From an uncultured Muribaculaceae bacterium (GTDB lineage: Bacteria; Bacteroidota; Bacteroidia; Bacteroidales; Muribaculaceae), in NCBI GenBank assembly GCA_934590135.1, contig CAKTOT010000001.1:25477-89476 (forward strand): a stretch of DNA of 64,000 nucleotides. Direction: 5' to 3'. The position numbers were made by a program, and so were the translations under genes. The notes beneath the pieces were generated by a model. It was given only the letters and a program-made list of their open reading frames with translations, was not told the origin of the DNA and ran no database searches. The first letter of the stretch is position 1. Every line of letters starts with the position of its first letter. Shown here piece by piece: positions 1-64,000 of this stretch.

Positions 1-3000
1 CAGGGAGATGGCGGCTTCGCAAGTGCCGTTGAGGGCTACGGTGACGTTGGTTGCGCCTTGGCTTGACAGCGTGAGGGTAGCCTTGTGCGATCCTTCGGCG
101 GTGGGGGTGTAAGTCACCTTGATTGTACCGGAGCCGCTGATGCTTGTGTTCGAAAGCTTGAACATATTGGCGTTGGCGCCGCTGAGTGTTGCGGTGATAT
201 TGCCTTTGAGATTGGAGCCTTCGACCTTGAGGTCTTTATCTACGGCTACGTTCTTCTTGGAGGTGAAGGACAGCGAGCCGGGGTTGGCACTGATTGAGGG
301 ATCGGGTTCGCCCGGGCCGGTGATGGCCGAGGGGTTCTTGGCCGGCGGATTGCCGTAGGTGTAGTATGCCATACCGTGCTTGGTGGAGAGTACCCATGCT
401 TCCAGGTAGCTGTCGCCATCGGTATTGATCATACAATCGCCGGTGCAATTGGAGTTCTTGGAAGTGTCACCGAGGCCGTCGGAGGGGTATTTGCCGTTTT
501 CGGTGGTGTTGGAGTAGTCTCCGGCATTGTCTCTGACGATGCGCATCTTGGCGCCGGTGTAGTTCTCTGAACCTTCGAATATGAGGTTGATGGCATATTT
601 GCCGCCTTTCCAGTTGAATTCGTGGTGGCTGGCGCCGAAGGTCTTGGAGGCGCAGGTGTTGACACATTGTACGGTGCATGTTCCGCCGCCGGGATTATTG
701 GTCCATACGGGTTGGCTGCTCTTGCCGTCTACCCACCATCCGTTGCCTTTGGGGTATGCGCGGGATGTATCGCCGGTCTTCCATTGCTTGCCGTCTTTGA
801 GGACTTTGGTGTTCTTGGCTTCGGCAATCTTGGTGCCGTTCATGTGGTACTCGACGATGCGGGTGTCGGTGCCGTTGTCGTTGCAGAATGCGATCCAGTA
901 GTCTGAGGGGTATGTGCCGGTAAGCTCCATACAGTCGCCCAGACGAGTGGCACCCTGTATGTCGGTTGTTGACAGCGCCAGTGTGGGATAGCTGTTGTCG
1001 TTGTCCCATGCATATACGCGGAATTCTTCGCCTTGTTTGGCAATATTGCAAGCAAGGATTTTGCCGCCGAGGCATTTGACGTCGCAGAGGGTCAGCGTAC
1101 CGCCTTTGACGATGTCGTTCTTGGGCAGGAAGCCGAGTTTTTCGCCGGTTTGGGCGTTGAGCACGATGATATCGCTGTGGTTGTATACGCCGTAGAGCTT
1201 GCCGTCGTTGTATACAAAGTTGCGGATGTTGGAGGCGTCGTAGCCTTTGGATTCCTTATTGCCTTTCTTCTCGGAGATGTTCCATTTTTCGGAGAGCTTG
1301 CCCAGCGGCGGAGCGGTTACGGTGGCGGTGATGTTGATTATCTTTTCGAGGCTTCCACTCTTGACCTTAACATAGAGTTTGGATTTTACAGCTGTGCCAT
1401 TTTCGCCGTATGTGCCGATTTTGTCGGAGATCTTGAATGTGATGGTGAAAGTGCCGCCGGTTTTTGGCAACGAGCTCACGCTGACGGGGAAACGCCCCGG
1501 GGTGTACGATGCAACGGTGATGTCGCTGCTGAGATCCTTGCCGGTTACCTTAATGGTTGCTGTGGGGTGCTGGTTTTGCTCGCAGGTGAAGTTGACGGAC
1601 GTGGGGCTGACGGTGAGCGTGGGGGTGCTGGTCGAGGGCTTGGAGCCGGTGGCTACGCATCCCCAGTAGAATGTGCCGATGTTTTTGTAGCCGTTGCTAT
1701 ATCCGGGCCAGTCATAGGTTGAGTAACGACCGTCCCAGTTGGGGTAGCTGGCGCCGTTGTAGTCGCCGTAGGGGTCGTGGCAGATAAACGAGCCGGTCTT
1801 GGCCCAAGCGCTGGAGCCGTTGGAGGCGGCAGCCTGGTTGGTACGGAAACCGAGAACCACGTGGCCGCCGGTGCCGTTCTGCAAGCAGATGGTGTACGGG
1901 TCATTGTTGTTGGCCTGGGTGCAGAATGTGCTCCATGACGAGGCAAAAGAGGAGCTCAGGCCGTTGTTCTGATAGAAGCTGGCCATCATTGTGGCGGGCG
2001 AACCCAAGCCCCACATGTATCCGTAGCCGCCGCCTACCGAGCCGTAGTAGGTCGCGCGTTGCGTGAAAGCATATCCTGTGGAGGAGGTGTAGTCGCGCAG
2101 TACTTGCCAGGAGTAGTACACCGTTCCGACGCCGGAGGCGCGCGATGTTACGGCGACTTTGGACAGCTTGCCGCGCCAGCCGAGGTTCATACAGCAGGAC
2201 GAGGGAGCGCAGCATACATAGCCGACGCTGTAGTTGCCGCTATACGATCCCGGGGTGTCCCATACTTGGTTGATGTAGGGGATGGCGAGAAGGCCTATGT
2301 CGTTGCCTTTACGGGAGACGCTGTATTGTGCACGCTGTTCGGGCGATAGTTTCCGTGCCTTGGCGTTATTGGCATTGATATCATCGATGGTGGCCATGGG
2401 CGCGTCGTTACGCGAGAATCCTTTGAAGTTGACGATTCTGCTGCTGCCAATCTGCTCGTTTTCGCCGAAGGATACCAGAGATACCGTACGTGCCGGAGCG
2501 CCGACGAAGTTGGAGGAGGTGCGATAGACGCGTTTTTTCAAGCCGCGCTGTGTGCCTACGGCGTAGGACACTATTAGGGCGTTGCCGTCGGCCAGTACGG
2601 CCACGGGGCATGATGCGTCATTGTCTATGAGTTTGGTGGCATCCGAGCCGTCCCATGCCATACGGTAAGCGGAGGCACCGCTGGAGAGCATTTCGTTGAT
2701 GCGGTTGACTTGGGTGTAGACAATACTCTTGGAGTCGTCGGTCCAGCTGAAGGATGATACTTCGCCGAGGTCGTGGCGCACCTTGGTGGCGGCGTCCATG
2801 GTGAAGAGTTTTCCATTGACGCGCTGTACGGCCAAACGAGATCCGTCGGGGCTCCATACGGGGTTGTATGCGCCGTCACCGCCGGGGATGGTGACGATAT
2901 CACCATCGGCGAGGTTCATCATATAGAAGTCGCCTTCGATGCTGCCGAAAGCGGCCTGAGTGCCGTCGGGACTGATGTTGACGATGTTTACGTAGAATGG

Positions 3001-3492
3001 CATGTCGTACTCGCGGCGTTGTCTGCCGTCGATTTTGCGTACGACAAGTTTTTTGCCGACGGTGTAGCATACGGTGTTATCATCGGCGAAAGAGGGTTGA
3101 CCGCATTGGTCGGTGTAGCTTTCGAGGATGATGCTTCGGCCTGTGGTAACGTCAAGCACCATAGGGGCCTGGTCGGTGTTGTTGTTGATACTCTTGTATC
3201 CGATGTATTGGCCGTCCTTGCTTGCATGGATGTACATGCCGACGCCCGGACCGGATACCATGGGGACCATCTTGCCGTTGCGTATCACGGAGATGTCCTT
3301 GCCACGATCGGTGGTGACCACGATGCCTGCGCGGGTGTTCAGCATATTGCTGACATATCCGTGCGAAGCGGCATCGTAGAAGGTGATGCCTTGCTTGGCT
3401 TCGGTGGTGACGGCTGCGGAGGCGCTGATTGTGGTGGCCAAGGCGGCGGCGATGCCGAAGACACGGAGGCTGAATTTTGCTTTCAGAATCAT
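1..3492 (-). CDS. Secreted multidomain protein, 3' end beyond the window: signal peptide, TolB/PD40-like beta-propeller, C39-like papain-fold cysteine peptidase, then Ig-like and further beta-rich domains
   Basis: Absent from the ORF track because no stop lies inside the window. The reverse complement from 3492 reads ATG ATT CTG AAA = MILKAKFSLRVFGIAAALATTISASAAVTTEAK (signal peptide). I checked plus-strand frame-1 triplets over 1-720 and spot regions near 2200 and 2620 and found no TTA/CTA/TCA. Motifs: YNPVWSPDGSRLAV (PD40-type), and GYVCCAPSSCCMNLGW ... GGHVVLGF ... ICHDPYG (Cys/His/Asp order as in C39-like peptidases). The plus-strand ORFs here look like antisense shadows. Confidence 0.75.
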   Translation of the reverse strand, partial: MILKAKFSLRVFGIAAALATTISASAAVTTEAKQGITFYDAASHGYVSNMLNTRAGIVVTTDRGKDISVIRNGKMVPMVSGPGVGMYIHASKDGQYIGYKSINNNTDQAPMVLDVTTGRSIILESYTDQCGQPSFADDNTVCYTVGKKLVVRKIDGRQRREYDMPFYVNIVNISPDGTQAAFGSIEGDFYMMNLADGDIVTIPGGDGAYNPVWSPDGSRLAVQRVNGKLFTMDAATKVRHDLGEVSSFSWTDDSKSIVYTQVNRINEMLSSGASAYRMAWDGSDATKLIDNDASCPVAVLADGNALIVSYAVGTQRGLKKRVYRTSSNFVGAPARTVSLVSFGENEQIGSSRIVNFKGFSRNDAPMATIDDINANNAKARKLSPEQRAQYSVSRKGNDIGLLAIPYINQVWDTPGSYSGNYSVGYVCCAPSSCCMNLGWRGKLSKVAVTSRASGVGTVYYSWQVLRDYTSSTGYAFTQRATYYGSVGGGYGYMWGLGSPATMMASFYQNNGLSSSFASSWSTFCTQANNNDPYTICLQNGTGGHVVLGFRTNQAAASNGSSAWAKTGSFICHDPYGDYNGASYPNWDGRYSTYDWPGYSNGYKNIGTFYWGCVATGSKPSTSTPTLTVSPTSVNFTCEQNQHPTATIKVTGKDLSSDITVASYTPGRFPVSVSSLPKTGGTFTITFKISDKIGTYGENGTAVKSKLYVKVKSGSLEKIINITATVTAPPLGKLSEKWNISEKKGNKESKGYDASNIRNFVYNDGKLYGVYNHSDIIVLNAQTGEKLGFLPKNDIVKGGTLTLCDVKCLGGKILACNIAKQGEEFRVYAWDNDNSYPTLALSTTDIQGATRLGDCMELTGTYPSDYWIAFCNDNGTDTRIVEYHMNGTKIAEAKNTKVLKDGKQWKTGDTSRAYPKGNGWWVDGKSSQPVWTNNPGGGTCTVQCVNTCASKTFGASHHEFNWKGGKYAINLIFEGSENYTGAKMRIVRDNAGDYSNTTENGKYPSDGLGDTSKNSNCTGDCMINTDGDSYLEAWVLSTKHGMAYYTYGNPPAKNPSAITGPGEPDPSISANPGSLSFTSKKNVAVDKDLKVEGSNLKGNITATLSGANANMFKLSNTSISGSGTIKVTYTPTAEGSHKATLTLSSQGATNVTVALNGTCEAAISL

Positions 3493-3831
3493 AAGATGCT
3501 GGTTGTTAGGATTGTTTGTATATTAGGTTGATATATTCAATCGAATGTGTGCGTCCGAAGCGTTCTTTCTCCGGATGCTGAGATGCTGTGGTCTTGAAGG
3601 TGTCTGTGTTGGTTTTTGCCGGATAAAGACGTCGGCTCAAGAGGCTGTGGCTTCGCGGTCGTTTCATGGCGGTGCGGACAATAACAACTGTCGGAAGTAA
3701 CAGGGGGTTCGGTCACAATAATAATTGTGAATATCATAGAATGCAGACTGCGTATGCTTGATGTGCAGTGCTTTGCGACTGAAGCCGCAGCGTATGCCGA
3801 TCTCTGTCGGGACAAGTGACAACATACGGCA

Positions 3832-3839
3832 CAAAGTTA
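3832..3839 (-). promoter_or_regulatory. Candidate Bacteroides-type -7 promoter box (TAACTTTG)
   Basis: Exact TAnnTTTG match on the minus strand, in intergenic DNA 340 nt upstream of the ATG at 3492. A 6-specified-base motif is expected by chance about once per 4 kb per strand, so this is only suggestive. Confidence 0.35.
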
Positions 3840-3911
3840 CGCATTTTTTCACGTAGTTGGCTGTGATTTTCGTAAAAAATGCGTTACTTTGCACAAATAT
3901 TATTAGAAAAA

Positions 3912-4529
3912 ATGGATTTCGAATTGGATATGCGAGTTCTGACCCTCGACATGGGCGTGGTCGAGTGGTGCGGTCGCGAGCTTGAGACTAAGGCTCGGGA
4001 TTTTGACCCGGAGTTGATTATAGCCATTGCGCGCGGCGGTGTCACCTTTGCCAAGTATATGTTTGAAGATGTCCCGCACTTGGACGTAGATATACATCGT
4101 CCGTCGACAAAATGGAAGCGCAAGATGCGTTCGCTGATGCGGATGACGCGTTTTCTGCCTCGATGGATAGGTGATGAATTGCGCATAGTAGAGGCCAAGC
4201 GTCTGGCCAAGCACAAGCCGCGTGCCATAGTGGCGACACCCGAGGCGGTGAAGGAGATGCTGGATGCGGCTCAGTACGCCACGCGTATCTTGGTGGTGGA
4301 CGATGCCGTCGATTCGGGAGCTACGCTTCGTGCCGTTTTTGATGCCTTGAAGGATTGCGGCGCCGAGGTTCGCGGTGCATCCATAGCCTTGACTCGCCCC
4401 GACCCGGTGGCTTTTCCGTATTACCATATTTTCCAACCGGGGACGCTGGTGCGTTTTCCGTGGTCTGCCGACGCACGCCGACGCCAGCTTACGCCGCGAT
4501 ATATGCAATGGCAACAAAAACGGAAATAG
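3912..4529 (+). CDS. Phosphoribosyltransferase-domain protein
   Basis: PRPP-binding loop ILVVDDAVDSGATL, preceded by IIAIARGG. The track ORF starts at 3879. I prefer the ATG at 3912 (MDFELD) because a near-consensus -7 box (TTACTTTG, 3884-3891) overlaps the longer start. Confidence 0.65.
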   Translation: MDFELDMRVLTLDMGVVEWCGRELETKARDFDPELIIAIARGGVTFAKYMFEDVPHLDVDIHRPSTKWKRKMRSLMRMTRFLPRWIGDELRIVEAKRLAKHKPRAIVATPEAVKEMLDAAQYATRILVVDDAVDSGATLRAVFDALKDCGAEVRGASIALTRPDPVAFPYYHIFQPGTLVRFPWSADARRRQLTPRYMQWQQKRK

Positions 4530-5104
4530 ACATTTACGACTTGGATGAGACACTGTTGCGCGGCAACAGCACTCGTCTGTTTCTGGATACGCTGCTGCGT
4601 GTGTCCTTTCGACGTTGGCAGACGTTCACGTGGTTACGCACGGCCATGGCGGCTGCGTTGCGCCTGTCGCGAGCCATAAGCCATCGTCGTTACAAGTGGT
4701 TGCTGTGGCATGCTGCCACCGGGCTGTCGCAAGGTGCCGCCGCCGATTTTCGCGAAGAGTATGCACGTCGTTTTATGAAGATGCTGCGTCCGTCAATTCT
4801 GAAGGCTTTAGAGCGGTCGCGTCGCGACCGACACCATGTCTTGATTGCCACGGCTGCGTATGTCGAGGTGCCGGATCTGCTGCACGATCTTATAGACGGT
4901 TCGGTGGCCACAGAGACGGCGACAGTGGCCAAATATAGAGATTATGTGGAATGTCGTGGAAACGAAAAGGCACGTCGTGCACTCCGATATGTCGAGGAAC
5001 GCGATGCCACAGTCAGCATCATTTACACCGACGGCAAGGATGACGCTCCACTGATGGCCGCCTTCCCCAAATCGTTGCATTGCATAGTTTTGCCTAACAG
5101 CTGA
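4508..5104 (+). CDS. HAD-IB-like hydrolase/phosphatase
   Basis: The internal ATG at 4508 gives MATKTEIDIYDLDETLL (HAD motif I, DxDxT). The C-terminal YTDGKDDAPLM resembles HAD motif IV. The track extension from 4355 is Arg/Pro-rich and overlaps the previous gene. Confidence 0.6.
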   Translation: MATKTEIDIYDLDETLLRGNSTRLFLDTLLRVSFRRWQTFTWLRTAMAAALRLSRAISHRRYKWLLWHAATGLSQGAAADFREEYARRFMKMLRPSILKALERSRRDRHHVLIATAAYVEVPDLLHDLIDGSVATETATVAKYRDYVECRGNEKARRALRYVEERDATVSIIYTDGKDDAPLMAAFPKSLHCIVLPNS

Positions 5105-6059
5105 CGACGACAGCCACGATTACAAACCCCAGTGCGTAGGCCAGCATCAAGGCTGCCGTGGCGCCCAAGAGGGGATTGAGTCGAGCGCCGCGCCGTACGC
5201 TCAGTATTGCCCAAAGTAGTGTGTGTATGGCGGCATAGGCCACCGGAACAACCCAAGCAGCACCGCCGATAGCGGCCCACAGCGGCGACATAAGCAGCAC
5301 CGCTCCCCATCCGCACAGAAGGTATAGTATTGATGTCACTCGGCGACCCAAGACTACGGCCAGGGTGTGCTTGGCCACGGCGCGGTCGTCGTCTCGGTCG
5401 CGGTAGTTGTTGACGATAAGGACATTGGCACCCATGAGACCGATAGCTACGGATCCGCGAAAGACATTCGCATCAAAGGCTCCGGCTTGGACGTAGTATG
5501 TCAGATTGACGGGGATGATGCCGAAAAATGCTATGACGGCCACTTCGCCCAGACAGTGTCGGGAAAGCGGCCATGGTCCGGCGCTGTAAGCCAGTGCGGC
5601 CGCAGCTATGCCTATTCCGGCGGGCACAAGCCACCATCCTCCCCAATACACCAGACACAACCCGATGGCGCATGCGCAGGCCAGTACGGCGTAAGTGGCT
5701 ACGGCCATGGCTCGCGGGGTGATGTCGCCTTCGGTGACGCCGCGGCGCGGCCCTTGGCGTCCGCGTCGATCGAGCCCGGCACGAAAGTCGTAATATTCGT
5801 TGGCAAAATTCGAGGCTATCTGCGCCAGTATTGCAAATATCAGGCACAGCAACGCTTGCGCCGGGCCGAAGGTGCCGTGTAGTATCGCATAGGCACAGGC
5901 TGCGCATACTCCGGAGACGGATACGGGCAGTGTCCGCAGGCGCATGGCTTCTACCCAGCAGGCTACGGCCGAGCGGCGGCGTGTGTCGGCAGGTGCTTCG
6001 GCGGTGTGTATGTCGGCGTTATCTCCTTTGACGCTTTTGTTTGTATTGTCGCAAGTCAT
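5094..6059 (-). CDS. menA: 1,4-dihydroxy-2-naphthoate polyprenyltransferase (UbiA superfamily, MenA)
   Basis: UbiA motifs NEYYDFRAGLD and NNYRDRDDD, polytopic hydrophobic sequence. The start is set at the ATG at 6059 (MTCDNTN). The track start at 6143 is a TTG directly abutting the obg stop. The 3' end overlaps the convergent HAD gene by 11 nt. Confidence 0.8.
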   Translation of the reverse strand: MTCDNTNKSVKGDNADIHTAEAPADTRRRSAVACWVEAMRLRTLPVSVSGVCAACAYAILHGTFGPAQALLCLIFAILAQIASNFANEYYDFRAGLDRRGRQGPRRGVTEGDITPRAMAVATYAVLACACAIGLCLVYWGGWWLVPAGIGIAAAALAYSAGPWPLSRHCLGEVAVIAFFGIIPVNLTYYVQAGAFDANVFRGSVAIGLMGANVLIVNNYRDRDDDRAVAKHTLAVVLGRRVTSILYLLCGWGAVLLMSPLWAAIGGAAWVVPVAYAAIHTLLWAILSVRRGARLNPLLGATAALMLAYALGFVIVAVVVSC

Positions 6060-6143
6060 ATTTGTGTCAGTGATGCAGGGAGGCTTTCCCGAGCGGATGT
6101 CCCTATGGGGCGTTGTCTCACAGTCGGATATAAGTCTGCACAA

Positions 6144-7388
6144 TCAGCCTTTGTCGTCGCTGTCGTCGCTGTCGGGTATGAAGTTTTCGTCCATGGCGGC
6201 GGCTTCGTCCCACGCCTCGGGGCTGATAGTGCGCAGGTCTTCGCCTTCGTCCTCGTATTCGTCGGCGAAGTAGTAGCGATACTCCGGGTCTACGTAGTCG
6301 GCATTATTGGCGAAAATGAAGGCGTCTTCCTGCGGGTCGCGATGACTCTCGTCGAGGTCGCGGGTGGCAATACCGGGCGTAGCCAGGCGGTTGGCGTCAT
6401 CGGTGACGGCGCGCCACAGCATATCTTTGAGCTCGGTGATACCTTGGCCGGTGACGGCGCTGATAAATACGTGTGGGATATCCGCCGGCAGTGTCTCGGA
6501 TATGGCTTGCATCAATTCATCGTCCAGCATGTCGCTTTTGCTGACGGCCAATACGCGGTGTTTGTCCACCAACTGGGGGTTGAATTGCTGCAGTTCGCGC
6601 AACAGGATGTTGTATTGCTCGGTGATGTCATCGGCGTCGGCCGGGACCATAAATAGCAGTACGGCGTTGCGCTCGATGTGCCTCAAAAAGCGCAGTCCCA
6701 GGCCGCGACCTTCGCTGGCGCCCTCGATGATGCCAGGAATGTCGGCCATGACAAAGGAGCGTCCGTCGCGATATTCGACGATGCCCAACTGAGGTTCCAT
6801 GGTTGTGAACGGATAGTCGGCAATCTTGGGGCGGGCGGCGCTGACGGCGCTTAGCAGTGTCGATTTGCCGGCATTGGGGAAACCTACAAGACCTACATCG
6901 GCCAGCAGTTTGAGTTCGAGTACGATGTTTTTTTCGATGCCGGGTTCGCCGGGTTGGGCGTGTCGCGGCGTGCGGTTGGTGGCGCTTTTGAAGTGCCAGT
7001 TGCCCAGGCCGCCTCGACCGCCGCGCAACAGCTTGACTTGTTGTTCGTCATCGCGCACTTCGGCCAGATATTGACCGGTGTCGGCATCGTAGACGACGGT
7101 GCCGCAGGGGACGTTGATGATGACGTCCTCGCCGTCGCAACCGCTGCTGCGGTTTTCGGAGCCGCGTTGGCCGTCGCCGGCAAATATATGGCGTCTGAAT
7201 TTGAGCGGCAATAGAGTCCACATGTGTCTGTCGCCGCGCAATATGATGTGTCCGCCACGTCCGCCGTCGCCGCCGTCAGGTCCGCCCTTGGGGACGTATT
7301 TGGCGCGATGAAAGTGCAGCGAGCCGGCTCCGCCTTTGCCGGAGCGACATTGTATTTTTACGTAGTCTATGAAATTTGATTCGGGCAT
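6144..7388 (-). CDS. obg: GTPase Obg/CgtA
   Basis: N-terminal Obg fold [42 protein letters not shown] motifs GFPNAGKST and DIPG. Acidic C-terminal tail. Confidence 0.95.
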
Positions 7389-7434
7389 ATCGTGTCTTGT
7401 TTGTATAGTTGTGTGTGTCTGCCAACGCCGTTTG

Positions 7435-8535
7435 TCATCCCATACGGCTGTCGTTGAGGCGTCGGTGGTTTTCCATCAGTCGGCAGGCTTGGGCAAAGTC
7501 GGCGGGGGTGCCTATGTCCATCCAGATGCCGTCCACGGGGTAGTAGGTGACGCGTCGGCCCGAGGCTATGGCATCGGCCACGAGGTCGGTGGCATCGGTA
7601 CGGCGTGAGGCATCGAGTGAGGTGAGCAAGTCGTTGGATATGAGGTATATTCCGGCGTTGGCGTAGTGGGTATACGATGGCTTTTCTTCGATACCGTGTA
7701 CCATGCCGGCATCGTCTGCGGCAAGTATGGCAAAGGGCACGGAGACTTGGTAGGATATGGCGGCTATGGTGATGTCGGCGTCGGTGTCTATGTGCCGCAG
7801 GTACATTTGCTCGAAGGATACGGTGGTGAGCAGGTCGCTGTTCATGACCAGTGTCGTTCCGCCGGGAGCGTGGTCTACGAGCGCGGCGGCGCCTATGGTG
7901 CCCATGGGGAATGTCTCGCGGATGCAGCGTACGCGCACGCCCTCGGGGGCGTTGGCGCCCTCGGCAAAGTGCGCGTCCAATTGTTCGGCCAGGTATCCCG
8001 TGGTGACGGTGATGTCGGTGATGCCGGCGGCGGCCAGTGCCTCGATGTTGTAGTCGATGATGGCGCGGTCGCCCACGTGCAGCAGCGGCTTGGGGGTGTC
8101 ATTGGTGAGCGGACGCAGTCGCTCGCCTTTGCCTCCGGCCATAAGTATGGCGCTGACAGGTAGGCAGGTGGAGGTGCGACGCAGGTCGATGATGCGAAGT
8201 AGGCGTTTGGTGCTGTCCAGCACCGGCACCAGTGTGATGCCGCGGCTGCGCATCCGGGCTATTTGGCGCACATCGGGGCGTGTCTCGGCGTCAATGTACC
8301 CAAATCCGGTATGTGCGGCTTCGGTGACCGGGGCGTCTGTGCCTATGCCTTCGCATAGGGCGCGACGTATATCGCCGTCGGTGAGCGTTCCGATGACGGC
8401 GCCGCCGGCATCGACTACAAAGAGGGTCATGGCTTCGCCGGAGAGTCGGTTGAGGCGTTGCAGGGCCGTAAGTATGGGCGCTTGCGCGTCTATGATATGG
8501 CGCTGTATATCGGTCGGGGATACTGGCGTATTCAT
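7435..8535 (-). CDS. CBS-pair plus sugar-phosphate nucleotidyltransferase (PtmE-like architecture)
   Basis: The ATG at 8535 (MNTPVSPT) overlaps the upstream stop by 4 nt (ATGA). A CBS region is followed by [23 protein letters not shown], the NTP-transferase signature. Confidence 0.8.
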
Positions 8536-9242
8536 TGGCGTAATTCGTTGATAAGGGTTTCGGCTATGGCCCAATCTCGCGGGGTGTCCAGGTCGATGCT
8601 TCGTGCGGCGTCCATTTGCAGCGGCAGTCGGCGGCGCATTTTCAGCATGGGCGTGGTACGTACGGCTTCGGGATTGATGACGTATACGGCACCGTTGTAT
8701 TGCCACACGGTAGGGGCGTCCTGACGCCGAGTGTACCGCCCGTCGCCCTTGCTGACGTGCAGATAACCGGCGCTGTCACACTCCATAAGGTCGTAATAGG
8801 GATTGGCCTCGGAGGGGCATACGGATACCACCATATCGCAAGTGCCGTGTGCTTCGGCGTACATTGCCAGGCCTCGGCGTATATCTTCCGGGCGGCGTAG
8901 CGGCGAAGTGGGCTGGAGCAGCACCACGCAGTCATAGGCTATGCCGAGGCTGTCGGCGTAGTCCATGGCGTCGATGATGACGTCTTGTGTGGCGGCGGTG
9001 TCCGTGGCCAGGGCTTCGGGTCGTCGGCGTATGGTGATGTCGTCGGCAGCGGCGAGTGCCACCTCGGCGATGTGGGTATCATCGGTGCTGACTATGATTC
9101 GCCGATGATTGTCGGTGAGGGCCAGGGCGTTGGCGATGGCGTAGTGTATCAATGGCTTTCCTCCAAGTTCTTTGATGTTCTTGTGGGGGATGCCTTTGCT
9201 GCCTCCGCGTGCGGGGATGATGTATATCGGATTGGTGTCCAT
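8532..9242 (-). CDS. neuA: Acylneuraminate (nonulosonate) cytidylyltransferase, NeuA/LegF-like
   Basis: N-terminal IIPARGGSKGIPHKNIKELGGKPLI is the CMP-NeuAc synthetase family signature. About 236 aa. Confidence 0.85.
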   Translation of the reverse strand: MDTNPIYIIPARGGSKGIPHKNIKELGGKPLIHYAIANALALTDNHRRIIVSTDDTHIAEVALAAADDITIRRRPEALATDTAATQDVIIDAMDYADSLGIAYDCVVLLQPTSPLRRPEDIRRGLAMYAEAHGTCDMVVSVCPSEANPYYDLMECDSAGYLHVSKGDGRYTRRQDAPTVWQYNGAVYVINPEAVRTTPMLKMRRRLPLQMDAARSIDLDTPRDWAIAETLINELRQ

Positions 9243-9258
9243 GTGGTGTTCCCTGCTG

Positions 9259-10437
9259 TTATTGGGGTATGTCGTAGAAAGTTTTGGCCACGCTTAGCGG
9301 CAGATGCGAGAGTATGGCCTCGGCGATAGCGCGGGGCGTTTCGGCTCGATAATAGGGGTTGGCGACCGCGGCGGCACGCTTACGAGCCTGAGGCGTGAGG
9401 GCTTTGGCGATGGCCTCGGCGATGTCGTCCGCGGAGGCGGCGCAGTGTATCACGGAGGCGGAACGCTGACGTCCGGCTTGTCGTCCGCCTATGTCAACGG
9501 TGGGTATGTGCATGCTCGGGGCCTCGATGATGCCGCTGGAGCTGTTGCCCACAACGGCGGCACAGTGTGCCATAGCCGAGAGATAGCGGCGTGCCCCGAG
9601 GCTTTCGACAGCCAATACGCGTCCGGGATTGGCGGCGGTGTATTCGGCGGTCAATGAGCGTATTCCGTCGGCGCCGGCATCGTTGTTGACGCCGGTCAGG
9701 ATGATGTTGCAGTTCGGGAAGCGGTCGAGGGCTTGCAGCAAAGCTTCGAAGCGTCGGGCCGGAGTGGCGGCGTGGTCGTTGGTCTCGGGATGATAGGTCA
9801 CCAGGAGCGTGCGGCTCGGGTCGATGTCGAAGCCGTCGAGGCTTTTTCGAAGTTCGTCCGGCGTCATTTTGGGCATTCCCAAGGCGTTGTATACGCCCGG
9901 AGCGCCCACGGTGATGACACTGTCGGGCTGTTCGCCCATCTGAATGATGCGGCGGCGTGCCTCTTCGGTGGCGCACAGGTGCAGCGATGCCAACTTGGTG
10001 ATGGCGTGACGCATACTGTCGTCTACGGCACCGCGAGATGTCTCGCCGCCGTGCAGATGCGTCACCGGAACGGCGGTGAGCACGGCAGCTTGGGCTGCCG
10101 CCAACGCCTCGAAACGGTCGCCGAGTATAACGGCTGTATCGGGGCGCAATTCGGCCAAGGCATCGGCCGTTCCGGCCAGGCATACGGCCGCGACATGGGC
10201 GCGTCCGGCTCCGCTATCGTCCAAATTTTCGGGCACGGCCACGCGGTGAGTCACCTCAAAGCCTTCGGCGACAATACCGTCCACGGTATACCCGTGACGG
10301 CGCGATAGGTGCATATTGGTAGCCACCACCGAGAGACGAACCCCCGGGGTGTCACGCAACAGCCGCGCCGCCGGTGACAGCAGTCCCCAGTCGGCGCGCG
10401 TTCCGGTGATTACGGCTATGTGCGCGGTTTTGTCCAT
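9259..10437 (-). CDS. neuC: UDP-N-acetylglucosamine 2-epimerase (hydrolysing), NeuC/LegG-like
   Basis: IAVITGTRADWGLL N-terminus, HLHGGETSRGAVDDSMRHAITKLASLH core, 392 aa. Confidence 0.85.
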   Translation of the reverse strand: MDKTAHIAVITGTRADWGLLSPAARLLRDTPGVRLSVVATNMHLSRRHGYTVDGIVAEGFEVTHRVAVPENLDDSGAGRAHVAAVCLAGTADALAELRPDTAVILGDRFEALAAAQAAVLTAVPVTHLHGGETSRGAVDDSMRHAITKLASLHLCATEEARRRIIQMGEQPDSVITVGAPGVYNALGMPKMTPDELRKSLDGFDIDPSRTLLVTYHPETNDHAATPARRFEALLQALDRFPNCNIILTGVNNDAGADGIRSLTAEYTAANPGRVLAVESLGARRYLSAMAHCAAVVGNSSSGIIEAPSMHIPTVDIGGRQAGRQRSASVIHCAASADDIAEAIAKALTPQARKRAAAVANPYYRAETPRAIAEAILSHLPLSVAKTFYDIPQ

Positions 10438-10455
10438 TATGCGTAATATGGTACG

Positions 10456-10504
10456 GTGGAGGATGATACACCGATGATTTCACATCGGCGTATGATCCCT
10501 CCAC
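10456..10504 (-). terminator. Imperfect hairpin downstream of the deaminase-like gene
   Basis: GTGGAGG (10456-10462) pairs with CCTCCAC (10498-10504). The inner arms ATGATACACCGATG and CATCGGCGTATGAT pair with 2 mismatches. It lies between the stop at 10525 and the neuC start at 10437. Confidence 0.35.
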
Positions 10505-10524
10505 TGCGTATGGTTGTTTGTTAA

Positions 10525-11025
10525 TTACTTTTTGTACTTGACCACCAAGAGCGAGGCATCGGCATAAGGCAGATGCTTCATTGGTACTTGCGTCAGAGTT
10601 GTGTCTGCCTTGGAAGTATCGTAATCTTCGAGGTTGTACACCCCGGCGCTGACTGCATCGGCTGCGGGTACGGCAAAGTATACGGCATCGGCGCCGCTGC
10701 GGCAGATAGCGTTGTAAGCCTCGGTGGTAGGCTGTATTACGGTGTAGATGCTGCCGCCGTAAAGGCTCTTGCGGCGTGACGATTTGATGGCGTTCTCCTC
10801 GGCGGTGCCGGTGGCGGTAGCCGTGCCCTGCGAGCGAAGTGCGCCGTTCAGGACTACTACGGCGCCGATGGGCTTCTTGGCGGTCTTGGCTACGGATACG
10901 GCCATATCCATAAACATTTCGTCATTGACCGACACCTTGTCGACCTTGGTGATGTTGACGCCTGCGGTGATGGCAAATACGCCCACGAGTACGGCTGCTA
11001 CAGCCAGCATAAATTTCTTTTTCAT
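10525..11025 (-). CDS. Secreted or membrane-anchored cytidine/dCMP-deaminase-fold protein lacking the zinc ligands
   Basis: N-terminal hydrophobic signal MKKKFMLAVAAVLVGVFAITAG. The scaffold FMDMAVSVAKTAKKPIGAVVVLNG ... TAEENAI ... YTVIQPTTEAYNAICRSGADAVYF aligns by eye to the HAE...PCxxC deaminase core with His>Thr, Cys>Thr and Cys>Ala. Confidence 0.6.
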   Translation of the reverse strand: MKKKFMLAVAAVLVGVFAITAGVNITKVDKVSVNDEMFMDMAVSVAKTAKKPIGAVVVLNGALRSQGTATATGTAEENAIKSSRRKSLYGGSIYTVIQPTTEAYNAICRSGADAVYFAVPAADAVSAGVYNLEDYDTSKADTTLTQVPMKHLPYADASLLVVKYKK

Positions 11026-11309
11026 CTGTATATCCTTTCGTTTTAAGTTGTTTTGTTATAGATTATTCTGTCGCAATTTCTTCTGTTATGTATTGTTCTG
11101 TCGTAAGTTGTCTTATCGACGAACATCTTAACGTGTATTGCGTTGTCGTGTATTTTACTAATTTTATGCGTTTAGTTCTATGTCGTCTTGGAAAAGGAAT
11201 GATGTCGATTTCCTCCGATGAATATTGCAGATACGCCGCGCCTCGACTTTCGGCAAAGTCTGTTTATACCCGTTAGACTTGCCGTAAGCCGATAAGTTAA
11301 ATCACAATA

Positions 11310-11317
11310 CAAAGTTA
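11310..11317 (-). promoter_or_regulatory. Candidate -7 box (TAACTTTG)
   Basis: Exact TAnnTTTG match on the minus strand, 285 nt upstream of the ATG at 11025. Confidence 0.3.
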
Positions 11318-11730
11318 CGCTTTTTTTCGCGAAATAATCCCTCGCAGCACACGAAGCTGAAATTTGTCCAACGCATACACCAATATACAATTGCCACGGT
11401 CAGGTCATACGCCATCGCGCTTACGCTGCGGCGCAACCCGGAGTTAATCATTATTGGCAACTCGGCCAAAGAGTGTGGGGCTCTACCCTAATACGATGAT
11501 TTCCATTCCTTAGCTTCGCTATCTTGGCTTGTGCCCTACGGAAAGTCGACATCGGCGGTCGCTGAAATCATTAAGCGTAAAGGCGACGCTAAGCAATTGC
11601 TTACGATGTAGATACGAGACGTAAAAACAGAGGGACAAAAACATATTATATGCGGCGTAATTAAAAAAATAAAGCGTTAAAATTGCGGACAGATTTAAAG
11701 TCCAACTTTAAAATTGTCCAAATTGCGTGT

Positions 11731-11782
11731 GGCTTGGCGTTTGTTGGGCTTGGCGTTTAATAGTGGAAATGGGCTTGGCGTT
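11731..11782 (+). repeat. Three direct copies of GGCTTGGCGTT
   Basis: Copies at 11731-11741, 11747-11757 and 11772-11782, just upstream of the -7 box at 11814. Confidence 0.7.
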
Positions 11783-11813
11783 CCGGGATGATGGTTGTCT
11801 CGGGACTTTTGTC

Positions 11814-11821
11814 TAAATTTG
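11814..11821 (+). promoter_or_regulatory. Candidate -7 box (TAAATTTG)
   Basis: Exact TAnnTTTG match 76 nt upstream of the ATG at 11897. Confidence 0.4.
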
Positions 11822-11896
11822 CGGAACGGAAGGGGTTGCGAACACTTAGCAGCTCTCGGATGTTAGACAATAGATTAAACGACAAAAGACGTTGAT

Positions 11897-13015
11897 ATGG
11901 AATTGAAGAAGATACCCGTGATTGCGCTATGCGTGGCGGCGGTTGGAGCTGTATGGGCGCAAGCCACCGCAGCAACGGCAATGCGGGAACAGTCGGCTAC
12001 ACAAGCGACATCTCAGGATGCAACAGCCGCAGCAACGGCGGCACAGGCCGCCGAACAGGAATATGCAGCGACACAGGCCGCCGGGCTATATGCCGATACT
12101 GTTTTCTGCAATGATACGCTGCTGGTTACGCAGGCGTGGCGGGCTGCTGCCGATGGTAGTCCGGTGGCCGATCATTTGCTGTGCCGGCGCAGTCCCTCGC
12201 ACTGCGATACGGTACGTCTGCTCGGCGCTTTTGATGGTGTATTTGTGGACACGATTAGCTATCGTTTGGGCCTTGTCGTGGGCATCGACACCGCGCACCT
12301 CCGACTTGGGCGGGCGTTGCCCCACGACATTCGCGCCGGCGCCGAAATGGCGCCGATGCAGACACGCACCTATTACAAGACGCTATATACGCCCGGTAAG
12401 AAAGCGGTGTACTTGGATTTTATGCTGACACTGCCTGTGGGGCTTGACACGGTGGCATCGAATATGACGCGGCTTTTTGAGGTGGTCGGGATGAACACTG
12501 CCAATCTCTTCGCCGATAAGCCTATGCCGGTATACGCATACACGGGTATTCCGTCCGACGGCATAGAGCCGGTGATGCCTGCCGAGGACGCTGCCGATGC
12601 TTTCGGGTCTATTAAGCGTTGCTTCGACCGCGCTAACAGTAGTCCCCGTGCTTCGCTGCACCTGGAGATGGCGCCTGTCCGGCGTAGCGATGACGGCAAA
12701 CTGGTGACCGTGATGACATTCTGCGAGTACTACACCGGCGGCGCTCACCCGATGAATACGCGCATGTATCTGACTATGGACGCCACATCCGGGAAGCTGC
12801 TTGGCATCCGTGACATATTCCCGAACGGCATACCGGCAACCGTCCGAGAATTGGACGACCCCTCGTGGTCACTGCCATTAGGGGCGGAAAATATTGATGG
12901 CAAATGGTATCCACGTCCGGCGTATACGCGCGGCGGCATCACCGTCACCTACCAGCCCTACCAAAATGGTTGTTATGCCGATGGCGTTCGGTACGTCACC
13001 ATGCCGCGCCGTTGA
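11897..13015 (+). CDS. Secreted DUF3298/DUF4163-like protein
   Basis: Signal peptide MELKKIPVIALCVAAVGAVWAQA. The C-terminal EYYTGGAHPMNTRMYLTMDATSGKLLGIRDIF matches the YTGGAH hallmark of DUF3298 (RsiV/PdaC-type) domains. Confidence 0.55.
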   Translation: MELKKIPVIALCVAAVGAVWAQATAATAMREQSATQATSQDATAAATAAQAAEQEYAATQAAGLYADTVFCNDTLLVTQAWRAAADGSPVADHLLCRRSPSHCDTVRLLGAFDGVFVDTISYRLGLVVGIDTAHLRLGRALPHDIRAGAEMAPMQTRTYYKTLYTPGKKAVYLDFMLTLPVGLDTVASNMTRLFEVVGMNTANLFADKPMPVYAYTGIPSDGIEPVMPAEDAADAFGSIKRCFDRANSSPRASLHLEMAPVRRSDDGKLVTVMTFCEYYTGGAHPMNTRMYLTMDATSGKLLGIRDIFPNGIPATVRELDDPSWSLPLGAENIDGKWYPRPAYTRGGITVTYQPYQNGCYADGVRYVTMPRR

Positions 13016-13101
13016 GTCCGATCCCCGGGTGTGCAGGACAATAAACGAGGTTCCGTGCCGTTAGTATATAGAGGCATACAGCCTTGCACACCACATATAT
13101 T

Positions 13102-14550
13102 ATGCAACGACAGATATTGTACATCATAGCCATAGTCGGCGCCATGCTGGGCCTCAATGCCTGCATCGAGGACGGTATCTCAACTTCGGCGTCCGACCAG
13201 CCGACATTTTCCACCGATACGCTCAAAATGGGCGTGGTATTCACCGACGAAGTGACAATGACGCATCGCCTGACGGTCTACAACCGCCACAGCAAAGGTA
13301 TGCTCATCAGCGATATACATCTCGAGGGCGAGGGCGCTCAAGATTTTCGCATTAATGTCGACGGCGCCACCGGCGAGACGTTCCAAGGCATAGAAATACG
13401 AGCCAAGGACTCGATATTTGTGATGGTAGAGGCCACACTGCCTGTGCGCAATCAGGATCGGCCGCAGGACGTGAATGCCGACTTGTGTTTTACGGTCAAC
13501 GGCGTGCGCTCCACTGTGGTGCTCAATGCCACGGGTCAGGATGTCAGACGTCTGCATGCCGTCACTTACAATAGCGATACGCACCTCGTTGCCGGACGCC
13601 CTTACCAGGTGTACGACTCATTGGTGGTGGCCGAAGGGGCTACGCTCACGCTTGAACCGGGTGCCGACCTGCGCTTCCACGACGGAGCATCGCTGATAGT
13701 ACGCGGCACCCTGCTGTGCCAAGGCACGGCCGAAGCCCCCGTCAATATTGCCGGCGACCGTACCGGCAATGTCATCACCGACATCACCTTTGACCTGATG
13801 TCACGGCAGTGGCGCGGTGTGCAATTTGCGCCCTCGTCACGTGCTAATGTCATCAGTCATACGTGTATACGCAACACCGACTACGGCGTCATAGTCAACG
13901 GCGGCGATACTCCGCGCGACGACGGCGATAAGCCGATGCTGACCATCATCAACAGCCGATTGCGCAATTCCGGCGATCGTGTGCTTGAGGCATATCACGC
14001 CGACATTACCGCCATAGGCTGCGAATTTGCCGAGGCTTCCAACGGCTTGGTGCTGCTGCACGGCGGACGGCACGTCTTCAACCACTGCACCTTTGCCAAT
14101 TACTACTTGTTCAGCGCCATATACGGCCCGGCGTTGGCTTTCGAGCACCTCAATGCCGACAGTGACGATGGTTCCAAACTGCCGTATACGGCCGCCGAAA
14201 TCACCAATAGCATCCTTTACGGCAACGGGTCGATGCTGTCCCATGGCGACCTCACCGGCACCAATATTTTTCTGCGACGCGACTTGCTCAAGGAAAACGG
14301 CAGTGACGATGCCAATTTCATCGCCTGTCTTTGGGACAAAGATCCGCTATATTACACTGTGCGCGAGGACTACGTCTTTGACTACCGCTTGAAACCCGAG
14401 TCGCCGGCCATCGGCGCCGGTGATGCCTCGCTGATGCTGCCTGCTGCCGCACGTGATGCCTACGGATTGCCGCGTCAGGCCACGCCCGGCGCCGCTCCCG
14501 ACCTCGGCGCATACGTCTACGTCGCCCCAAAGGAAGAAGTATCCGAGTGA
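13102..14550 (+). CDS. Lipoprotein with an Ig-like N-terminal domain and right-handed parallel beta-helix repeats
   Basis: The ATG at 13102 gives MQRQILYIIAIVGAMLGLNAC (lipobox). Periodic segments (ISHTCIRNTDYGVIV, IINSRLRNSGDRVL, FNHCTFANYY, ITNSILYGNGS) are typical of pectin-lyase-fold repeats. Confidence 0.55.
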   Translation: MQRQILYIIAIVGAMLGLNACIEDGISTSASDQPTFSTDTLKMGVVFTDEVTMTHRLTVYNRHSKGMLISDIHLEGEGAQDFRINVDGATGETFQGIEIRAKDSIFVMVEATLPVRNQDRPQDVNADLCFTVNGVRSTVVLNATGQDVRRLHAVTYNSDTHLVAGRPYQVYDSLVVAEGATLTLEPGADLRFHDGASLIVRGTLLCQGTAEAPVNIAGDRTGNVITDITFDLMSRQWRGVQFAPSSRANVISHTCIRNTDYGVIVNGGDTPRDDGDKPMLTIINSRLRNSGDRVLEAYHADITAIGCEFAEASNGLVLLHGGRHVFNHCTFANYYLFSAIYGPALAFEHLNADSDDGSKLPYTAAEITNSILYGNGSMLSHGDLTGTNIFLRRDLLKENGSDDANFIACLWDKDPLYYTVREDYVFDYRLKPESPAIGAGDASLMLPAAARDAYGLPRQATPGAAPDLGAYVYVAPKEEVSE

Positions 14551-14621
14551 CCCCGGACTATCGGCCGACTTTACAGTTGTAATTGTCCGTGCGCCGTGGC
14601 GTAAGTCATATCAACACAAAT

Positions 14622-14672
14622 ACATAAGATATCACCCCCGTCACAAATCGTGGCAGGGGTGATATCTTATGT
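14622..14672 (-). terminator. Perfect 17-bp hairpin between convergent genes
   Basis: ACATAAGATATCACCCC (14622-14638) pairs with GGGGTGATATCTTATGT (14656-14672), with a 17-nt loop. It lies 37 nt past the stop of the minus-strand gene ending at 14709. Confidence 0.65.
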
Positions 14673-14708
14673 GTGCGAAGATGTCCCTCAGTGAATGTAT
14701 CGGGCGCT

Positions 14709-16112
14709 TTAGCGGACGAGGGTCTTGGATGTACGTGCGCCTTGGCGGCGGATGTATACTCCGGCGGGAAGTGAAGCGATGCCGTCTTCGGCTGCTACAC
14801 GTATGCCTTGAAGATTATAGTACTCGATGGCGGCCGAGGCGTCGTCAACAGTGATATCGCTTACGGACAGCGGATAGGGGTCGTCCTCGGTGAATATCGG
14901 CAGCGAGGGGAACCAGTAATTAGCAATCATCGGATAATCCTTGATTGTATTGCCATCGGCATCGCAGCGACGCGTGATGTACGTTGTCTTTTGGTTGCCC
15001 TGATACAGTGACATATATATTTCGTCGGTGACGGGATGCACGCGCAACGAACAGCCGTAGATACTCCATCCGGCGCCTTCTTCCTTGAAGTCGCGGATAA
15101 CTTCGGCTTTTCGGGTGACGGTATTAAAGCGATACAGGTACACTCCGTTGAACCATGCGGCTTGGCCTTTGCCGGCGTTGGCACGCCAGTAGAGGTAGTC
15201 CTGCCGGGTACTTGCGCAGAAGGCATCGGGCGTCCATGCGTACCACGAGTTGTTGGGCGGCAGAACATCATCATCGAGCGTTATGACTTCGTATTCGAGA
15301 GATTTGGGATCGAGGCGCATCAATTTGTTCAGCGGGTTGCCTGTTCCGCGGATATTCTTGTCTGTCGAAATCCACAGGATGCCGGCTCGGTCCTTGACAA
15401 TCGAGCCTATGCCTGCGCCGTCTTGGACCACATCCAATGATATTGTTTTGATGACCTTGTCCGTGGTCGGGTCGATGATTAGGAGTCCCGATTGCTGATG
15501 GGCGGCAAATACGAGGCCGTCGGCCAACAGCATAGTTCCGCACTGGCCTTTGTAGAGCGTCCCCGAGGGGTCAGTCGTTGCTCCGTCGGTGCCGTTGGGA
15601 TTCTCCGTGCCGGGGATTTGGCCGGTGACCGTCAGACTTCGAGTATCGAAAACCCAAATGCCGTTGGAAGAGGAGATGTACACTTTTTCGAGCGATACGC
15701 CGCATACTCCGCGCCCATCGCAACGTTTGCCGGAGGGGTCAATTTCGGTGAGCTGGGCGAGACATTCCATAGTCTTGGCGTCGCACACGGTGATGCGTGC
15801 GCCGGTGACGGATGCTCCGGGGTCTTTTTCCTGCTTGGCTATGATGTACAGACGTCCGCCCCAGGCGATGCCGTGCTGGGCGGTGCATCCGAGTTCCTTG
15901 CCCGAGTTACGGCTTTGGAATACGCGATAGTCCCAGTATACTCCGTTCGGGTCATCGGGGCGCAAGTAATTGATGGTAGAATTTTGGTGTCCGTACCAGT
16001 CTTCGTTGAGGATAAAGAAGCCGCCGCCCAAGTCCTCGGCAGCCACTGCCGCCGATGTTGCGGCGACAGTGGCTGTAAGGATGGCTGCAGACAGTAAATG
16101 TCTGATGATCAT
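14709..16112 (-). CDS. T9SS-exported YncE/BtuG-like beta-propeller protein (paralog 2)
   Basis: The ATG at 16112 gives MIIRHLLSAAILTATVAATSAAVA (type I signal). Propeller start GGFFILNEDWYGHQNSTINYL. C-terminal T9SS type-A-like tail IEYYNLQGIRVAAEDGIASLPAGVYIRRQGARTSKTLVR. About 70% aa identity by eye to the 20591-22000 protein in the N-terminal half. Confidence 0.8.
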   Translation of the reverse strand: MIIRHLLSAAILTATVAATSAAVAAEDLGGGFFILNEDWYGHQNSTINYLRPDDPNGVYWDYRVFQSRNSGKELGCTAQHGIAWGGRLYIIAKQEKDPGASVTGARITVCDAKTMECLAQLTEIDPSGKRCDGRGVCGVSLEKVYISSSNGIWVFDTRSLTVTGQIPGTENPNGTDGATTDPSGTLYKGQCGTMLLADGLVFAAHQQSGLLIIDPTTDKVIKTISLDVVQDGAGIGSIVKDRAGILWISTDKNIRGTGNPLNKLMRLDPKSLEYEVITLDDDVLPPNNSWYAWTPDAFCASTRQDYLYWRANAGKGQAAWFNGVYLYRFNTVTRKAEVIRDFKEEGAGWSIYGCSLRVHPVTDEIYMSLYQGNQKTTYITRRCDADGNTIKDYPMIANYWFPSLPIFTEDDPYPLSVSDITVDDASAAIEYYNLQGIRVAAEDGIASLPAGVYIRRQGARTSKTLVR

Positions 16113-16134
16113 TCGGGTTTGGGGGTTAGGTGTA

Positions 16135-19100
16135 TTACTTGATGATGACTTTGGCGGTCTTATTGCCTTGACGACGTACGTATATGCCGGGGGTGAGATT
16201 GTCGGCATCGACGCGTACGCCTTGCAGGTTGAAGTACTCGATGGCCGCGTCGTTGGCATCAACGGCAACGTCGTCTACGCCCACCTTGGCAATCTTGACG
16301 GCTATGTCGTGGTATGCCACGTGGCCGCGCGATACCGAACGTAGACGCAGCGTGGCATCACCGAAAGTCTTGGGGGTGATGGTCAGCTGTTTGCCTTCGA
16401 TGGCGACATCGGCGATATCTTCGAGCTGAGTATCATTGGCTGCAACGACAGACAGAGCAATCTCTGAATCGACGTCATCGGCATCGGTGAATCGACCGGT
16501 GAGGTCTACAATCTTGGGTTCGTCGTAGTTGTCAAGGTCAACTTTCTCGAGATCGGTGATTACCTCGGCGCGGTCGGGGTTGACCGGCATAGCGGGGAAC
16601 CAGTAGTACGGAGTCAGAGCGAAGTTCTTAAGTTCCTTGCCGGTGGTGCCGTCTACGAAGTAGTACCAATTGTAGCGATAGTTGGAGGAAGAACCGTGGG
16701 TGGTGGCCAGCATCAGACGGTCGTTGACATCGTCATAGCCGATAGTGCCATACTGAGCCTGCGTGGAGCCGTTCATACCTTCGCGTTTGCCCAGAGAGAA
16801 GAGCGGCTCTGATGGTACGTCGCCTTCCATATCCCAGGCGTAGATGTTGCCCGAGCCGGACCACGAGCCACCGTCCATCCAGTAGAGAACGTTCTTTTTC
16901 TTGGCAGCCAGGAAGTTGGTGTGACGCCACGAGCCCCACTGACAAGCTACGCTCTGGTTGATAGCGACTTCCTTGGCGATTTCGGCTGTCTCGGGGTTGA
17001 TGCAGTAGAGCTTCTTGGTAGCCATCATCCATACGTTGCCGTCGGCGGCGAGGACTACGCCTTGAGCGGCGGACTCTTCGATGGTCTTGACATAGGTGTC
17101 GGTGGCGGTGTCGATGACGTGTAGGCCTTTGCCTTGCTGTACGGCAAAAGCATACTTGCCGGCGGCGATGATGTCGCCCATCTGGTTGGAATAGGCACTA
17201 CCGCCGCCGATGCCGGCGATGTCGGCTGCATCAAGGACGTATGTATCACCCTGAGCGCGGCATACGCGTACTCCCGAGGCATGTGTCAGGTAGAATTTGT
17301 CGGGGCCTACACCGCAGGCAGCGCGGCCGTCACCGCCGATTTCGTCAAAGGCGGCAATTTTCTTGAGTGTCTTGGCGTCAGCTATGACCACGCGTCCGCC
17401 GCCGGCTTCGGTGCCGCGGAGGTCGCCGCCGTCACGTGCTTGCTTGGACATTACGACGAGGCGGTCGGCGTATACTGTTGCAAATTGCGAGGTTGCGCCG
17501 AAGGCTTGGAAGGGGTTCTCGCGTTCGTAGACTTTGCCGGTGAAGGCGTAGTCATCGCCTACGAAGTTGATGGAGCCGCTGCAGTGGCCGAACCATTCTT
17601 CGTTGAGCCAGAACATACCCTTGGTGTAGTCGATAGGCGTTTCGCGTTCGCGGTCTTCGACTACGAGCTTGAAGGTGAGCTGTGTGCCGCTGCCGTCGGC
17701 TGCGGTGTAAGTGACGTTGGTTTCGCCGAGCTTGAAGGTGGTCAGCTCGTAGAAGTTGCGCGTGGGATTGAAGGCCTTGGCGGCATAGATGGTGCACAAC
17801 GAGGGGTCTTCGATGGAGATGGTGAAGTCCGTGAGGTCGGCATCGGAGGGTTCGATGACGGGGTTGGCGGCAATCATTGAGTTGTAAGGCACGCGCAGTA
17901 CGCCATCGACTACGCCGTCGAGGGTGATGGATGTCACGGGCTTAACCGGAGCTACTTTGGCTACAAGTATGCCGCGTACGGCGGGATTCTCGGAGCTTTC
18001 GACGTAGATGTATGCATCGCCTTTGACTCCGGAAGTGACTTTGCCGTTGTTCTTATTGTAGCTCAGGACGTTGCTGACGCCGGCAGTGTATGTGAGGTTG
18101 CTGGCGGAGGTGTCCTCGTCGTTGATTGTGGAGGTCAGCGCGTAGGACTTTTTCAGGCCGATGGCATATACGCCGATGGCATCCGGGGTAAGGTCGGCGA
18201 TAGAGAGCTCGATGCCCGAAGGATTGGCGAGTGAGGCGAACTCTTTCCATCCGTCGGCAGTCAGATAAGCTTCGCGGCCTGCGGCGGGTACTGTCACCAG
18301 AGCCGTTGTCTTAACGGCGGCATTGAAGTTGCCGGCAGCGGGGATGACGGGAGTGGCTATGGTGATGTATTTCAGCGCTTCGGCCTTGGACAGGTCGGGC
18401 GTTGAAGTGACGCTGCCGCAGAGGAATAGATCTTCCAGAGCACTCTTTACGGAGAATATTTTGCCGGTATGGTCTGCATCGGTCTTGTCGCTTATCAGTT
18501 GGCGGCCCAACGAAAGCTTGGTCAGCGGGCAGGTTGTCGATGACAAATCCTCTGGGCAGGATAGGAACATGTCCGTGTAGCTGTCGTAATGGGTTGTGAT
18601 CCGCAGCGGCTCGGCGGCGGGCTTGATGGTAAGCTCGGTCAGTGCGCCACAGTTGTTGAAGGCATTGTAGGATATTTTTTTCAGCGATGAAGGCAGGATG
18701 ACCGATGTCATTGTCTTATTGGTGTTCCAATTGCCGTTCATGGCGCCGAGTGCCATGTCTCCGATTTCTTCAACACCTTCGGGGATTTCCACGGTGGTGA
18801 ACTTAGCGCCGCGGAATGCCCAGTCGCCGATAGTTTTCAGTTTATTGCCGGAGAAGCTGACTTTTGCAAGCGTTTTGCAGTCCTCAAAAGCACTCTCGCC
18901 GATCGCGACGACAGAAGATGGGATGGATATGCTCGGAAGCACACGGCAGTCCTGAAATGTGCCGTTGAGTTCGGTTACGACGCATTTCCAATTAAAATTC
19001 ACCTTGGTAAGGCTAAGACATGACTGGAAGATAGGCCCGGCGACCTTAAGGCCGGTGGGGAAGGCGATGCTTGTCACGCCGGTACACGAGTTGAAGGCGT

Positions 19101-19464
19101 AGTCGCCGATTTCGGTGACGGATGCCGGGAACGAAAGATAGGTCAACCCCGTGCAGTTGAAGAAGGCGTTTTTGCCGATTTTGGTGATGCCTTCCGCTAT
19201 TTCGAGGTCGGTAATATCATAGTTGTAAGCAAAAGCATCATCATCAATGGCGATTACTTTGTATTCTTTGCCGTTGTAGGTGATGGAGGCCGGAATGATG
19301 ATGTCGCCCGAAGGGGCTGTCTCGCCTGTCAGCGGGGCGCGTACCGTAGCGGTGCCGGCGCTGTTGGTCGAGTAGTACAGACCGTCCACCTTGATGTCGC
19401 GAGCGTTGGCTGTCAGCGCAAGGAAGCAGCCTAATGCACCTATAATCAATGATTTGTAGTTCAT
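16135..19464 (-). CDS. T9SS-exported chimeric protein: BspA-type leucine-rich repeats, Ig-like (Big_2-like) domains, YncE/BtuG-like beta-propeller, Ig-like domain, CTD
   Basis: The ATG at 19464 gives MNYKSLIIGALGCFLALTANA. LRR units include ITKIGKNAFFNCTGLTYLSFPASVTEIGDYAFNSCTGVTSIAFP. The propeller is encoded at about 16575-17625 (MFWLNEEWFGHCSGSINF ... YYWFPAMPVNPD). CTD: IEYFNLQGVRVDADNLTPGIYVRRQGNKTAKVIIK. Confidence 0.85.
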   Translation of the reverse strand: MNYKSLIIGALGCFLALTANARDIKVDGLYYSTNSAGTATVRAPLTGETAPSGDIIIPASITYNGKEYKVIAIDDDAFAYNYDITDLEIAEGITKIGKNAFFNCTGLTYLSFPASVTEIGDYAFNSCTGVTSIAFPTGLKVAGPIFQSCLSLTKVNFNWKCVVTELNGTFQDCRVLPSISIPSSVVAIGESAFEDCKTLAKVSFSGNKLKTIGDWAFRGAKFTTVEIPEGVEEIGDMALGAMNGNWNTNKTMTSVILPSSLKKISYNAFNNCGALTELTIKPAAEPLRITTHYDSYTDMFLSCPEDLSSTTCPLTKLSLGRQLISDKTDADHTGKIFSVKSALEDLFLCGSVTSTPDLSKAEALKYITIATPVIPAAGNFNAAVKTTALVTVPAAGREAYLTADGWKEFASLANPSGIELSIADLTPDAIGVYAIGLKKSYALTSTINDEDTSASNLTYTAGVSNVLSYNKNNGKVTSGVKGDAYIYVESSENPAVRGILVAKVAPVKPVTSITLDGVVDGVLRVPYNSMIAANPVIEPSDADLTDFTISIEDPSLCTIYAAKAFNPTRNFYELTTFKLGETNVTYTAADGSGTQLTFKLVVEDRERETPIDYTKGMFWLNEEWFGHCSGSINFVGDDYAFTGKVYERENPFQAFGATSQFATVYADRLVVMSKQARDGGDLRGTEAGGGRVVIADAKTLKKIAAFDEIGGDGRAACGVGPDKFYLTHASGVRVCRAQGDTYVLDAADIAGIGGGSAYSNQMGDIIAAGKYAFAVQQGKGLHVIDTATDTYVKTIEESAAQGVVLAADGNVWMMATKKLYCINPETAEIAKEVAINQSVACQWGSWRHTNFLAAKKKNVLYWMDGGSWSGSGNIYAWDMEGDVPSEPLFSLGKREGMNGSTQAQYGTIGYDDVNDRLMLATTHGSSSNYRYNWYYFVDGTTGKELKNFALTPYYWFPAMPVNPDRAEVITDLEKVDLDNYDEPKIVDLTGRFTDADDVDSEIALSVVAANDTQLEDIADVAIEGKQLTITPKTFGDATLRLRSVSRGHVAYHDIAVKIAKVGVDDVAVDANDAAIEYFNLQGVRVDADNLTPGIYVRRQGNKTAKVIIK

Positions 19465-19561
19465 AATAGGTTTGAATTTTGTTGATAGTTGGCCTGAGTG
19501 TGAATCGATATCACACCCAAAACCGGGGTCCATAATATGTTTTAATTATATTTTTGTGCTT

Positions 19562-20512
19562 TTACAGGCGCACCTTGTGGGCGCCGCCCGAAGATGTGCG
19601 CACGATGTATATTCCCGGAGGCAGGTTGCCGAGGCGGTCGGCATAACGGCCAAGGCATACGCCGGAGAGCGTGTACACGGTGGCAGATGTATCTTGTGCG
19701 GGTTTGATTACAGGATTTATTTCCTGTATGGAATTGACATTCAGGTGATCGTAATCTAATTCTATACTCCAATCGACTTCTGTCGATCCGTAATCATCGC
19801 CTTGGAAGTTGTGGTAGGCCCAGCCGTTGACGGCGCCGTCTGTCAGCTCGACGGAGGACATACCCAGACCGGAATAGCCCATTTCGTCAAGTATGGCATC
19901 GCCCACCCAATAGCTCCAGTATCCGTTGTACCATCCGGCACGCCACAATATATTTTTCGGCGCGCCTTCTTCCAACTGCCAGTGATCGTAGTCGTAGGCG
20001 CTGTATCCGTATTCGCGGTGGCTTAGGGGATGTTCGATGACGTGCGTTGTCTTGGCTTCCTCGATGGCCTGATTGCAGATCTCTTGTGTTGCGGCGCGGG
20101 GGGCTCCGGTCTGCCCCATACCTGTATTGGGCGTATAGTAGCCGAAGGAGATATTGGCGTCATTGGCGGCGCCTTCGAAGTCGTATCGCAGGTAGTTCGT
20201 TACCGCGTGGTCGAAACTGAATCCCGCGCCGGAGAATGTGTAGCCGAAGTTGGTCCACTGAATCATAACGTCGAAGTCGGTGGAGGCAGCGGCTATGGCT
20301 TTCACCATATCGGCGCCGGAGGGCTTAGAGATGGTACTGTCCCAGCGGAAACCCCAGACTTGAGCGACTTTTTGTTCGTCAAAAAGCACAACCAATGCGG
20401 CACGTGCATCGCCCTCGCCTGTCCAATGTGTAATTTTGTCGAAGTCCAGAGTGGTTGCACCGCAAGACAGTGCTATGGTGCATATTGCCGTAAGGAGTAG
20501 GTGTCTAACCAT
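19562..20512 (-). CDS. T9SS-exported hypothetical protein, Trp/Tyr-rich, no family recognised
   Basis: Signal MVRHLLLTAICTIALSCG. 12 Trp, including ILWRAGWYNGYWSYWVGD. C-terminal tail TVYTLSGVCLGRYADRLGNLPPGIYIVRTSSGGAHKVRL resembles a T9SS CTD. Confidence 0.7.
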   Translation of the reverse strand: MVRHLLLTAICTIALSCGATTLDFDKITHWTGEGDARAALVVLFDEQKVAQVWGFRWDSTISKPSGADMVKAIAAASTDFDVMIQWTNFGYTFSGAGFSFDHAVTNYLRYDFEGAANDANISFGYYTPNTGMGQTGAPRAATQEICNQAIEEAKTTHVIEHPLSHREYGYSAYDYDHWQLEEGAPKNILWRAGWYNGYWSYWVGDAILDEMGYSGLGMSSVELTDGAVNGWAYHNFQGDDYGSTEVDWSIELDYDHLNVNSIQEINPVIKPAQDTSATVYTLSGVCLGRYADRLGNLPPGIYIVRTSSGGAHKVRL

Positions 20513-20537
20513 ATAAGTCGGGCTTTGATAAAAAAAT

Positions 20538-20579
20538 ACGGGAAGACGGTCGGGATGTGTCCGTGGACCGTCTTCCCGT
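20538..20579 (-). terminator. Rho-independent terminator-like hairpin inside the B12 locus
   Basis: Perfect 14-bp stem: ACGGGAAGACGGTC (20538-20551) pairs with GACCGTCTTCCCGT (20566-20579). On the minus strand it is followed by ATTTTTTTATC. It lies 12 nt after the stop of 20591-22000. Confidence 0.7.
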
Positions 20580-20590
20580 GAATTGTCTGA

Positions 20591-22000
20591 TTAGCGCAGT
20601 AGTACTTTTTGAGTATTTGCGCCGCGGCGTTCGATGTATATGCCTGCGGGTGCGTTTTCGGGGTTGATACGACGGCCTTGCAGGTCGTAGTATTCGGGCT
20701 CGGCGTTGATGTCGGTGTCAGGAATGGTGATGTCGCCTATGCCGGTAGTGCTTTTGTCATCATTTTCGGTGAAGATGGGCAGCGAGGGGAACCAATAACT
20801 ATCAATCATAGCGTATTCTTTGAGGAGTTCGCCGGATGAGCTGTAGCGACGTGTCCAGTAGCTGTTGGAACCTGTGTCCTGATTGACGGCCATATAAATT
20901 TCGTCCGTCACGGGGTGGATGCGCATCGAGGAACCGTAGATATAACGGTCTTTGCTTGTGTATGTTCCGCCGGTTTCGATGATGGTTTCAGCCTCGTGTG
21001 TGACAGTGTTGAAGCGTACCACTTGGGTGGCCATATACCACATGAAGTATCCTGCATCGCCTTTCCAGTAGATGTAGTCGTTGTGCATGCTGGCGCACAT
21101 ACAGTCGGGTGTCCATGCGTACCAAGTGTTGGTGGGCTGGGGCACGGAGGTATCAAGCTCGATGAATTCGGCAGTCAGGGCTACCGGGTCGATGCGTACG
21201 ACATACGACATTGTCTCGCCGTAGCTGGACGATATACTGCCGTTGACGCCGGCCCAGATAACGCCGTTGCGATCCTTGATGAGCGAACCGACACCGATGT
21301 CTTCGCCCAGTTGCTTGAAGTCAATGGTCTTGACAATGAGGTCGGTGGCGGCGTCTACAACTTGCACGCCGTAGGTTTGATGTGCGATGAATACGTATTT
21401 GCCGCTCAAAACCATAGCTCCACATTGTCCGTGATACAGCGAGCCGGAGGGGTTGGTTGCGTCTTGGTCGCTATTGCCATTGGGGTTCTCGGTTCCGGCT
21501 ATTTGCTTGATTACGCTATTGGTGTGGGTGTCGAATACCCATACGCCGTTGGTCGAAGATATGTATATCTTGTCTGCCGAAACGCCCACGACACCACGGC
21601 CGTCACAGCGTGCGCCCGAGGGATCGATATTGGTCAGTTGGGCTATGCATTTCATTGAGTTGTAGTCGCATACGGTGATACGCGCGCCGGTGACGGATGC
21701 TCCGGGGTCTTTCTCTTGCTTGGAGATGAGGTAGAGGCGTCCACCCCAGGCGATACCGTCTTGTGCGGTACATCCGAGTTCCTTGCCCGGGTTACGGGTC
21801 TTGAAAACGCGGTATTCCCAGTAGTTGCCGTCCGGATCGTCCGGGCGCAAGTAGTTGATGGTGGAGTTGTTGTGTCCGTACCAGTCTTCGTTGAGGTAGA
21901 AGAAACCTCCCGAGAGGTCTTCTTCGGCCGAAGCGACAAGCGTACCGACCATAGCGATAGCTATGGCGGCCGTAAGTTTCTTGCTGTAAAATTTTTTCAT
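20591..22000 (-). CDS. T9SS-exported YncE/BtuG-like beta-propeller protein (paralog 1)
   Basis: Signal MKKFYSKKLTAAIAIAMVGTLVASA. GGFFYLNEDWYGHNNSTINYL ... SYWFPSLPIFTE. CTD: EYYDLQGRRINPENAPAGIYIERRGANTQKVLLR. Confidence 0.85.
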   Translation of the reverse strand: MKKFYSKKLTAAIAIAMVGTLVASAEEDLSGGFFYLNEDWYGHNNSTINYLRPDDPDGNYWEYRVFKTRNPGKELGCTAQDGIAWGGRLYLISKQEKDPGASVTGARITVCDYNSMKCIAQLTNIDPSGARCDGRGVVGVSADKIYISSTNGVWVFDTHTNSVIKQIAGTENPNGNSDQDATNPSGSLYHGQCGAMVLSGKYVFIAHQTYGVQVVDAATDLIVKTIDFKQLGEDIGVGSLIKDRNGVIWAGVNGSISSSYGETMSYVVRIDPVALTAEFIELDTSVPQPTNTWYAWTPDCMCASMHNDYIYWKGDAGYFMWYMATQVVRFNTVTHEAETIIETGGTYTSKDRYIYGSSMRIHPVTDEIYMAVNQDTGSNSYWTRRYSSSGELLKEYAMIDSYWFPSLPIFTENDDKSTTGIGDITIPDTDINAEPEYYDLQGRRINPENAPAGIYIERRGANTQKVLLR

Positions 22001-22069
22001 TTTTACTTGATAAATATGATTGTATGATATATTGATTACGAATATGCTTGCAATTTCGGCCTGTGTGTA

Positions 22070-23305
22070 TCATCGCCGTCTCGCCGCGGTGGGCACCATG
22101 GTGGCGATGACGTGGAGGTCGGCGGCACGACTTAGCTCGGTGGAAGTCTCGCCTATCCATCCGCAGTACTGATTGACGGCGGTGTATACGCGTATCCAGT
22201 CGGCGCCGGGTAGCTTGACGGGACGGCCGTCGGCATCTACGGCGTTGGAGATGTCGAAGCTATTGAGCTCGGGATAGTCGTTGGGATGGTTGTCCACGTA
22301 TCCCCAGTCATAGCTGTACAATATATAATATGTTCCGGCGCCGCTGCGGTCGATGGCGTTGGGCGCCAGGCAACTGCCTTGGAATGTCAGCGTCTGCTGC
22401 GGCATCCATTTGGGCCAGTATTCTCCATCGTGGAATATGTTGTGAGCGACGTATCCCGTTGCGCCGGTATTGTCCTTCCACGGAATGTAATACAGATTGT
22501 CAAGTGCGCCATTTTTTACCACCTCGGCCGTCGGGTCGGGGCGACTGTATGTAATTGTGTAGTTGTGGCGTGTCTTGGGCGAATAGTATTCGCTGCCGGC
22601 CAGCTCGTACCACGGGTCATCGGCTATGCCGTTGCAATTGGCGTCGTAGCTCACCATCACTATGCCTGGCTCGGCGCTGCCGCCGCGGTCTTCGGGATGT
22701 GTGGCTTCGTAGAAGCAGTTGCCCCAAATACGGAAGTCGTTGCCGGGGAGATTGACCACGGTATGGTCAAAGGCGAAGGTGACATATCCGCCGTAGGCCC
22801 CGAGCGAAATCATTACGTCGTTGGTGCCGCTGATGCACTCGCCGGCTTTACGCGCCATGTCCTCGGCGGTATCGCCTTCGTCGTAGCGCGGCATATCATT
22901 GACAAATTGTCCGGGGGCGGGGCAGTACTCGGTTACGGTGGATATGTAGGGGCTGTACTCAACTTCCTCGTGAAGCACGTCCACGGTCATCGTATGGCTC
23001 ACCGGTACGGAAGTGTCCACGATGTCGAAGCGCAAGGTGTAGCGCCCTTCTTCGGCGGTGAGGAATACCAAACGGCGTTGTCCTTCGATAATGCTGTCGG
23101 TGCCGTCGGGACGTGTGATGGTCCAGCGGTAGTCTTGGCCGGTGAGTGCCGGGTCAAGGTCCAGCTTGGTCATACGTGCCACGCGGTAGTAATCGTCCAG
23201 CCCGAGGCTGACAATGGGTGTATCGCCGCCGTTACAGCCGATGATTGTCAGGGCAATCGTGGCCGATATCAAGTATATTATGCCTTTGTGTAGTGTCTGC
23301 ATCAT
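22070..23305 (-). CDS. Surface lipoprotein with a PKD/Ig-like N-terminal domain and a beta-rich C-terminal domain. It occupies the position of the accessory cell-surface proteins of Bacteroides B12 loci.
   Basis: The ATG at 23305 (MMQTLHKGIIYLISATIALTIIGC, lipobox) overlaps the upstream stop by 4 nt (ATGA). Ig-like segment YRWTITRPDGTDSIIEGQRRLVFLTAEEGRYTLRFDIVD. The 146 N-terminal codons in the track ORF are Arg/His-rich junk overlapping the upstream gene. Confidence 0.7.
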   Translation of the reverse strand: MMQTLHKGIIYLISATIALTIIGCNGGDTPIVSLGLDDYYRVARMTKLDLDPALTGQDYRWTITRPDGTDSIIEGQRRLVFLTAEEGRYTLRFDIVDTSVPVSHTMTVDVLHEEVEYSPYISTVTEYCPAPGQFVNDMPRYDEGDTAEDMARKAGECISGTNDVMISLGAYGGYVTFAFDHTVVNLPGNDFRIWGNCFYEATHPEDRGGSAEPGIVMVSYDANCNGIADDPWYELAGSEYYSPKTRHNYTITYSRPDPTAEVVKNGALDNLYYIPWKDNTGATGYVAHNIFHDGEYWPKWMPQQTLTFQGSCLAPNAIDRSGAGTYYILYSYDWGYVDNHPNDYPELNSFDISNAVDADGRPVKLPGADWIRVYTAVNQYCGWIGETSTELSRAADLHVIATMVPTAARRR

Positions 23306-24480
23306 CGTTTTTCGTAAAAACATATATGAGCCGGGATGTCGCCGGTACGGACGCTCCATTGGCGTTTGCCGTCGGGACTGAAGCAGTAGAGCGTGCCCGA
23401 GGATACGTAATTCTTGGCATCGGTGACGTAGATGTCGCCCGTGACGGGGTGTACGGTGATGCCGTAGGGCATCTTGATGTTTTGCTCGGTGCCATCGGTG
23501 ATGAAGTTGTCGGCTACACGCTGGCGGTCGCGCACGTTGACGATGCCGTATGATATGGTATTGGTGCCGGTAAAGTTGCTCCACGCTACGCCGATATAAT
23601 ACATACTGTCGTCTCGTATTGCCATATCGCTCACGGCAATGTCCAGACATCCGGCCACGCGCATCTCGCCGGTGCCCTCGTCGCGCTCCAGGTAATACAG
23701 GCGTGGCGGCACGCTGTTGTAGTCGCCGCGCGAGGTCACCCATAGACGGTTGTATTTGTCCTTGCGTATGCGGTGCAGGTTGATGGCCACGGGTATCTGA
23801 CGCACTTGTTTGAAGTCTATCAATTGGATTACGGATACGGTGTTGTCATAATTGGGCACTCGGTATCCGCCGCTATTGGCGACGTACATATAGTCGTCGA
23901 TAATCTCCATTTCCTCGGGCTGGTATCCGACGATGCAACGCCTTGTTACCTTGAGGCTGGTGGTGTCCACCTCGTAGACTGCGCCTTTGGGCGAATCGGG
24001 GTCGATGAGCACCGGGCCGACGTAGCTGCTGACGTATGCCTTGCCGCGATGGAACTTGATGTATCGACAGTTGGGTATATCTATTTGGGCGATGCGTACG
24101 GCTGTCTTTGCGTCCAGGACCTCGACTTTATGGCTGCAATTGACTACGAGGTAGAGCTTGCTGCCGTAGATGGCTATGTCGTTGCCGACATCTCCGAGTT
24201 CTTTGATGACATTGGGGTTGCGCTCGGGGTATATATTGCGCGCATACAGTCCGGTGACGTAGTCCAGGTAGTCGAGAGTGCATTTATTGCTGCCCATATT
24301 GCCTTCGTTGAGCAGGTACATACCGCGTATGCGGCCTTCGCTGTCAGGCACTGCCGGCACGGGGTCATACTCTGCCGGCACCACGAGCTCGTCCTCGCGA
24401 CAGCTCGTGGTACATAGCATGAGTAGCAGAAAACAAATCATACATCCCGTTAGTCGGAATGACGTATGGGGATGAATCAT
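23302..24480 (-). CDS. YncE/DUF5074-type beta-propeller lipoprotein, BtuG-like by context
   Basis: The ATG at 24480 gives MIHPHTSFRLTGCMICFLLLMLCTTSC (lipobox). GMYLLNEGNMGSNKCTLDYLDYVTGLY is the LNEGNxGxxNxxL start typical of this propeller family. It lies immediately downstream of the riboswitch-controlled TonB-dependent receptor. Confidence 0.75.
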   Translation of the reverse strand: MIHPHTSFRLTGCMICFLLLMLCTTSCREDELVVPAEYDPVPAVPDSEGRIRGMYLLNEGNMGSNKCTLDYLDYVTGLYARNIYPERNPNVIKELGDVGNDIAIYGSKLYLVVNCSHKVEVLDAKTAVRIAQIDIPNCRYIKFHRGKAYVSSYVGPVLIDPDSPKGAVYEVDTTSLKVTRRCIVGYQPEEMEIIDDYMYVANSGGYRVPNYDNTVSVIQLIDFKQVRQIPVAINLHRIRKDKYNRLWVTSRGDYNSVPPRLYYLERDEGTGEMRVAGCLDIAVSDMAIRDDSMYYIGVAWSNFTGTNTISYGIVNVRDRQRVADNFITDGTEQNIKMPYGITVHPVTGDIYVTDAKNYVSSGTLYCFSPDGKRQWSVRTGDIPAHICFYEKR

Positions 24481-24572
24481 AGGTCTATATATTATTGTAT
24501 TGATATAACCGCGGTCGCGTGTCGCCTCTGCGGCACGTGCCATCATCGTCTTTGAGTCCGTATTCCTGCTTG

Positions 24573-26702
24573 TCATATCGTTACGGTGAGGGTGAAACGG
24601 TAGTTGCGCTTGGGCATGGGGTAGTTGATGATGACGTCGTAGTCCTGGGAAAACAAGTTGTTGACTTCGACGGTGGCGCGTAGGCCGACTTTGCCGAGGG
24701 TGAAATCTCGGGTCAGCGATACATCGCTGGTGTACCAGGGCTGGGTGTAGTTGTAGCGGATATTTTCCTGCTGGTTGTAACGCTCGCCTACGTATATGAA
24801 GCTGTAGTTGAGGTTCCAGCGTCGCCACGCGATATTGGCTATGGCGCCTCCGCTGTGGTGTGGAATGTACGGAATTTGGTCGCGATAGTAGTTGTCCTCG
24901 GGATTGGTGATGTCGATGGCGCGTTGCCAGGTGTACTGCAGGCGCAGGGTGATGTCCATGTCGCGGCGCGGGGTGACGGTGGCGGCGGCGCTGATGTCGA
25001 CGCCGCGGATGTCCACGAGGCCCAGGTTAAGCATAGTCCAACGGAATTGCTGCCCCTTGGGGTAGGCTACAATCTTGTCGCGGACTTTGTTGTAATATCC
25101 GTCGGCGCTGAATTTGATGGAGGATAGCAACGAGGTGCGACGCGTATGGTCGTACACGATGCCGACGTTGTACTGGGTGACGCGCTCGGGATTGAGCTTG
25201 GAATTGCCCATATCGGCGTAATACAAGTCGTTGAAAGTCGGCATACGGAACGAACGCTTGTAGAACGCACGCAGCGACAACATATCCGTGCCGCGCTCGT
25301 TCTTGGTGTCTACAAAGGCGTAGGATGCGTACACGGCCGGAGTGAATACGTGCTTGGTGGGAGGATCCTGAACATCTTCGAGCATATCGCGCACAAAGGT
25401 GCCCAAAGCCGAGGCCTGTCCTTTGAAGCGGCCGAGGGTGACGGCTGTAGCGGCGGACAGCAGATTGGAATAGCGCACGGGGCGTACAAAGTCGTAGACG
25501 TCGGCGTCGAGGCTGTTGTACATAAAATCGTAGCTGGCCGACACTTCCCATTTGCCGGGGATGATGTCGTATTGATTGGCCGTGGATACGTAGACCTCGC
25601 GCTGACGATATAGATTGTCCACCTTGATTTGCTTGTCGTCGTTGTTGACGTAGTGCGTACGGTAGAAGGCGTACTTGGCATTAGCCAGGGTGGTCCAGCG
25701 CCCGTAAGTGGCACGCCAATGACCTTGGACAAAGCTGTTTGTATCCCAGATTCGCTCGCCGCGACGCCACACATTATTGACGATTGCGCCGGGAATGCCG
25801 CGTTCGCTGTTGTAGTTGTAGGCCTTGGCCATCCAATTGCCGTGTGCCGTGGACCCGAATACCGAAGCCTCGAGGCGCGTGGCGTTGATGTCGCCGTTTT
25901 GGCGCGTGGCCGTGGTGTCATAGGCCACTTCGCCGGCGGGGTTGACGCGGCGATAGCGGAATTTGTATTTGCCGGACGAATTGAGCCATTCGGCACTGAG
26001 CGAGGCGCTTACGCGGCGCGACAGTTTGAGCTGTACCAATGCCGAGGGGTTGATGAGATCAAAGCTGCCGGTGCGTACTGCCGCACGAGCATGGTATGTC
26101 TCGTCGCCCTCAAATCGAGGTACGGCGGTACGCATATATATTGTGCCGGCGTTGCCGAAGTCGCGTGCCGGCTGCAATATCTGACTTTTCTGGCCGTTGT
26201 ACAGCGACAACGCCTCCATGTTGTCCAGTGAGAATTGTCCGAGGTCAATCTGGCCGTTTTGGGCGTTACCCAGAGCCACTCCATCGTACACTACGCCGGT
26301 GTGATTGGTGCCCATCGAGCGGATATTGACAGTCTTGATGCCTCCGACGCCGCCGTAATCCTTGACCTGTACACCCGAGAAGTAGCGCAACGCATCGGCC
26401 ACGCTGTTGCTGGACAGACGGCGCAGCTCCTCGCCGGCAAGTGTCTGTACGGGAATGATTTCGGTGGGTTCCCACGGGCGTCGTGTGGTTACTATCAACT
26501 CATGCAGCGATTGGATGCTGTCGCTCCATCTCATTGCGCGGGCTTCGATGGCGGCGCTGTCGCGCTCGGCTTCGGTGGTCGAAGTGCTTTCGGGGTGCTG
26601 CGCATACACGGCGGTGGCGGCTGCAAGTGCGAGGACGGCCGCCACGCATACTTGACGGTATACGCGGAGTTCTTTCAAAAATGTCTTAGATGTTTGTGGC
26701 AT
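24573..26702 (-). CDS. btuB: TonB-dependent receptor, BtuB-like (corrinoid) by riboswitch context
   Basis: The ATG at 26702 gives MPQTSKTFLKELRVYRQVCVAAVLALAAATAVYAQ (signal). Plug region VADALRYFSGVQVKDYGGVGGIKTVNIRSMGTNHTGVVYDGVALGN. C-terminal beta-barrel ending NYRFTLTVTI. The track ORF start at 27140 runs through the riboswitch and is rejected. Confidence 0.9.
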   Translation of the reverse strand: MPQTSKTFLKELRVYRQVCVAAVLALAAATAVYAQHPESTSTTEAERDSAAIEARAMRWSDSIQSLHELIVTTRRPWEPTEIIPVQTLAGEELRRLSSNSVADALRYFSGVQVKDYGGVGGIKTVNIRSMGTNHTGVVYDGVALGNAQNGQIDLGQFSLDNMEALSLYNGQKSQILQPARDFGNAGTIYMRTAVPRFEGDETYHARAAVRTGSFDLINPSALVQLKLSRRVSASLSAEWLNSSGKYKFRYRRVNPAGEVAYDTTATRQNGDINATRLEASVFGSTAHGNWMAKAYNYNSERGIPGAIVNNVWRRGERIWDTNSFVQGHWRATYGRWTTLANAKYAFYRTHYVNNDDKQIKVDNLYRQREVYVSTANQYDIIPGKWEVSASYDFMYNSLDADVYDFVRPVRYSNLLSAATAVTLGRFKGQASALGTFVRDMLEDVQDPPTKHVFTPAVYASYAFVDTKNERGTDMLSLRAFYKRSFRMPTFNDLYYADMGNSKLNPERVTQYNVGIVYDHTRRTSLLSSIKFSADGYYNKVRDKIVAYPKGQQFRWTMLNLGLVDIRGVDISAAATVTPRRDMDITLRLQYTWQRAIDITNPEDNYYRDQIPYIPHHSGGAIANIAWRRWNLNYSFIYVGERYNQQENIRYNYTQPWYTSDVSLTRDFTLGKVGLRATVEVNNLFSQDYDVIINYPMPKRNYRFTLTVTI

Positions 26703-26869
26703 CTGTCGAATGTGTTGTGCTCCTTCCGCCATGGCGGACAAGGGCGCGAGTGAAACATATCGCAGATGCTGTTGCCGCATCCTCCGGAACGGACGGCGCG
26801 CAATGCGCCGATATTCCCGGCAGGAATTTCGGGTCTGATGAGACTCTGAGCTCGTCCTCGCAAGCCGGC

Positions 26870-27095
26870 GTCGCTGTGACGCCCTTGGCAGAGCATCGGC
26901 GGTTTTGCTTTCAGGCAGGTCTTCTGACTTGCCTCCGACCGGCTTCGGACGCCTTCCCGTATCGCCTGCGGCGGTATAGTGACGTATGTCCGAGGTCGTG
27001 CCAATGTGCTGATGCGCAGCGGCGTGAGGCTCACAGCAGCGGGACTGTCCGGGATTTGCACCCGATTCCCTTTTAAGCGCGGCACAGCGGCCGCG
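26870..27095 (-). promoter_or_regulatory. Cobalamin (B12) riboswitch
   Basis: The minus strand reads AAAAGGGAAUCGGGUGCAAAUCCCGGACAGUCCCGCUGCUGUGAG (core, complement of about 27030-27074), then GGGAAGGCG, then the B12 box AAGUCAGAAGACCUGCC (complement of 26914-26930). All match the canonical cobalamin aptamer consensus. The boundaries are approximate. Confidence 0.85.
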
Positions 27096-27110
27096 CACCT
27101 GTTTGCGCCG

Positions 27111-27118
27111 CAAAGTTA
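27111..27118 (-). promoter_or_regulatory. Candidate -7 box (TAACTTTG) driving the riboswitch leader
   Basis: Exact TAnnTTTG match on the minus strand, immediately upstream of the aptamer. Confidence 0.5.
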
Positions 27119-27373
27119 CGACTTCCCCTCCAATTATCAAAGAAAAAATTCCGTAATCCGCTTCTTTCCCCGTTTTGAGCCGGTGAAAATCGGGACGGAT
27201 CTAAATTTCGGGTAGTTTAAGAAGCAATATATCTTCAAATTAAGTTGATTTTACTTCTTCGGATTAAGCTATCTCGAAATTAAGTACTAAATTCGCATCA
27301 GTCATTATTCGAAAGGCGCGAGCCATCTTGCCTTAGACAACACATAAGTATACAAGAATAGCAATAATAAAAT

Positions 27374-27544
27374 ATGACTATGGGAAATTATGACGACCGT
27401 GATGCGTACAACGGCGATCCGGAACACGATATGTATGTCGATTACGATTACCAAACCAATACCGGCGAGCCGGTATTTGACGGATATGATGACGAGATAG
27501 ATTTTGACGAAGATTATTCGGACGAACAGCACGAGGATTATTAG
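27374..27544 (+). CDS. Possible small, highly acidic protein (56 aa)
   Basis: ATG at 27374 to TAG at 27542-27544: MTMGNYDDRDAYNGDPEHDMYVDYDYQTNTGEPVFDGYDDEIDFDEDYSDEQHEDY. It has 21 Asp/Glu, 8 Tyr, 1 Arg and no Lys. It is below the ORF-track length cutoff. I see no convincing promoter (TAAATTCG, a near match, lies about 80 nt upstream). Confidence 0.3.
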   Translation: MTMGNYDDRDAYNGDPEHDMYVDYDYQTNTGEPVFDGYDDEIDFDEDYSDEQHEDY

Positions 27545-27759
27545 GGATGAGATGATGCGATAACGTTCGGAGTGCTTTCGGCGCTCGGCTTATCTCTATC
27601 GCCATAATGTAAATAGCCGGTACATTTTTGCCCGAATGAACATATTCGGCTCATTTGGAGTGTGACTTTTTTTTTGCCGTTGCACTTCTTATCTGAATCT
27701 TTCGTTTGATGCTCAGCGTTTTTTTTGGAGCAAATGCTTGGCGGGTCGGAGTTTTTGCG

Positions 27760-27767
27760 TAACTTTG
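27760..27767 (+). promoter_or_regulatory. Candidate -7 box (TAACTTTG)
   Basis: Exact TAnnTTTG match 190 nt upstream of the ATG at 27957. Confidence 0.4.
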
Positions 27768-27823
27768 CAGTCCATTGCCCTAAAACCGAGCAATTCACAC
27801 CTGCCCAAATCAGATGCGGTGTC

Positions 27824-27860
27824 TGCCGCTTATGATGGCTGCCGCTTATGATGGCTGCCG
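27824..27860 (+). repeat. Tandem duplication, 16-nt unit TGCCGCTTATGATGGC, about 2.3 copies
   Basis: Units at 27824-27839 and 27840-27855, plus a partial copy TGCCG at 27856-27860. It sits in the 5' leader of the endonuclease gene. Confidence 0.8.
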
Positions 27861-27956
27861 TTGAGGTACATGCCGTATAGGTACGAATTTCGATGCGCTT
27901 AGAGCAACCGAGCATTACTACAAAGAAACCAAAACACATAACAAACCAATCGTATC

Positions 27957-30368
27957 ATGATTTTACGGTACTTAAAAGGTGCTGTCCTGACACTGGCCTT
28001 AGTGTCGACAGCCTTTGCCCGGGCCGCAGAGCCGTCGGGCTACTATTCTACATGCGAAAACAAGTCCGGAGCCGCACTGCTGTCGGCTCTATGCAAAAAA
28101 GTGGGCCCCCACAAAGATGTGGGCTACAATGGCTTGCTCACTCTCTATAAGACCTCCGATGTGTATCCCGATGGTACTATCTGGGATATGTATTCGACAA
28201 AGCACTGGAAGCCGGGCACCACTTGTGGCAATTACAGCAAGGTGGGTGACTGCTACAACCGCGAGCACTCATTCCCCAAGAGCTGGTTCAACGATGCAAA
28301 ACCGATGTACTCCGAGGCTTTCCATATCTATCCCACCGATGGTAAGGTCAACGGCCAACGTTCCAACTTCCCCTACGGCGAATGTGCCAATGGTACGACG
28401 CTGTCTTCCAGCGGCAGTGTAAAGGCCCTCGGACGCCTTGGCGACTGCACCTTCCCTGGATACTCGGGCACGGTGTTCGAACCGGACGATCAGTATAAAG
28501 GCGACTTTGCCCGCTCGTATTTCTATATGGCTGCGGCCTATAACGACAAAATCGCCGGATGGAACTCCAAGATGCTGGCCGGTAACAGCTACCCAGTATT
28601 TTCGTCATGGGCCATCAACCTGCTGCTGAAATGGCATCGTCAAGACCCCGTAAGCCAGAAGGAACTTGATCGTCAGGAAGTCGTATACGGCGCACAAGGC
28701 AACCGTAACCCCTTCATCGACCATCCCGAATTGGCCGAATATCTCTGGGGCAATAAGAAAGGCCAAAACTGGTCCACCAATATCAGCGCCGACCCGGCCT
28801 TCCTGCTTCCTGTGGATGGCAGCACCGTAGACTTCGGTGTTACGGCCGTAGGCTTGGCACGCACCAAGACCGTGACCGTCAAGGCCGAAGGCCTCAAAGA
28901 AGCCATCAGCGTTAGCGTCAGCGGCACCGGATTTGCCGCCACCGCTACCACTCTCGCCGCCAATGCGGCCATGACCACTGACGGCACCACCCTCACCCTG
29001 ACTTATACGGCAGCAGCAGCCGGTAATGCCGCAGGAACGCTCACGCTCACTTCCGGAACGGCTAAGGCTACCGTCAAGTTGACTGCCAATGCAATGACCG
29101 GACTGCCCGTCGGCGCCGCCACCAATATCAGCGACGAAAGCTTCGTGGCTCACTGGACATACGTAGGCGATGAAGCCGCTGACGGCACTTACACGCTCTA
29201 TCTGCTTGATGCCCAAGGCAAAGCTGTGGCATCCTATCCGCGCACAGTTAAGGCCAAAGACGAGCAGTGCGTATGCGACGTCCTTGCTCCCGAAACGGCC
29301 TACACATATTATCTGACATCCAAGACGTTGACTTCAAACAAAATCAACGTCACCACCGCAGCCCCGATACCGTCTATCGAATTCCTGCACGACGGCGAGC
29401 TGTCGCTGGTAGCCGAACCGGGCACACCTTCCGAGGCTGAGGAACTTATTGTCGAAATCGAGAACCTCAATTCGGACATCACCATTGAAGTCAATGCTCC
29501 GTTCGAGCTGTCTTCGGACAAAGCCGAATGGGCGCAAAAAATCGTCATCAAGCCCGAAGAAGACCGTATATATATCCGCGTCAACAGCGCCAAGGCCGGC
29601 ACATTTGCCAGCTCCATAATTGCCACGGCTACGACTGCCAAGGGCGAGACATATACTACCGATGAGGCCGAAGTATCGGCTAAGGTCGCCGAAGCCATCG
29701 ACTTCTTCGAGGACTTCGAGGCTGCTGTTAACGGCAACTACAGCGCCGCTACGGTTCAAGGCACAATGTGCGTCTGGAACCTCCACGATGCCGGCGTATT
29801 TGCCGAAAGCAAGAGAGCTTATGCCGGGTCAAACTATATGCGCTTTGGCAAGACTTCTTCTTCGTCCTTCGAGACAGCTGAAGATATCGCCGGCGGCGTG
29901 GGCGAAATCACCTTCTATGCCAAGGCATGGGATGGAGACGCTGCATGCGAATTCAAGGTAGAATGTTCCACCGACGGCGGAAACAACTGGAAAACAGCCG
30001 CTACCATCACCCTGCCCAAGAACGAAGGCTACAAGAAGTACACCGTCACCGCCAATGTCAGCGGAGATGTCCGCGTACGCTTTGCACAGACCGCCGGCGG
30101 CCGCGCACACTTCGACAACATCGCCATGTCTCACTACCGTGGCGGCATCGAAGGTGTCGAAAGCGACTACCACGCGTGGACGGCTTACAGCCTCAACGGC
30201 CGACTCATAGTCAGCCTCACCGAGCAAGCCGCCGTACAAATCTACGGCATCGACGGTATCACATATTTCAATGGCACACTGAACGCCGGCGACAACGCCC
30301 TTGACCTGGATAATGGTCTGTATATCGTTGTTGTCGATGACTTCAGCCGTCGCGTACTCGTCAAGTGA
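27957..30368 (+). CDS. T9SS-exported extracellular nuclease, Endonuclease I (EndA/Vvn) family, with Ig-like repeats and a beta-sandwich domain
   Basis: The endonuclease I core contains YNREHSFPKSWF ... HIYPTDGKVNGQRSNFPYGE ... GNRNPFIDHPELAEYLWG. The C-terminal tail QIYGIDGITYFNGTLNAGDNALDLDNGLYIVVVDDFSRRVLVK resembles a T9SS CTD. Confidence 0.85.
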   Translation: MILRYLKGAVLTLALVSTAFARAAEPSGYYSTCENKSGAALLSALCKKVGPHKDVGYNGLLTLYKTSDVYPDGTIWDMYSTKHWKPGTTCGNYSKVGDCYNREHSFPKSWFNDAKPMYSEAFHIYPTDGKVNGQRSNFPYGECANGTTLSSSGSVKALGRLGDCTFPGYSGTVFEPDDQYKGDFARSYFYMAAAYNDKIAGWNSKMLAGNSYPVFSSWAINLLLKWHRQDPVSQKELDRQEVVYGAQGNRNPFIDHPELAEYLWGNKKGQNWSTNISADPAFLLPVDGSTVDFGVTAVGLARTKTVTVKAEGLKEAISVSVSGTGFAATATTLAANAAMTTDGTTLTLTYTAAAAGNAAGTLTLTSGTAKATVKLTANAMTGLPVGAATNISDESFVAHWTYVGDEAADGTYTLYLLDAQGKAVASYPRTVKAKDEQCVCDVLAPETAYTYYLTSKTLTSNKINVTTAAPIPSIEFLHDGELSLVAEPGTPSEAEELIVEIENLNSDITIEVNAPFELSSDKAEWAQKIVIKPEEDRIYIRVNSAKAGTFASSIIATATTAKGETYTTDEAEVSAKVAEAIDFFEDFEAAVNGNYSAATVQGTMCVWNLHDAGVFAESKRAYAGSNYMRFGKTSSSSFETAEDIAGGVGEITFYAKAWDGDAACEFKVECSTDGGNNWKTAATITLPKNEGYKKYTVTANVSGDVRVRFAQTAGGRAHFDNIAMSHYRGGIEGVESDYHAWTAYSLNGRLIVSLTEQAAVQIYGIDGITYFNGTLNAGDNALDLDNGLYIVVVDDFSRRVLVK

Positions 30369-31105
30369 ACGCAAGCATTTCTACATTTTTTGATCGCACC
30401 GAGCTGCTCTTGGGTCATACGGCCCTCGAGCGGCTCGGCTGCCTTCGTGTCATCGTCTTCGGCGTCGGAGGCGTGGGGTCATGGTGCGCCGAAGCACTGG
30501 CGCGTAGCGGCGTCGGACATATCACGCTGGTGGATAGCGATACCGTAGCGCCCAGCAATATCAATCGTCAGCTCATAGCCACTTGTGAGACCATAGGTCG
30601 CCCCAAAGTGGATGTCGCCGCCGAGCGTCTGCGTGCCGTCAATCCGGACATCGACGTCCGTGCCGTACACGGCATATACACCGCCGAGACGGCCGATGAT
30701 TTCGACCTCAACGCATACGACTGGGTGGTGGACGCCATTGATTCGCTCGCGGACAAAGCGCTGCTGATATGCAATGCCACGGCATCGTCCGCCAGACTTG
30801 TCTCGAGCATGGGCGCGGCTTGCAAAACCGACCTTACGCAGATACGTATTGCCGAGTTCTGGAAAGTGGAGGGTGACCCGCTGGCACGCGCCTTGCGACA
30901 ACGCTTTCGTCGCAGCGGCATCTTCCCCAAACGCAAATTCAGTTGCGCCTACTCGCCTCAGCAGGTGCCCAACGTCCGCCCCACCGAGCGCGAAGCCACC
31001 GTCAACGGCGCCAAGCGTCCCAACGGCACTGTAGTCTTTGCCACTGCCGCCTTCGGCCTCGCCCTTGCCGGCCTCATTGTCAACACCATCGCCGCCGAAG
31101 TCTGA
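30365..31105 (+). CDS. tcdA: tRNA threonylcarbamoyladenosine dehydratase (ThiF-family, TcdA/CsdL)
   Basis: VIVFGVGGVGSWCAEALARSGVGHITLVDSDTVAPSNINRQL. The GTG start overlaps the previous stop (GTGA). Confidence 0.8.
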   Translation: MNASISTFFDRTELLLGHTALERLGCLRVIVFGVGGVGSWCAEALARSGVGHITLVDSDTVAPSNINRQLIATCETIGRPKVDVAAERLRAVNPDIDVRAVHGIYTAETADDFDLNAYDWVVDAIDSLADKALLICNATASSARLVSSMGAACKTDLTQIRIAEFWKVEGDPLARALRQRFRRSGIFPKRKFSCAYSPQQVPNVRPTEREATVNGAKRPNGTVVFATAAFGLALAGLIVNTIAAEV

Positions 31106-31217
31106 TTACCGTCAACGTCTGACTGTCGTCGAATAATCTCAATCAGGCCCAAGTCGGGTGGTGACTCGTGTTACGCCCGACAACACGTAGCGCAATTCTC
31201 CATAACATATTATGATT

Positions 31218-31258
31218 TGCCGGACAGAGCGAAGCTGTGGCTTCCGTTCTGCCCGGCA
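31218..31258. terminator. Imperfect hairpin between convergent genes
   Basis: TGCCGGACAGAGCGAAGC, loop TGTG, then GCTTCCGTTCTGCCCGGCA. About 15 paired bases with a mismatch and a bulge. No flanking U-run on either strand. Confidence 0.3.
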
Positions 31259-31378
31259 GATACTTATATAGCGGATAGTTGTGTCTTGGATGAATAGTCC
31301 GGTCGGCAGTTCAGCCCTTGTCGGCGCAAGTGGAGCGAGAGAATGTCCTTTTGTCCGGAAGCAACGCCGGTCGGGGGC

Positions 31379-32290
31379 TTAGGGTTCGTTGTTGACGGTG
31401 ATGGTGAGGGTGGTGATTTTGCCGGCGGCGATGATGTCGTTCTCGTTGGAACCGCTGCGGAATGCTTCTATGAGGGAGTAGGTCTTGTCTCCGTTAATGC
31501 GGATGTATTCTACCGAGGATAGGTGGACAATCTTTCCCGAGCCGGAGACGTTGAATAGTTCGTCGGGTACCACGGCTGCCTGCCAGAATGTGCCGCCGGG
31601 GGTCACGTGTTTCTTGGCCTTGATGTATCCGTAGCTGCCGAAGGGACGTACGTGGAATCCTCGCTCGGGGGTGATGCGGACGCCGGCCTGCTTCTTGCTG
31701 TCAAACTCGATGGTCTCGACTTTGTCGGCATAAGGGCCGGTGACGTATACGCGCAGGATGCCCAATCCGTTGTGGAAGTTGAAGTCTACTTGACCTTGGT
31801 CTTTTGCAACGGTTGCGGTGTCCGATATGAGTAGGTATTTCAGCCCCTCGCTTTGTTCTGTAATGTCGAAAGTGTTGGGCGTGAATGCGATATACTTGTT
31901 GACTTCGAGGTCGCGGTAGGCCATTATAGGCTTGTCGATTTGGACTTTCTTCCGGCCGTCGGGGTCTGTCACCAGGGTGATTTGGCCGATACCTTCCGGC
32001 TGTGCCTGCACGCAGTCGGCTGCATCGTCGCTGAGCTCGCGCACGATGAATGTTTCCGTGCCGTTCCATTCCAGCACGGTTGCCGACAAGTCATCGTTTT
32101 CGGTCATTCTTGATCCCGTTTTGTTGTTCCAGGGTGTCTCGGTGTAGTCCGCAAGTGTTATATTGCCGACTTCTAAGGCGTATCTGGGCCGTTCGTTGGC
32201 AGTCGGTTCGTCCGAGGCGCAGGATACGGCCAGGGTGCATACCGGCAGCGCCGTCAGGAGTAATGCTATATGTCGTATGGTCTTTTTCAT
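31379..32290 (-). CDS. Fimbrillin-like lipoprotein (distal gene of the type V pilus-like operon)
   Basis: Lipobox MKKTIRHIALLLTALPVCTLAVSC. About 300 aa, beta-rich, in series with the fimbrillin paralogs. The family call rests mainly on context. Confidence 0.5.
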   Translation of the reverse strand: MKKTIRHIALLLTALPVCTLAVSCASDEPTANERPRYALEVGNITLADYTETPWNNKTGSRMTENDDLSATVLEWNGTETFIVRELSDDAADCVQAQPEGIGQITLVTDPDGRKKVQIDKPIMAYRDLEVNKYIAFTPNTFDITEQSEGLKYLLISDTATVAKDQGQVDFNFHNGLGILRVYVTGPYADKVETIEFDSKKQAGVRITPERGFHVRPFGSYGYIKAKKHVTPGGTFWQAAVVPDELFNVSGSGKIVHLSSVEYIRINGDKTYSLIEAFRSGSNENDIIAAGKITTLTITVNNEP

Positions 32291-32342
32291 CTGCTTGATT
32301 TTGTGCTTATTGTCACTGCATTTGGGGGGCTATATCGCGGCG

Positions 32343-33329
32343 TCAAATCGTGAGCGAGTAGTCGTTGCCGTTCTTGGCCCACGGCATAGATGTCGTGGTG
32401 ACTTCGACGTCGTCCTTGCTGCTACCGTTGATGGTGATATTGAAGGTGTAGACGTATCCGCTCTTGAACTCGAACTCGGATGAGGTCACGAATTTGGACA
32501 GGTCTATGCTGTGCGTTATTTGCGGGCCGATGCCCGGTACGGGACGGTATTCCATAAGGATGAATGGTTTTTTTGTGGCTCGCTTCTGTGCAACGATTAT
32601 TGTCTCATACGAATATGCGGCCTCTTCGGTTACCGAGCCCCAATTGACGGTGTTTGCCGGGTATAACCTGTCGTGCGGGGACACCTTGTCCGCGGTGTTG
32701 TATGACTTGATGAGTTCCAGGTTTATCTTTCTGAAGGTTTTGTCGATGTTGTATTCGGCGGTTAGGTCGATGTCCCGGAGCAGGACGTGCCAGCAGTTTT
32801 GGTACAAGTTTTTGATGTATGGCGTGTTGCGGATGTTGACGATGACTTTGGCCTGGGTATGGTAGAAGTCAAGTTTGCGGCCGTCGCTTGCAATGTTATT
32901 GGAGTAGGCGAGCATGAGGTCGTCGCTGATGGTGGACAGATGGCAGGTTGTCCATATAATGGTGTCTCCTACGGGGTAGTAGCGGTTGGGAAAACGTCCG
33001 ATGACTTCGAGTATCTCGCCGGCATTGATTTTGAATGGGTTGGATGAGGTGAGCAAGGCAGTCGCGCCGTCCAGGGTGTCTGACACGATGTATTTGCGCA
33101 GGCCGTCAATGGTTTGGATGGCCACGCCGCCGGTGTCCACTTCCAACCATGCCGAGCGCGAGCTGACCGAGCCTTCGGCGCTCATATTGAGGCCGCTGGC
33201 GATAAACTCGAGGGGCGTGCCGACCGAGTCTTGCGGTTTGGGGTCGTCGGAGGCGCAGGCCGCGAGTAGCGCAGCCGGCAGTATGCCGCCAAGTATGGCG
33301 TAGATGTATTTCTTGATGCTTTTGTTCAT
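32343..33329 (-). CDS. Fimbrillin-like lipoprotein
   Basis: The ATG at 33329 gives MNKSIKKYIYAILGGILPAALLAAC (lipobox). About 328 aa. The call rests on context and size. Confidence 0.5.
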   Translation of the reverse strand: MNKSIKKYIYAILGGILPAALLAACASDDPKPQDSVGTPLEFIASGLNMSAEGSVSSRSAWLEVDTGGVAIQTIDGLRKYIVSDTLDGATALLTSSNPFKINAGEILEVIGRFPNRYYPVGDTIIWTTCHLSTISDDLMLAYSNNIASDGRKLDFYHTQAKVIVNIRNTPYIKNLYQNCWHVLLRDIDLTAEYNIDKTFRKINLELIKSYNTADKVSPHDRLYPANTVNWGSVTEEAAYSYETIIVAQKRATKKPFILMEYRPVPGIGPQITHSIDLSKFVTSSEFEFKSGYVYTFNITINGSSKDDVEVTTTSMPWAKNGNDYSLTI

Positions 33330-33384
33330 GTCTGTATGTATGTCCGTTGATGGATGTGCGTGTTGTTCGGTGCGGGCGCGGCGA

Positions 33385-34359
33385 TTATTGTTCGGCAAAG
33401 TACTCGCCGCCGTCAGCCCAATCCTTTATTGTGGCTGTGAAACTCAGCTCGGAAGGTCTGATGGTGATGGTGTATGTATGGACGCTGTTTCGCTTTAGTC
33501 GGCTGAATAGCGAGTCGTTGCTTTTATATGATTTGCCGTTGATTGTCAGCGTTAGATAGGCGCCGGATGCTGTCTGTGGGGCTACGATTGCCGTATAGAT
33601 CACGGCATGCTCCGTCTCGTTGTCAATGATTTGTTGTATGGTGTTGTCTCTGAGCGACCAGTCGTCGATGCTTGTGTTTTTGCCAAAATTAAACGAGTTC
33701 CATATCGTGCTGAAATTGATGTCGTCGTGCTGTATGCCGCCCAAGGTACATTCGGCATTGGCTATGTCGTTGAGAGTGATTCCGGTTGCCGGGTCTGCCT
33801 TGATTTTCACGACAATTTTCGACATTTGGTGCTCGAAGACAAGGTTGTCGATTTTGCCGCTGCTTATCCAGCCGGCCTGTATTCCTCTTTGCACACGTAT
33901 AATGTCAAGCTTGCGTTGTAGCTCGCTGGTGTTTTGCTTGCGGGTGTCGATTGCTAATCCGTAGTTTGAGCTGTCTGCTCGGCTCGGATCGTCGGGGGTG
34001 TATGGCGCATACGCGACAATGGAATTAGTCCCTGCCGTCAGGTCGGAGACGGCGATGGCCTTGCCAATCTTGGTGAAATCTGCCGTCGTTCCGGTGGAAG
34101 TGGTGTAATAGGGAAGGTTTTGATAGTCTTTGACAATGGCGTGGTCCCGTGGCGCTATGATGTATACGCCGATGGTGTCGCCTTCCCATAGTGAGCCGTT
34201 TACTCGGGACTGCGGGGCGCTCTCCCCGGCGAATGTGCCGGAGATTTGCAGCTCCCTGCTGTCGGTGAAGTCCGGGCCGTCTTCTCCGGCGCAGGAGCAT
34301 AAATACATTGCCGAGAGTGCTATGGCGGACGAAATTGTTAGAATATGCTTTAACGTCAT
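33385..34359 (-). CDS. Fimbrillin family lipoprotein
   Basis: Lipobox AMYLCSC. N-terminal motif SAPQSRVNGSLWEGDTIGVYII and C-terminal TATIKDWADGG, both shared with the next two paralogs. Confidence 0.65.
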   Translation of the reverse strand: MTLKHILTISSAIALSAMYLCSCAGEDGPDFTDSRELQISGTFAGESAPQSRVNGSLWEGDTIGVYIIAPRDHAIVKDYQNLPYYTTSTGTTADFTKIGKAIAVSDLTAGTNSIVAYAPYTPDDPSRADSSNYGLAIDTRKQNTSELQRKLDIIRVQRGIQAGWISSGKIDNLVFEHQMSKIVVKIKADPATGITLNDIANAECTLGGIQHDDINFSTIWNSFNFGKNTSIDDWSLRDNTIQQIIDNETEHAVIYTAIVAPQTASGAYLTLTINGKSYKSNDSLFSRLKRNSVHTYTITIRPSELSFTATIKDWADGGEYFAEQ

Positions 34360-34578
34360 ATTGGCGGTGTTTTTAGATTGGTGGTTTCCCTTGTAGGGGG
34401 GAGTGGCGTTTCCGCCGTGTGTGAAGAAGTCAAAAATATGTGCAGTATCACGCGGTATATTAGCTTCTTGTAGCTCTGCCGCTGCAGGTGCAACATATTG
34501 TGCCGTTACAATGATCCCCCATTAAGGCACATATAGAGATGCACTGTTTTGACACATCCCTCGCGATTAGTCGCGGGC

Positions 34579-35490
34579 TTATTGCATCACGGCTTCGCCG
34601 GATCCGCTGCCGCCGTCTACCCAGTCGGTGACGGTGCAGCCTTCGATTTTGAGACCTGTCTTATGGATGGTGATGGTGTAGGTGTAGGTCTTGCCGGGCT
34701 CGAGGGCGGGCATCATCGCGGTGTCGTTGACGTATGGCTGTGCTGCGATTACGGCCTTGTATTTCAGCGGTGTTGTCAGCGTCTGGGGTATGATGGCGTC
34801 ATAGGTGACGACATTATTGGCCATATCGGTGGTGCGCATCGAGTACACCAGCGACCATTCGATGGGGCTGCCGGAGGGCGATACTGCGCCGGTGGTTAGG
34901 TCGAAGGTGCCGTCATGGATGAGGCCGTCGATGTAGTGGCCGCCGATGGCAACGTCAGGTGTTGTGAGGCCGTCGCCGGGTTTGAGCTTGACTACCAGGC
35001 GCGACATGACGTGGCGGAAGGATTTGTCTCCGGTGAAGGTCAGTGTGGGGTTGCTCTTGGAGGCTACGGCACCGGAGGCATAGATGAAGTCGATGCGTTT
35101 TTGCTGTTCGCGTGTCACTTGACTGCGGGTGTTCACTTGGGGCTTGTTCCAGGTCGCACCGCTTTCGTACGGTCCATATGCACAGAAGGTTACATCTCCG
35201 GTGCCTTCGAAGTATATCGGGCTGGCATCGGCGGTGAATTCGGCGACTTCGCTTGTCGAGGTGGTGGAGTAGGGTATATTCTTGTATTTGTCCTGCATCT
35301 TGTCGTTGCCGGCGATGGCGTATACGCCGATATTATCGGCTTCCCATGTTGAGCCTATGGCGCGGGAATTGGTTCCGAATCCGGCAGTGATTTTGAGGGC
35401 TGTCGGCGTATTGTCGGGTTCGTTGTCCGAGGAGCAGGATGCCAGAGCGAAGATTGCAAGAGAGGGAAGGAGAATGTTATGAAGTTTCAT
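34579..35490 (-). CDS. Fimbrillin family lipoprotein
   Basis: The ATG at 35490 gives MKLHNILLPSLAIFALASC. Motifs GTNSRAIGSTWEADNIGVYAI and GCTVTDWVDGG. Confidence 0.65.
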   Translation of the reverse strand: MKLHNILLPSLAIFALASCSSDNEPDNTPTALKITAGFGTNSRAIGSTWEADNIGVYAIAGNDKMQDKYKNIPYSTTSTSEVAEFTADASPIYFEGTGDVTFCAYGPYESGATWNKPQVNTRSQVTREQQKRIDFIYASGAVASKSNPTLTFTGDKSFRHVMSRLVVKLKPGDGLTTPDVAIGGHYIDGLIHDGTFDLTTGAVSPSGSPIEWSLVYSMRTTDMANNVVTYDAIIPQTLTTPLKYKAVIAAQPYVNDTAMMPALEPGKTYTYTITIHKTGLKIEGCTVTDWVDGGSGSGEAVMQ

Positions 35491-35557
35491 TTCTATGAGA
35501 TGTTTATCGTATGATTTGATTGTTTGTCTGTGATTTGTGTCGTGTGGTCGGGCGATG

Positions 35558-36475
35558 TTACTTTGCATCGAAGTTGCCGCCGTCGGCTTCGGTCCAGGCT
35601 GTGATGGTGCAGCCTTGTACCGATACGCCGGTCTTGTGTATGGTGACGCTGATGTCGTATTGGTATCCGGCGAGCCACTCGTTGCGCGGGTTGGCGACGC
35701 CGGCATTGCGGTTGGCGGCGGTGAAGTCTATGGCGGCGGTATATGTCTGTGCACCGGGCTGTGTGGCGGTGAATGTCAGCGCGTTGGCGAAGGATTGCGG
35801 AGCCACTATCAGCGTATAGGCCACAGTCTTGGCTGCGTCATCGGCTGCGGCCGGGGCGTTTTGCTCGTCTGTGGCGTTGTTCGCAAATGTCAGCGTGGCT
35901 GCATCCTTGGAGGTTACGGTGCCGGTTGTGCGATCAAAAGAGGCTGAGGCATTGAATTCACCTAACGACAGAACGGCGTTCTTGACTTCGTCATAGGTTA
36001 CATCGCTGCCGCAACGTGCGGTGATGACAACTTTTGACATCTTGTGCGCAAAGTTGAACTTAACATTGGGGCTTGATTTGCTGCCCGTGGCCTGTGCCCA
36101 CAGGTAGTCAAAAGCCTTTTGTGAAGCCTGGATGCGTGTATCGGCACTTGCGGCGGCATCACTCCACGGATAGTATGAGGTGAAAGTCACTTCGGCATTG
36201 TCCTGGAAGTATATATGGTCGCCGGCTGCGGCAAAAGTGCCGGTGCCGTCGGTGGTGTACTTGAGATTGGAGTATGTCTTGTCGCCGCTTTGGCCGGAGA
36301 TGCCGATGACGTCACCGGATTCCCATGAGCTGTCGTAGGCACGCGAGCCGGGGGCTGTGGCTATGCTTGCGCTGAAATTGGGTTCGTCGGCGCCTGTGTT
36401 CGGCGTTGGGTTGTCGTTATTGCAGGCCGTAAGTGTGGCTGCCAAAGCAATCGTAAGTAGCGTTGTTTTTTTCAT
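35558..36475 (-). CDS. Fimbrillin family lipoprotein
   Basis: MKKTTLLTIALAATLTAC. Motifs APGSRAYDSSWESGDVIGISG and GCTITAWTEADGG. Confidence 0.65.
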   Translation of the reverse strand: MKKTTLLTIALAATLTACNNDNPTPNTGADEPNFSASIATAPGSRAYDSSWESGDVIGISGQSGDKTYSNLKYTTDGTGTFAAAGDHIYFQDNAEVTFTSYYPWSDAAASADTRIQASQKAFDYLWAQATGSKSSPNVKFNFAHKMSKVVITARCGSDVTYDEVKNAVLSLGEFNASASFDRTTGTVTSKDAATLTFANNATDEQNAPAAADDAAKTVAYTLIVAPQSFANALTFTATQPGAQTYTAAIDFTAANRNAGVANPRNEWLAGYQYDISVTIHKTGVSVQGCTITAWTEADGGNFDAK

Positions 36476-36548
36476 AATCGGTTGTTATGTTGTGTTTTTA
36501 TTTTATTCCTGTTTGTCTTAATTCGGTCGTAATATACATTGGATGACG

Positions 36549-37436
36549 TCAATGAGCGTCGTATCCACCGCCGTCGGCGACCTTCCATCCGTCAATCGAA
36601 CCGATGAAGCCGCCTTTGACCGGTAGGCGCAGGTCGGCGGTGACGGTCAACGGGTTGACTGCTTTGCCGAAGTCTTTGGTTACGCCGGAGATGTCGGAGG
36701 TGATGGTGCGAATATCGCCGTTGTCAAATAGTATATCCACTTTCAGCGACATATTGCTATAATCGGCTTCCGGTATCGCGAATAGCCGGAACTGTGCCGT
36801 CAGTAGTGCTTCTGACTGACGAAGCCGCTCGGCCGTGGTGCGTGTGCGGTCGGCGGGGTCGGCGCTGTGTGTGATGAAGTCTATGGCGCCGTATACGCCG
36901 TTGAGTGTTGCCGTGGCTGACGCGATACGGTCGTAGTCGCCTTCGATGACGTTGAGTACGAGGTCAATGCTGCGCATTAGCTGTACCATATTGACGGTGG
37001 CATAATATGTCGCCGCCGGGGCGACGTGTATCGTGCTTGTATAGTCGTGGTAGTCGCCGGAGAACATTGTGCCGGGATTGGCGATGATGCCGCCGCCTCC
37101 GTAGGCTATTGCAATAGCGGCGCGGTTACCGTTAATGATCACGCCGTCCGGGGTGTTGTATGCCGACAGGCTGTAATCGCCTATGGCGATACCATTGAAG
37201 GTGTATTTGTCGCCGGAGGCCGTGACGGTGTGGTCGCCGCCTTCGATGCGTACGTCCGGCGTAGTCCATTGCAGGTGCATGGTATATTCGGACGGCATCG
37301 CGGCGTCTGCCGAAATGTTGTTCCAGACGGTGGTCACTTCGATTTTGCCTTTGGCATCGTAGAGGGTGTCTTTGACGCACGAGGATAATGCGGTGGCGGC
37401 AATGCCTGCAAATATGCTGAGTTTGAAGAGGTTCAT
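36549..37436 (-). CDS. FimB/Mfa2-like fimbrial anchor/terminator lipoprotein
   Basis: MNLFKLSIFAGIAATALSSC lipobox, about 295 aa. It sits between the DUF3575 barrel and the fimbrillins, as in Mfa-type operons. C-terminal SIDGWKVADGG. Confidence 0.5.
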   Translation of the reverse strand: MNLFKLSIFAGIAATALSSCVKDTLYDAKGKIEVTTVWNNISADAAMPSEYTMHLQWTTPDVRIEGGDHTVTASGDKYTFNGIAIGDYSLSAYNTPDGVIINGNRAAIAIAYGGGGIIANPGTMFSGDYHDYTSTIHVAPAATYYATVNMVQLMRSIDLVLNVIEGDYDRIASATATLNGVYGAIDFITHSADPADRTRTTAERLRQSEALLTAQFRLFAIPEADYSNMSLKVDILFDNGDIRTITSDISGVTKDFGKAVNPLTVTADLRLPVKGGFIGSIDGWKVADGGGYDAH

Positions 37437-37448
37437 CGTTTCAGAGCA

Positions 37449-38483
37449 TTAAAATATGTTCCACACCAAGGTGACGCCTGCATGGGTGACGCCCCAATAA
37501 TTTTTGTTGCCATGTTCGAGGCGTACGCGAGTGCCGTCGTACAGGTAGTATTTATCGTAATCGGCGTTGAGGCCTCCGATGCCTACCGAGAGGTCAAGCG
37601 AGAGGGCTTTATTGAGTCGGAATACGTATCCGCCCTTGATGCCGCCGCCCTTGACGGTGCCTTGGCGTCCGGTGTCGGTGAATTTGTAGTTGAAATCGCC
37701 GTAATGACCGTAGATGCCGAGGTATCCGCGGTTGTCCTTGCCCATGTACAGGCGTGCTTCGGGTAATACCTCCCAGAGGGCATAGCGGCGATCTTTATCG
37801 TTCCACGACCACGAAGTCCAAGACCCGTGAGCCAGGATGCTGAAACGCTCGGAGGCATGCCATTCGATGCCGAGGTCGGGGGTGAGTGTAGCCCAGCGCA
37901 ACAGGTTGGCACGCAGGTCGATGTGAGGGCGACGGGCGACAGACGTTGTAACAACGGGTTGTTGCTCGACGGTATCGGCGGGCAGCGTCACGGGCGTCGA
38001 TTTAGGCTCGGCTTCGGGCTCGTCCGTCACCACCGGCTTTGACGGCTCGGGCATAGGCAGGGTCACGGCCTCGGAGTAGGGCAGAGTGATACGTACTTCT
38101 ACGTAATTGCCGCCGTCCGAGTGATTGGTAGTACGGAAGCACTGCTCGGTAAGGCCGCAGCGAGTAATCATTTCGGACTTGACGCGATTGCTGCGTGTGC
38201 GAGCCGTTGCAAGATTGGCTTCGGTACTGCCGCACGAGTCGCAATATCCGAATACGGCTACCGGAACATCGCCGGCAAGGATTGCTTCCTTGTGTGTATT
38301 GACGCACTCAATCAGTGCCGCTATCTGGTTGTGGTTGTCCTGATAGCCATCGTAAAAACGGTCTGAAGTGGCGGCAAAGCGGAACGTGAGGACGCGGCTC
38401 TCGCCTTGCTCTTGCGCCGTCACGGCAATGCCGGCTGTAAACAGCATCGCGCATAGGGTGCAGATTATTCGTCGTATAGTCAT
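37449..38483 (-). CDS. Outer-membrane protein: OmpA-like/unknown N-terminal domain, Pro/Glu-rich linker, C-terminal DUF3575 beta-barrel
   Basis: Signal MTIRRIICTLCAMLFTAGIAVTAQ. DLRANLLRWATLTPDLGIEWHASERFSILAHGSWTSWSW ... GVTLVWNIF matches DUF3575-type barrels, which commonly head Bacteroidales fimbrial operons. Confidence 0.65.
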   Translation of the reverse strand: MTIRRIICTLCAMLFTAGIAVTAQEQGESRVLTFRFAATSDRFYDGYQDNHNQIAALIECVNTHKEAILAGDVPVAVFGYCDSCGSTEANLATARTRSNRVKSEMITRCGLTEQCFRTTNHSDGGNYVEVRITLPYSEAVTLPMPEPSKPVVTDEPEAEPKSTPVTLPADTVEQQPVVTTSVARRPHIDLRANLLRWATLTPDLGIEWHASERFSILAHGSWTSWSWNDKDRRYALWEVLPEARLYMGKDNRGYLGIYGHYGDFNYKFTDTGRQGTVKGGGIKGGYVFRLNKALSLDLSVGIGGLNADYDKYYLYDGTRVRLEHGNKNYWGVTHAGVTLVWNIF

Positions 38484-38707
38484 ATCGTGTTAGGGTTGGA
38501 TGTTTTCAATCATAATGGATGACCGGTCGGATAAATTAGACGAGGGCATCGCGGCAGATGTCGCGGTGCTCTCGGTCTTTGTATCCTGCGGTGTATCGGA
38601 CTCCGCAAAGTAAGTGTATATAGAAGATCTGTATTAGGGGTCATTGCGTTTTCTGCTGATGTACGCATCATAATATGGTCCGATATGCGCACAAACATTT
38701 GTTTTTG

Positions 38708-38715
38708 CAAATTTA
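38708..38715 (-). promoter_or_regulatory. Candidate -7 box (TAAATTTG) for the pilus operon
   Basis: Exact TAnnTTTG match on the minus strand, 225 nt upstream of the ATG at 38483. Confidence 0.4.
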
Positions 38716-38756
38716 CCCATAATTACTCGCGATATTTGGCCGTATCGACAATTTCA

Positions 38757-38908
38757 TTTTCCGCTAAGAGTATCCGCGACATGTTTTAACTTTCCGCTGA
38801 GCACAAGTGACAATCGCTTTTTGCGTTGCTGCACGACAGAGAGTCGAGGCGCAAAGAGGTATATTTTCCGCTGAGCTACATCCGGAACGGATAGATTTTC
38901 CGCTGACG
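38757..38908. promoter_or_regulatory. Four direct repeats of (T/C)TTTCCGCT(G/A)A(G/C)
   Basis: TTTTCCGCTAAG 38757-38768, CTTTCCGCTGAG 38790-38801, TTTTCCGCTGAG 38864-38875, TTTTCCGCTGAC 38897-38908. Start-to-start spacing is 33, 74 and 33 nt. They lie 40-200 nt upstream of the candidate pilus promoter. Confidence 0.6.
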
Positions 38909-39023
38909 TGTCGGTGTGGCCCGGCTTGTTTGGCCTTATTGACAAATTGCGGTGTTTTTGAAAAGATATTGGATTTCCCCTGTAAATACTTTCTTTGATC
39001 GGACTCAGAAAGGATGTGCCGGG

Positions 39024-40178
39024 TTACAGTTTGACGCCGCTGACGATTTCGGGGTCAACCTGCGGCACGCTGCGCTTGGCCTTGCTGAAACTCGAGCCGG
39101 AGGCAAAGCCGGCGGCTTCGGCTATTTCGCTCTGCTTGGCTTCGGGATGTGCCAGTCCGTACAGGCGTGCATGTTCCAGACGGAACATATTGATGAGGTT
39201 GTAGTATCCGATTCGAATGATAAAGCGATTGGCGCTGCTTTTTTTGCCCGAGTCTATGAGTGCGAGTATGTCCGATTTTTGCAAGTGCGGTTCGCGATAT
39301 TTTTGCAGGATAATATCGAGGACTTGGCGGCGGGCTTCGGGCGATTCGGGCTCGGCCGTTGCAGCATCTTTCGCTTCGTTGACTTCTTCCTCTTTGGCCG
39401 CGATGATGGCTTCTTCCATAAGCTTGGTTTTGCGGCTTTCGATTTGGTCGATGTCTTCTTCGATGTACTTGGGTCGCAGAAGACGTTGCGGGTGAAGTAT
39501 CAGGCACAGGAATAGCACCATCCATATAGATAGGATAATATCGGCCGCCATATTAAGGCCGCGGCTGTCGGCAATCAGTATCGCCCAGACTATCGCGGTC
39601 CATATTGCCGGAATATAGATGACTTTGCCGGCGAATTTGTGCGGAAAGTCGTTGATGTCCGCAAAGTTGCCCTTGTTGTATGCCGAGATACGGTTTCTGA
39701 GCCAAAGCAGCGTCTTGAGCATATACGCCGTCAGGATTAAGCCTATGCCGGAGGCTATGCCGAGTATCGTAGAGGCGTGTGCCTCAATCCATACGCCGGC
39801 AGGAGCGTACATCACGGCGCCGGCCATGACAAATAGCAGACTTATGGGCGTATAAAAGAACAGAATGGCTCCCGGCCCGCGCATCTTTTGCCATTTGAAG
39901 TACCGCAGGAACATGGCCGTAAATGCTGCGGGATAGTATACTACGCCGAAGACGCGTACAAAGACCCACGTCCCCGGGGCTTCCGGATGCAGGTAATAGG
40001 GCGTCAATATCGCTATAGCCATAAATAAAAAGGCGGTAAGCGAACTTGCCGGATAGAAATATCGGGCTTCTTTGTCGTACGGGCGGCAGTGGTGCATCAG
40101 TCGGATGATGCCGCAGATGATTCCTGTGACGATGAATATAAGGCAGGTGTCGGAATAGTATGTATAGCCTTCGGGCAT
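39024..40178 (-). CDS. Membrane-embedded (about 7 TM) AraC-family HTH transcriptional regulator
   Basis: Seven hydrophobic segments in residues 1-230, an acidic coiled linker, and a C-terminal AraC-type HTH (NLINMFRLEHARLYGLAHPEAKQSEIAEAAGFASGSSFSKAKRS). Confidence 0.75.
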   Translation of the reverse strand: MPEGYTYYSDTCLIFIVTGIICGIIRLMHHCRPYDKEARYFYPASSLTAFLFMAIAILTPYYLHPEAPGTWVFVRVFGVVYYPAAFTAMFLRYFKWQKMRGPGAILFFYTPISLLFVMAGAVMYAPAGVWIEAHASTILGIASGIGLILTAYMLKTLLWLRNRISAYNKGNFADINDFPHKFAGKVIYIPAIWTAIVWAILIADSRGLNMAADIILSIWMVLFLCLILHPQRLLRPKYIEEDIDQIESRKTKLMEEAIIAAKEEEVNEAKDAATAEPESPEARRQVLDIILQKYREPHLQKSDILALIDSGKKSSANRFIIRIGYYNLINMFRLEHARLYGLAHPEAKQSEIAEAAGFASGSSFSKAKRSVPQVDPEIVSGVKL

Positions 40179-40219
40179 TTTGTGTCGTGTATATGATGTT
40201 GTGCAGCGCTTTTGCGCTG

Positions 40220-40227
40220 CAAATCTA
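40220..40227 (-). promoter_or_regulatory. Candidate -7 box (TAGATTTG)
   Basis: Exact TAnnTTTG match 42 nt upstream of the ATG at 40178. Confidence 0.4.
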
Positions 40228-40304
40228 CTGATTTTTTGCGTAACGGCCTACGCTTAGCGGCAAAAATGGGGATGAGAGGATGCGTTTTAGTGGCAAATAC
40301 AAAG

Positions 40305-40338
40305 CTCGGGGCGTGCCTCTGTGCGGACACGCCCCGAG
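40305..40338 (-). terminator. Perfect 11-bp GC-rich hairpin after the large T9SS gene
   Basis: CTCGGGGCGTG (40305-40315) pairs with CACGCCCCGAG (40328-40338). On the minus strand it is followed by CTTTGTATTTG. It lies about 70 nt after the stop at 40409. Confidence 0.55.
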
Positions 40339-40408
40339 ATTGAAGGGGACGGATACGGCGGCAATCAGTGATGCCGTATTCCGTTATGGATTGTGGGTCT
40401 TGTTGTCG

Positions 40409-43400
40409 TTATTTGACATAGACTTTGGCGACTTTGCCGTTGGCGCTGCGGCGTACGTAGATGCCGGGGGTCAGGTTGTCGGCGTCCACGCGGATGCCTT
40501 GCAGGTTGAAGTACTCGGCAGCGGCGTTGTCGTCTACGGTGATGTCATCAATGGCACCGGTGTAGAAGAATACTTTATTGGATTCGCCGGACTCGATGCC
40601 GTTTTGGATGGCGGTGACGTAGTAGTTTCCTTGTTTTGCATCGGGAATGATGACGGAAGTATCGGTCAGACCTTCGCGAATCTTCTCGCCTTCGCAATAC
40701 AGGTTGTAGGTGATGCCGTCAGCGTCCTGAGTTTTGTTTACAGTCTGGTCATCGTTGGCCAGGACGGCTTTAATGGCCCAGTTGTAGTTGAGCTTGAACT
40801 TCACGGACAGACGATACCAGTATCCGGGGGCGCCGCTGTTGGTGAGGATGTCACCCTTGTCGGGGTCGCTGGGGAATGTGCCGTCTTCCATAACATCAAC
40901 GCCGAGGGGCTTGATGCCTGATTCGTGCGACAGAGTGTAGCCTATATACAGGTCGGCACCTTCCTTGATGAGGTACGGCTCGTTGAGGCGCACGTCATTC
41001 CAACCGGTGGTGACTGTGGATACAGGCTGGTGGTATACGATATTTTCGTCTTCGGCGATTTCGATGGCCACGTCAGATACGTCCGTAGAGTAGAGGCCGA
41101 ACATAATGTGGTCGATGCGTTGACCAATGTATGGTTTCAGGTCTTCCTTGGCAAAGCGGATGAATGCGTGGGGCGTGAGGTCTTTGCCGGTAAGTCCGAG
41201 ACCACCGATCTTGGTGCCCTGAACATAGGTCATCGTGAGTGCTTGGTCGGGTGATTTCCAGGTGAGGTTGAGGCCGTCGGCAGTGGATGTGCCGGTGAGT
41301 GCGTAGGGTGCTACACCCTTTTGAACGATGGGGCGGCTTACGGTGAAGGAGCGTGTGGCGGGCGATTCCCAGTTGTTTTCGTATACGGCGGTGATGTAGT
41401 ATGTATACTCATTGAACGACGGCAACTTGTCGATGTAAGCCATTTCGGTAGTGGTGGCAATGACCTCGCCGTTGCGGTATATGTTGAATTTCAGCGGTTT
41501 GGGTCTGTTAGCTGCCTTGGCTATCACCTTCGGAGCGTTTTTGGTGTATACAGCATCGATGGGTTCTTCGGTTGCTTGTACCGGGCTGATACCCAGGCTT
41601 GCGGCATTGCTCATTGAGATAGCCTGTTCGGTTGTTGAGCCGGATTCGCCCTCGGTGACGTAAGCGTCTATAAAGAGGTTGTTGTCAGTGGCTTCTGCGG
41701 ATACGGTGGCAAGGTTTATCCAGTTGAGACCGTTGGTGAGGCTTATGCGTGCGCCGCCGGTTTTCAGCGGGCCTGCGTCGACGATCAGCGCTTGAGCTTT
41801 GGCCGGTATAGTGCCGCTATAAGCAAGGTAGAGGTCTTCTTCGCCGGTGATTTCGACAGGCGTTTCCAGCGGTGCTGTATATATGGCGAGCGGGCTTATT
41901 TCGCCGTCTTTGAAGGATAGTTCGGCAAGGGCCTTGCCTTTGGCGGTGTATACGCCTACTTTGAAATCGCCGATGGCTTCGCCGATAGCAAATTTCAAGC
42001 GATTAATTTTCATACCTTTGTATGCTGCGAGTTCGTCTTTTGTGAACTGTGAACCCCACATCATGGTCATCTCTTCTTCAAAGCCTGTGAGGTACTGAGC
42101 GGCATCGCACTTGGACAACTTTTGGTCCATATTCCATGCGATGGAAACCTCGTTGAGTTCTTTGTTGTAGGCGTGTCCGCTGAGTTCGGGCGCTGCATAT
42201 TTCTCGGGCAGCGAAACATTTACGGTAAATTCTTCGGGATATGACGTGTAGTAGTCGTAGTCGGCCTTCAGGGTGTAGATGTAGCTACCGGGGCCGGGCA
42301 CGGCGTCCGTATATGTGGTGCTCTTGATGCCGGAAGCGATGACTTCGCCGTCGCGAGTGAGGGTATATCCGGTGGGTGCTTCTTTGGTGGTGGCGCCTTC
42401 GAGTGTGGCATACAATGCCCAGTTGCCGGAGAAACCGCCGCTCTTCAGCGTCTTCCAGGTGGGAGATGTTTTCTCGAAGCCTTTGGAGCTGGGCGATGTA
42501 ACTGAGAATGTATTACCGAGTACGTCAACGGTTCGGGCTGAGGTGATGCCTATGGGATGCTTGCCTGTGGTGTGTAATATATACAGACCGTATGCGTATG
42601 TGTGTCCGGGTGTCAGTGCGTAGGGCTCGCTCATTGCAAATGTGCTGACTTCGTTGGCTTTTATAGCGGCAATTTCGTCTGCGGAAGCGTCTTGTGCGTA
42701 GTCGATGACGCCGTCTTTCATTACAAAGAGTTTGACGGCGCTGATCACGGCTTCGGTGAAGATGGTCTTTATATTTGTAATCTTGGCATTCGTGCCGAAG
42801 GCTGTAAGGTCATCGGCAGTGAAGACGTTGCGTATCCATACCTTGGTGTTGGATTTTGCGGAGCCGCCTATCGAGAGGACAACTTCGTCATTGCCCCAAG
42901 TGAGGTTGCTGCCTCCGGTGAGGGGCTCGTTCCATACCAGGACGTGCTTGAAGTCGCCGGCCCAGGTGTTGTAGCTGTAGTGTGCCGAGGGCGCGGACTT
43001 GGCGAAGTCAAGGGTTGTCACCGTGCATGTGGTAGCCGACAGACGATGCTCGTCGGGGTAGTCGGCTGATACATAGACCTGATGCTTGCCGGCGGGAACG
43101 TTGTTCATTACGGCGGTGTACTCTATGACTCCGGAATATTTGTTCTTGGCGCTGGTGATGGTGACGTCTTCCGGGTTGTAGAAGTCTCCGTCCATCATTA
43201 CGCTATAACCCGTGGGGGCTTCGTCTACTTTATTGACGATATTGGCGGTCACCAGGTAATCACCGGCGCCGGTGGCTGTCCAGTTTTTGCCGTCGGTGCT
43301 GTATAGATCGCCTTTGCCGGGGGCATCGGTGGTCTTGTCCTTCATAAGCACGAAGTCCACATTGTATCCGCCTTCAACTTTGATGGCGAAGATGTATTCG

Positions 43401-43855
43401 GCATCGGCTTTGATGGTTACGTGATTGTCAAGTTCGATTTTCAGGGTTGTGTTTTTCACATATTTGCTGTGGTCGGCCACGCCTTGTGACACGACTACGC
43501 CGTTTTCGTATACCAGTCCGGTGACCTTGGCGACATTGCGATACTGTGCGTATGTGATGCCGTCCACGACCTGACCCACATAATCCTTGAGGTCTTCGGC
43601 CGTAAATTTGGCACCGGCGTATGCAACCTGTGCTTTCTGTAAGTCACCATTGATGAAGTTGTCTCCATTGTAGTCGTAGTCGTCGTGCCACTGGAGGGTC
43701 TTGGGTGCTTCGGGTGCACGCCATTGTAGGCGTACTTGCTGGAAGTAGGCATCGGCTACAAGAGTGTGGGCTCCGCCTCGCGTGGCGTAAGCGGGTGTCG
43801 CACACAGTATTGCGGCAAGAGCCGCACCGAGGCTACGAGTTAAGGCTTTTTTCAT
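40409..43855 (-). CDS. Large (1148 aa) repetitive T9SS-exported surface protein, adhesin-like
   Basis: The ATG at 43855 gives MKKALTRSLGAALAAILCATPAYA. A fourfold module recurs (for example AGAKFTAEDLKDYVGQVVDGI, RNVFTADDLTAFGTNAKITNI, GSQFTKDELAAYKGMKINRL, IRFAKEDLKPYIGQRIDHI). Each module is followed by an FN3-like segment (YNIYRNGEVIATT...YYITAVYENN). CTD: AEYFNLQGIRVDADNLTPGIYVRRSANGKVAKVYVK. Confidence 0.85.
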   Translation of the reverse strand: MKKALTRSLGAALAAILCATPAYATRGGAHTLVADAYFQQVRLQWRAPEAPKTLQWHDDYDYNGDNFINGDLQKAQVAYAGAKFTAEDLKDYVGQVVDGITYAQYRNVAKVTGLVYENGVVVSQGVADHSKYVKNTTLKIELDNHVTIKADAEYIFAIKVEGGYNVDFVLMKDKTTDAPGKGDLYSTDGKNWTATGAGDYLVTANIVNKVDEAPTGYSVMMDGDFYNPEDVTITSAKNKYSGVIEYTAVMNNVPAGKHQVYVSADYPDEHRLSATTCTVTTLDFAKSAPSAHYSYNTWAGDFKHVLVWNEPLTGGSNLTWGNDEVVLSIGGSAKSNTKVWIRNVFTADDLTAFGTNAKITNIKTIFTEAVISAVKLFVMKDGVIDYAQDASADEIAAIKANEVSTFAMSEPYALTPGHTYAYGLYILHTTGKHPIGITSARTVDVLGNTFSVTSPSSKGFEKTSPTWKTLKSGGFSGNWALYATLEGATTKEAPTGYTLTRDGEVIASGIKSTTYTDAVPGPGSYIYTLKADYDYYTSYPEEFTVNVSLPEKYAAPELSGHAYNKELNEVSIAWNMDQKLSKCDAAQYLTGFEEEMTMMWGSQFTKDELAAYKGMKINRLKFAIGEAIGDFKVGVYTAKGKALAELSFKDGEISPLAIYTAPLETPVEITGEEDLYLAYSGTIPAKAQALIVDAGPLKTGGARISLTNGLNWINLATVSAEATDNNLFIDAYVTEGESGSTTEQAISMSNAASLGISPVQATEEPIDAVYTKNAPKVIAKAANRPKPLKFNIYRNGEVIATTTEMAYIDKLPSFNEYTYYITAVYENNWESPATRSFTVSRPIVQKGVAPYALTGTSTADGLNLTWKSPDQALTMTYVQGTKIGGLGLTGKDLTPHAFIRFAKEDLKPYIGQRIDHIMFGLYSTDVSDVAIEIAEDENIVYHQPVSTVTTGWNDVRLNEPYLIKEGADLYIGYTLSHESGIKPLGVDVMEDGTFPSDPDKGDILTNSGAPGYWYRLSVKFKLNYNWAIKAVLANDDQTVNKTQDADGITYNLYCEGEKIREGLTDTSVIIPDAKQGNYYVTAIQNGIESGESNKVFFYTGAIDDITVDDNAAAEYFNLQGIRVDADNLTPGIYVRRSANGKVAKVYVK

Positions 43856-44068
43856 AGAACCTTGATTTGGGGTTAGTTGTGAATAAAATTGAGTAGTTAT
43901 ATCAATACGTGTCTTTTTGTATTCCAAAAAATACGTGTAATGATGCGTCTTTGCGTGATATAATTATGTACTAAAGGATAATTCGGGGTTGTGAAAATCG
44001 TTTTTTTCACATTTATGTAATTTCCTTTTCGGATGCTCTCTTGCACCATTGCCAAATATTATCGGCAG

Positions 44069-44076
44069 CAAATTTA
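44069..44076 (-). promoter_or_regulatory. Candidate -7 box (TAAATTTG)
   Basis: Exact TAnnTTTG match on the minus strand, 214 nt upstream of the ATG at 43855. Confidence 0.3.
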
Positions 44077-44271
44077 TGTATTTTATGTGAATACACAAGC
44101 ATGTAACGGATATTTTTTTGCGGGTTGGGAATTTAATTGTAACTTCGTGGAGGCAAATGGCGGCCGCGGGCAAGCGGACGGGCCGTGCTGAATGATTTCT
44201 CCGGCGCTGATGTCGGCCTCTGCTGCCGCGCATCTGCGTCTTAAAAATAGACCAACGAAACTGACGCATCA

Positions 44272-45960
44272 ATGAAGATACGACACATCCTGATGGCGTC
44301 GGCGGCGATTCTGGCTATGGCCGGTGTCGCCTTTGCCGGCGTACGCGGTGGCAAGGGAGCCGCGCATTTCTCCAAATCGGACATCTCGCAAAATCTCAAG
44401 CTGTTTAACAGCATTTATAAAGAGTTGACGATGAATTATGTGGATACGTTGGACGCTAAGGCGACCATGCGTACCGCCATAGACGCTCTGCTCGGGCAAA
44501 TAGACCCGTATACCGAGTATTTCAGCATCGATGAGCGCGACGATATCACATCGGTGACCACGGGCGAGTACGCCGGCATAGGCTCGGTGATACAACGCCG
44601 TGACAGCGTGGTGGTGCTGACGGCGCCATCGTGGAATTCGCCGGCGCGTCGTGCCGGCGTGCGCCACGGGGACGTGCTGATAAGCATTGACGGCGACAGC
44701 GTAACCCCGGCAATGGACATCACGGAGGTGAGCCGCCGCCTCAAGGGCCGTCCCGGTACGGATGTGCGGCTACGGCTGCGTCGTCCGTGGGTGGGCGCGG
44801 ACAGCATCCTGGATATTACGGTGACGCGAGGTACCATAACCATCGACCCGCTACCCTATTACGGATATATCGGCGATGGTATGGGATATATAGACATCAC
44901 TACTTTCAACGAGAAGACCGGCACGGAGGTGCGCAATGCAGTGGCGACGCTCAAGCGCGACCCGCGGGTCAAGAGTCTTGTGCTCGATTTGCGTGACAAC
45001 GGCGGCGGCATCGTCGACGGCGCCGTGCAGATTGTGTCCAATTTCGTGCCCAAGGGTACGGAGGTGCTGACCATTCGCGGTCGCGAAGCTCGCAACCGCC
45101 GCACCTACAAGACCACTCAGGCGCCGCAGGACACCAAGATCCCGTTGGTGATATTGGTCAATGAAGGTACTGCCAGTGCGGCCGAAATTGTTACCGGAGC
45201 GCTCCAAGACCTTGACCGCGCCGTCATTGTAGGCCGCCGTACGTTCGGCAAAGGCTTGGTACAGAATGTGCGCCCGTTGCCGTACGATGGTTTGGTTAAG
45301 ATTACCACCGGACGCTATTATATACCCAGCGGCCGCCTTATCCAAGCCATAGATTACGGTCATCGCAACGACGACGGCTCGGTGGCACGCATACCCGATT
45401 CACTGACAACGGTATACCATACGGCGGCGGGACGCGAGGTGCGTGACGGCGGCGGTATTTCGCCCGATACGACGGTGACGCTGCCCGAAAGCAGCCGTCT
45501 GCTATATACGCTCTACAACAACTTCGTAATCGACAATTTTGCCAATCGCTACGCCAACACCCATCCCGAGGTTCCGTCTGACACTCTGGACTGGCATCCG
45601 GATAGCACGCTTTTTGATGATTTCAAGGCTTTTGTAGACCCGGCCAAGCTCAAGTATGACTCGCCGTATGCGGCCGGTATCAAGTATCTGCGTGATGCCG
45701 CACGTGTCGAGGACTATTTGACGCCGGAGGTGAAGTCCGCGCTTGACAGCCTCGAAAATATGCTTAAGCCCGACTTGTCGCGCGACATTGAGCGTCGTCG
45801 GGTTCAGATTATGGAAATACTTGAGGACGAGATTGCCGCTCGCTATTTCAGTACGCGCGACCTCTCGGCACGCGCCGTCAAGGACGACCCGGATGTTGCG
45901 GCGGCACGCGCCATACTTACTGATATGCGCCGATATAACGCCATATTGCGCAAAAAGTAA
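44272..45960 (+). CDS. Carboxy-terminal processing protease (peptidase S41A) with PDZ domain
   Basis: VILVNEGTASAAEIVTGALQDLDRAVIVGRRTFGKGLVQ (catalytic Ser/Lys region). PDZ segment GVRHGDVLISIDG. Confidence 0.9.
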   Translation: MKIRHILMASAAILAMAGVAFAGVRGGKGAAHFSKSDISQNLKLFNSIYKELTMNYVDTLDAKATMRTAIDALLGQIDPYTEYFSIDERDDITSVTTGEYAGIGSVIQRRDSVVVLTAPSWNSPARRAGVRHGDVLISIDGDSVTPAMDITEVSRRLKGRPGTDVRLRLRRPWVGADSILDITVTRGTITIDPLPYYGYIGDGMGYIDITTFNEKTGTEVRNAVATLKRDPRVKSLVLDLRDNGGGIVDGAVQIVSNFVPKGTEVLTIRGREARNRRTYKTTQAPQDTKIPLVILVNEGTASAAEIVTGALQDLDRAVIVGRRTFGKGLVQNVRPLPYDGLVKITTGRYYIPSGRLIQAIDYGHRNDDGSVARIPDSLTTVYHTAAGREVRDGGGISPDTTVTLPESSRLLYTLYNNFVIDNFANRYANTHPEVPSDTLDWHPDSTLFDDFKAFVDPAKLKYDSPYAAGIKYLRDAARVEDYLTPEVKSALDSLENMLKPDLSRDIERRRVQIMEILEDEIAARYFSTRDLSARAVKDDPDVAAARAILTDMRRYNAILRKK

Positions 45961-48900
45961 TGAAGACGAAAGCAGTCACATCCACCGTCGGTGGCGATAC
46001 GCCGCTGGCGGTTGTCAGTGCAGCCTTTGCCGCCGGACGGTCCGAGGCGCTCAAGGCTCTGTCGCATCGTCGCCGCAGCGTCCTCTATGGCGTCAGCGGC
46101 AGTGCCGCCGCGATGGCTCTGGCTGCATTGCCGGCCGGCCGTAAGGCGCTCACCGCGTTGGTGATAGGCGCCGATAGCGATGATGCGGCGTGCCTGTATG
46201 GCGACTTGTGTCGCGTCTCCGGCGACGAGGCCGTGGCCATACTTCCTTCGGGCTATCGCCGCAGCATCAAGTACGGACAGGAAGACGAGGCTTCGCGCAT
46301 ACTGCGCACGCAGACGCTTACGCGCTTGCTCGGCGAGGAAGGCTCGCATCGCTCGCCGCTGCGCTTCATTGTATCCTATCCCGAAGCTTTGGCCGAGCGC
46401 GTGGCGTCGCGCGACGAAGTCGACAGCCATACCGTCAATCTTCGTGTGGGACAAAGTATCGACCCGAAGACATTGCTGCAGACGCTGTTGGACAACGGCT
46501 TCAGCAAAGTTGATTACGTCTATATACCCGGGCAGGCGGCCATGCGCGGTGGCATCCTCGATGTCTTCGGCTTCAATGACGAGCGACCTGTGCGCATCGA
46601 CTTCTTCGGCGACGATATCGATAGCATTCGCTTTTTTGACGTGGAGACACAATTGTCCGATGACAAGATAGATAGTGTGTCCATAGCCGCCGATGTCACT
46701 CGACTGGCCAAGGCCAGTCCCTCGCTGCTTGAATTTGTGGACGAGAAGACACTGGTGGCCGTGCGTGCCGGTATAGACGTCTGCGCACGCGTGCGTGCAG
46801 TGGCCGCTTCGGACATCGCCGTCAATGCCCTTATGGCCTCTAACGAGGACGGAATGACCATCGCGGATATACGCGCCGACATAGTTGACGCCGATGCCTT
46901 TGCCGAGCGTTATGACGCCATGCGCCGCATGACGCTGTGCGCCGCGCCCGACCCGGCCTCGACGGACGCCGAGAAGTCGACGGACACTTCGGCCTCGGAA
47001 AGCGGCGGCAAAACATTCCCGGCCACTCTGGACCTGCATTGCTCGCCGCAGGGTATATATCATAAGAATTTTGAACTGATAGCCAAGTCTTTGGGCGACT
47101 TTGCCCAAAAGGGTTACAAAATATACATCCTCAGTGACAGCGCTCGTCAGATACAGCGACTGCGCGACATCTTTGCCGACCGTGGCGATGAAATAGCCTT
47201 CGGCGGTGTCGAAGGCACGTTGCACGAGGGATTTGTAGACCATGAGCATAAGGCGTGCGTATTCACCGACCACCAGATTTTTGACCGTTTTCATAAGTAT
47301 ACTTTGCGCAGCGAGCGTGCACGCAGCGGCCGCGTTGCGCTGTCGCTCAAGGAATTGGGTGCAATACGCCCCGGCGATTATATAGTGCACGTAGATCATG
47401 GCGTGGGCCGCTTTGCCGGGCTACTGCGCACCAATGTCAACGGGCATACACAGGAGATGATTAAGCTTGTCTACCAAAACGAGGATATCGTCTTTGTGTC
47501 CATCCACGCGCTGCACAAGCTGTCCAAATATCGTGGTCAGGAAGGCGAGGCGCCCAAACTGAACAAGCTTGGCTCGGGAGCGTGGAATCGCATAAAAGAA
47601 CGCACCAAAAGTCGCCTGAAAGATATAGCTCGCGACCTTATACGTCTGTATGCGGCGCGTAAGGATCAGCAAGGATATGCCTTTGCGCCGGACAGTTATA
47701 TGCAGAACGAGCTCGAAGCATCGTTTGTCTACGAAGACACACCGGACCAGATTACGGCAACGCAGGCTGTCAAAGCCGATATGGAAAGTCCGCGGCCTAT
47801 GGACCGCCTGATATGCGGCGACGTAGGTTTCGGCAAAACCGAGATAGCCATACGTGCGGCCTTCAAGGCGGCTGTAGACGGCAAGCAGACCGCCATACTG
47901 GTGCCCACTACCGTCTTGGCATACCAGCACTATAATACGTTCAAGGAGCGCCTTAAGGAGTTCCCGGTACGTGTCGAATATCTGTCGCGCGCTCGCTCGG
48001 CCAAGGACACCAAGGCCATACTTGCCGACCTCGCCGATGGAAAAATCGATATTGTCATCGGTACGCACAAGCTCATCGGCAAGACCGTGCATTTCCACGA
48101 CTTGGGATTGCTGATCATAGATGAGGAACAAAAGTTCGGCGTCGCCGTCAAGGAACGCCTCAAGCAGATGAAAGTGTCGGTGGATACGCTCACCATGAGC
48201 GCCACGCCCATACCGCGTACGCTGCAATTCTCGCTTATGGGAGCACGCGACCTTTCGTCGCTGACCACTCCGCCGGCCAACCGTTACCCCATAGTCACAA
48301 ATGTGGATACGCTCAGCGATGACTTGCTGTTCGAGGCCATAGGCTTCGAACTGGCACGCGGAGGCCAGGTATTCATTATCAATAACCGCATCGAAGGACT
48401 ATACCGACTGCAAAATATGGTGAGCCGCCTTGTCCCGGATGCCCGTTCGGTGGTTGCACACGGGCAGATGCCGCCCGAAGCGCTCGAGAAGGCCATTATC
48501 GACTTCTCCAATCACGACTACGACATCCTGATAGCTACGACTATTGTCGAATCGGGTATCGATATGCCAAATGTCAATACCATCATAGTCAATAATGCGC
48601 AAAACTTCGGGCTGAGCGAGTTGCACCAGTTGCGTGGACGCGTGGGCCGCAGTAGCCGTAAGGCCTTCTGCTACCTACTTGTGCCGCCGGATGCCGAACT
48701 CACCGGCGTGGCACGTCGTCGACTGCAAGCCATAGAGAGTTTCAGCGACTTAGGCAGCGGAATACATATAGCTATGCAGGACCTGGACATTCGCGGTGCC
48801 GGCAACCTCCTGGGCGCTGAGCAAAGTGGATTTATCGCCGACTTGGGCTACGAAACCTACCAAAAGATACTGAAAGAAGCTGTTACCGAATTGCGTACGC

Positions 48901-49436
48901 AGGAATTTGCGGACACGATGACGGCGTCCACGGATACCGTCGGCGACGGCGCCACGGGCGCCGATGACTTCGTAGCCGACACCACGGTGGAGAGCGATCT
49001 CGAGTTGCTGCTGCCTGCCGACTATGTGCCGCAGGAATCCGAGCGCATAAGCCTGTACCGCGAATTGGACAGCATCGAGCGTCAGGACGACCTCGAGGCC
49101 TTTGCCGCACGACTTGTCGACCGCTTCGGCCCCATTCCGGCGGTGGCTCGCGAGTTGCTCCTCGTTCCGCGTCTGCGTCGCGATGCACGGCGCTTGGGCA
49201 TCGAAAAAGTGGTGCTGAAAAACGGCAAGATGTATACCTATTTTGTGGATGCCTCCAATGTTGCCTATTATCAATCGGCAATGTTCGGCCGTATGCTCAG
49301 CTATCTCAACCTCAACAGCCGCCGAGTGCATATACGCGAAAATGCCGGACGCCGCTCCTTTGTCATTGATGCCGTCCCGACGGTACATGACGCCGTCTCG
49401 GCGCTCGAAACAGCCCTCACCCTCCCCGTATCCTGA
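45960..49436 (+). CDS. mfd: Transcription-repair coupling factor Mfd
   Basis: 1158 aa. Helicase motifs LICGDVGFGKTE and LIIDEEQKFG. The RNAP-interacting segment GDYIVHVDHGVGRF and TRG-type motif region are present. The ATG overlaps the previous TAA by 1 nt. Confidence 0.95.
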   Translation: MKTKAVTSTVGGDTPLAVVSAAFAAGRSEALKALSHRRRSVLYGVSGSAAAMALAALPAGRKALTALVIGADSDDAACLYGDLCRVSGDEAVAILPSGYRRSIKYGQEDEASRILRTQTLTRLLGEEGSHRSPLRFIVSYPEALAERVASRDEVDSHTVNLRVGQSIDPKTLLQTLLDNGFSKVDYVYIPGQAAMRGGILDVFGFNDERPVRIDFFGDDIDSIRFFDVETQLSDDKIDSVSIAADVTRLAKASPSLLEFVDEKTLVAVRAGIDVCARVRAVAASDIAVNALMASNEDGMTIADIRADIVDADAFAERYDAMRRMTLCAAPDPASTDAEKSTDTSASESGGKTFPATLDLHCSPQGIYHKNFELIAKSLGDFAQKGYKIYILSDSARQIQRLRDIFADRGDEIAFGGVEGTLHEGFVDHEHKACVFTDHQIFDRFHKYTLRSERARSGRVALSLKELGAIRPGDYIVHVDHGVGRFAGLLRTNVNGHTQEMIKLVYQNEDIVFVSIHALHKLSKYRGQEGEAPKLNKLGSGAWNRIKERTKSRLKDIARDLIRLYAARKDQQGYAFAPDSYMQNELEASFVYEDTPDQITATQAVKADMESPRPMDRLICGDVGFGKTEIAIRAAFKAAVDGKQTAILVPTTVLAYQHYNTFKERLKEFPVRVEYLSRARSAKDTKAILADLADGKIDIVIGTHKLIGKTVHFHDLGLLIIDEEQKFGVAVKERLKQMKVSVDTLTMSATPIPRTLQFSLMGARDLSSLTTPPANRYPIVTNVDTLSDDLLFEAIGFELARGGQVFIINNRIEGLYRLQNMVSRLVPDARSVVAHGQMPPEALEKAIIDFSNHDYDILIATTIVESGIDMPNVNTIIVNNAQNFGLSELHQLRGRVGRSSRKAFCYLLVPPDAELTGVARRRLQAIESFSDLGSGIHIAMQDLDIRGAGNLLGAEQSGFIADLGYETYQKILKEAVTELRTQEFADTMTASTDTVGDGATGADDFVADTTVESDLELLLPADYVPQESERISLYRELDSIERQDDLEAFAARLVDRFGPIPAVARELLLVPRLRRDARRLGIEKVVLKNGKMYTYFVDASNVAYYQSAMFGRMLSYLNLNSRRVHIRENAGRRSFVIDAVPTVHDAVSALETALTLPVS

Positions 49437-49449
49437 CCGCAAAGACACC

Positions 49450-49477
49450 CTCGCCGTGGTAGAGCATTCTCGGCGAG
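49450..49477. terminator. Weak 7-bp hairpin between convergent genes
   Basis: CTCGCCG (49450-49456) pairs with CGGCGAG (49471-49477), with a 14-nt loop. Confidence 0.25.
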
Positions 49478-50089
49478 TTACTTGAAATTGATTAGCGGGA
49501 AGAATAGGTCGCGGCGCAACAAAATGTCTGCAATGATGCCAATGCCTATATCGGAGTCACATTTATTAAGGTTGATTACAGCATCCTTAGCGGCTTGTGT
49601 GATGTGAATAAAGAGTTTGTAGTAATCCTTGAACGGTAATAATATCAAGTAGTGTCGTCCGTTGGCACTGTTTATAAGCAGATAAGATATAAGCGTTTCA
49701 GCTTGGGGTTGGAACTGGCCTAAGACCCATTCGGCATCACCGTCTTTGCCAAGGAAATTCAAGCATCTATACTCATTGTCGTTGTAGGAGGAGTAGGTGC
49801 CGCCTTCCGATTTGTTGGATGTGGACGAAGATGCAAGGCAGTTGTTTTTACTGTCGTATAAACGTAGCGAGAAAATATGCGAGGAACTATTAGACGCATG
49901 TGTACCATACATCAGGCGTATCTCACCGTCAAATTGGTAGGTACTGTCGTATGTCTTTGTGTCATCTACCCGTGGAATAATTGTCGCCTGAATTGTTTCT
50001 TGGGCCAATTTTGCATCCGAATGGCCAAATCCGAAGCATAGTAGAGCGATGAATATAAGCCCTTTTTGTATGGAAAAAAAATCTCGCAT
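49478..50089 (-). CDS. Hypothetical secreted protein in a conspicuously AT-rich segment
   Basis: Signal-like MRDFFSIQKGLIFIALLCFGFGHS. No family recognised. The codon and base composition is visibly AT-richer than the neighbouring genes. Confidence 0.45.
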   Translation of the reverse strand: MRDFFSIQKGLIFIALLCFGFGHSDAKLAQETIQATIIPRVDDTKTYDSTYQFDGEIRLMYGTHASNSSSHIFSLRLYDSKNNCLASSSTSNKSEGGTYSSYNDNEYRCLNFLGKDGDAEWVLGQFQPQAETLISYLLINSANGRHYLILLPFKDYYKLFIHITQAAKDAVINLNKCDSDIGIGIIADILLRRDLFFPLINFK

Positions 50090-50185
50090 TGTATTATATT
50101 GTATTATATAGTGATGAATGTCCGAGGTGTGGAACGATGTGTATCTGTAACTATGACGGTATCAGGTCAATCACTCGGCGATATG

Positions 50186-51001
50186 TCAGCGGGCACGGAC
50201 AACCAGCCAATTTGTTTGGTAGATGGAGCGCACGGCAAAGAGCAGGCGAGCCGGAGCACCGGCATTGGCGCGGAACCATCCGTAATTCCAGCCCATACCC
50301 ATATCAAGATACAGGGCATGGCGTACGCCGATGTGCAACAATGCAGACATAAAGGTATCCATCGTGACCGGGTAACGGCATTGGATGATGCTGAACCCTT
50401 GGGAGGATTTGATGCCCTTGGCTTTGGCTGCATCATCGTCGAAGATGCATACTGCGCGATAGATGTTTTTGTAATTGCTGAATATCGGATGGTCGTTGTA
50501 GACGTTCGTGCCGTTATATACCAAGAGCATTTGTTGGAACAGGTTGCCGCCGGCGGCCTCGGCGCGGCGAGACAGCGTTTCAAGGCTGTCCGTGGGCGCG
50601 ATGATGACGTGCGTGTCGTCGCTGTACAGCAGACCGGTGTTTGCTTCGCACCGGTATCCGTGGCGAAGTCTTCCGCGGCTTACGTAGTCGCCGGCAACGT
50701 TGGCGACGTTGAAGCTCTCCTTCTTTTCACCGGTGAAGGCTGCTTCGACACACAAGCAAATTCGGGGGTCGTCAATACTCGGAATCATCGAGTCTACCAA
50801 CTCGACGGAGCTTCCGGATGTGTTGATGTCCAGTCGCAAAAAGCTTTTGCCGTCCACATCGATGATAGACTGAGAGACTATGGAATCGGCGACACCGGAA
50901 GCATCGGTGCCGTCAGTAGGTCCTGTGTGTGAACAAGCGGCAGCGAATGCCGTCAAGCATGCGATCTGTATGCCGATCGCGCATAGGTGTAGAAGTTTCA
51001 T
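50186..51001 (-). CDS. Lipoprotein, phosphodiester glycosidase (NAGPA/DUF2233)-like
   Basis: Lipobox LTAFAAAC. C-terminal RAVCIFDDD ... TMDTFMSALLHIGVRHALYLDMGMGWNYGW resembles the AL-N-LDGG end of the family. This is a by-eye call. Confidence 0.45.
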   Translation of the reverse strand: MKLLHLCAIGIQIACLTAFAAACSHTGPTDGTDASGVADSIVSQSIIDVDGKSFLRLDINTSGSSVELVDSMIPSIDDPRICLCVEAAFTGEKKESFNVANVAGDYVSRGRLRHGYRCEANTGLLYSDDTHVIIAPTDSLETLSRRAEAAGGNLFQQMLLVYNGTNVYNDHPIFSNYKNIYRAVCIFDDDAAKAKGIKSSQGFSIIQCRYPVTMDTFMSALLHIGVRHALYLDMGMGWNYGWFRANAGAPARLLFAVRSIYQTNWLVVRAR

Positions 51002-51139
51002 TCGTTAGGGATAGTAGTCTTGTCCGATATGTCAATCTGTTCAGATGTTTGAAAAAACAGGTTGTTATTAAGGTTTGTAATTCTTTAAGGGAGAAAATGC
51101 AGCCGGGCGTCGAATGTCGATGACGGTCATTTCCCGACG

Positions 51140-51147
51140 CAAAATTA
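51140..51147 (-). promoter_or_regulatory. Candidate -7 box (TAATTTTG)
   Basis: Exact TAnnTTTG match 139 nt upstream of the ATG at 51001. Confidence 0.35.
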
Positions 51148-51284
51148 AGCAATAATTCCGAAATGACAATGCTGCGAGGTAAGATATTTGTGGCAAGACG
51201 TCTATCGGCTCAAATCGTTAACTGAATGCACTCCAAACTGAAATGAGTCGGCCGTGAAGTGCGGGGCTTACGACAGGACAGACA

Positions 51285-51995
51285 CTACCATTCGGTCGGC
51301 AGCATCTCGAAGGGCGATATTATTTTGACCTTCTGTCCCCGGACTTTGACATAGATTCGCCCCAGACCATCCTTGTTTTGGGGATGGGCGTAGATGCCGT
51401 CAGAGTATTCGTAGCCGGATTTTTTCATAGATTCAACGAATTTATCCACATCATCGCGGCTTGCAAAATTGATGGTAAGCAACTGGTCTTCACCGCTCAA
51501 AAATGCGATATTCGTAGACCCATTCGGCTCTTGGCGATGGGCTGTCATAAAAACAAAAGGCGTCATCTCGTCGACATCCGCCGGACGTTCGAACCGCTTG
51601 ACGGTGAAGCCGAGCGACTTCAGTACCTCACCGGCCTTAGCTCGAAATCCTACGCCCATATTTCCGTCAAGCACTTCGACCAGTGCATACTGAGTCAGAG
51701 GCGCGACAGATGATGCCTCATTCGCCTCCGCCGAGGCCGGTGACAGCTCGGCACCGATGTCCGATAGACTTGCCGTAAGGCCCTCGCTTCGGTCAGCCGC
51801 AGCGTCAGCCTTAGACGCTGTTGTTTCAGAGGACGTCTCATCCGTAGCGTCTGCACTCTTATCCGCCTTGTCTGCGGAGTTGCATCCGCCGGCCAATACC
51901 GCGATGACGATAGAGGCAAGTGTAAGTGCCTTCTTGTAAATCAAACCGTAAGACCTTTGTCGTGTATTGTGCGTTTCGTCTGATTGCTTTTTCAT
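51285..51995 (-). CDS. Hypothetical lipoprotein with a low-complexity acidic/Ser-Ala linker
   Basis: The ATG at 51995 gives MKKQSDETHNTRQRSYGLIYKKALTLASIVIAVLAGGC (lipobox). Confidence 0.55.
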   Translation of the reverse strand: MKKQSDETHNTRQRSYGLIYKKALTLASIVIAVLAGGCNSADKADKSADATDETSSETTASKADAAADRSEGLTASLSDIGAELSPASAEANEASSVAPLTQYALVEVLDGNMGVGFRAKAGEVLKSLGFTVKRFERPADVDEMTPFVFMTAHRQEPNGSTNIAFLSGEDQLLTINFASRDDVDKFVESMKKSGYEYSDGIYAHPQNKDGLGRIYVKVRGQKVKIISPFEMLPTEW

Positions 51996-52112
51996 TTTAC
52001 TAAGTTGTGGGTAAGGTGTTGTGACTATTCGAGTAGAAGTGTTGTGATGCTCTTGGCTAATGATAAGATGTCGTTTATTAATGTTATCGGAGAGTTTCTT
52101 GTAATTCGAAGG

Positions 52113-52120
52113 CAAAGTTA
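52113..52120 (-). promoter_or_regulatory. Candidate -7 box (TAACTTTG)
   Basis: Exact TAnnTTTG match 118 nt upstream of the ATG at 51995. Confidence 0.35.
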
Positions 52121-52229
52121 CAACTTATTGATGAATAGAGCAACTCATTGTTTCATAGTTATATAAATTTTTGTCAGGAATGCTTCGTCCGTCATTGTCA
52201 CGGATGAAATCCGAGACAACGAGGGTGGT

Positions 52230-53180
52230 TTAGAAGCGGGCGGTGAGGGCGAAGCCGGCGCAGCGGGTGCCCAGCATGGGGGAGATCGTCAGCGAGGGGG
52301 TGTCGGCACGGGCGGCGGCTTTTTCGCGAGCAACGCGGCGCGCCGGGTTGCGGTCAAGGAATCCGACGAATTCGTTGACCGGATCAACAAGAAATGCTAC
52401 GATATTTCCTAAGATGGACGAGCCCCAAAGGGTGTAGTTGCGGTCTACGATATGGCGCTTGATGCGGTAGAAGCCTTCGCCGATGCAACTGCCTACGAGC
52501 GGCGTCACAAACAGGTCTTGTATCGACGGCCGTTCCATGAATGCTTCGATGCCGTATTCCCATCCGACATTGGATACGAGGGTGCAGTAAAGCAGTGATT
52601 GCCAGAAGTTGAAGCCGCACGAGCGTGCCGCCATAAAGTACACGCCTCCGGCGTAGGGGTGCAGTATGTAGTTGAAGTAGAACTTGTCGTGGTCCCATTC
52701 GACGCCCTTGTCTATGACGTGGTTGTACCAGCGCTTGAACAGCGGAACGTCTTGCAATTCGGCGCGATTCCATGAGGTGGCGTCCTCGGGCAGACATTCC
52801 AGCACCAACAGCGTGCCCACAAAGGCCGAACCGAGTGCGATAGTGTTGTACCACAGTCGCTTCCAGTCGTGCGAGCGTGCCGTCCATGACGCAGGCATCT
52901 CGTAGAGGCTCACCGGTCCGGGATGTGCGCCGAGGCTCGGATTCCAGTTGCAGACGATGCTGTCAAGTTGTAGTGGCGGCAGCGGCGCGGCGCTCGAGAC
53001 ATTCCATTGTAAATCCGCCAATTCGGATGCCGCAACGGCTGCCGATACCGCGGTTTTGACCGTGGTGCCGTCAGCGATTTCGCTGCCGACGGTGTTGTCG
53101 GCGGTTTCGTCGGCGTGTGTCATCGGCGCGACAGCGAGGAATATGGCCGATAGAATTATGCGAGATAAAGGTCTAATCAT
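52230..53180 (-). CDS. Secreted/membrane protein, DUF3943-like
   Basis: The ATG at 53180 gives MIRPLSRIILSAIFLAVAPMTHA. FYFNYILHPYAGGVYFMAARSCGFNFWQSLLYCTLVSNVGWEYGIEAF resembles DUF3943 as I remember it. Not verified. Confidence 0.45.
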   Translation of the reverse strand: MIRPLSRIILSAIFLAVAPMTHADETADNTVGSEIADGTTVKTAVSAAVAASELADLQWNVSSAAPLPPLQLDSIVCNWNPSLGAHPGPVSLYEMPASWTARSHDWKRLWYNTIALGSAFVGTLLVLECLPEDATSWNRAELQDVPLFKRWYNHVIDKGVEWDHDKFYFNYILHPYAGGVYFMAARSCGFNFWQSLLYCTLVSNVGWEYGIEAFMERPSIQDLFVTPLVGSCIGEGFYRIKRHIVDRNYTLWGSSILGNIVAFLVDPVNEFVGFLDRNPARRVAREKAAARADTPSLTISPMLGTRCAGFALTARF

Positions 53181-53337
53181 TCGGTGTGGTGTGTCAAAAA
53201 GCGGTTGTCGCCGTAGTATCTGTTGTTGTAGAATCTGTTGTAGTGCGTCTTGGGCGTAAAAGCATCGACGATAATACCCGGGGGCGCGTAGCGTATTGTA
53301 TCGTATTATGAGTCGATGTATGGCCGAAATGACACGG

Positions 53338-53345
53338 CAAAGGTA
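53338..53345 (-). promoter_or_regulatory. Candidate -7 box (TACCTTTG)
   Basis: Exact TAnnTTTG match 158 nt upstream of the ATG at 53180. Confidence 0.35.
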
Positions 53346-53592
53346 CGCCTTTTCAGGTATAACAAAAAAATGAGAAAAGCGTTTTTCGACTTTTAGCCCA
53401 ACAATTGCCCCATTTTGGCAAATATTAGCGTCTATGACCAACCGGTGTCCAGATTGTATGCGACTCTTTGTGCGAAAAACAAATTTGCAGCTTGACGGCG
53501 GAGCGAACAGCTCGTATTTCGATAAAACATAAAAAAACAAAATGACAGGCATATAAGATCCTCCGAATGGCGTATATAAGCAATTTTATTGC

Positions 53593-53600
53593 TAAATTTG
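53593..53600 (+). promoter_or_regulatory. Candidate -7 box (TAAATTTG)
   Basis: Exact TAnnTTTG match 86 nt upstream of the ATG at 53686. Confidence 0.4.
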
Positions 53601-53685
53601 CGTTATGATAGAAGGGAAGTAGGCTCCGAAGCGAATTTCGGTGTCAACTTCGTCGGGCATATAACCAACCACACCACTCACTATC

Positions 53686-56600
53686 ATGTGTATAAATCTG
53701 ACAGTCAATAGCATATATAATAATATACGGATACTCGCCTTTGTGGCGCTGCTTATGTGTGCCGTAGGGTCGGCACACGCCTTGCCGGCGGAGACTTATG
53801 CCACCAAATCGGCGTTGGCCTCCGGAAAATGGGTCAAGGTCAGCGTTGATGCCACCGGCATCTACCGTCTGACGCCCGCGACGCTGCGTCGCTGGGGCTT
53901 TGACGACCCGTCCAAGGTCAGCGTCTATGGCTACGGTGCCTACCGCACCGGCAACCGTCTGAGTGCTGCCAACTTCTATGACGACCTTCCGGCCATACCC
54001 GTGCAACGGCTTGCCGACGGCACCATTGTGTTCTATGCCTACGGCCCGACATCGTGGGAACAAACCGCGTCACGCCGATATGTGGGCGTCCAAAACGTCT
54101 ACACCACAAAGGGTTACTACTATATTGGCGAGAATTCGGAAGCTCCGGCAAGTGGCGAGCCCAGGACGGTATCCTCCGAGGTCACGGGCGATATATCCGA
54201 GACATACAATGCCCGACTGCACCACGAAGTGGACGAAGTGAGCCCCGGCGAGGCCGGCGCTGCGCTTGTGGGCGAAGACTTCCGCTATACGCCCACGCGC
54301 TACTTCGATTTCAAGCTTACCGACCGCGACGATACGGACCAAAACGTATGGATGGAATGCTCCTTTGTCTCGAAGACATACTCGGCTTCGGCGTTGCTCA
54401 AATTTACCGTCAACGGCACCAAACTGCCCGAAATATACGCCGATGCCATAGGTACGACCAACAACTCCTCATACTACCACGGCGTAGAAGGCACGCCGCG
54501 TCACACCTTTACGCTCTCAAGCGATGATGCACGCATAGGTATCACCTACGAGCCGCAGGGCACTACCAGCGGCGCATGGCTCAACTATCTGACGCTCAAC
54601 TATACGCGAAAACTACGTTTGCCCTCCACCGGTGAGGGTACGCTGCTGTTTTGGCTGAGCAATTCGGCGGCACGTCTCAGCGGCGTCACCGATGCGTCGC
54701 GTCTTCATGTTTGGGATGTCAGCAATGTGCTGGAGCCTGTGGCCGTAGAATTTAAGGACGAAGGCTCGAGCGTACTGTGGAACAATCCCATGTATGGCTT
54801 CCGTGCCTACGCTGCATGGACAGAGGATGCCGCACTGCCCGAGCCGACACTCGTCGGCAACATCTCCAATCAGAATCTCCACGGCATTGAGGTCCCGGAT
54901 ATGGTGATAGTGGCGCCGGCGGCGTATACCGCACAGGCCGAGCGTATCGCCGAGTTGCATCGCAACGATCAGATATGTCCGATGACCGTATCGGTCATCG
55001 AAGACCAGGCGATCTATAACGAATTTTCGAGCGGCAGTGCCGATGTGCACGGCTTGCGCCGCTTTTTCAAGATGCTCTATGACCGCGGCGGCGGCCTCAC
55101 TCCCACCGCCGAGCATCACCTGCAGTATGTGCTGCTGATGGGGTGTGCCACCTACGACCACCGTCACCTCACCGCCGACCTCAAGCGTATGAATACAGTG
55201 ACACTACCGTCATGGGTGACCGCGACTATGCGCTCAAGCCTCAACGACAATGATGGCTTCACCTGCGATGACTTTGCAGCCATACTTGCCGATGACAGCG
55301 GCGAGAATATGGCTTACGACAAGATAAGCATATCTTTGGGCCGTCTGCCTGTACGTTCGCTTGACGAGGCTACTTCCACCGTGGACAAACTCTGCGAGTA
55401 TGTCAAGTCCTCCAAAAAGACCGATTGGCGCAATCAGGTGATGATTCTTGCCGATGACGAAGATCAAGGCATACACATGGAGCAAGCCGACAGCTTCGAG
55501 TATTACGTCAATAATTCCTCTCCGGGAGTATTCCTGAACAATAAGGTGTATATCGATGCCTTCGAAAAAGTCTCCGGCACCGTTCCGGGGGCACGCGAAG
55601 AGATGTTCCGCCTTTTGGATGCCGGTACGGCATATTGGATATACCTCGGACACGCCTCCAACCATGGTATGAGCCACGAGAAGATGCTCACCATGGAAGA
55701 CATTACCGGGTTGTACCTTAAGCGTATACCTATACTTATCGCCGGGACGTGCGACTGGTTGCGCTGGGATTCGAATACGCTGAGTGCCGGCGAGATTTTC
55801 TTCCACGAACGCTATGGCGGCACTATCGCCACCATCAGTGCCACACGACCCGTATATATCAGCGAGAATGGCCGATATATGGCCGCTTTGGGCCGCAACT
55901 TCGGCGTACGCGACGAGTATGGTCGTCTGCCCGCCATCGGCGACATCTACCGTAAGGCCAAAAACGACATACAAAGTTCGGCCGGCATCGCCAGCGACAA
56001 CCATCTGCGTTACGTCCTTATGGGCGACCCGGCTATGCGTGCCGTCACCCCCTCCAACCGCGTACGCCTCGAGAGCATAGACGGCAAGGCTTTGCCCGTC
56101 AATGTCAATGACGACAGTGCCGAGCAGATAGTCGTGTCCGCAATGCAGCGCGCCACCTTTGCCGGCAGTGTCACCGATGCTTCGGGCAACGTCCTGACAG
56201 ACTTCAACGGACGCGTCTTTATCACCATATACGATGCCGATTATTCGACGACATCTTCGGGTCGCGGCACCGGTAAGCCATACACCTTCGATATGCACGG
56301 CGGAAAGCTGTATACCGGTGTGACTATGGTCAAAGACGGACAATGGAGCCTCGAGGTGGCTATGCCCGGCGAAATTGCCGACAACTTCCGCGAGGCCACG
56401 GCCAATATGTATGCCTATGCGGATGCGGACGACCGCGACGCCTGCGGCGTCAGCCATACGTTCTACGTCTACGGTATGGACGAAAATGCTCCCGAAGACA
56501 CCCAGGCTCCGACTATCGAAGCAATGTACCTCAACCATGAGAGTTTTGAGGACGGTGCCGCCGTCAACGCCGACCCCATGCTCATAGCCAAAGTAAGCGA

Positions 56601-57162
56601 CAATGTAGGCATCAACGTCTCCACCGCCGGTATAGGTCACCAAATGACGCTCACCATGGGTCGCAAAATATACAATGATGTATCACAATACTATACGACC
56701 AATGACGACGGCAGCGCCGGTGGCACAATCTGCTATCCGTTGAGCGGCCTCGAAAAAGGCGAATACAGCCTGACACTCAAGGTGTGGGATACGGCGGGCA
56801 ATAGCGCCGACCGTACCGTCAACTTCAATGTCAATCCTTCGGCGACACCTCATATCTACGACATTTGGTCCGACTCGTCGCCGGCGTCGGTACAAGCCAA
56901 CTTCTACCTGCGCCATGACCGTCCCGACCAGATGCTCACCGTCACCGTCACCGTATACAATATGCTTGGACAGCCGCTGTGGAGCAATACCACCACGGGA
57001 CTGTCGGATATGTATACATCCACGCCCGTGGTGTGGAACCTGACCGACGAAGCCGGAAGGCGTGTACCGCGCGGCATCTACCTATATCGTGCCGTCATCA
57101 TCGGTGAAGACGGGCAGGAACAGGCCACGGCATCGCAACGCCTGGCGGTGACTGCACAATGA
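53686..57162 (+). CDS. porU: T9SS C-terminal signal peptidase/sortase PorU (peptidase C25 family), copy A
   Basis: 1158 aa. N-terminal SALASGKWVKVSVDATGIYRLTPATLRRWGF...VSVYGYG. C25 dyad context YLGHASNHG (His codon 55651-55653, residue 656) and IAGTCDW (Cys codon 55750-55752, residue 689). FSSGSADVHGLRRFFKMLYDRG. Confidence 0.8.
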   Translation: MCINLTVNSIYNNIRILAFVALLMCAVGSAHALPAETYATKSALASGKWVKVSVDATGIYRLTPATLRRWGFDDPSKVSVYGYGAYRTGNRLSAANFYDDLPAIPVQRLADGTIVFYAYGPTSWEQTASRRYVGVQNVYTTKGYYYIGENSEAPASGEPRTVSSEVTGDISETYNARLHHEVDEVSPGEAGAALVGEDFRYTPTRYFDFKLTDRDDTDQNVWMECSFVSKTYSASALLKFTVNGTKLPEIYADAIGTTNNSSYYHGVEGTPRHTFTLSSDDARIGITYEPQGTTSGAWLNYLTLNYTRKLRLPSTGEGTLLFWLSNSAARLSGVTDASRLHVWDVSNVLEPVAVEFKDEGSSVLWNNPMYGFRAYAAWTEDAALPEPTLVGNISNQNLHGIEVPDMVIVAPAAYTAQAERIAELHRNDQICPMTVSVIEDQAIYNEFSSGSADVHGLRRFFKMLYDRGGGLTPTAEHHLQYVLLMGCATYDHRHLTADLKRMNTVTLPSWVTATMRSSLNDNDGFTCDDFAAILADDSGENMAYDKISISLGRLPVRSLDEATSTVDKLCEYVKSSKKTDWRNQVMILADDEDQGIHMEQADSFEYYVNNSSPGVFLNNKVYIDAFEKVSGTVPGAREEMFRLLDAGTAYWIYLGHASNHGMSHEKMLTMEDITGLYLKRIPILIAGTCDWLRWDSNTLSAGEIFFHERYGGTIATISATRPVYISENGRYMAALGRNFGVRDEYGRLPAIGDIYRKAKNDIQSSAGIASDNHLRYVLMGDPAMRAVTPSNRVRLESIDGKALPVNVNDDSAEQIVVSAMQRATFAGSVTDASGNVLTDFNGRVFITIYDADYSTTSSGRGTGKPYTFDMHGGKLYTGVTMVKDGQWSLEVAMPGEIADNFREATANMYAYADADDRDACGVSHTFYVYGMDENAPEDTQAPTIEAMYLNHESFEDGAAVNADPMLIAKVSDNVGINVSTAGIGHQMTLTMGRKIYNDVSQYYTTNDDGSAGGTICYPLSGLEKGEYSLTLKVWDTAGNSADRTVNFNVNPSATPHIYDIWSDSSPASVQANFYLRHDRPDQMLTVTVTVYNMLGQPLWSNTTTGLSDMYTSTPVVWNLTDEAGRRVPRGIYLYRAVIIGEDGQEQATASQRLAVTAQ

Positions 57163-57234
57163 TACATCGAAACAGATTGACAAAAAAACAAATATACGCA
57201 CGACAACAGCATTAGAACCAACACGACACAACCA

Positions 57235-57885
57235 ATGCACGAAAACAACCGTCCTGCGACAACACCGCTACCCGAGCCGACACTGCGGCGTCTGCCCTGG
57301 TATCTGGCATACCTGACGACGCTACGCACCCAGGGCCAAACCCATGTATCTTCGACCCGCATCGCCGCCGATGTGGGCGTGGATCCGTCACAGATAGCCA
57401 AAGACCTCTCATTTCTTAATATCAAAGGTAAGACCCGTATAGGCTACGAAGTGCAAGCACTCGAGAACGAGTTGCGGCAGTTCCTTGGCTTCGGGCTTAA
57501 TCACGATGCAGTGATTATCGGCGCCGGATCGCTGGGCTCGGCACTAATGCGCGACAGCGGTCTTCACCGCTACGGGTTGAATATCGTGGCCGCTTTCGAT
57601 ACCGATCCGGCTATAGTCGGCGGCGAAATCAGCGGTATACCCATATATCACGCCAACCGCCTTGCCGAGATATGCCAAGGCCGGGATATAGCCATAGCCG
57701 CCCTCACCGTGCCGGTGAGTGTCGCCCAGTCTGTCGCCGATGCGGCCATAGACGCCGGCATTCGCGGCATCTGGAATTTTACGCCGTGTCGCATCCGCGT
57801 GCATGGCGGTGCAGTGGTGCAAAACACCTCAATGTATTCGCATCTTGCAGTGATGTATAATAGATTACAAGACCCGCAGCCCTGA
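57235..57885 (+). CDS. rex: Redox-sensing transcriptional repressor Rex
   Basis: LPEPTLRRLPWYLAYL ... ISSTRIAADVGVDPSQIAKDLSF winged helix, and a Rossmann VIIGAGSLGSAL. Confidence 0.9.
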   Translation: MHENNRPATTPLPEPTLRRLPWYLAYLTTLRTQGQTHVSSTRIAADVGVDPSQIAKDLSFLNIKGKTRIGYEVQALENELRQFLGFGLNHDAVIIGAGSLGSALMRDSGLHRYGLNIVAAFDTDPAIVGGEISGIPIYHANRLAEICQGRDIAIAALTVPVSVAQSVADAAIDAGIRGIWNFTPCRIRVHGGAVVQNTSMYSHLAVMYNRLQDPQP

Positions 57886-57891
57886 CCGGCT

Positions 57892-58419
57892 ATGAAGATA
57901 CTTGCCATAGACAACGAAGGGTGTGTGCACTCCGCCGCCGACTCGGCAGTGGTGACGCGTTCGCAGCCGTGGTTCGAGCCCGACCAAGGAGCGCCGTGGT
58001 CCGGCGAAGTATACATTGCCGCCGTAGTTTCGCGCTTAGGCAAGGGCGTGGCCGAGCGTTTTGCCCGCCGCTATTACGACAGCCTTGCCGTGGTGGTGCA
58101 TCCGCGGCCCAAAGTTCCCGGAAGTGTCTACGAATGGACACGTGACGGAGCCATACTCGCCGGTGACCACATTCACGTAGGCGACCTTGCCGAGCATACC
58201 GAATTGAGCATCGGCGATACGTCCTATCCGGTGGATCTTGTGCAGATGCTCGGCGAGTTTGACCGCCTGTTGTGCGATGTCTCGGAGCATCATACCATCA
58301 AGACCGGAGATATGCTGATGCTACCTTTGGCCGGAGTACCACCCATTGCGTTGGTGCGTCCGTTGACACTGGATATCGCCCTTGGCGCGGTGCGAGTGCT
58401 GCGCCTCAAAGTTCGATAG
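57892..58419 (+). CDS. Short fumarylacetoacetate-hydrolase (FAH)-family-like protein
   Basis: MKILAID..., FARRYYDSLAVVV and IKTGDMLMLPL resemble the short Bacteroidales FAH-family proteins. The metal-binding Glu pattern looks partly degenerate. Confidence 0.4.
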   Translation: MKILAIDNEGCVHSAADSAVVTRSQPWFEPDQGAPWSGEVYIAAVVSRLGKGVAERFARRYYDSLAVVVHPRPKVPGSVYEWTRDGAILAGDHIHVGDLAEHTELSIGDTSYPVDLVQMLGEFDRLLCDVSEHHTIKTGDMLMLPLAGVPPIALVRPLTLDIALGAVRVLRLKVR

Positions 58420-58567
58420 GTGTAGCGATATATGCCTTGATAGAAAAAGATGACGAAAGCAAGTAATCAAACGCCCATTATACGTAATCAATACGTTTCG
58501 GGCTAAAAACTGAGAAAACAGACACGACAAAATTTAGAATAATACAGCCAACAGCCAAAATCCGAAT

Positions 58568-61500
58568 ATGAAGAAACAATTACTCCAGATATTAGGCGTT
58601 GCCCTATGTGTAGGCGCGCTCACAGCCACAGCGCCCGAGGCGGCAGCTTATGAAATGTCGCATTACACGGCCATTTCGGCTCTGTCTTCGGGGAAATGGG
58701 TCAAAATACGCGTAGACCACGAGGGCTTATACGAAATCACTTACGATCAATTGCGCCAATGGGGGTTTGCCAATCCGGAGTCGGTGTCGGTCTATGGTTA
58801 CGGCGGTACGATGCTGAGCCACGAGAAATTTGAGAGTAAAGACCCTGACGACTTGACCCCGACGGTATGCTTTCATACGGACAATGCTGTGCGTTTCTAT
58901 GGCGTCGGTGCACGGCGCTGGGTCCCGGAAAGTTATCGCGAAGTCTTTTTAGAGGAAAACGTTTATAGCAATTACGGATACTACTTTGTGTCCGATGTAA
59001 AGCTCGACACCGGTGAGGATAAGGTGGAATTTCGCGAAAGTTCCGGAAAACTTGCCAAGGAAGTTTCGGCCGTATACGGGTTCACCGAAGATGTCGAGAA
59101 TCCCATAAAGGCCGGCGGCTTCTTTTTCGGCAAGCCTTACGGTGGTTACGACGACAACACATACAGCGTTCCGGTAGTCAAATTCGCTCCCGAATGTATA
59201 GATCCCGTTCTTACCGTCAATGCCCGATATGCCGCCAACTTCGGTATCAATGGCGCGGCAACCGTCGAGTACGATTCGACCAAATTGGTTAGTGCGGATC
59301 GTAGTGCTTACGAGGTTCCCAGTTTGACGACCACCACCGATCGCAAATATTATATTTCCACCTTTAAGGAAAGTTTTATGACGCTCACTTCCGACGGGAC
59401 GCTACCCGATACGGTAATGACGTTCAAGTTCGGCGCCGAAGAACGAGTTAAGCATTTGGTCAACTATCTTGCGGATGATTACTTCATTTTCAGCTATCCG
59501 CAGACAGCTTTTAAGCGTGATGGTGAGGCCACCGTGTTGTGTTTTGTTTGTCGCGAACGATGGCAAAATTTTGTGATCAATAACTGTGATGAGAATACGC
59601 TGATATATGATGTGACCTATGCCACTCCGCGCCTGAGGTCGTATACAACCAAGTATGACAGCGAGGCACGTACGCTCACCGGATGTTTTGACCATACAAT
59701 CAATAATATCGAATATCCCGGGCACGCCCGACTGCTGGTAATCAATCCCGCCACGGACGCCGTCTCCGTGCCCGAATATGTCGGCGAGGTCGCCAATCAG
59801 AATATTCACGGCGATGAAGTACCCGATATGCTTATTATCACCACCGACGAGCTTTACGAAGCCGCCCAAGAGCTGGCCGATGCGCATCGCGCCGAGGGAC
59901 TTTTTGTCAACGTGTATACACAGCAGCAGGTATTCAACGAATTTTCCTCCGGCACGCCCGAAATTTCGGCATACCGCCGAGTGGTCAAAATGTTCTATGA
60001 CCGAGACCGGCAGCGTATGAAGTATATGCTTCTCTACGGCCGCGGCATTTGGGACAATCGCCAGATTGTCGAAAAGACCAACAGCGAGGTACTATTGTGC
60101 TATGAAAATGTCTCCTCCAACTTTGCCGGCGGCCTGTCGCAGGCATACGCTAATGACGGCGTACTCGGCGTGATGGACGACGCTTCCTATCTCCAGCAAT
60201 TACATAACTTTCAGGCCGATGTAGCCGTAGGCCGTATTCCGGCCGACAATCTGCAGATGGCTCGTGACGCCAATGCCAAGATTATCAATTATATGAATGG
60301 TAAGGTGCCGTTTATCAACTTTACGCGCGGCGTCTTCATATCCGATGACGGCGACGGCTACACTCACCTCAACCAGACCGAGTCAATCATAAGACGTATA
60401 CAATCAGGCAGTCCGGAGGTTACGGCAATTCGTGTGCACAATGACATCTTCCCGTGGACGGGCAAAGACGCCAAGACCGCCCGCACGGTATTGTCCGATG
60501 CGCTCACCAAGGGCGTAGGCCTGTTTGTCTATGTCGGTCACGGCACTCCGGACGGCTTCACCGGCGAAAAACTATGGACACGCTCCTTTGCCACTTCGCT
60601 TACTTACAAGTATCCGCCGTTTGCGCACCTGTCTACCTGCGATTCGTACGACTTTGACCACCGCGACAGCGGCATTGCCGAAGCCATGTTCTTCAAGAAA
60701 GACGGCGGCTGCATCGGCGTCATAGGCGCGGGACGTGCCGTATATATGCAGATGAACCAATTCCTGGCGCTGAACCTTGCCGAGGCGTATGGTAACGCTC
60801 GCTACGGTACTACTATCGGAGATCTGTACCTCCAGGCATCCAATAAGACCAAGAAGCAGTACAATAACGATGAGTATGTGACAATCAACACATGCTGCTA
60901 CAACCTCTTGGGAGACCCGGCTGTGCGTCTGCCTTTCCCCGAGGACTTGAAGGCTACGCCCAAGATCGAACGCTTCAATGATGTCGATGTCAGCGACTAC
61001 GAACCCGGCGTCTCCGAGCGCAAGCGCAATGATGCTTGCGAAATTGTGCCCGGCCGCAAATTCACTATCGAAGGAGGAATAGGCGTCGGTATGGGGCTTG
61101 CCGGCCCGGCCGATGTCACCGTATATCAGGCGCCGCGTACCGTTACCACTTTGGTTCAGAATTCCAATGATCGCTCTACGCCCAAGGATGTAACCATAGA
61201 GCAGGATGTCTTGGCCGAGACTACCGGCGTGTGCGTTGACGGAAACGCGTCCGTAGATGTCATCGTACCTCAGCCTATGACGACCGGCGAATACAATCGC
61301 ATAGTGCTTACAATCGCTAACGCCAATCGGCCATCGACCGGCGTGGCCGCCGTATATGACGAGGCTTATATAGATGACAACGCCGCCGAAGTGACGCCCG
61401 ACTATGCAAATGCTCCCCAAATCGAGCAGATGTATCTCAACGACAATACTTCCATTCAAGATATCGTAGTGGGCAAAGACTTTGTCCTCCATGCAACGAT

Positions 61501-62053
61501 ACGCGCCGTCTCGGGCTTCAATGTGTCCTCCGACCTCGGCGCCGCAACACGTCTGACTATGGACCACAACAAGAGTTACCATGACGTGCTGTACAATATC
61601 TCGACTACCGATAATCCCGAAGTATTCGAACTGACATATCCCATGAACGATGTCACCGACGGACGGCATGTATTGACCCTCGATGTCGCCGACAATACCG
61701 GTGCACGTGCGTCTATGGATTTGGCTTTCACCGTAATGTCCTCGCAAGTATCTATGAATATCACTATGGACAATACTACGGGTATAGTACGAGAAGACTG
61801 CACCTTTGACGCTACTTCCGGCAATACGTCCGTCACCGGCCCGTACCGACTGATAATATGCAATGCCGAAGGCAATACGGTCTACAACAAGACCGTTTCG
61901 CTGCCTTGTACGTGGGATCTCAAGGACAAGAACGGCGCATACGTCGGCGACGGCCGATACACAGCACGCATACTTGCAGGGGACAGCGACAGTGATAGTG
62001 CTCCGTACGGCAGCACCGACACAATAACATTCACCGTATTACGTAAAAAATAA
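58568..62053 (+). CDS. PorU-like C25-family protein, copy B (full-length paralog)
   Basis: 1161 aa. SALSSGKWVKIRVDHEGLYEITYDQLRQWGF...VSVYGYGG. VGHGTPDG (His codon 60539-60541, residue 658). LSTCDSY (Cys codon 60638-60640, residue 691). FSSGTPEISAYRRVVKMFYDRD. Collinear with copy A at roughly 35-45% identity by eye. Confidence 0.75.
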   Translation: MKKQLLQILGVALCVGALTATAPEAAAYEMSHYTAISALSSGKWVKIRVDHEGLYEITYDQLRQWGFANPESVSVYGYGGTMLSHEKFESKDPDDLTPTVCFHTDNAVRFYGVGARRWVPESYREVFLEENVYSNYGYYFVSDVKLDTGEDKVEFRESSGKLAKEVSAVYGFTEDVENPIKAGGFFFGKPYGGYDDNTYSVPVVKFAPECIDPVLTVNARYAANFGINGAATVEYDSTKLVSADRSAYEVPSLTTTTDRKYYISTFKESFMTLTSDGTLPDTVMTFKFGAEERVKHLVNYLADDYFIFSYPQTAFKRDGEATVLCFVCRERWQNFVINNCDENTLIYDVTYATPRLRSYTTKYDSEARTLTGCFDHTINNIEYPGHARLLVINPATDAVSVPEYVGEVANQNIHGDEVPDMLIITTDELYEAAQELADAHRAEGLFVNVYTQQQVFNEFSSGTPEISAYRRVVKMFYDRDRQRMKYMLLYGRGIWDNRQIVEKTNSEVLLCYENVSSNFAGGLSQAYANDGVLGVMDDASYLQQLHNFQADVAVGRIPADNLQMARDANAKIINYMNGKVPFINFTRGVFISDDGDGYTHLNQTESIIRRIQSGSPEVTAIRVHNDIFPWTGKDAKTARTVLSDALTKGVGLFVYVGHGTPDGFTGEKLWTRSFATSLTYKYPPFAHLSTCDSYDFDHRDSGIAEAMFFKKDGGCIGVIGAGRAVYMQMNQFLALNLAEAYGNARYGTTIGDLYLQASNKTKKQYNNDEYVTINTCCYNLLGDPAVRLPFPEDLKATPKIERFNDVDVSDYEPGVSERKRNDACEIVPGRKFTIEGGIGVGMGLAGPADVTVYQAPRTVTTLVQNSNDRSTPKDVTIEQDVLAETTGVCVDGNASVDVIVPQPMTTGEYNRIVLTIANANRPSTGVAAVYDEAYIDDNAAEVTPDYANAPQIEQMYLNDNTSIQDIVVGKDFVLHATIRAVSGFNVSSDLGAATRLTMDHNKSYHDVLYNISTTDNPEVFELTYPMNDVTDGRHVLTLDVADNTGARASMDLAFTVMSSQVSMNITMDNTTGIVREDCTFDATSGNTSVTGPYRLIICNAEGNTVYNKTVSLPCTWDLKDKNGAYVGDGRYTARILAGDSDSDSAPYGSTDTITFTVLRKK

Positions 62054-62058
62054 CGACT

Positions 62059-63378
62059 ATGCTTCCGGAAACCGAGCGAGCCGGCATCATAGCACTGATG
62101 CAGCGTGAGATAGTGCCTGCCACGGGATGTACCGAACCGGTGGCCGTGGCTTTGGCGTGCGCCTATGCCGCCCGTCAGACCGGTATGGGAACGCCGCGGT
62201 GTCCTGCCGATTTTGTCTCCATAATCTGTAGATTGAGCGGCAATATGATCAAGAACGCCATGGGTGTCGGTATCCCCGGTACGGGGCGCACCGGACTGCC
62301 TATAGCCATCGCACTGGGCGCTTTGCGCGGTAATCCCGACCGCGGCCTCGAAGTCCTGGACGGCGTGAGCCTTGACGAGGTGGAAGCCGCCGATGCTCTG
62401 ACAAAAGTCGAAGGCGTTATCGATATCGGGCTTCAACCCGGCCCTTGCGACAAATTGTACATAGATGTGACCGTGCGTACCGCCGACGGCCGATACGGGC
62501 ACGCAATCATTGAGGGCGCTCACACGCATGTAGTCCTGCTGGAAGGAACGGCCGGAGCGGACAAAGACCTGCGACAGGGTGGGGGACAGACCGGCGCTGC
62601 GGACGGCGGCACGGACGTACAACTGAATATGCGCAAGGTTTGGGACTTTGCCATGACCTCTCCTTTGGACGAAATACGCTTTATACTCGAAGCTCGGCGG
62701 CTCAATAAGGCCGTGGCCGAAGGGGCTATGCACGGCAACTACGGCCATAGTGTAGGCCGTACCATGCACTGCCCGCGCCAACATCGGCTTATGGGAGACA
62801 GCATCTTTACGCATATACTGGCCTATACGTCTGCAGCATGCGATGCACGTATGGGCGGTGCCTCGGTGACGGTGATGAGCAACAGCGGCAGCGGCAACCA
62901 GGGCATAGCAGCCACCGTCCCCGTAGTGGTATACGCCGATGACACCCATGCCGATGAGGAGCACACCATCCGAGCATTGACACTGAGCCATCTCACTGCG
63001 ATATACATCAAACAAAGCCTCGGACGACTGTCGGCACTATGCGGATGCGTGGTAGCTGCCACCGGCTCCAGCGCCGGAATATGCTACCTTATGGGCGGCG
63101 ACTACGACCGCGTGGTTGCTACCATCAAAAATATGGTGGCAACTCTCACCGGAATGATATGCGACGGTGCCAAACCCAGCTGTGCGCTCAAGCTCACCTC
63201 CGGAGTCTCCACCGCAGTGGTCAGTGCTCTCGTAGCCATGGAAGGTCATTGCGTCACTCCACTCGAAGGTATCATCGATGATTCCATAGACACGACTATC
63301 GCCAACCTCACCACCATAGGCCGAGACGCCATGAACGAGACGGATGACACCATCCTTCGTATAATGACTTCGAAATGA
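62059..63378 (+). CDS. L-cysteine desulfidase family protein (UPF0597, YhaM/CyuA-like)
   Basis: EIVPATGCTEPVAVALACAYA is the family hallmark. GSGNQG and MICDGAKPSCALK motifs are present. Confidence 0.85.
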   Translation: MLPETERAGIIALMQREIVPATGCTEPVAVALACAYAARQTGMGTPRCPADFVSIICRLSGNMIKNAMGVGIPGTGRTGLPIAIALGALRGNPDRGLEVLDGVSLDEVEAADALTKVEGVIDIGLQPGPCDKLYIDVTVRTADGRYGHAIIEGAHTHVVLLEGTAGADKDLRQGGGQTGAADGGTDVQLNMRKVWDFAMTSPLDEIRFILEARRLNKAVAEGAMHGNYGHSVGRTMHCPRQHRLMGDSIFTHILAYTSAACDARMGGASVTVMSNSGSGNQGIAATVPVVVYADDTHADEEHTIRALTLSHLTAIYIKQSLGRLSALCGCVVAATGSSAGICYLMGGDYDRVVATIKNMVATLTGMICDGAKPSCALKLTSGVSTAVVSALVAMEGHCVTPLEGIIDDSIDTTIANLTTIGRDAMNETDDTILRIMTSK

Positions 63379-64000
63379 GCGATAACGAAGTCGGCCGGTC
63401 ATCGGCCACGCAAGCCTCCGAAGACCTGCAACGTGCGTGGGACTTCATCGAAAATACCGATGTGAGCGTCTTTCTCACCGGCAAGGCCGGCACGGGCAAG
63501 ACCACATTTCTGCGTGACTTGGTGTCGCGCAGCGCCAAGACCTTGGTCGTGGTGGCGCCTTCGGGCGTGGCGGCCGTTAATGCCGGCGGCGTGACCATAC
63601 ACAGTTTCTTCCAATTGCCCTTGTCGCCGTATATCCCCGGGGTGAGCACACGCGATCATCGTTTTAATTTTTCGCGCGAAAAATTGCGTATCATCCGCGC
63701 CCTTGACGTCTTGGTCATAGACGAAATTTCGATGGTGCGCAGCGACCTGCTCGATGCCGTGGACGATGTCTTGCGCCGTATACGCGGGACGCAGACGCCT
63801 TTCGGCGGAGTGCAACTGCTGATGATAGGAGACCTGCGCCAACTTTCGCCCATAGTGACGCCACAGGAGTCGCAGTTGCTGGCAACGCATTACGATACGC
63901 CGTACTTTTTCGGTAGTCAGGCGTTAAAACGCTTGCGCTATGTCACCATAAGCTTGCGCCACGTATTTCGACAAAAGGACGGCGAGTTTGTACGCATACT
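63375..64000 (+). CDS. PIF1/RecD-like ATP-dependent DNA helicase, 3' end beyond the window
   Basis: Not in the ORF track (open-ended). The ATG at 63375 overlaps the previous TGA (ATGA). Walker A FLTGKAGTGKTT. VLVIDEISMV (Walker B). FGGVQLLMIGDLRQLSPI is typical of PIF1-type helicases. Confidence 0.85.
   Translation, partial: MSDNEVGRSSATQASEDLQRAWDFIENTDVSVFLTGKAGTGKTTFLRDLVSRSAKTLVVVAPSGVAAVNAGGVTIHSFFQLPLSPYIPGVSTRDHRFNFSREKLRIIRALDVLVIDEISMVRSDLLDAVDDVLRRIRGTQTPFGGVQLLMIGDLRQLSPIVTPQESQLLATHYDTPYFFGSQALKRLRYVTISLRHVFRQKDGEFVRI

Follow-up and report, generated by a model that had tools for sequence, protein, structure and literature searches.

Seven genes on one strand follow a cobalamin riboswitch in the 64,000-nt stretch of DNA from a gut Muribaculaceae bacterium analysed here (the window), encoding a BtuB1-type transporter (G1), a BtuG-like and a BtuH-like lipoprotein (G2 and G3), and four proteins with short C-terminal tails (G4 to G7; Table 1). 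As judged from sequence, this locus is probably the Muribaculaceae counterpart of B12 operon 1 of B. thetaiotaomicron, one in which the lipoprotein B12 relay would have been rebuilt as cargo of the type IX secretion system (T9SS). The B12 system itself is known; T9SS tails replacing lipid anchors on the outer capture proteins form an arrangement that we found described nowhere, and, in agreement with the preliminary description of this DNA, our literature search turned up no account of B12 capture linked to the T9SS.

Table 1 Coordinates and supporting evidence for the features of the locus and for the two PorU genes in the window
Feature	Position	Strand	Evidence
Predicted Bacteroidetes-type promoter	27111..27141	-	TTTG (-33; 27141-27138), 19-nt spacer, TAACTTTG (-7; 27118-27111); consensus match, read from sequence
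Cobalamin riboswitch aptamer (RF00174)	26897..27117	-	cmscan 87.2 bits, E 3.8e-20, full model covered
G1, TonB-dependent transporter, BtuB1 type, 709 aa	24573..26702	-	Pfam Plug and TonB_dep_Rec barrel
G2, BtuG-like seven-bladed propeller lipoprotein	23302..24480	-	lipobox ...TTSC followed by REDE; PDB and Pfam matches
G3, BtuH-like lipoprotein, predicted B12-binding domain	22070..23305	-	lipobox ...IIGC; PDB matches
G4, BtuK-like DUF5074 propeller, type I signal peptide, short CTD-like tail (~residues 420-469, nt 20591-20743)	20591..22000	-	DUF5074 E 4e-109
Intrinsic-terminator-like hairpin and U-run	20528..20579	-	14-bp stem 20538-20579, followed by UAUUUUUUU; U-run 20528-20537
G5, undescribed family, 316 aa; signal peptide, Trp/Tyr-rich core of ~240 aa, CTD-like tail	19562..20512	-	
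G6, BspA-type LRR protein with BtuK-like DUF5074 propeller (residues 615-962, nt 16579-17622) and CTD-like tail (nt 16135-16287), 1109 aa	16135..19464	-	LRR_5 E 7.6e-42; DUF5074 E 5.8e-123
G7, BtuK-like DUF5074 propeller, type I signal peptide, CTD-like tail (nt 14709-14870)	14709..16112	-	DUF5074 E 1.2e-129
Strong hairpin 3' of G7	14623..14672	-	-45.3 kcal/mol, z -7.5
PorU, T9SS sortase / C-terminal signal peptidase	53686..57162	+	NF033707 846 bits (cut-off 420); Peptidase_C25
Second, divergent PorU paralogue	58568..62053	+	NF033707 473.5 bits (cut-off 420); Peptidase_C25

Riboswitch and uptake genes

The preliminary description had placed a canonical B12 riboswitch, preceded by a -7 box, at the head of a BtuB/BtuG locus, and our analysis bears this out: the RF00174 match compares with a gathering score of 31.5, the predicted promoter lies just 5' of it, and a leader of ~195 nt separates the aptamer from the start codon of G1. 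Residues 63-707 of G1 match BtuB1 of B. thetaiotaomicron (PDB 8blw_A, E 4.8e-125), while the equivalog model for proteobacterial BtuB, TIGR01779, gives it only 91 bits, below the 599.7-bit cut-off. G2 matches the propeller part of 8blw_B (E 1.4e-36), 8ptf/8ptd (2e-36), the BtuG2 entries 8bmy/8bn0/8bmx (~1e-17) and Pfam DUF5074 (62 bits), and its orthologues keep both the lipobox Cys and the acidic residues that follow it. The reading frames first proposed for the 709-aa transporter, the two lipoproteins and the tailed proteins stand, as does the ATGA overlap between the stop of G2 and the start of G3. The latter, previously called a second surface lipoprotein, is indeed a lipoprotein and can now be identified more sharply as BtuH-like, with matches to residues 393-660 of 8blw_B, the BtuH domain of BtuGH (E 5.7e-62), and to BtuH2 (7biz, E 3.9e-40).

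Tailed propellers

It had been suggested that the tailed propellers arose by duplication of the BtuG fold and its conversion into T9SS cargo, an origin that we reject. By sequence, G4, G6 and G7 belong to the BtuK branch: a profile of the tailed-propeller family finds a sole match in the PDB, BtuK1 (9S6C, E 9e-16), the B12-binding lipoprotein of operon 1, and no BtuG entry, and G4 by itself matches the same structure at E 4.7e-10. Their fold is nevertheless that of BtuG, given that the nine best PDB matches in a Foldseek search with the AF2 model of G4 (pLDDT 85, pTM 0.81) are without exception BtuG or BtuK structures, with a 1e4-fold jump in E-value to the next match; the best are BtuG2, BtuK1 and BtuG1, with TMt of 0.73-0.80 over eight single-domain entries. 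All four propellers (G2, G4, G6 and G7) match DUF5074. Other elements of the original account hold, including collinearity of the lipoprotein propeller with a tailed one (25% identity, pairwise E 3e-7), and the motifs LNEDWYGH / LNEEWFGH and YWFP(S/A)(L/M)P. The propeller reported within the LRR protein is likewise present, with protein length and propeller boundaries adjusted as in Table 1; G6 also has an Ig-like spacer, and shares 26% identity with G4 across the propeller and 38% across the tail. G4 is an extra, lineage-specific copy, the gene being absent from two close relatives (L005 and L006).

The B12 contacts of BtuK1 at Glu23, Trp25, His28, Thr60, residue 62 and Lys76 (PMC13616437) align with E38, W40, H43, T78, Q80 and K94 of G4, all six of which are invariant among 68 homologues, and G7 and the G6 propeller retain the contact residues as well. 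Six of the seven alignable contact residues are identical to those of BtuK1, the exception being Glu77, which is Gln here; Asn102 is not alignable. However, membership of the BtuK family does not guarantee B12 binding, since in B. thetaiotaomicron BtuK2 fails to bind B12 and BtuK has no known role (PMC13616437). The tailed propellers might consequently be exported without binding corrinoids, as BtuK2-like scaffolds or partners, or might bind another tetrapyrrole or ligand, a reading that would suit both the similarity of BtuK2 to BtuK1 and an identity to BtuK1 of just ~17-18% by structural alignment. We regard it as unlikely, because the failure of BtuK2 to bind is attributed to a truncated loop, whereas the NE(D/E)W(Y/F)GH loop of the tailed family keeps the full BtuK1 length, its E, W and H do not vary in the 68 sequences, and the linkage to a riboswitch is conserved. 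Corrinoid binding by the tailed propellers is the reading that we prefer.

Conservation and transcription of the cluster

Among 80 related loci fetched for comparison, nearly all labelled Muribaculaceae or with older Bacteroidales names, the order riboswitch-BtuB-BtuG-BtuH-G5-LRR-DUF5074 recurs wherever the contig is long enough, down to ~45% identity, and the orthologue of G7 is the last gene of the cluster in every case (80/80). An RF00174 element lies upstream of BtuB in 7/7 loci searched with Rfam, an nhmmer profile finds a single riboswitch in each of the 32 testable loci, and in four relatives read in detail the genes are separated by gaps of at most ~90 nt, or overlap. We found a G5-like match in 72 of the 80 loci. 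G5 is the founding member of an undescribed protein family: Pfam, NCBIfam and PDB sequence searches gave no match, and Foldseek with its AF2 model (pLDDT 86.5) gave nothing significant, with weak recurring matches to the transcobalamin beta domain and DUF4430. Other proteins fuse G5 modules to DUF5074, LRR_5, DUF4430 and Por_Secre_tail CTDs. The preliminary description had passed over G5 as a conserved partner, and also the PorU genes.

The hairpin noted earlier between G4 and G5 is confirmed as strong (-29.7 kcal/mol, z -7.5; none of 200 shuffles folds as well), and G5 to G7 may therefore escape riboswitch control in this genome. A narrower reading would accordingly confine the B12 system to BtuB, BtuG and BtuH, perhaps with G4, and treat G5, the LRR protein and G7 as separately expressed BspA-type T9SS adhesins; LRR_5/BspA domains are typical adhesin modules, and even in B. 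thetaiotaomicron BtuK lacks an established function. To this we attach slightly less credence than to the non-binding alternative above, given the conserved order from BtuH onwards, the small gaps and overlaps in the four relatives, and the BtuK1 contact residues kept in G7 and the G6 propeller. Moreover, the hairpin exists only where G4 is inserted, and without its T-run in L002 and L004, and we found no promoter-like TAnnTTTG site between it and G5. We thus favour a single B12 cluster, which would be co-transcribed past this hairpin as far as the one 3' of G7, which likely marks the end of the operon.

C-terminal tails and secretion

Assignment of the tails to T9SS C-terminal domains (CTDs), as first proposed, is indirect, because they are short (~35-50 aa, about half the canonical length, with only 3-4 strands in AF2 models) and sub-threshold, both TIGR04183 and PF18962 remaining below cut-off on all four (best G5, 16.1 bits against 23). 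While the proposal thus misses the curated cut-offs, several other observations agree with it. A profile of 44 tails matches 8glk_D, 5hfs, 7pq4, 8glj_D, 5ag8/9 and 5y1a, each of them a T9SS CTD or T9SS cargo, although against solved CTDs the profile reaches only modest E-values (5e-5 to 0.04); seven of its nine best PDB matches are of this kind, and an eighth, a rumen arabinanase (4kca), has the same short type of tail. In the alignment of orthologues the short tails pass by degrees into full-length CTDs, 8/68 orthologues matching TIGR04183 at E <= 0.01, and relatives with G5 fusions exceed the PF18962 cut-off. The tail is present in 111 of 120 homologues, whereas a loose lipobox pattern fits only 7; it occurs also on an unrelated 1172-aa protein, and an endonuclease I carries a longer CTD. 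The two PorU genes, the only T9SS core genes seen within the window, support the presence of T9SS machinery in the organism. An alternative in which the tails do not direct export by the T9SS, the proteins are periplasmic or use another route and the CTD likeness reflects convergent beta-hairpin sequence would accord with the short, sub-threshold tails and with the plain NCBI name of the homologues ('DUF5074 domain-containing protein'), but the gradation into full-length CTDs, the PDB matches, the modularity of the tail across unrelated proteins and the two PorU genes make this the least probable of the alternatives.

Proposed mechanism

We propose that at low intracellular cobamide the riboswitch would permit transcription and translation from the TTTG/TAACTTTG promoter. 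G1 would lie in the outer membrane, capped by G2, with G3 on the surface, as in Bacteroides, and G4, the G6 domain, G7 and G5, with their predicted Sec signal peptides and short type-A-like tails, would form an outer layer. The T9SS would carry these tailed proteins across the outer membrane, and PorU would cut the tail and then either fix the proteins to the surface or free them. Corrinoids may be bound via the conserved loop face and passed to BtuH, BtuG and BtuB.

Comparison with known systems

Operon 1 of B. thetaiotaomicron (btuK1-btuK2-btuH1-btuB1-btuGH-btuJ1, BT1486-BT1491), of which the BtuK proteins are known members (PMC12751083, PMC13616437), shares with this locus a cobalamin riboswitch, a BtuB1-type transporter, a BtuG propeller, a BtuH domain and at least two BtuK/DUF5074 propellers. 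The gene order differs in that the transporter leads here; BtuG and BtuH occur as two proteins rather than a BtuGH fusion, there is no BtuJ (DUF4465) in the locus, and the G5 family and the BspA-type LRR protein are additional partners. BtuK1 (BT1486) shares the seven-bladed fold (TMt 0.79-0.80), the contact loop (NE.W.GH) and the contacts T, Q and K, but is lipid-anchored and carries a PKD domain, whereas the homologues here have neither PKD domain nor lipobox, and instead a type I signal peptide and a predicted T9SS tail. The lid of BtuB, BtuG (BT1954 among others), shares DUF5074 and the fold, its structure 8bmx_D being the top Foldseek match of G4 (E 9e-19); the true BtuG-type lipoprotein here is G2, to which G4, G6 and G7 show only ~25% identity across ~240 residues.

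T9SS cargo with type A CTDs, such as RgpB and HBP35 from P. gingivalis or the F. johnsoniae cargo seen in SprA-PorV complexes (8GLJ/8GLK), shares with the tails the motifs (Y/F)xLxG..V and, near the end, GIY(I/V)....K, modular occurrence on unrelated secreted proteins, and a PorU sortase encoded nearby. Type A CTDs span 70-80 aa, and the tails here are shorter because an internal hairpin is missing. With G3 resembling BtuH and G1 resembling BtuB1, the locus would therefore be a counterpart of operon 1 with a different route of surface anchoring.

A riboswitch-led locus

We find a complete cobalamin riboswitch at the head of the cluster, the sole Rfam family in the 64-kb window: RF00174 is matched along its full model (1-189) with 87.2 bits (E 3.8e-20) against a gathering score of 31.5, which confirms the riboswitch proposed in the preliminary description. 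Upstream of the aptamer lie TTTG, 19 nt and TAACTTTG, an arrangement that we take to fit the Bacteroidetes promoter consensus. Seven genes follow, all on the same strand and with the boundaries originally drawn for them (G1-G7, numbered from the promoter outward; see table).

The first three genes are a transporter and two lipoproteins of known B12-uptake families. G1 has the Pfam Plug and barrel domains and is homologous over its whole length (residues 63-707, E 4.8e-125) to BtuB1 of Bacteroides thetaiotaomicron (8blw_A), a BtuB that works with BtuG. It falls below the NCBIfam BtuB cut-offs (TIGR01779, 91 bits against 599.7; NF007926, 69 against 836), models that we read as tuned to E. coli-type BtuB. 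G2, a seven-bladed propeller that starts 92 nt past btuB, has matches of E about 1e-36 to 8blw_B (BtuGH/BtuG1), 8ptf and 8ptd, with the BtuG2 entries following at about 1e-17, and its lipobox cysteine, read by eye, is followed by REDE; it is thus a BtuG-type lipoprotein adjoining btuB, with predicted corrinoid binding. G3, a lipoprotein whose lipobox ends in IIGC, carries the BtuH B12-binding domain at its C-terminus (8blw_B residues 393-660, E 5.7e-62; BtuH2 7biz, E 3.9e-40).

Beyond the cluster, a gene convergent with G7 codes for a 488-aa protein; it includes a beta-helix region and, at the C-terminus, a 'choice-of-anchor Q' domain that barely reaches its cut-off (25.1 bits against 25). Elsewhere in the window, four genes without a match in NCBIfam, the one collection scanned, come after three Mfa-like fimbrillin genes; together the two groups are probably a type V pilus operon.

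Features of the riboswitch-led cluster and of other genes discussed, in window coordinates
Feature	Position	Strand	Description
Promoter motif	27141-27111	-	Upstream of riboswitch
Cobalamin riboswitch	26897-27117	-	RF00174
G1	24573-26702	-	BtuB1-type TonB-dependent transporter
G2	23302-24480	-	BtuG-like lipoprotein
G3	22070-23305	-	BtuH-like lipoprotein
G4	20591-22000	-	Tailed DUF5074 propeller
Hairpin after G4	20538-20579		14-bp stem
G5	19562-20512	-	316-aa tailed protein
G6	16135-19464	-	1109-aa LRR protein with DUF5074 domain
G7	14709-16112	-	Tailed DUF5074 propeller
488-aa protein	13084-14550	+	Beta-helix region
Endonuclease I	27957-30368	+	803 aa, secreted
Probable type V pilus operon	32343-40178	-	Fimbrillin and four-gene stretch
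Fimbrillin genes	32343-35706	-	Three, Mfa-like
Four-gene stretch	35558-40178	-	Four genes within
Gene 1 of four	35558-36475	-	
Gene 2 of four	36549-37436	-	
Gene 3 of four	37449-38483	-	
Gene 4 of four	39024-40178	-	
1172-aa protein	40409-43927	-	Tail almost like that of G6
PorU, canonical	53686-57162	+	T9SS sortase
Rex	57235-57885		Between the PorU genes
PorU, divergent	58568-62053	+	T9SS sortase

Propellers of the BtuK branch

The DUF5074 family (PF16819) is found in G4, in G7 and in residues 615-962 of G6 with 365-433 bits (E 4e-109 to 1e-130) against a gathering score of 27.2. By sequence, the only solved relative of G4 is 9S6C (E 4.7e-10 with a single sequence, 8.8e-16 with a profile), labelled 'B12 Binding protein - BtuK1' in Foldseek and identified in a 2026 review as BtuK1 (BT1486) with cyanocobalamin bound (PMC13616437); G4 is on this match a BtuK homologue. 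The AF2 model of G4 (pLDDT 85, pTM 0.81) has as its nine best Foldseek matches in the PDB entries for BtuG2, BtuK1 and BtuG1 (E 9e-19 to 6e-13; TMt 0.73-0.80 for eight single-domain entries), and generic propellers start only at 1e-9. The preliminary description had proposed a BtuG-type fold, duplicated and converted into T9SS cargo. The fold and the Pfam family were right, but the branch is that of BtuK, 9S6C being the only sequence match, and the proposed duplication is not upheld: G4 shares only 25% identity with the local BtuG (G2), and DUF5074 and BtuK1 fit the tailed propellers far better than a recent origin from that gene.

Ligand contacts in BtuK1 comprise Glu23, Trp25, His28, Thr60, residue 62, Lys76, Glu77 and Asn102, and its binding loop spans residues 22-32 (PMC13616437). 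In HMMER alignments the NEDWYGH of G4 pairs gap-free with the BtuK1 loop NEGWFGH, and six G4 residues identical to BtuK1 contacts (E38, W40, H43, T78, Q80 and K94) are invariant across 68 aligned homologues, while Glu77 is replaced by an invariant Gln in the G4 family and Asn102 lacks a placeable counterpart. Because it aligns with the BtuK1 loop residues, the conserved start already noticed in these propellers is, judged by alignment, the B12-binding loop itself. Beside this conservation there remains the alternative that the tailed propellers do not bind B12, for which BtuK2 provides a precedent. In architecture, G4 and G7 combine a signal peptide without a lipobox cysteine and a C-terminal tail, with no PKD match, and so do not have the build of the B. 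thetaiotaomicron BtuK proteins.

C-terminal tails and secretion

The last 35-50 residues of G4, G5, G6 and G7 follow a common pattern, EYYNLQG.RV....L.PGIYIRR.G....KV..K, that fits 111 of 120 homologues, only 7 of which have even a loose lipobox pattern. These tails had been put forward as T9SS C-terminal domains (CTDs), which the curated models do not confirm: no cut-off of TIGR04183 or PF18962 is reached in G4-G7, whether whole proteins or 94-aa tails are scanned, the best score being that of G5 (16.1 bits against 23), and G4, G6 and G7 give no match. Several indirect lines nevertheless lead to CTDs. PF18962 exceeds its cut-off of 27 in P0187 (32.9 bits) and P0219 (45.5 bits), relatives in which G5 modules are fused with DUF5074; TIGR04183 is matched at E <= 0.01 in 8 of 68 orthologues; and aligned tails grade into full-length CTDs, with an internal segment missing from the short ones. 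A profile of 44 tails gives specific but weak matches in the PDB (8glk_D, 7.9e-5; 5hfs, 0.0067; 7pq4, 0.01; further weak matches to 8glj_D, 5ag8/9 and 5y1a), which are CTDs of Flavobacterium johnsoniae cargo (8glk_D, 8glj_D) and of RgpB (5hfs, 7pq4, 5ag8/9), and HBP35. This indirect evidence, with the PorU genes and the tails of other proteins described next, supports the tails of G4-G7 as a short type-A CTD, from which we infer export of the tailed proteins by the T9SS; that the tails are not T9SS signals remains a rival reading.

Two genes for PorU, the T9SS sortase, score 846 and 473.5 bits against the NF033707 cut-off of 420, and the organism therefore has T9SS machinery. The paralogues, one canonical and one divergent, lie 1.4 kb apart with Rex between them; as a speculation, the many proteins here with the unusually short CTD might be served by the second PorU. 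The short tail type is also found at the C-terminus of a rumen-metagenome endo-arabinanase with a solved structure (4kca_A residues 641-677, …ERIYDLSGRLVTTPLQKGIYIRN, tail profile A3), and the variant is thus confined neither to this locus nor to this family. The 1172-aa protein, an unrelated one with weak matches to an RGI_lyase beta-sheet domain and DUF4082, ends almost like the short tail of G6 (...AEYFNLQGIRVDADNLTPGIYVRR...), a resemblance which suggests recent copying of the tail module from one gene to another. The endonuclease I, transcribed divergently from the B12 operon and situated on the opposite side of the cluster in the related locus L005, contains an Ig-like domain and ends in a longer CTD (TIGR04183, 19.9 bits against 23).

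The G5 family

G5 has no match in Pfam, NCBIfam or the PDB sequences, and profile searches of the PDB yielded nothing beyond chance S16 matches and weak ones to CTDs. Its core has many invariant Trp and Tyr residues. The AF2 model of G5 is confident (pLDDT 86.5) but has no significant Foldseek match. Among the weak matches that recur (E 1-5) are the transcobalamin beta domain (5no0, 5np4, 7qbe, 8ixt) and the DUF4430 structure 3u7z, with TMt values of 0.59-0.68 for the single-domain entries 5no0, 5np4 and 3u7z; a link of G5 to transcobalamin or DUF4430 is a lead only.

A G5 profile has 1174 matches in 1.84 billion representative proteins. Copies of the roughly 85-aa N-terminal module occur in giant proteins, often several in one protein, with up to 7 in the proteins checked; in proteins P0156-P0302, some of them giant T9SS proteins, the modules stand alongside DUF5074, LRR_5, Big_2 and DUF4430. 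Among 69 divergent members (e.g. P0163, P0187, P0219), Por_Secre_tail occurs in 21, DUF5074 in 15, LRR_5 in 14 and DUF4430 in 4. Given this co-occurrence, we regard G5 as a new family within the domain network of the propellers, and corrinoid binding by it as a lead rather than a result.

Conservation of the locus

Named homologues come mostly from Muribaculaceae MAGs, and a search for contigs encoding G4 returned one 7-kb contig only. A scan of species-representative genomes gave 413 loci; the best 80 of these, which were fetched, are for the most part labelled as Muribaculaceae or with older names in Bacteroidales, apart from a handful of bins whose labels are evidently wrong. On contigs of sufficient length, tblastn always recovers among these 80 the order BtuB, BtuG, BtuH, G5-like protein, LRR protein(s), a DUF5074 protein with LRR or G5 module, and a DUF5074 protein, down to about 45-50% propeller identity, and a G5-like match is present in 72 of them. 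Adjacency by chance is rejected on this synteny across the 80 fetched loci.

Exactly one cobalamin riboswitch, 5' of BtuB, was found by Rfam in 7 of 7 loci, and an nhmmer profile found it in all of the 32 loci in which the 5' region is covered; neither search found a further riboswitch inside the clusters. In four relatives inspected in detail, neighbouring genes overlap or lie no more than about 90 nt apart, a lipobox is present in every BtuG and BtuH, and every distal protein is tailed. A single compact operon is thus the probable family-wide design. In locus L053, a SAM-II (long-loop) riboswitch (11548-11606, +; 58.4 bits against 44) lies directly 3' of the last DUF5074 gene.

The hairpin that had been described after G4 is real, with a stem of -29.7 kcal/mol (z -7.5 by folding) followed by UAUUUUUUU; a terminator scan overlooked it, its apical part exceeding the 3-8-nt loop limit of that scan. 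Folding also shows a second strong hairpin 3' of G7, and no internal TAnnTTTG promoter could be read in the intergenic stretches of the window. G4 and its hairpin form a 1.5-kb presence/absence polymorphism (window 20528-22069 versus L005 about 5716-5776, and L006): L005 and L006, close relatives with 95-97% identity in BtuB, have neither. G4 is a recent extra copy. The stem is kept in L002 and L004 without the T-run, which occurs only in this window. The hairpin may therefore attenuate G5-G7 in this strain.

Interpretation and relation to known systems

The reading that best fits these observations is a riboswitch-controlled BtuB/BtuG/BtuH gate that would be fed by an outer layer, delivered by the T9SS, of BtuK-type propellers and G5. 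Beside it remains the alternative that the distal genes are unrelated adhesins. Taken as a whole, with rather less than even confidence, we suggest that Muribaculaceae may take up corrinoids by means of a T9SS-delivered extracellular layer, made of BtuK-type propellers (some within giant LRR/Ig proteins) and of G5 as a B12-binding family (its N-terminal module maybe akin to the transcobalamin beta domain or DUF4430), which would feed a conventional BtuH/BtuG/BtuB gate; the T9SS would here be a vitamin-acquisition system, its cargo marked by a short CTD variant that the second PorU possibly serves.

Muribaculaceae are a dominant family of the mouse gut, and gut communities are shaped by competition for B12. 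To our knowledge, Bacteroides is the only group in which a multi-protein B12 capture relay has been worked out; as far as we know, it lacks a T9SS and depends on lipoproteins and vesicles. If the same capture fold is exported by the T9SS in Muribaculaceae, the relay would be modular as to export route, and the T9SS would have a role in vitamin nutrition besides proteases, glycanases and gliding. The BtuK proteins, so far unexplained, would likewise gain a second, independent genetic context for study, and G5, a new candidate family for corrinoid binding, would become directly testable in cultured Muribaculum or Duncaniella strains, as would the unusually short CTD.

In the searchable literature we met no description of B12 capture linked to the T9SS: the paper containing both BtuG and T9SS terms is, by its title, on another subject, and a further candidate is unrelated. 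DUF5074 occurs in only two papers that, by their titles and abstracts, concern other subjects, and a literature search for the T9SS in Muribaculaceae returned a single preprint, which predicts a CTD cargo. Nor does the T9SS appear anywhere in the 2026 review of the B12 relay (PMC13616437). Every component save G5 is from a known family, and the link between BtuK and B12 operons is not new. In B. thetaiotaomicron, operon 1 reads btuK1-btuK2-btuH1-btuB1-btuGH-btuJ1, with BtuK1 and BtuK2 as PKD-propeller lipoproteins (PMC12751083). As the tailed propellers match BtuK1, a protein of operon 1, the window holds the counterpart of that operon, which differs from it in having BtuGH as two genes and the transporter first.
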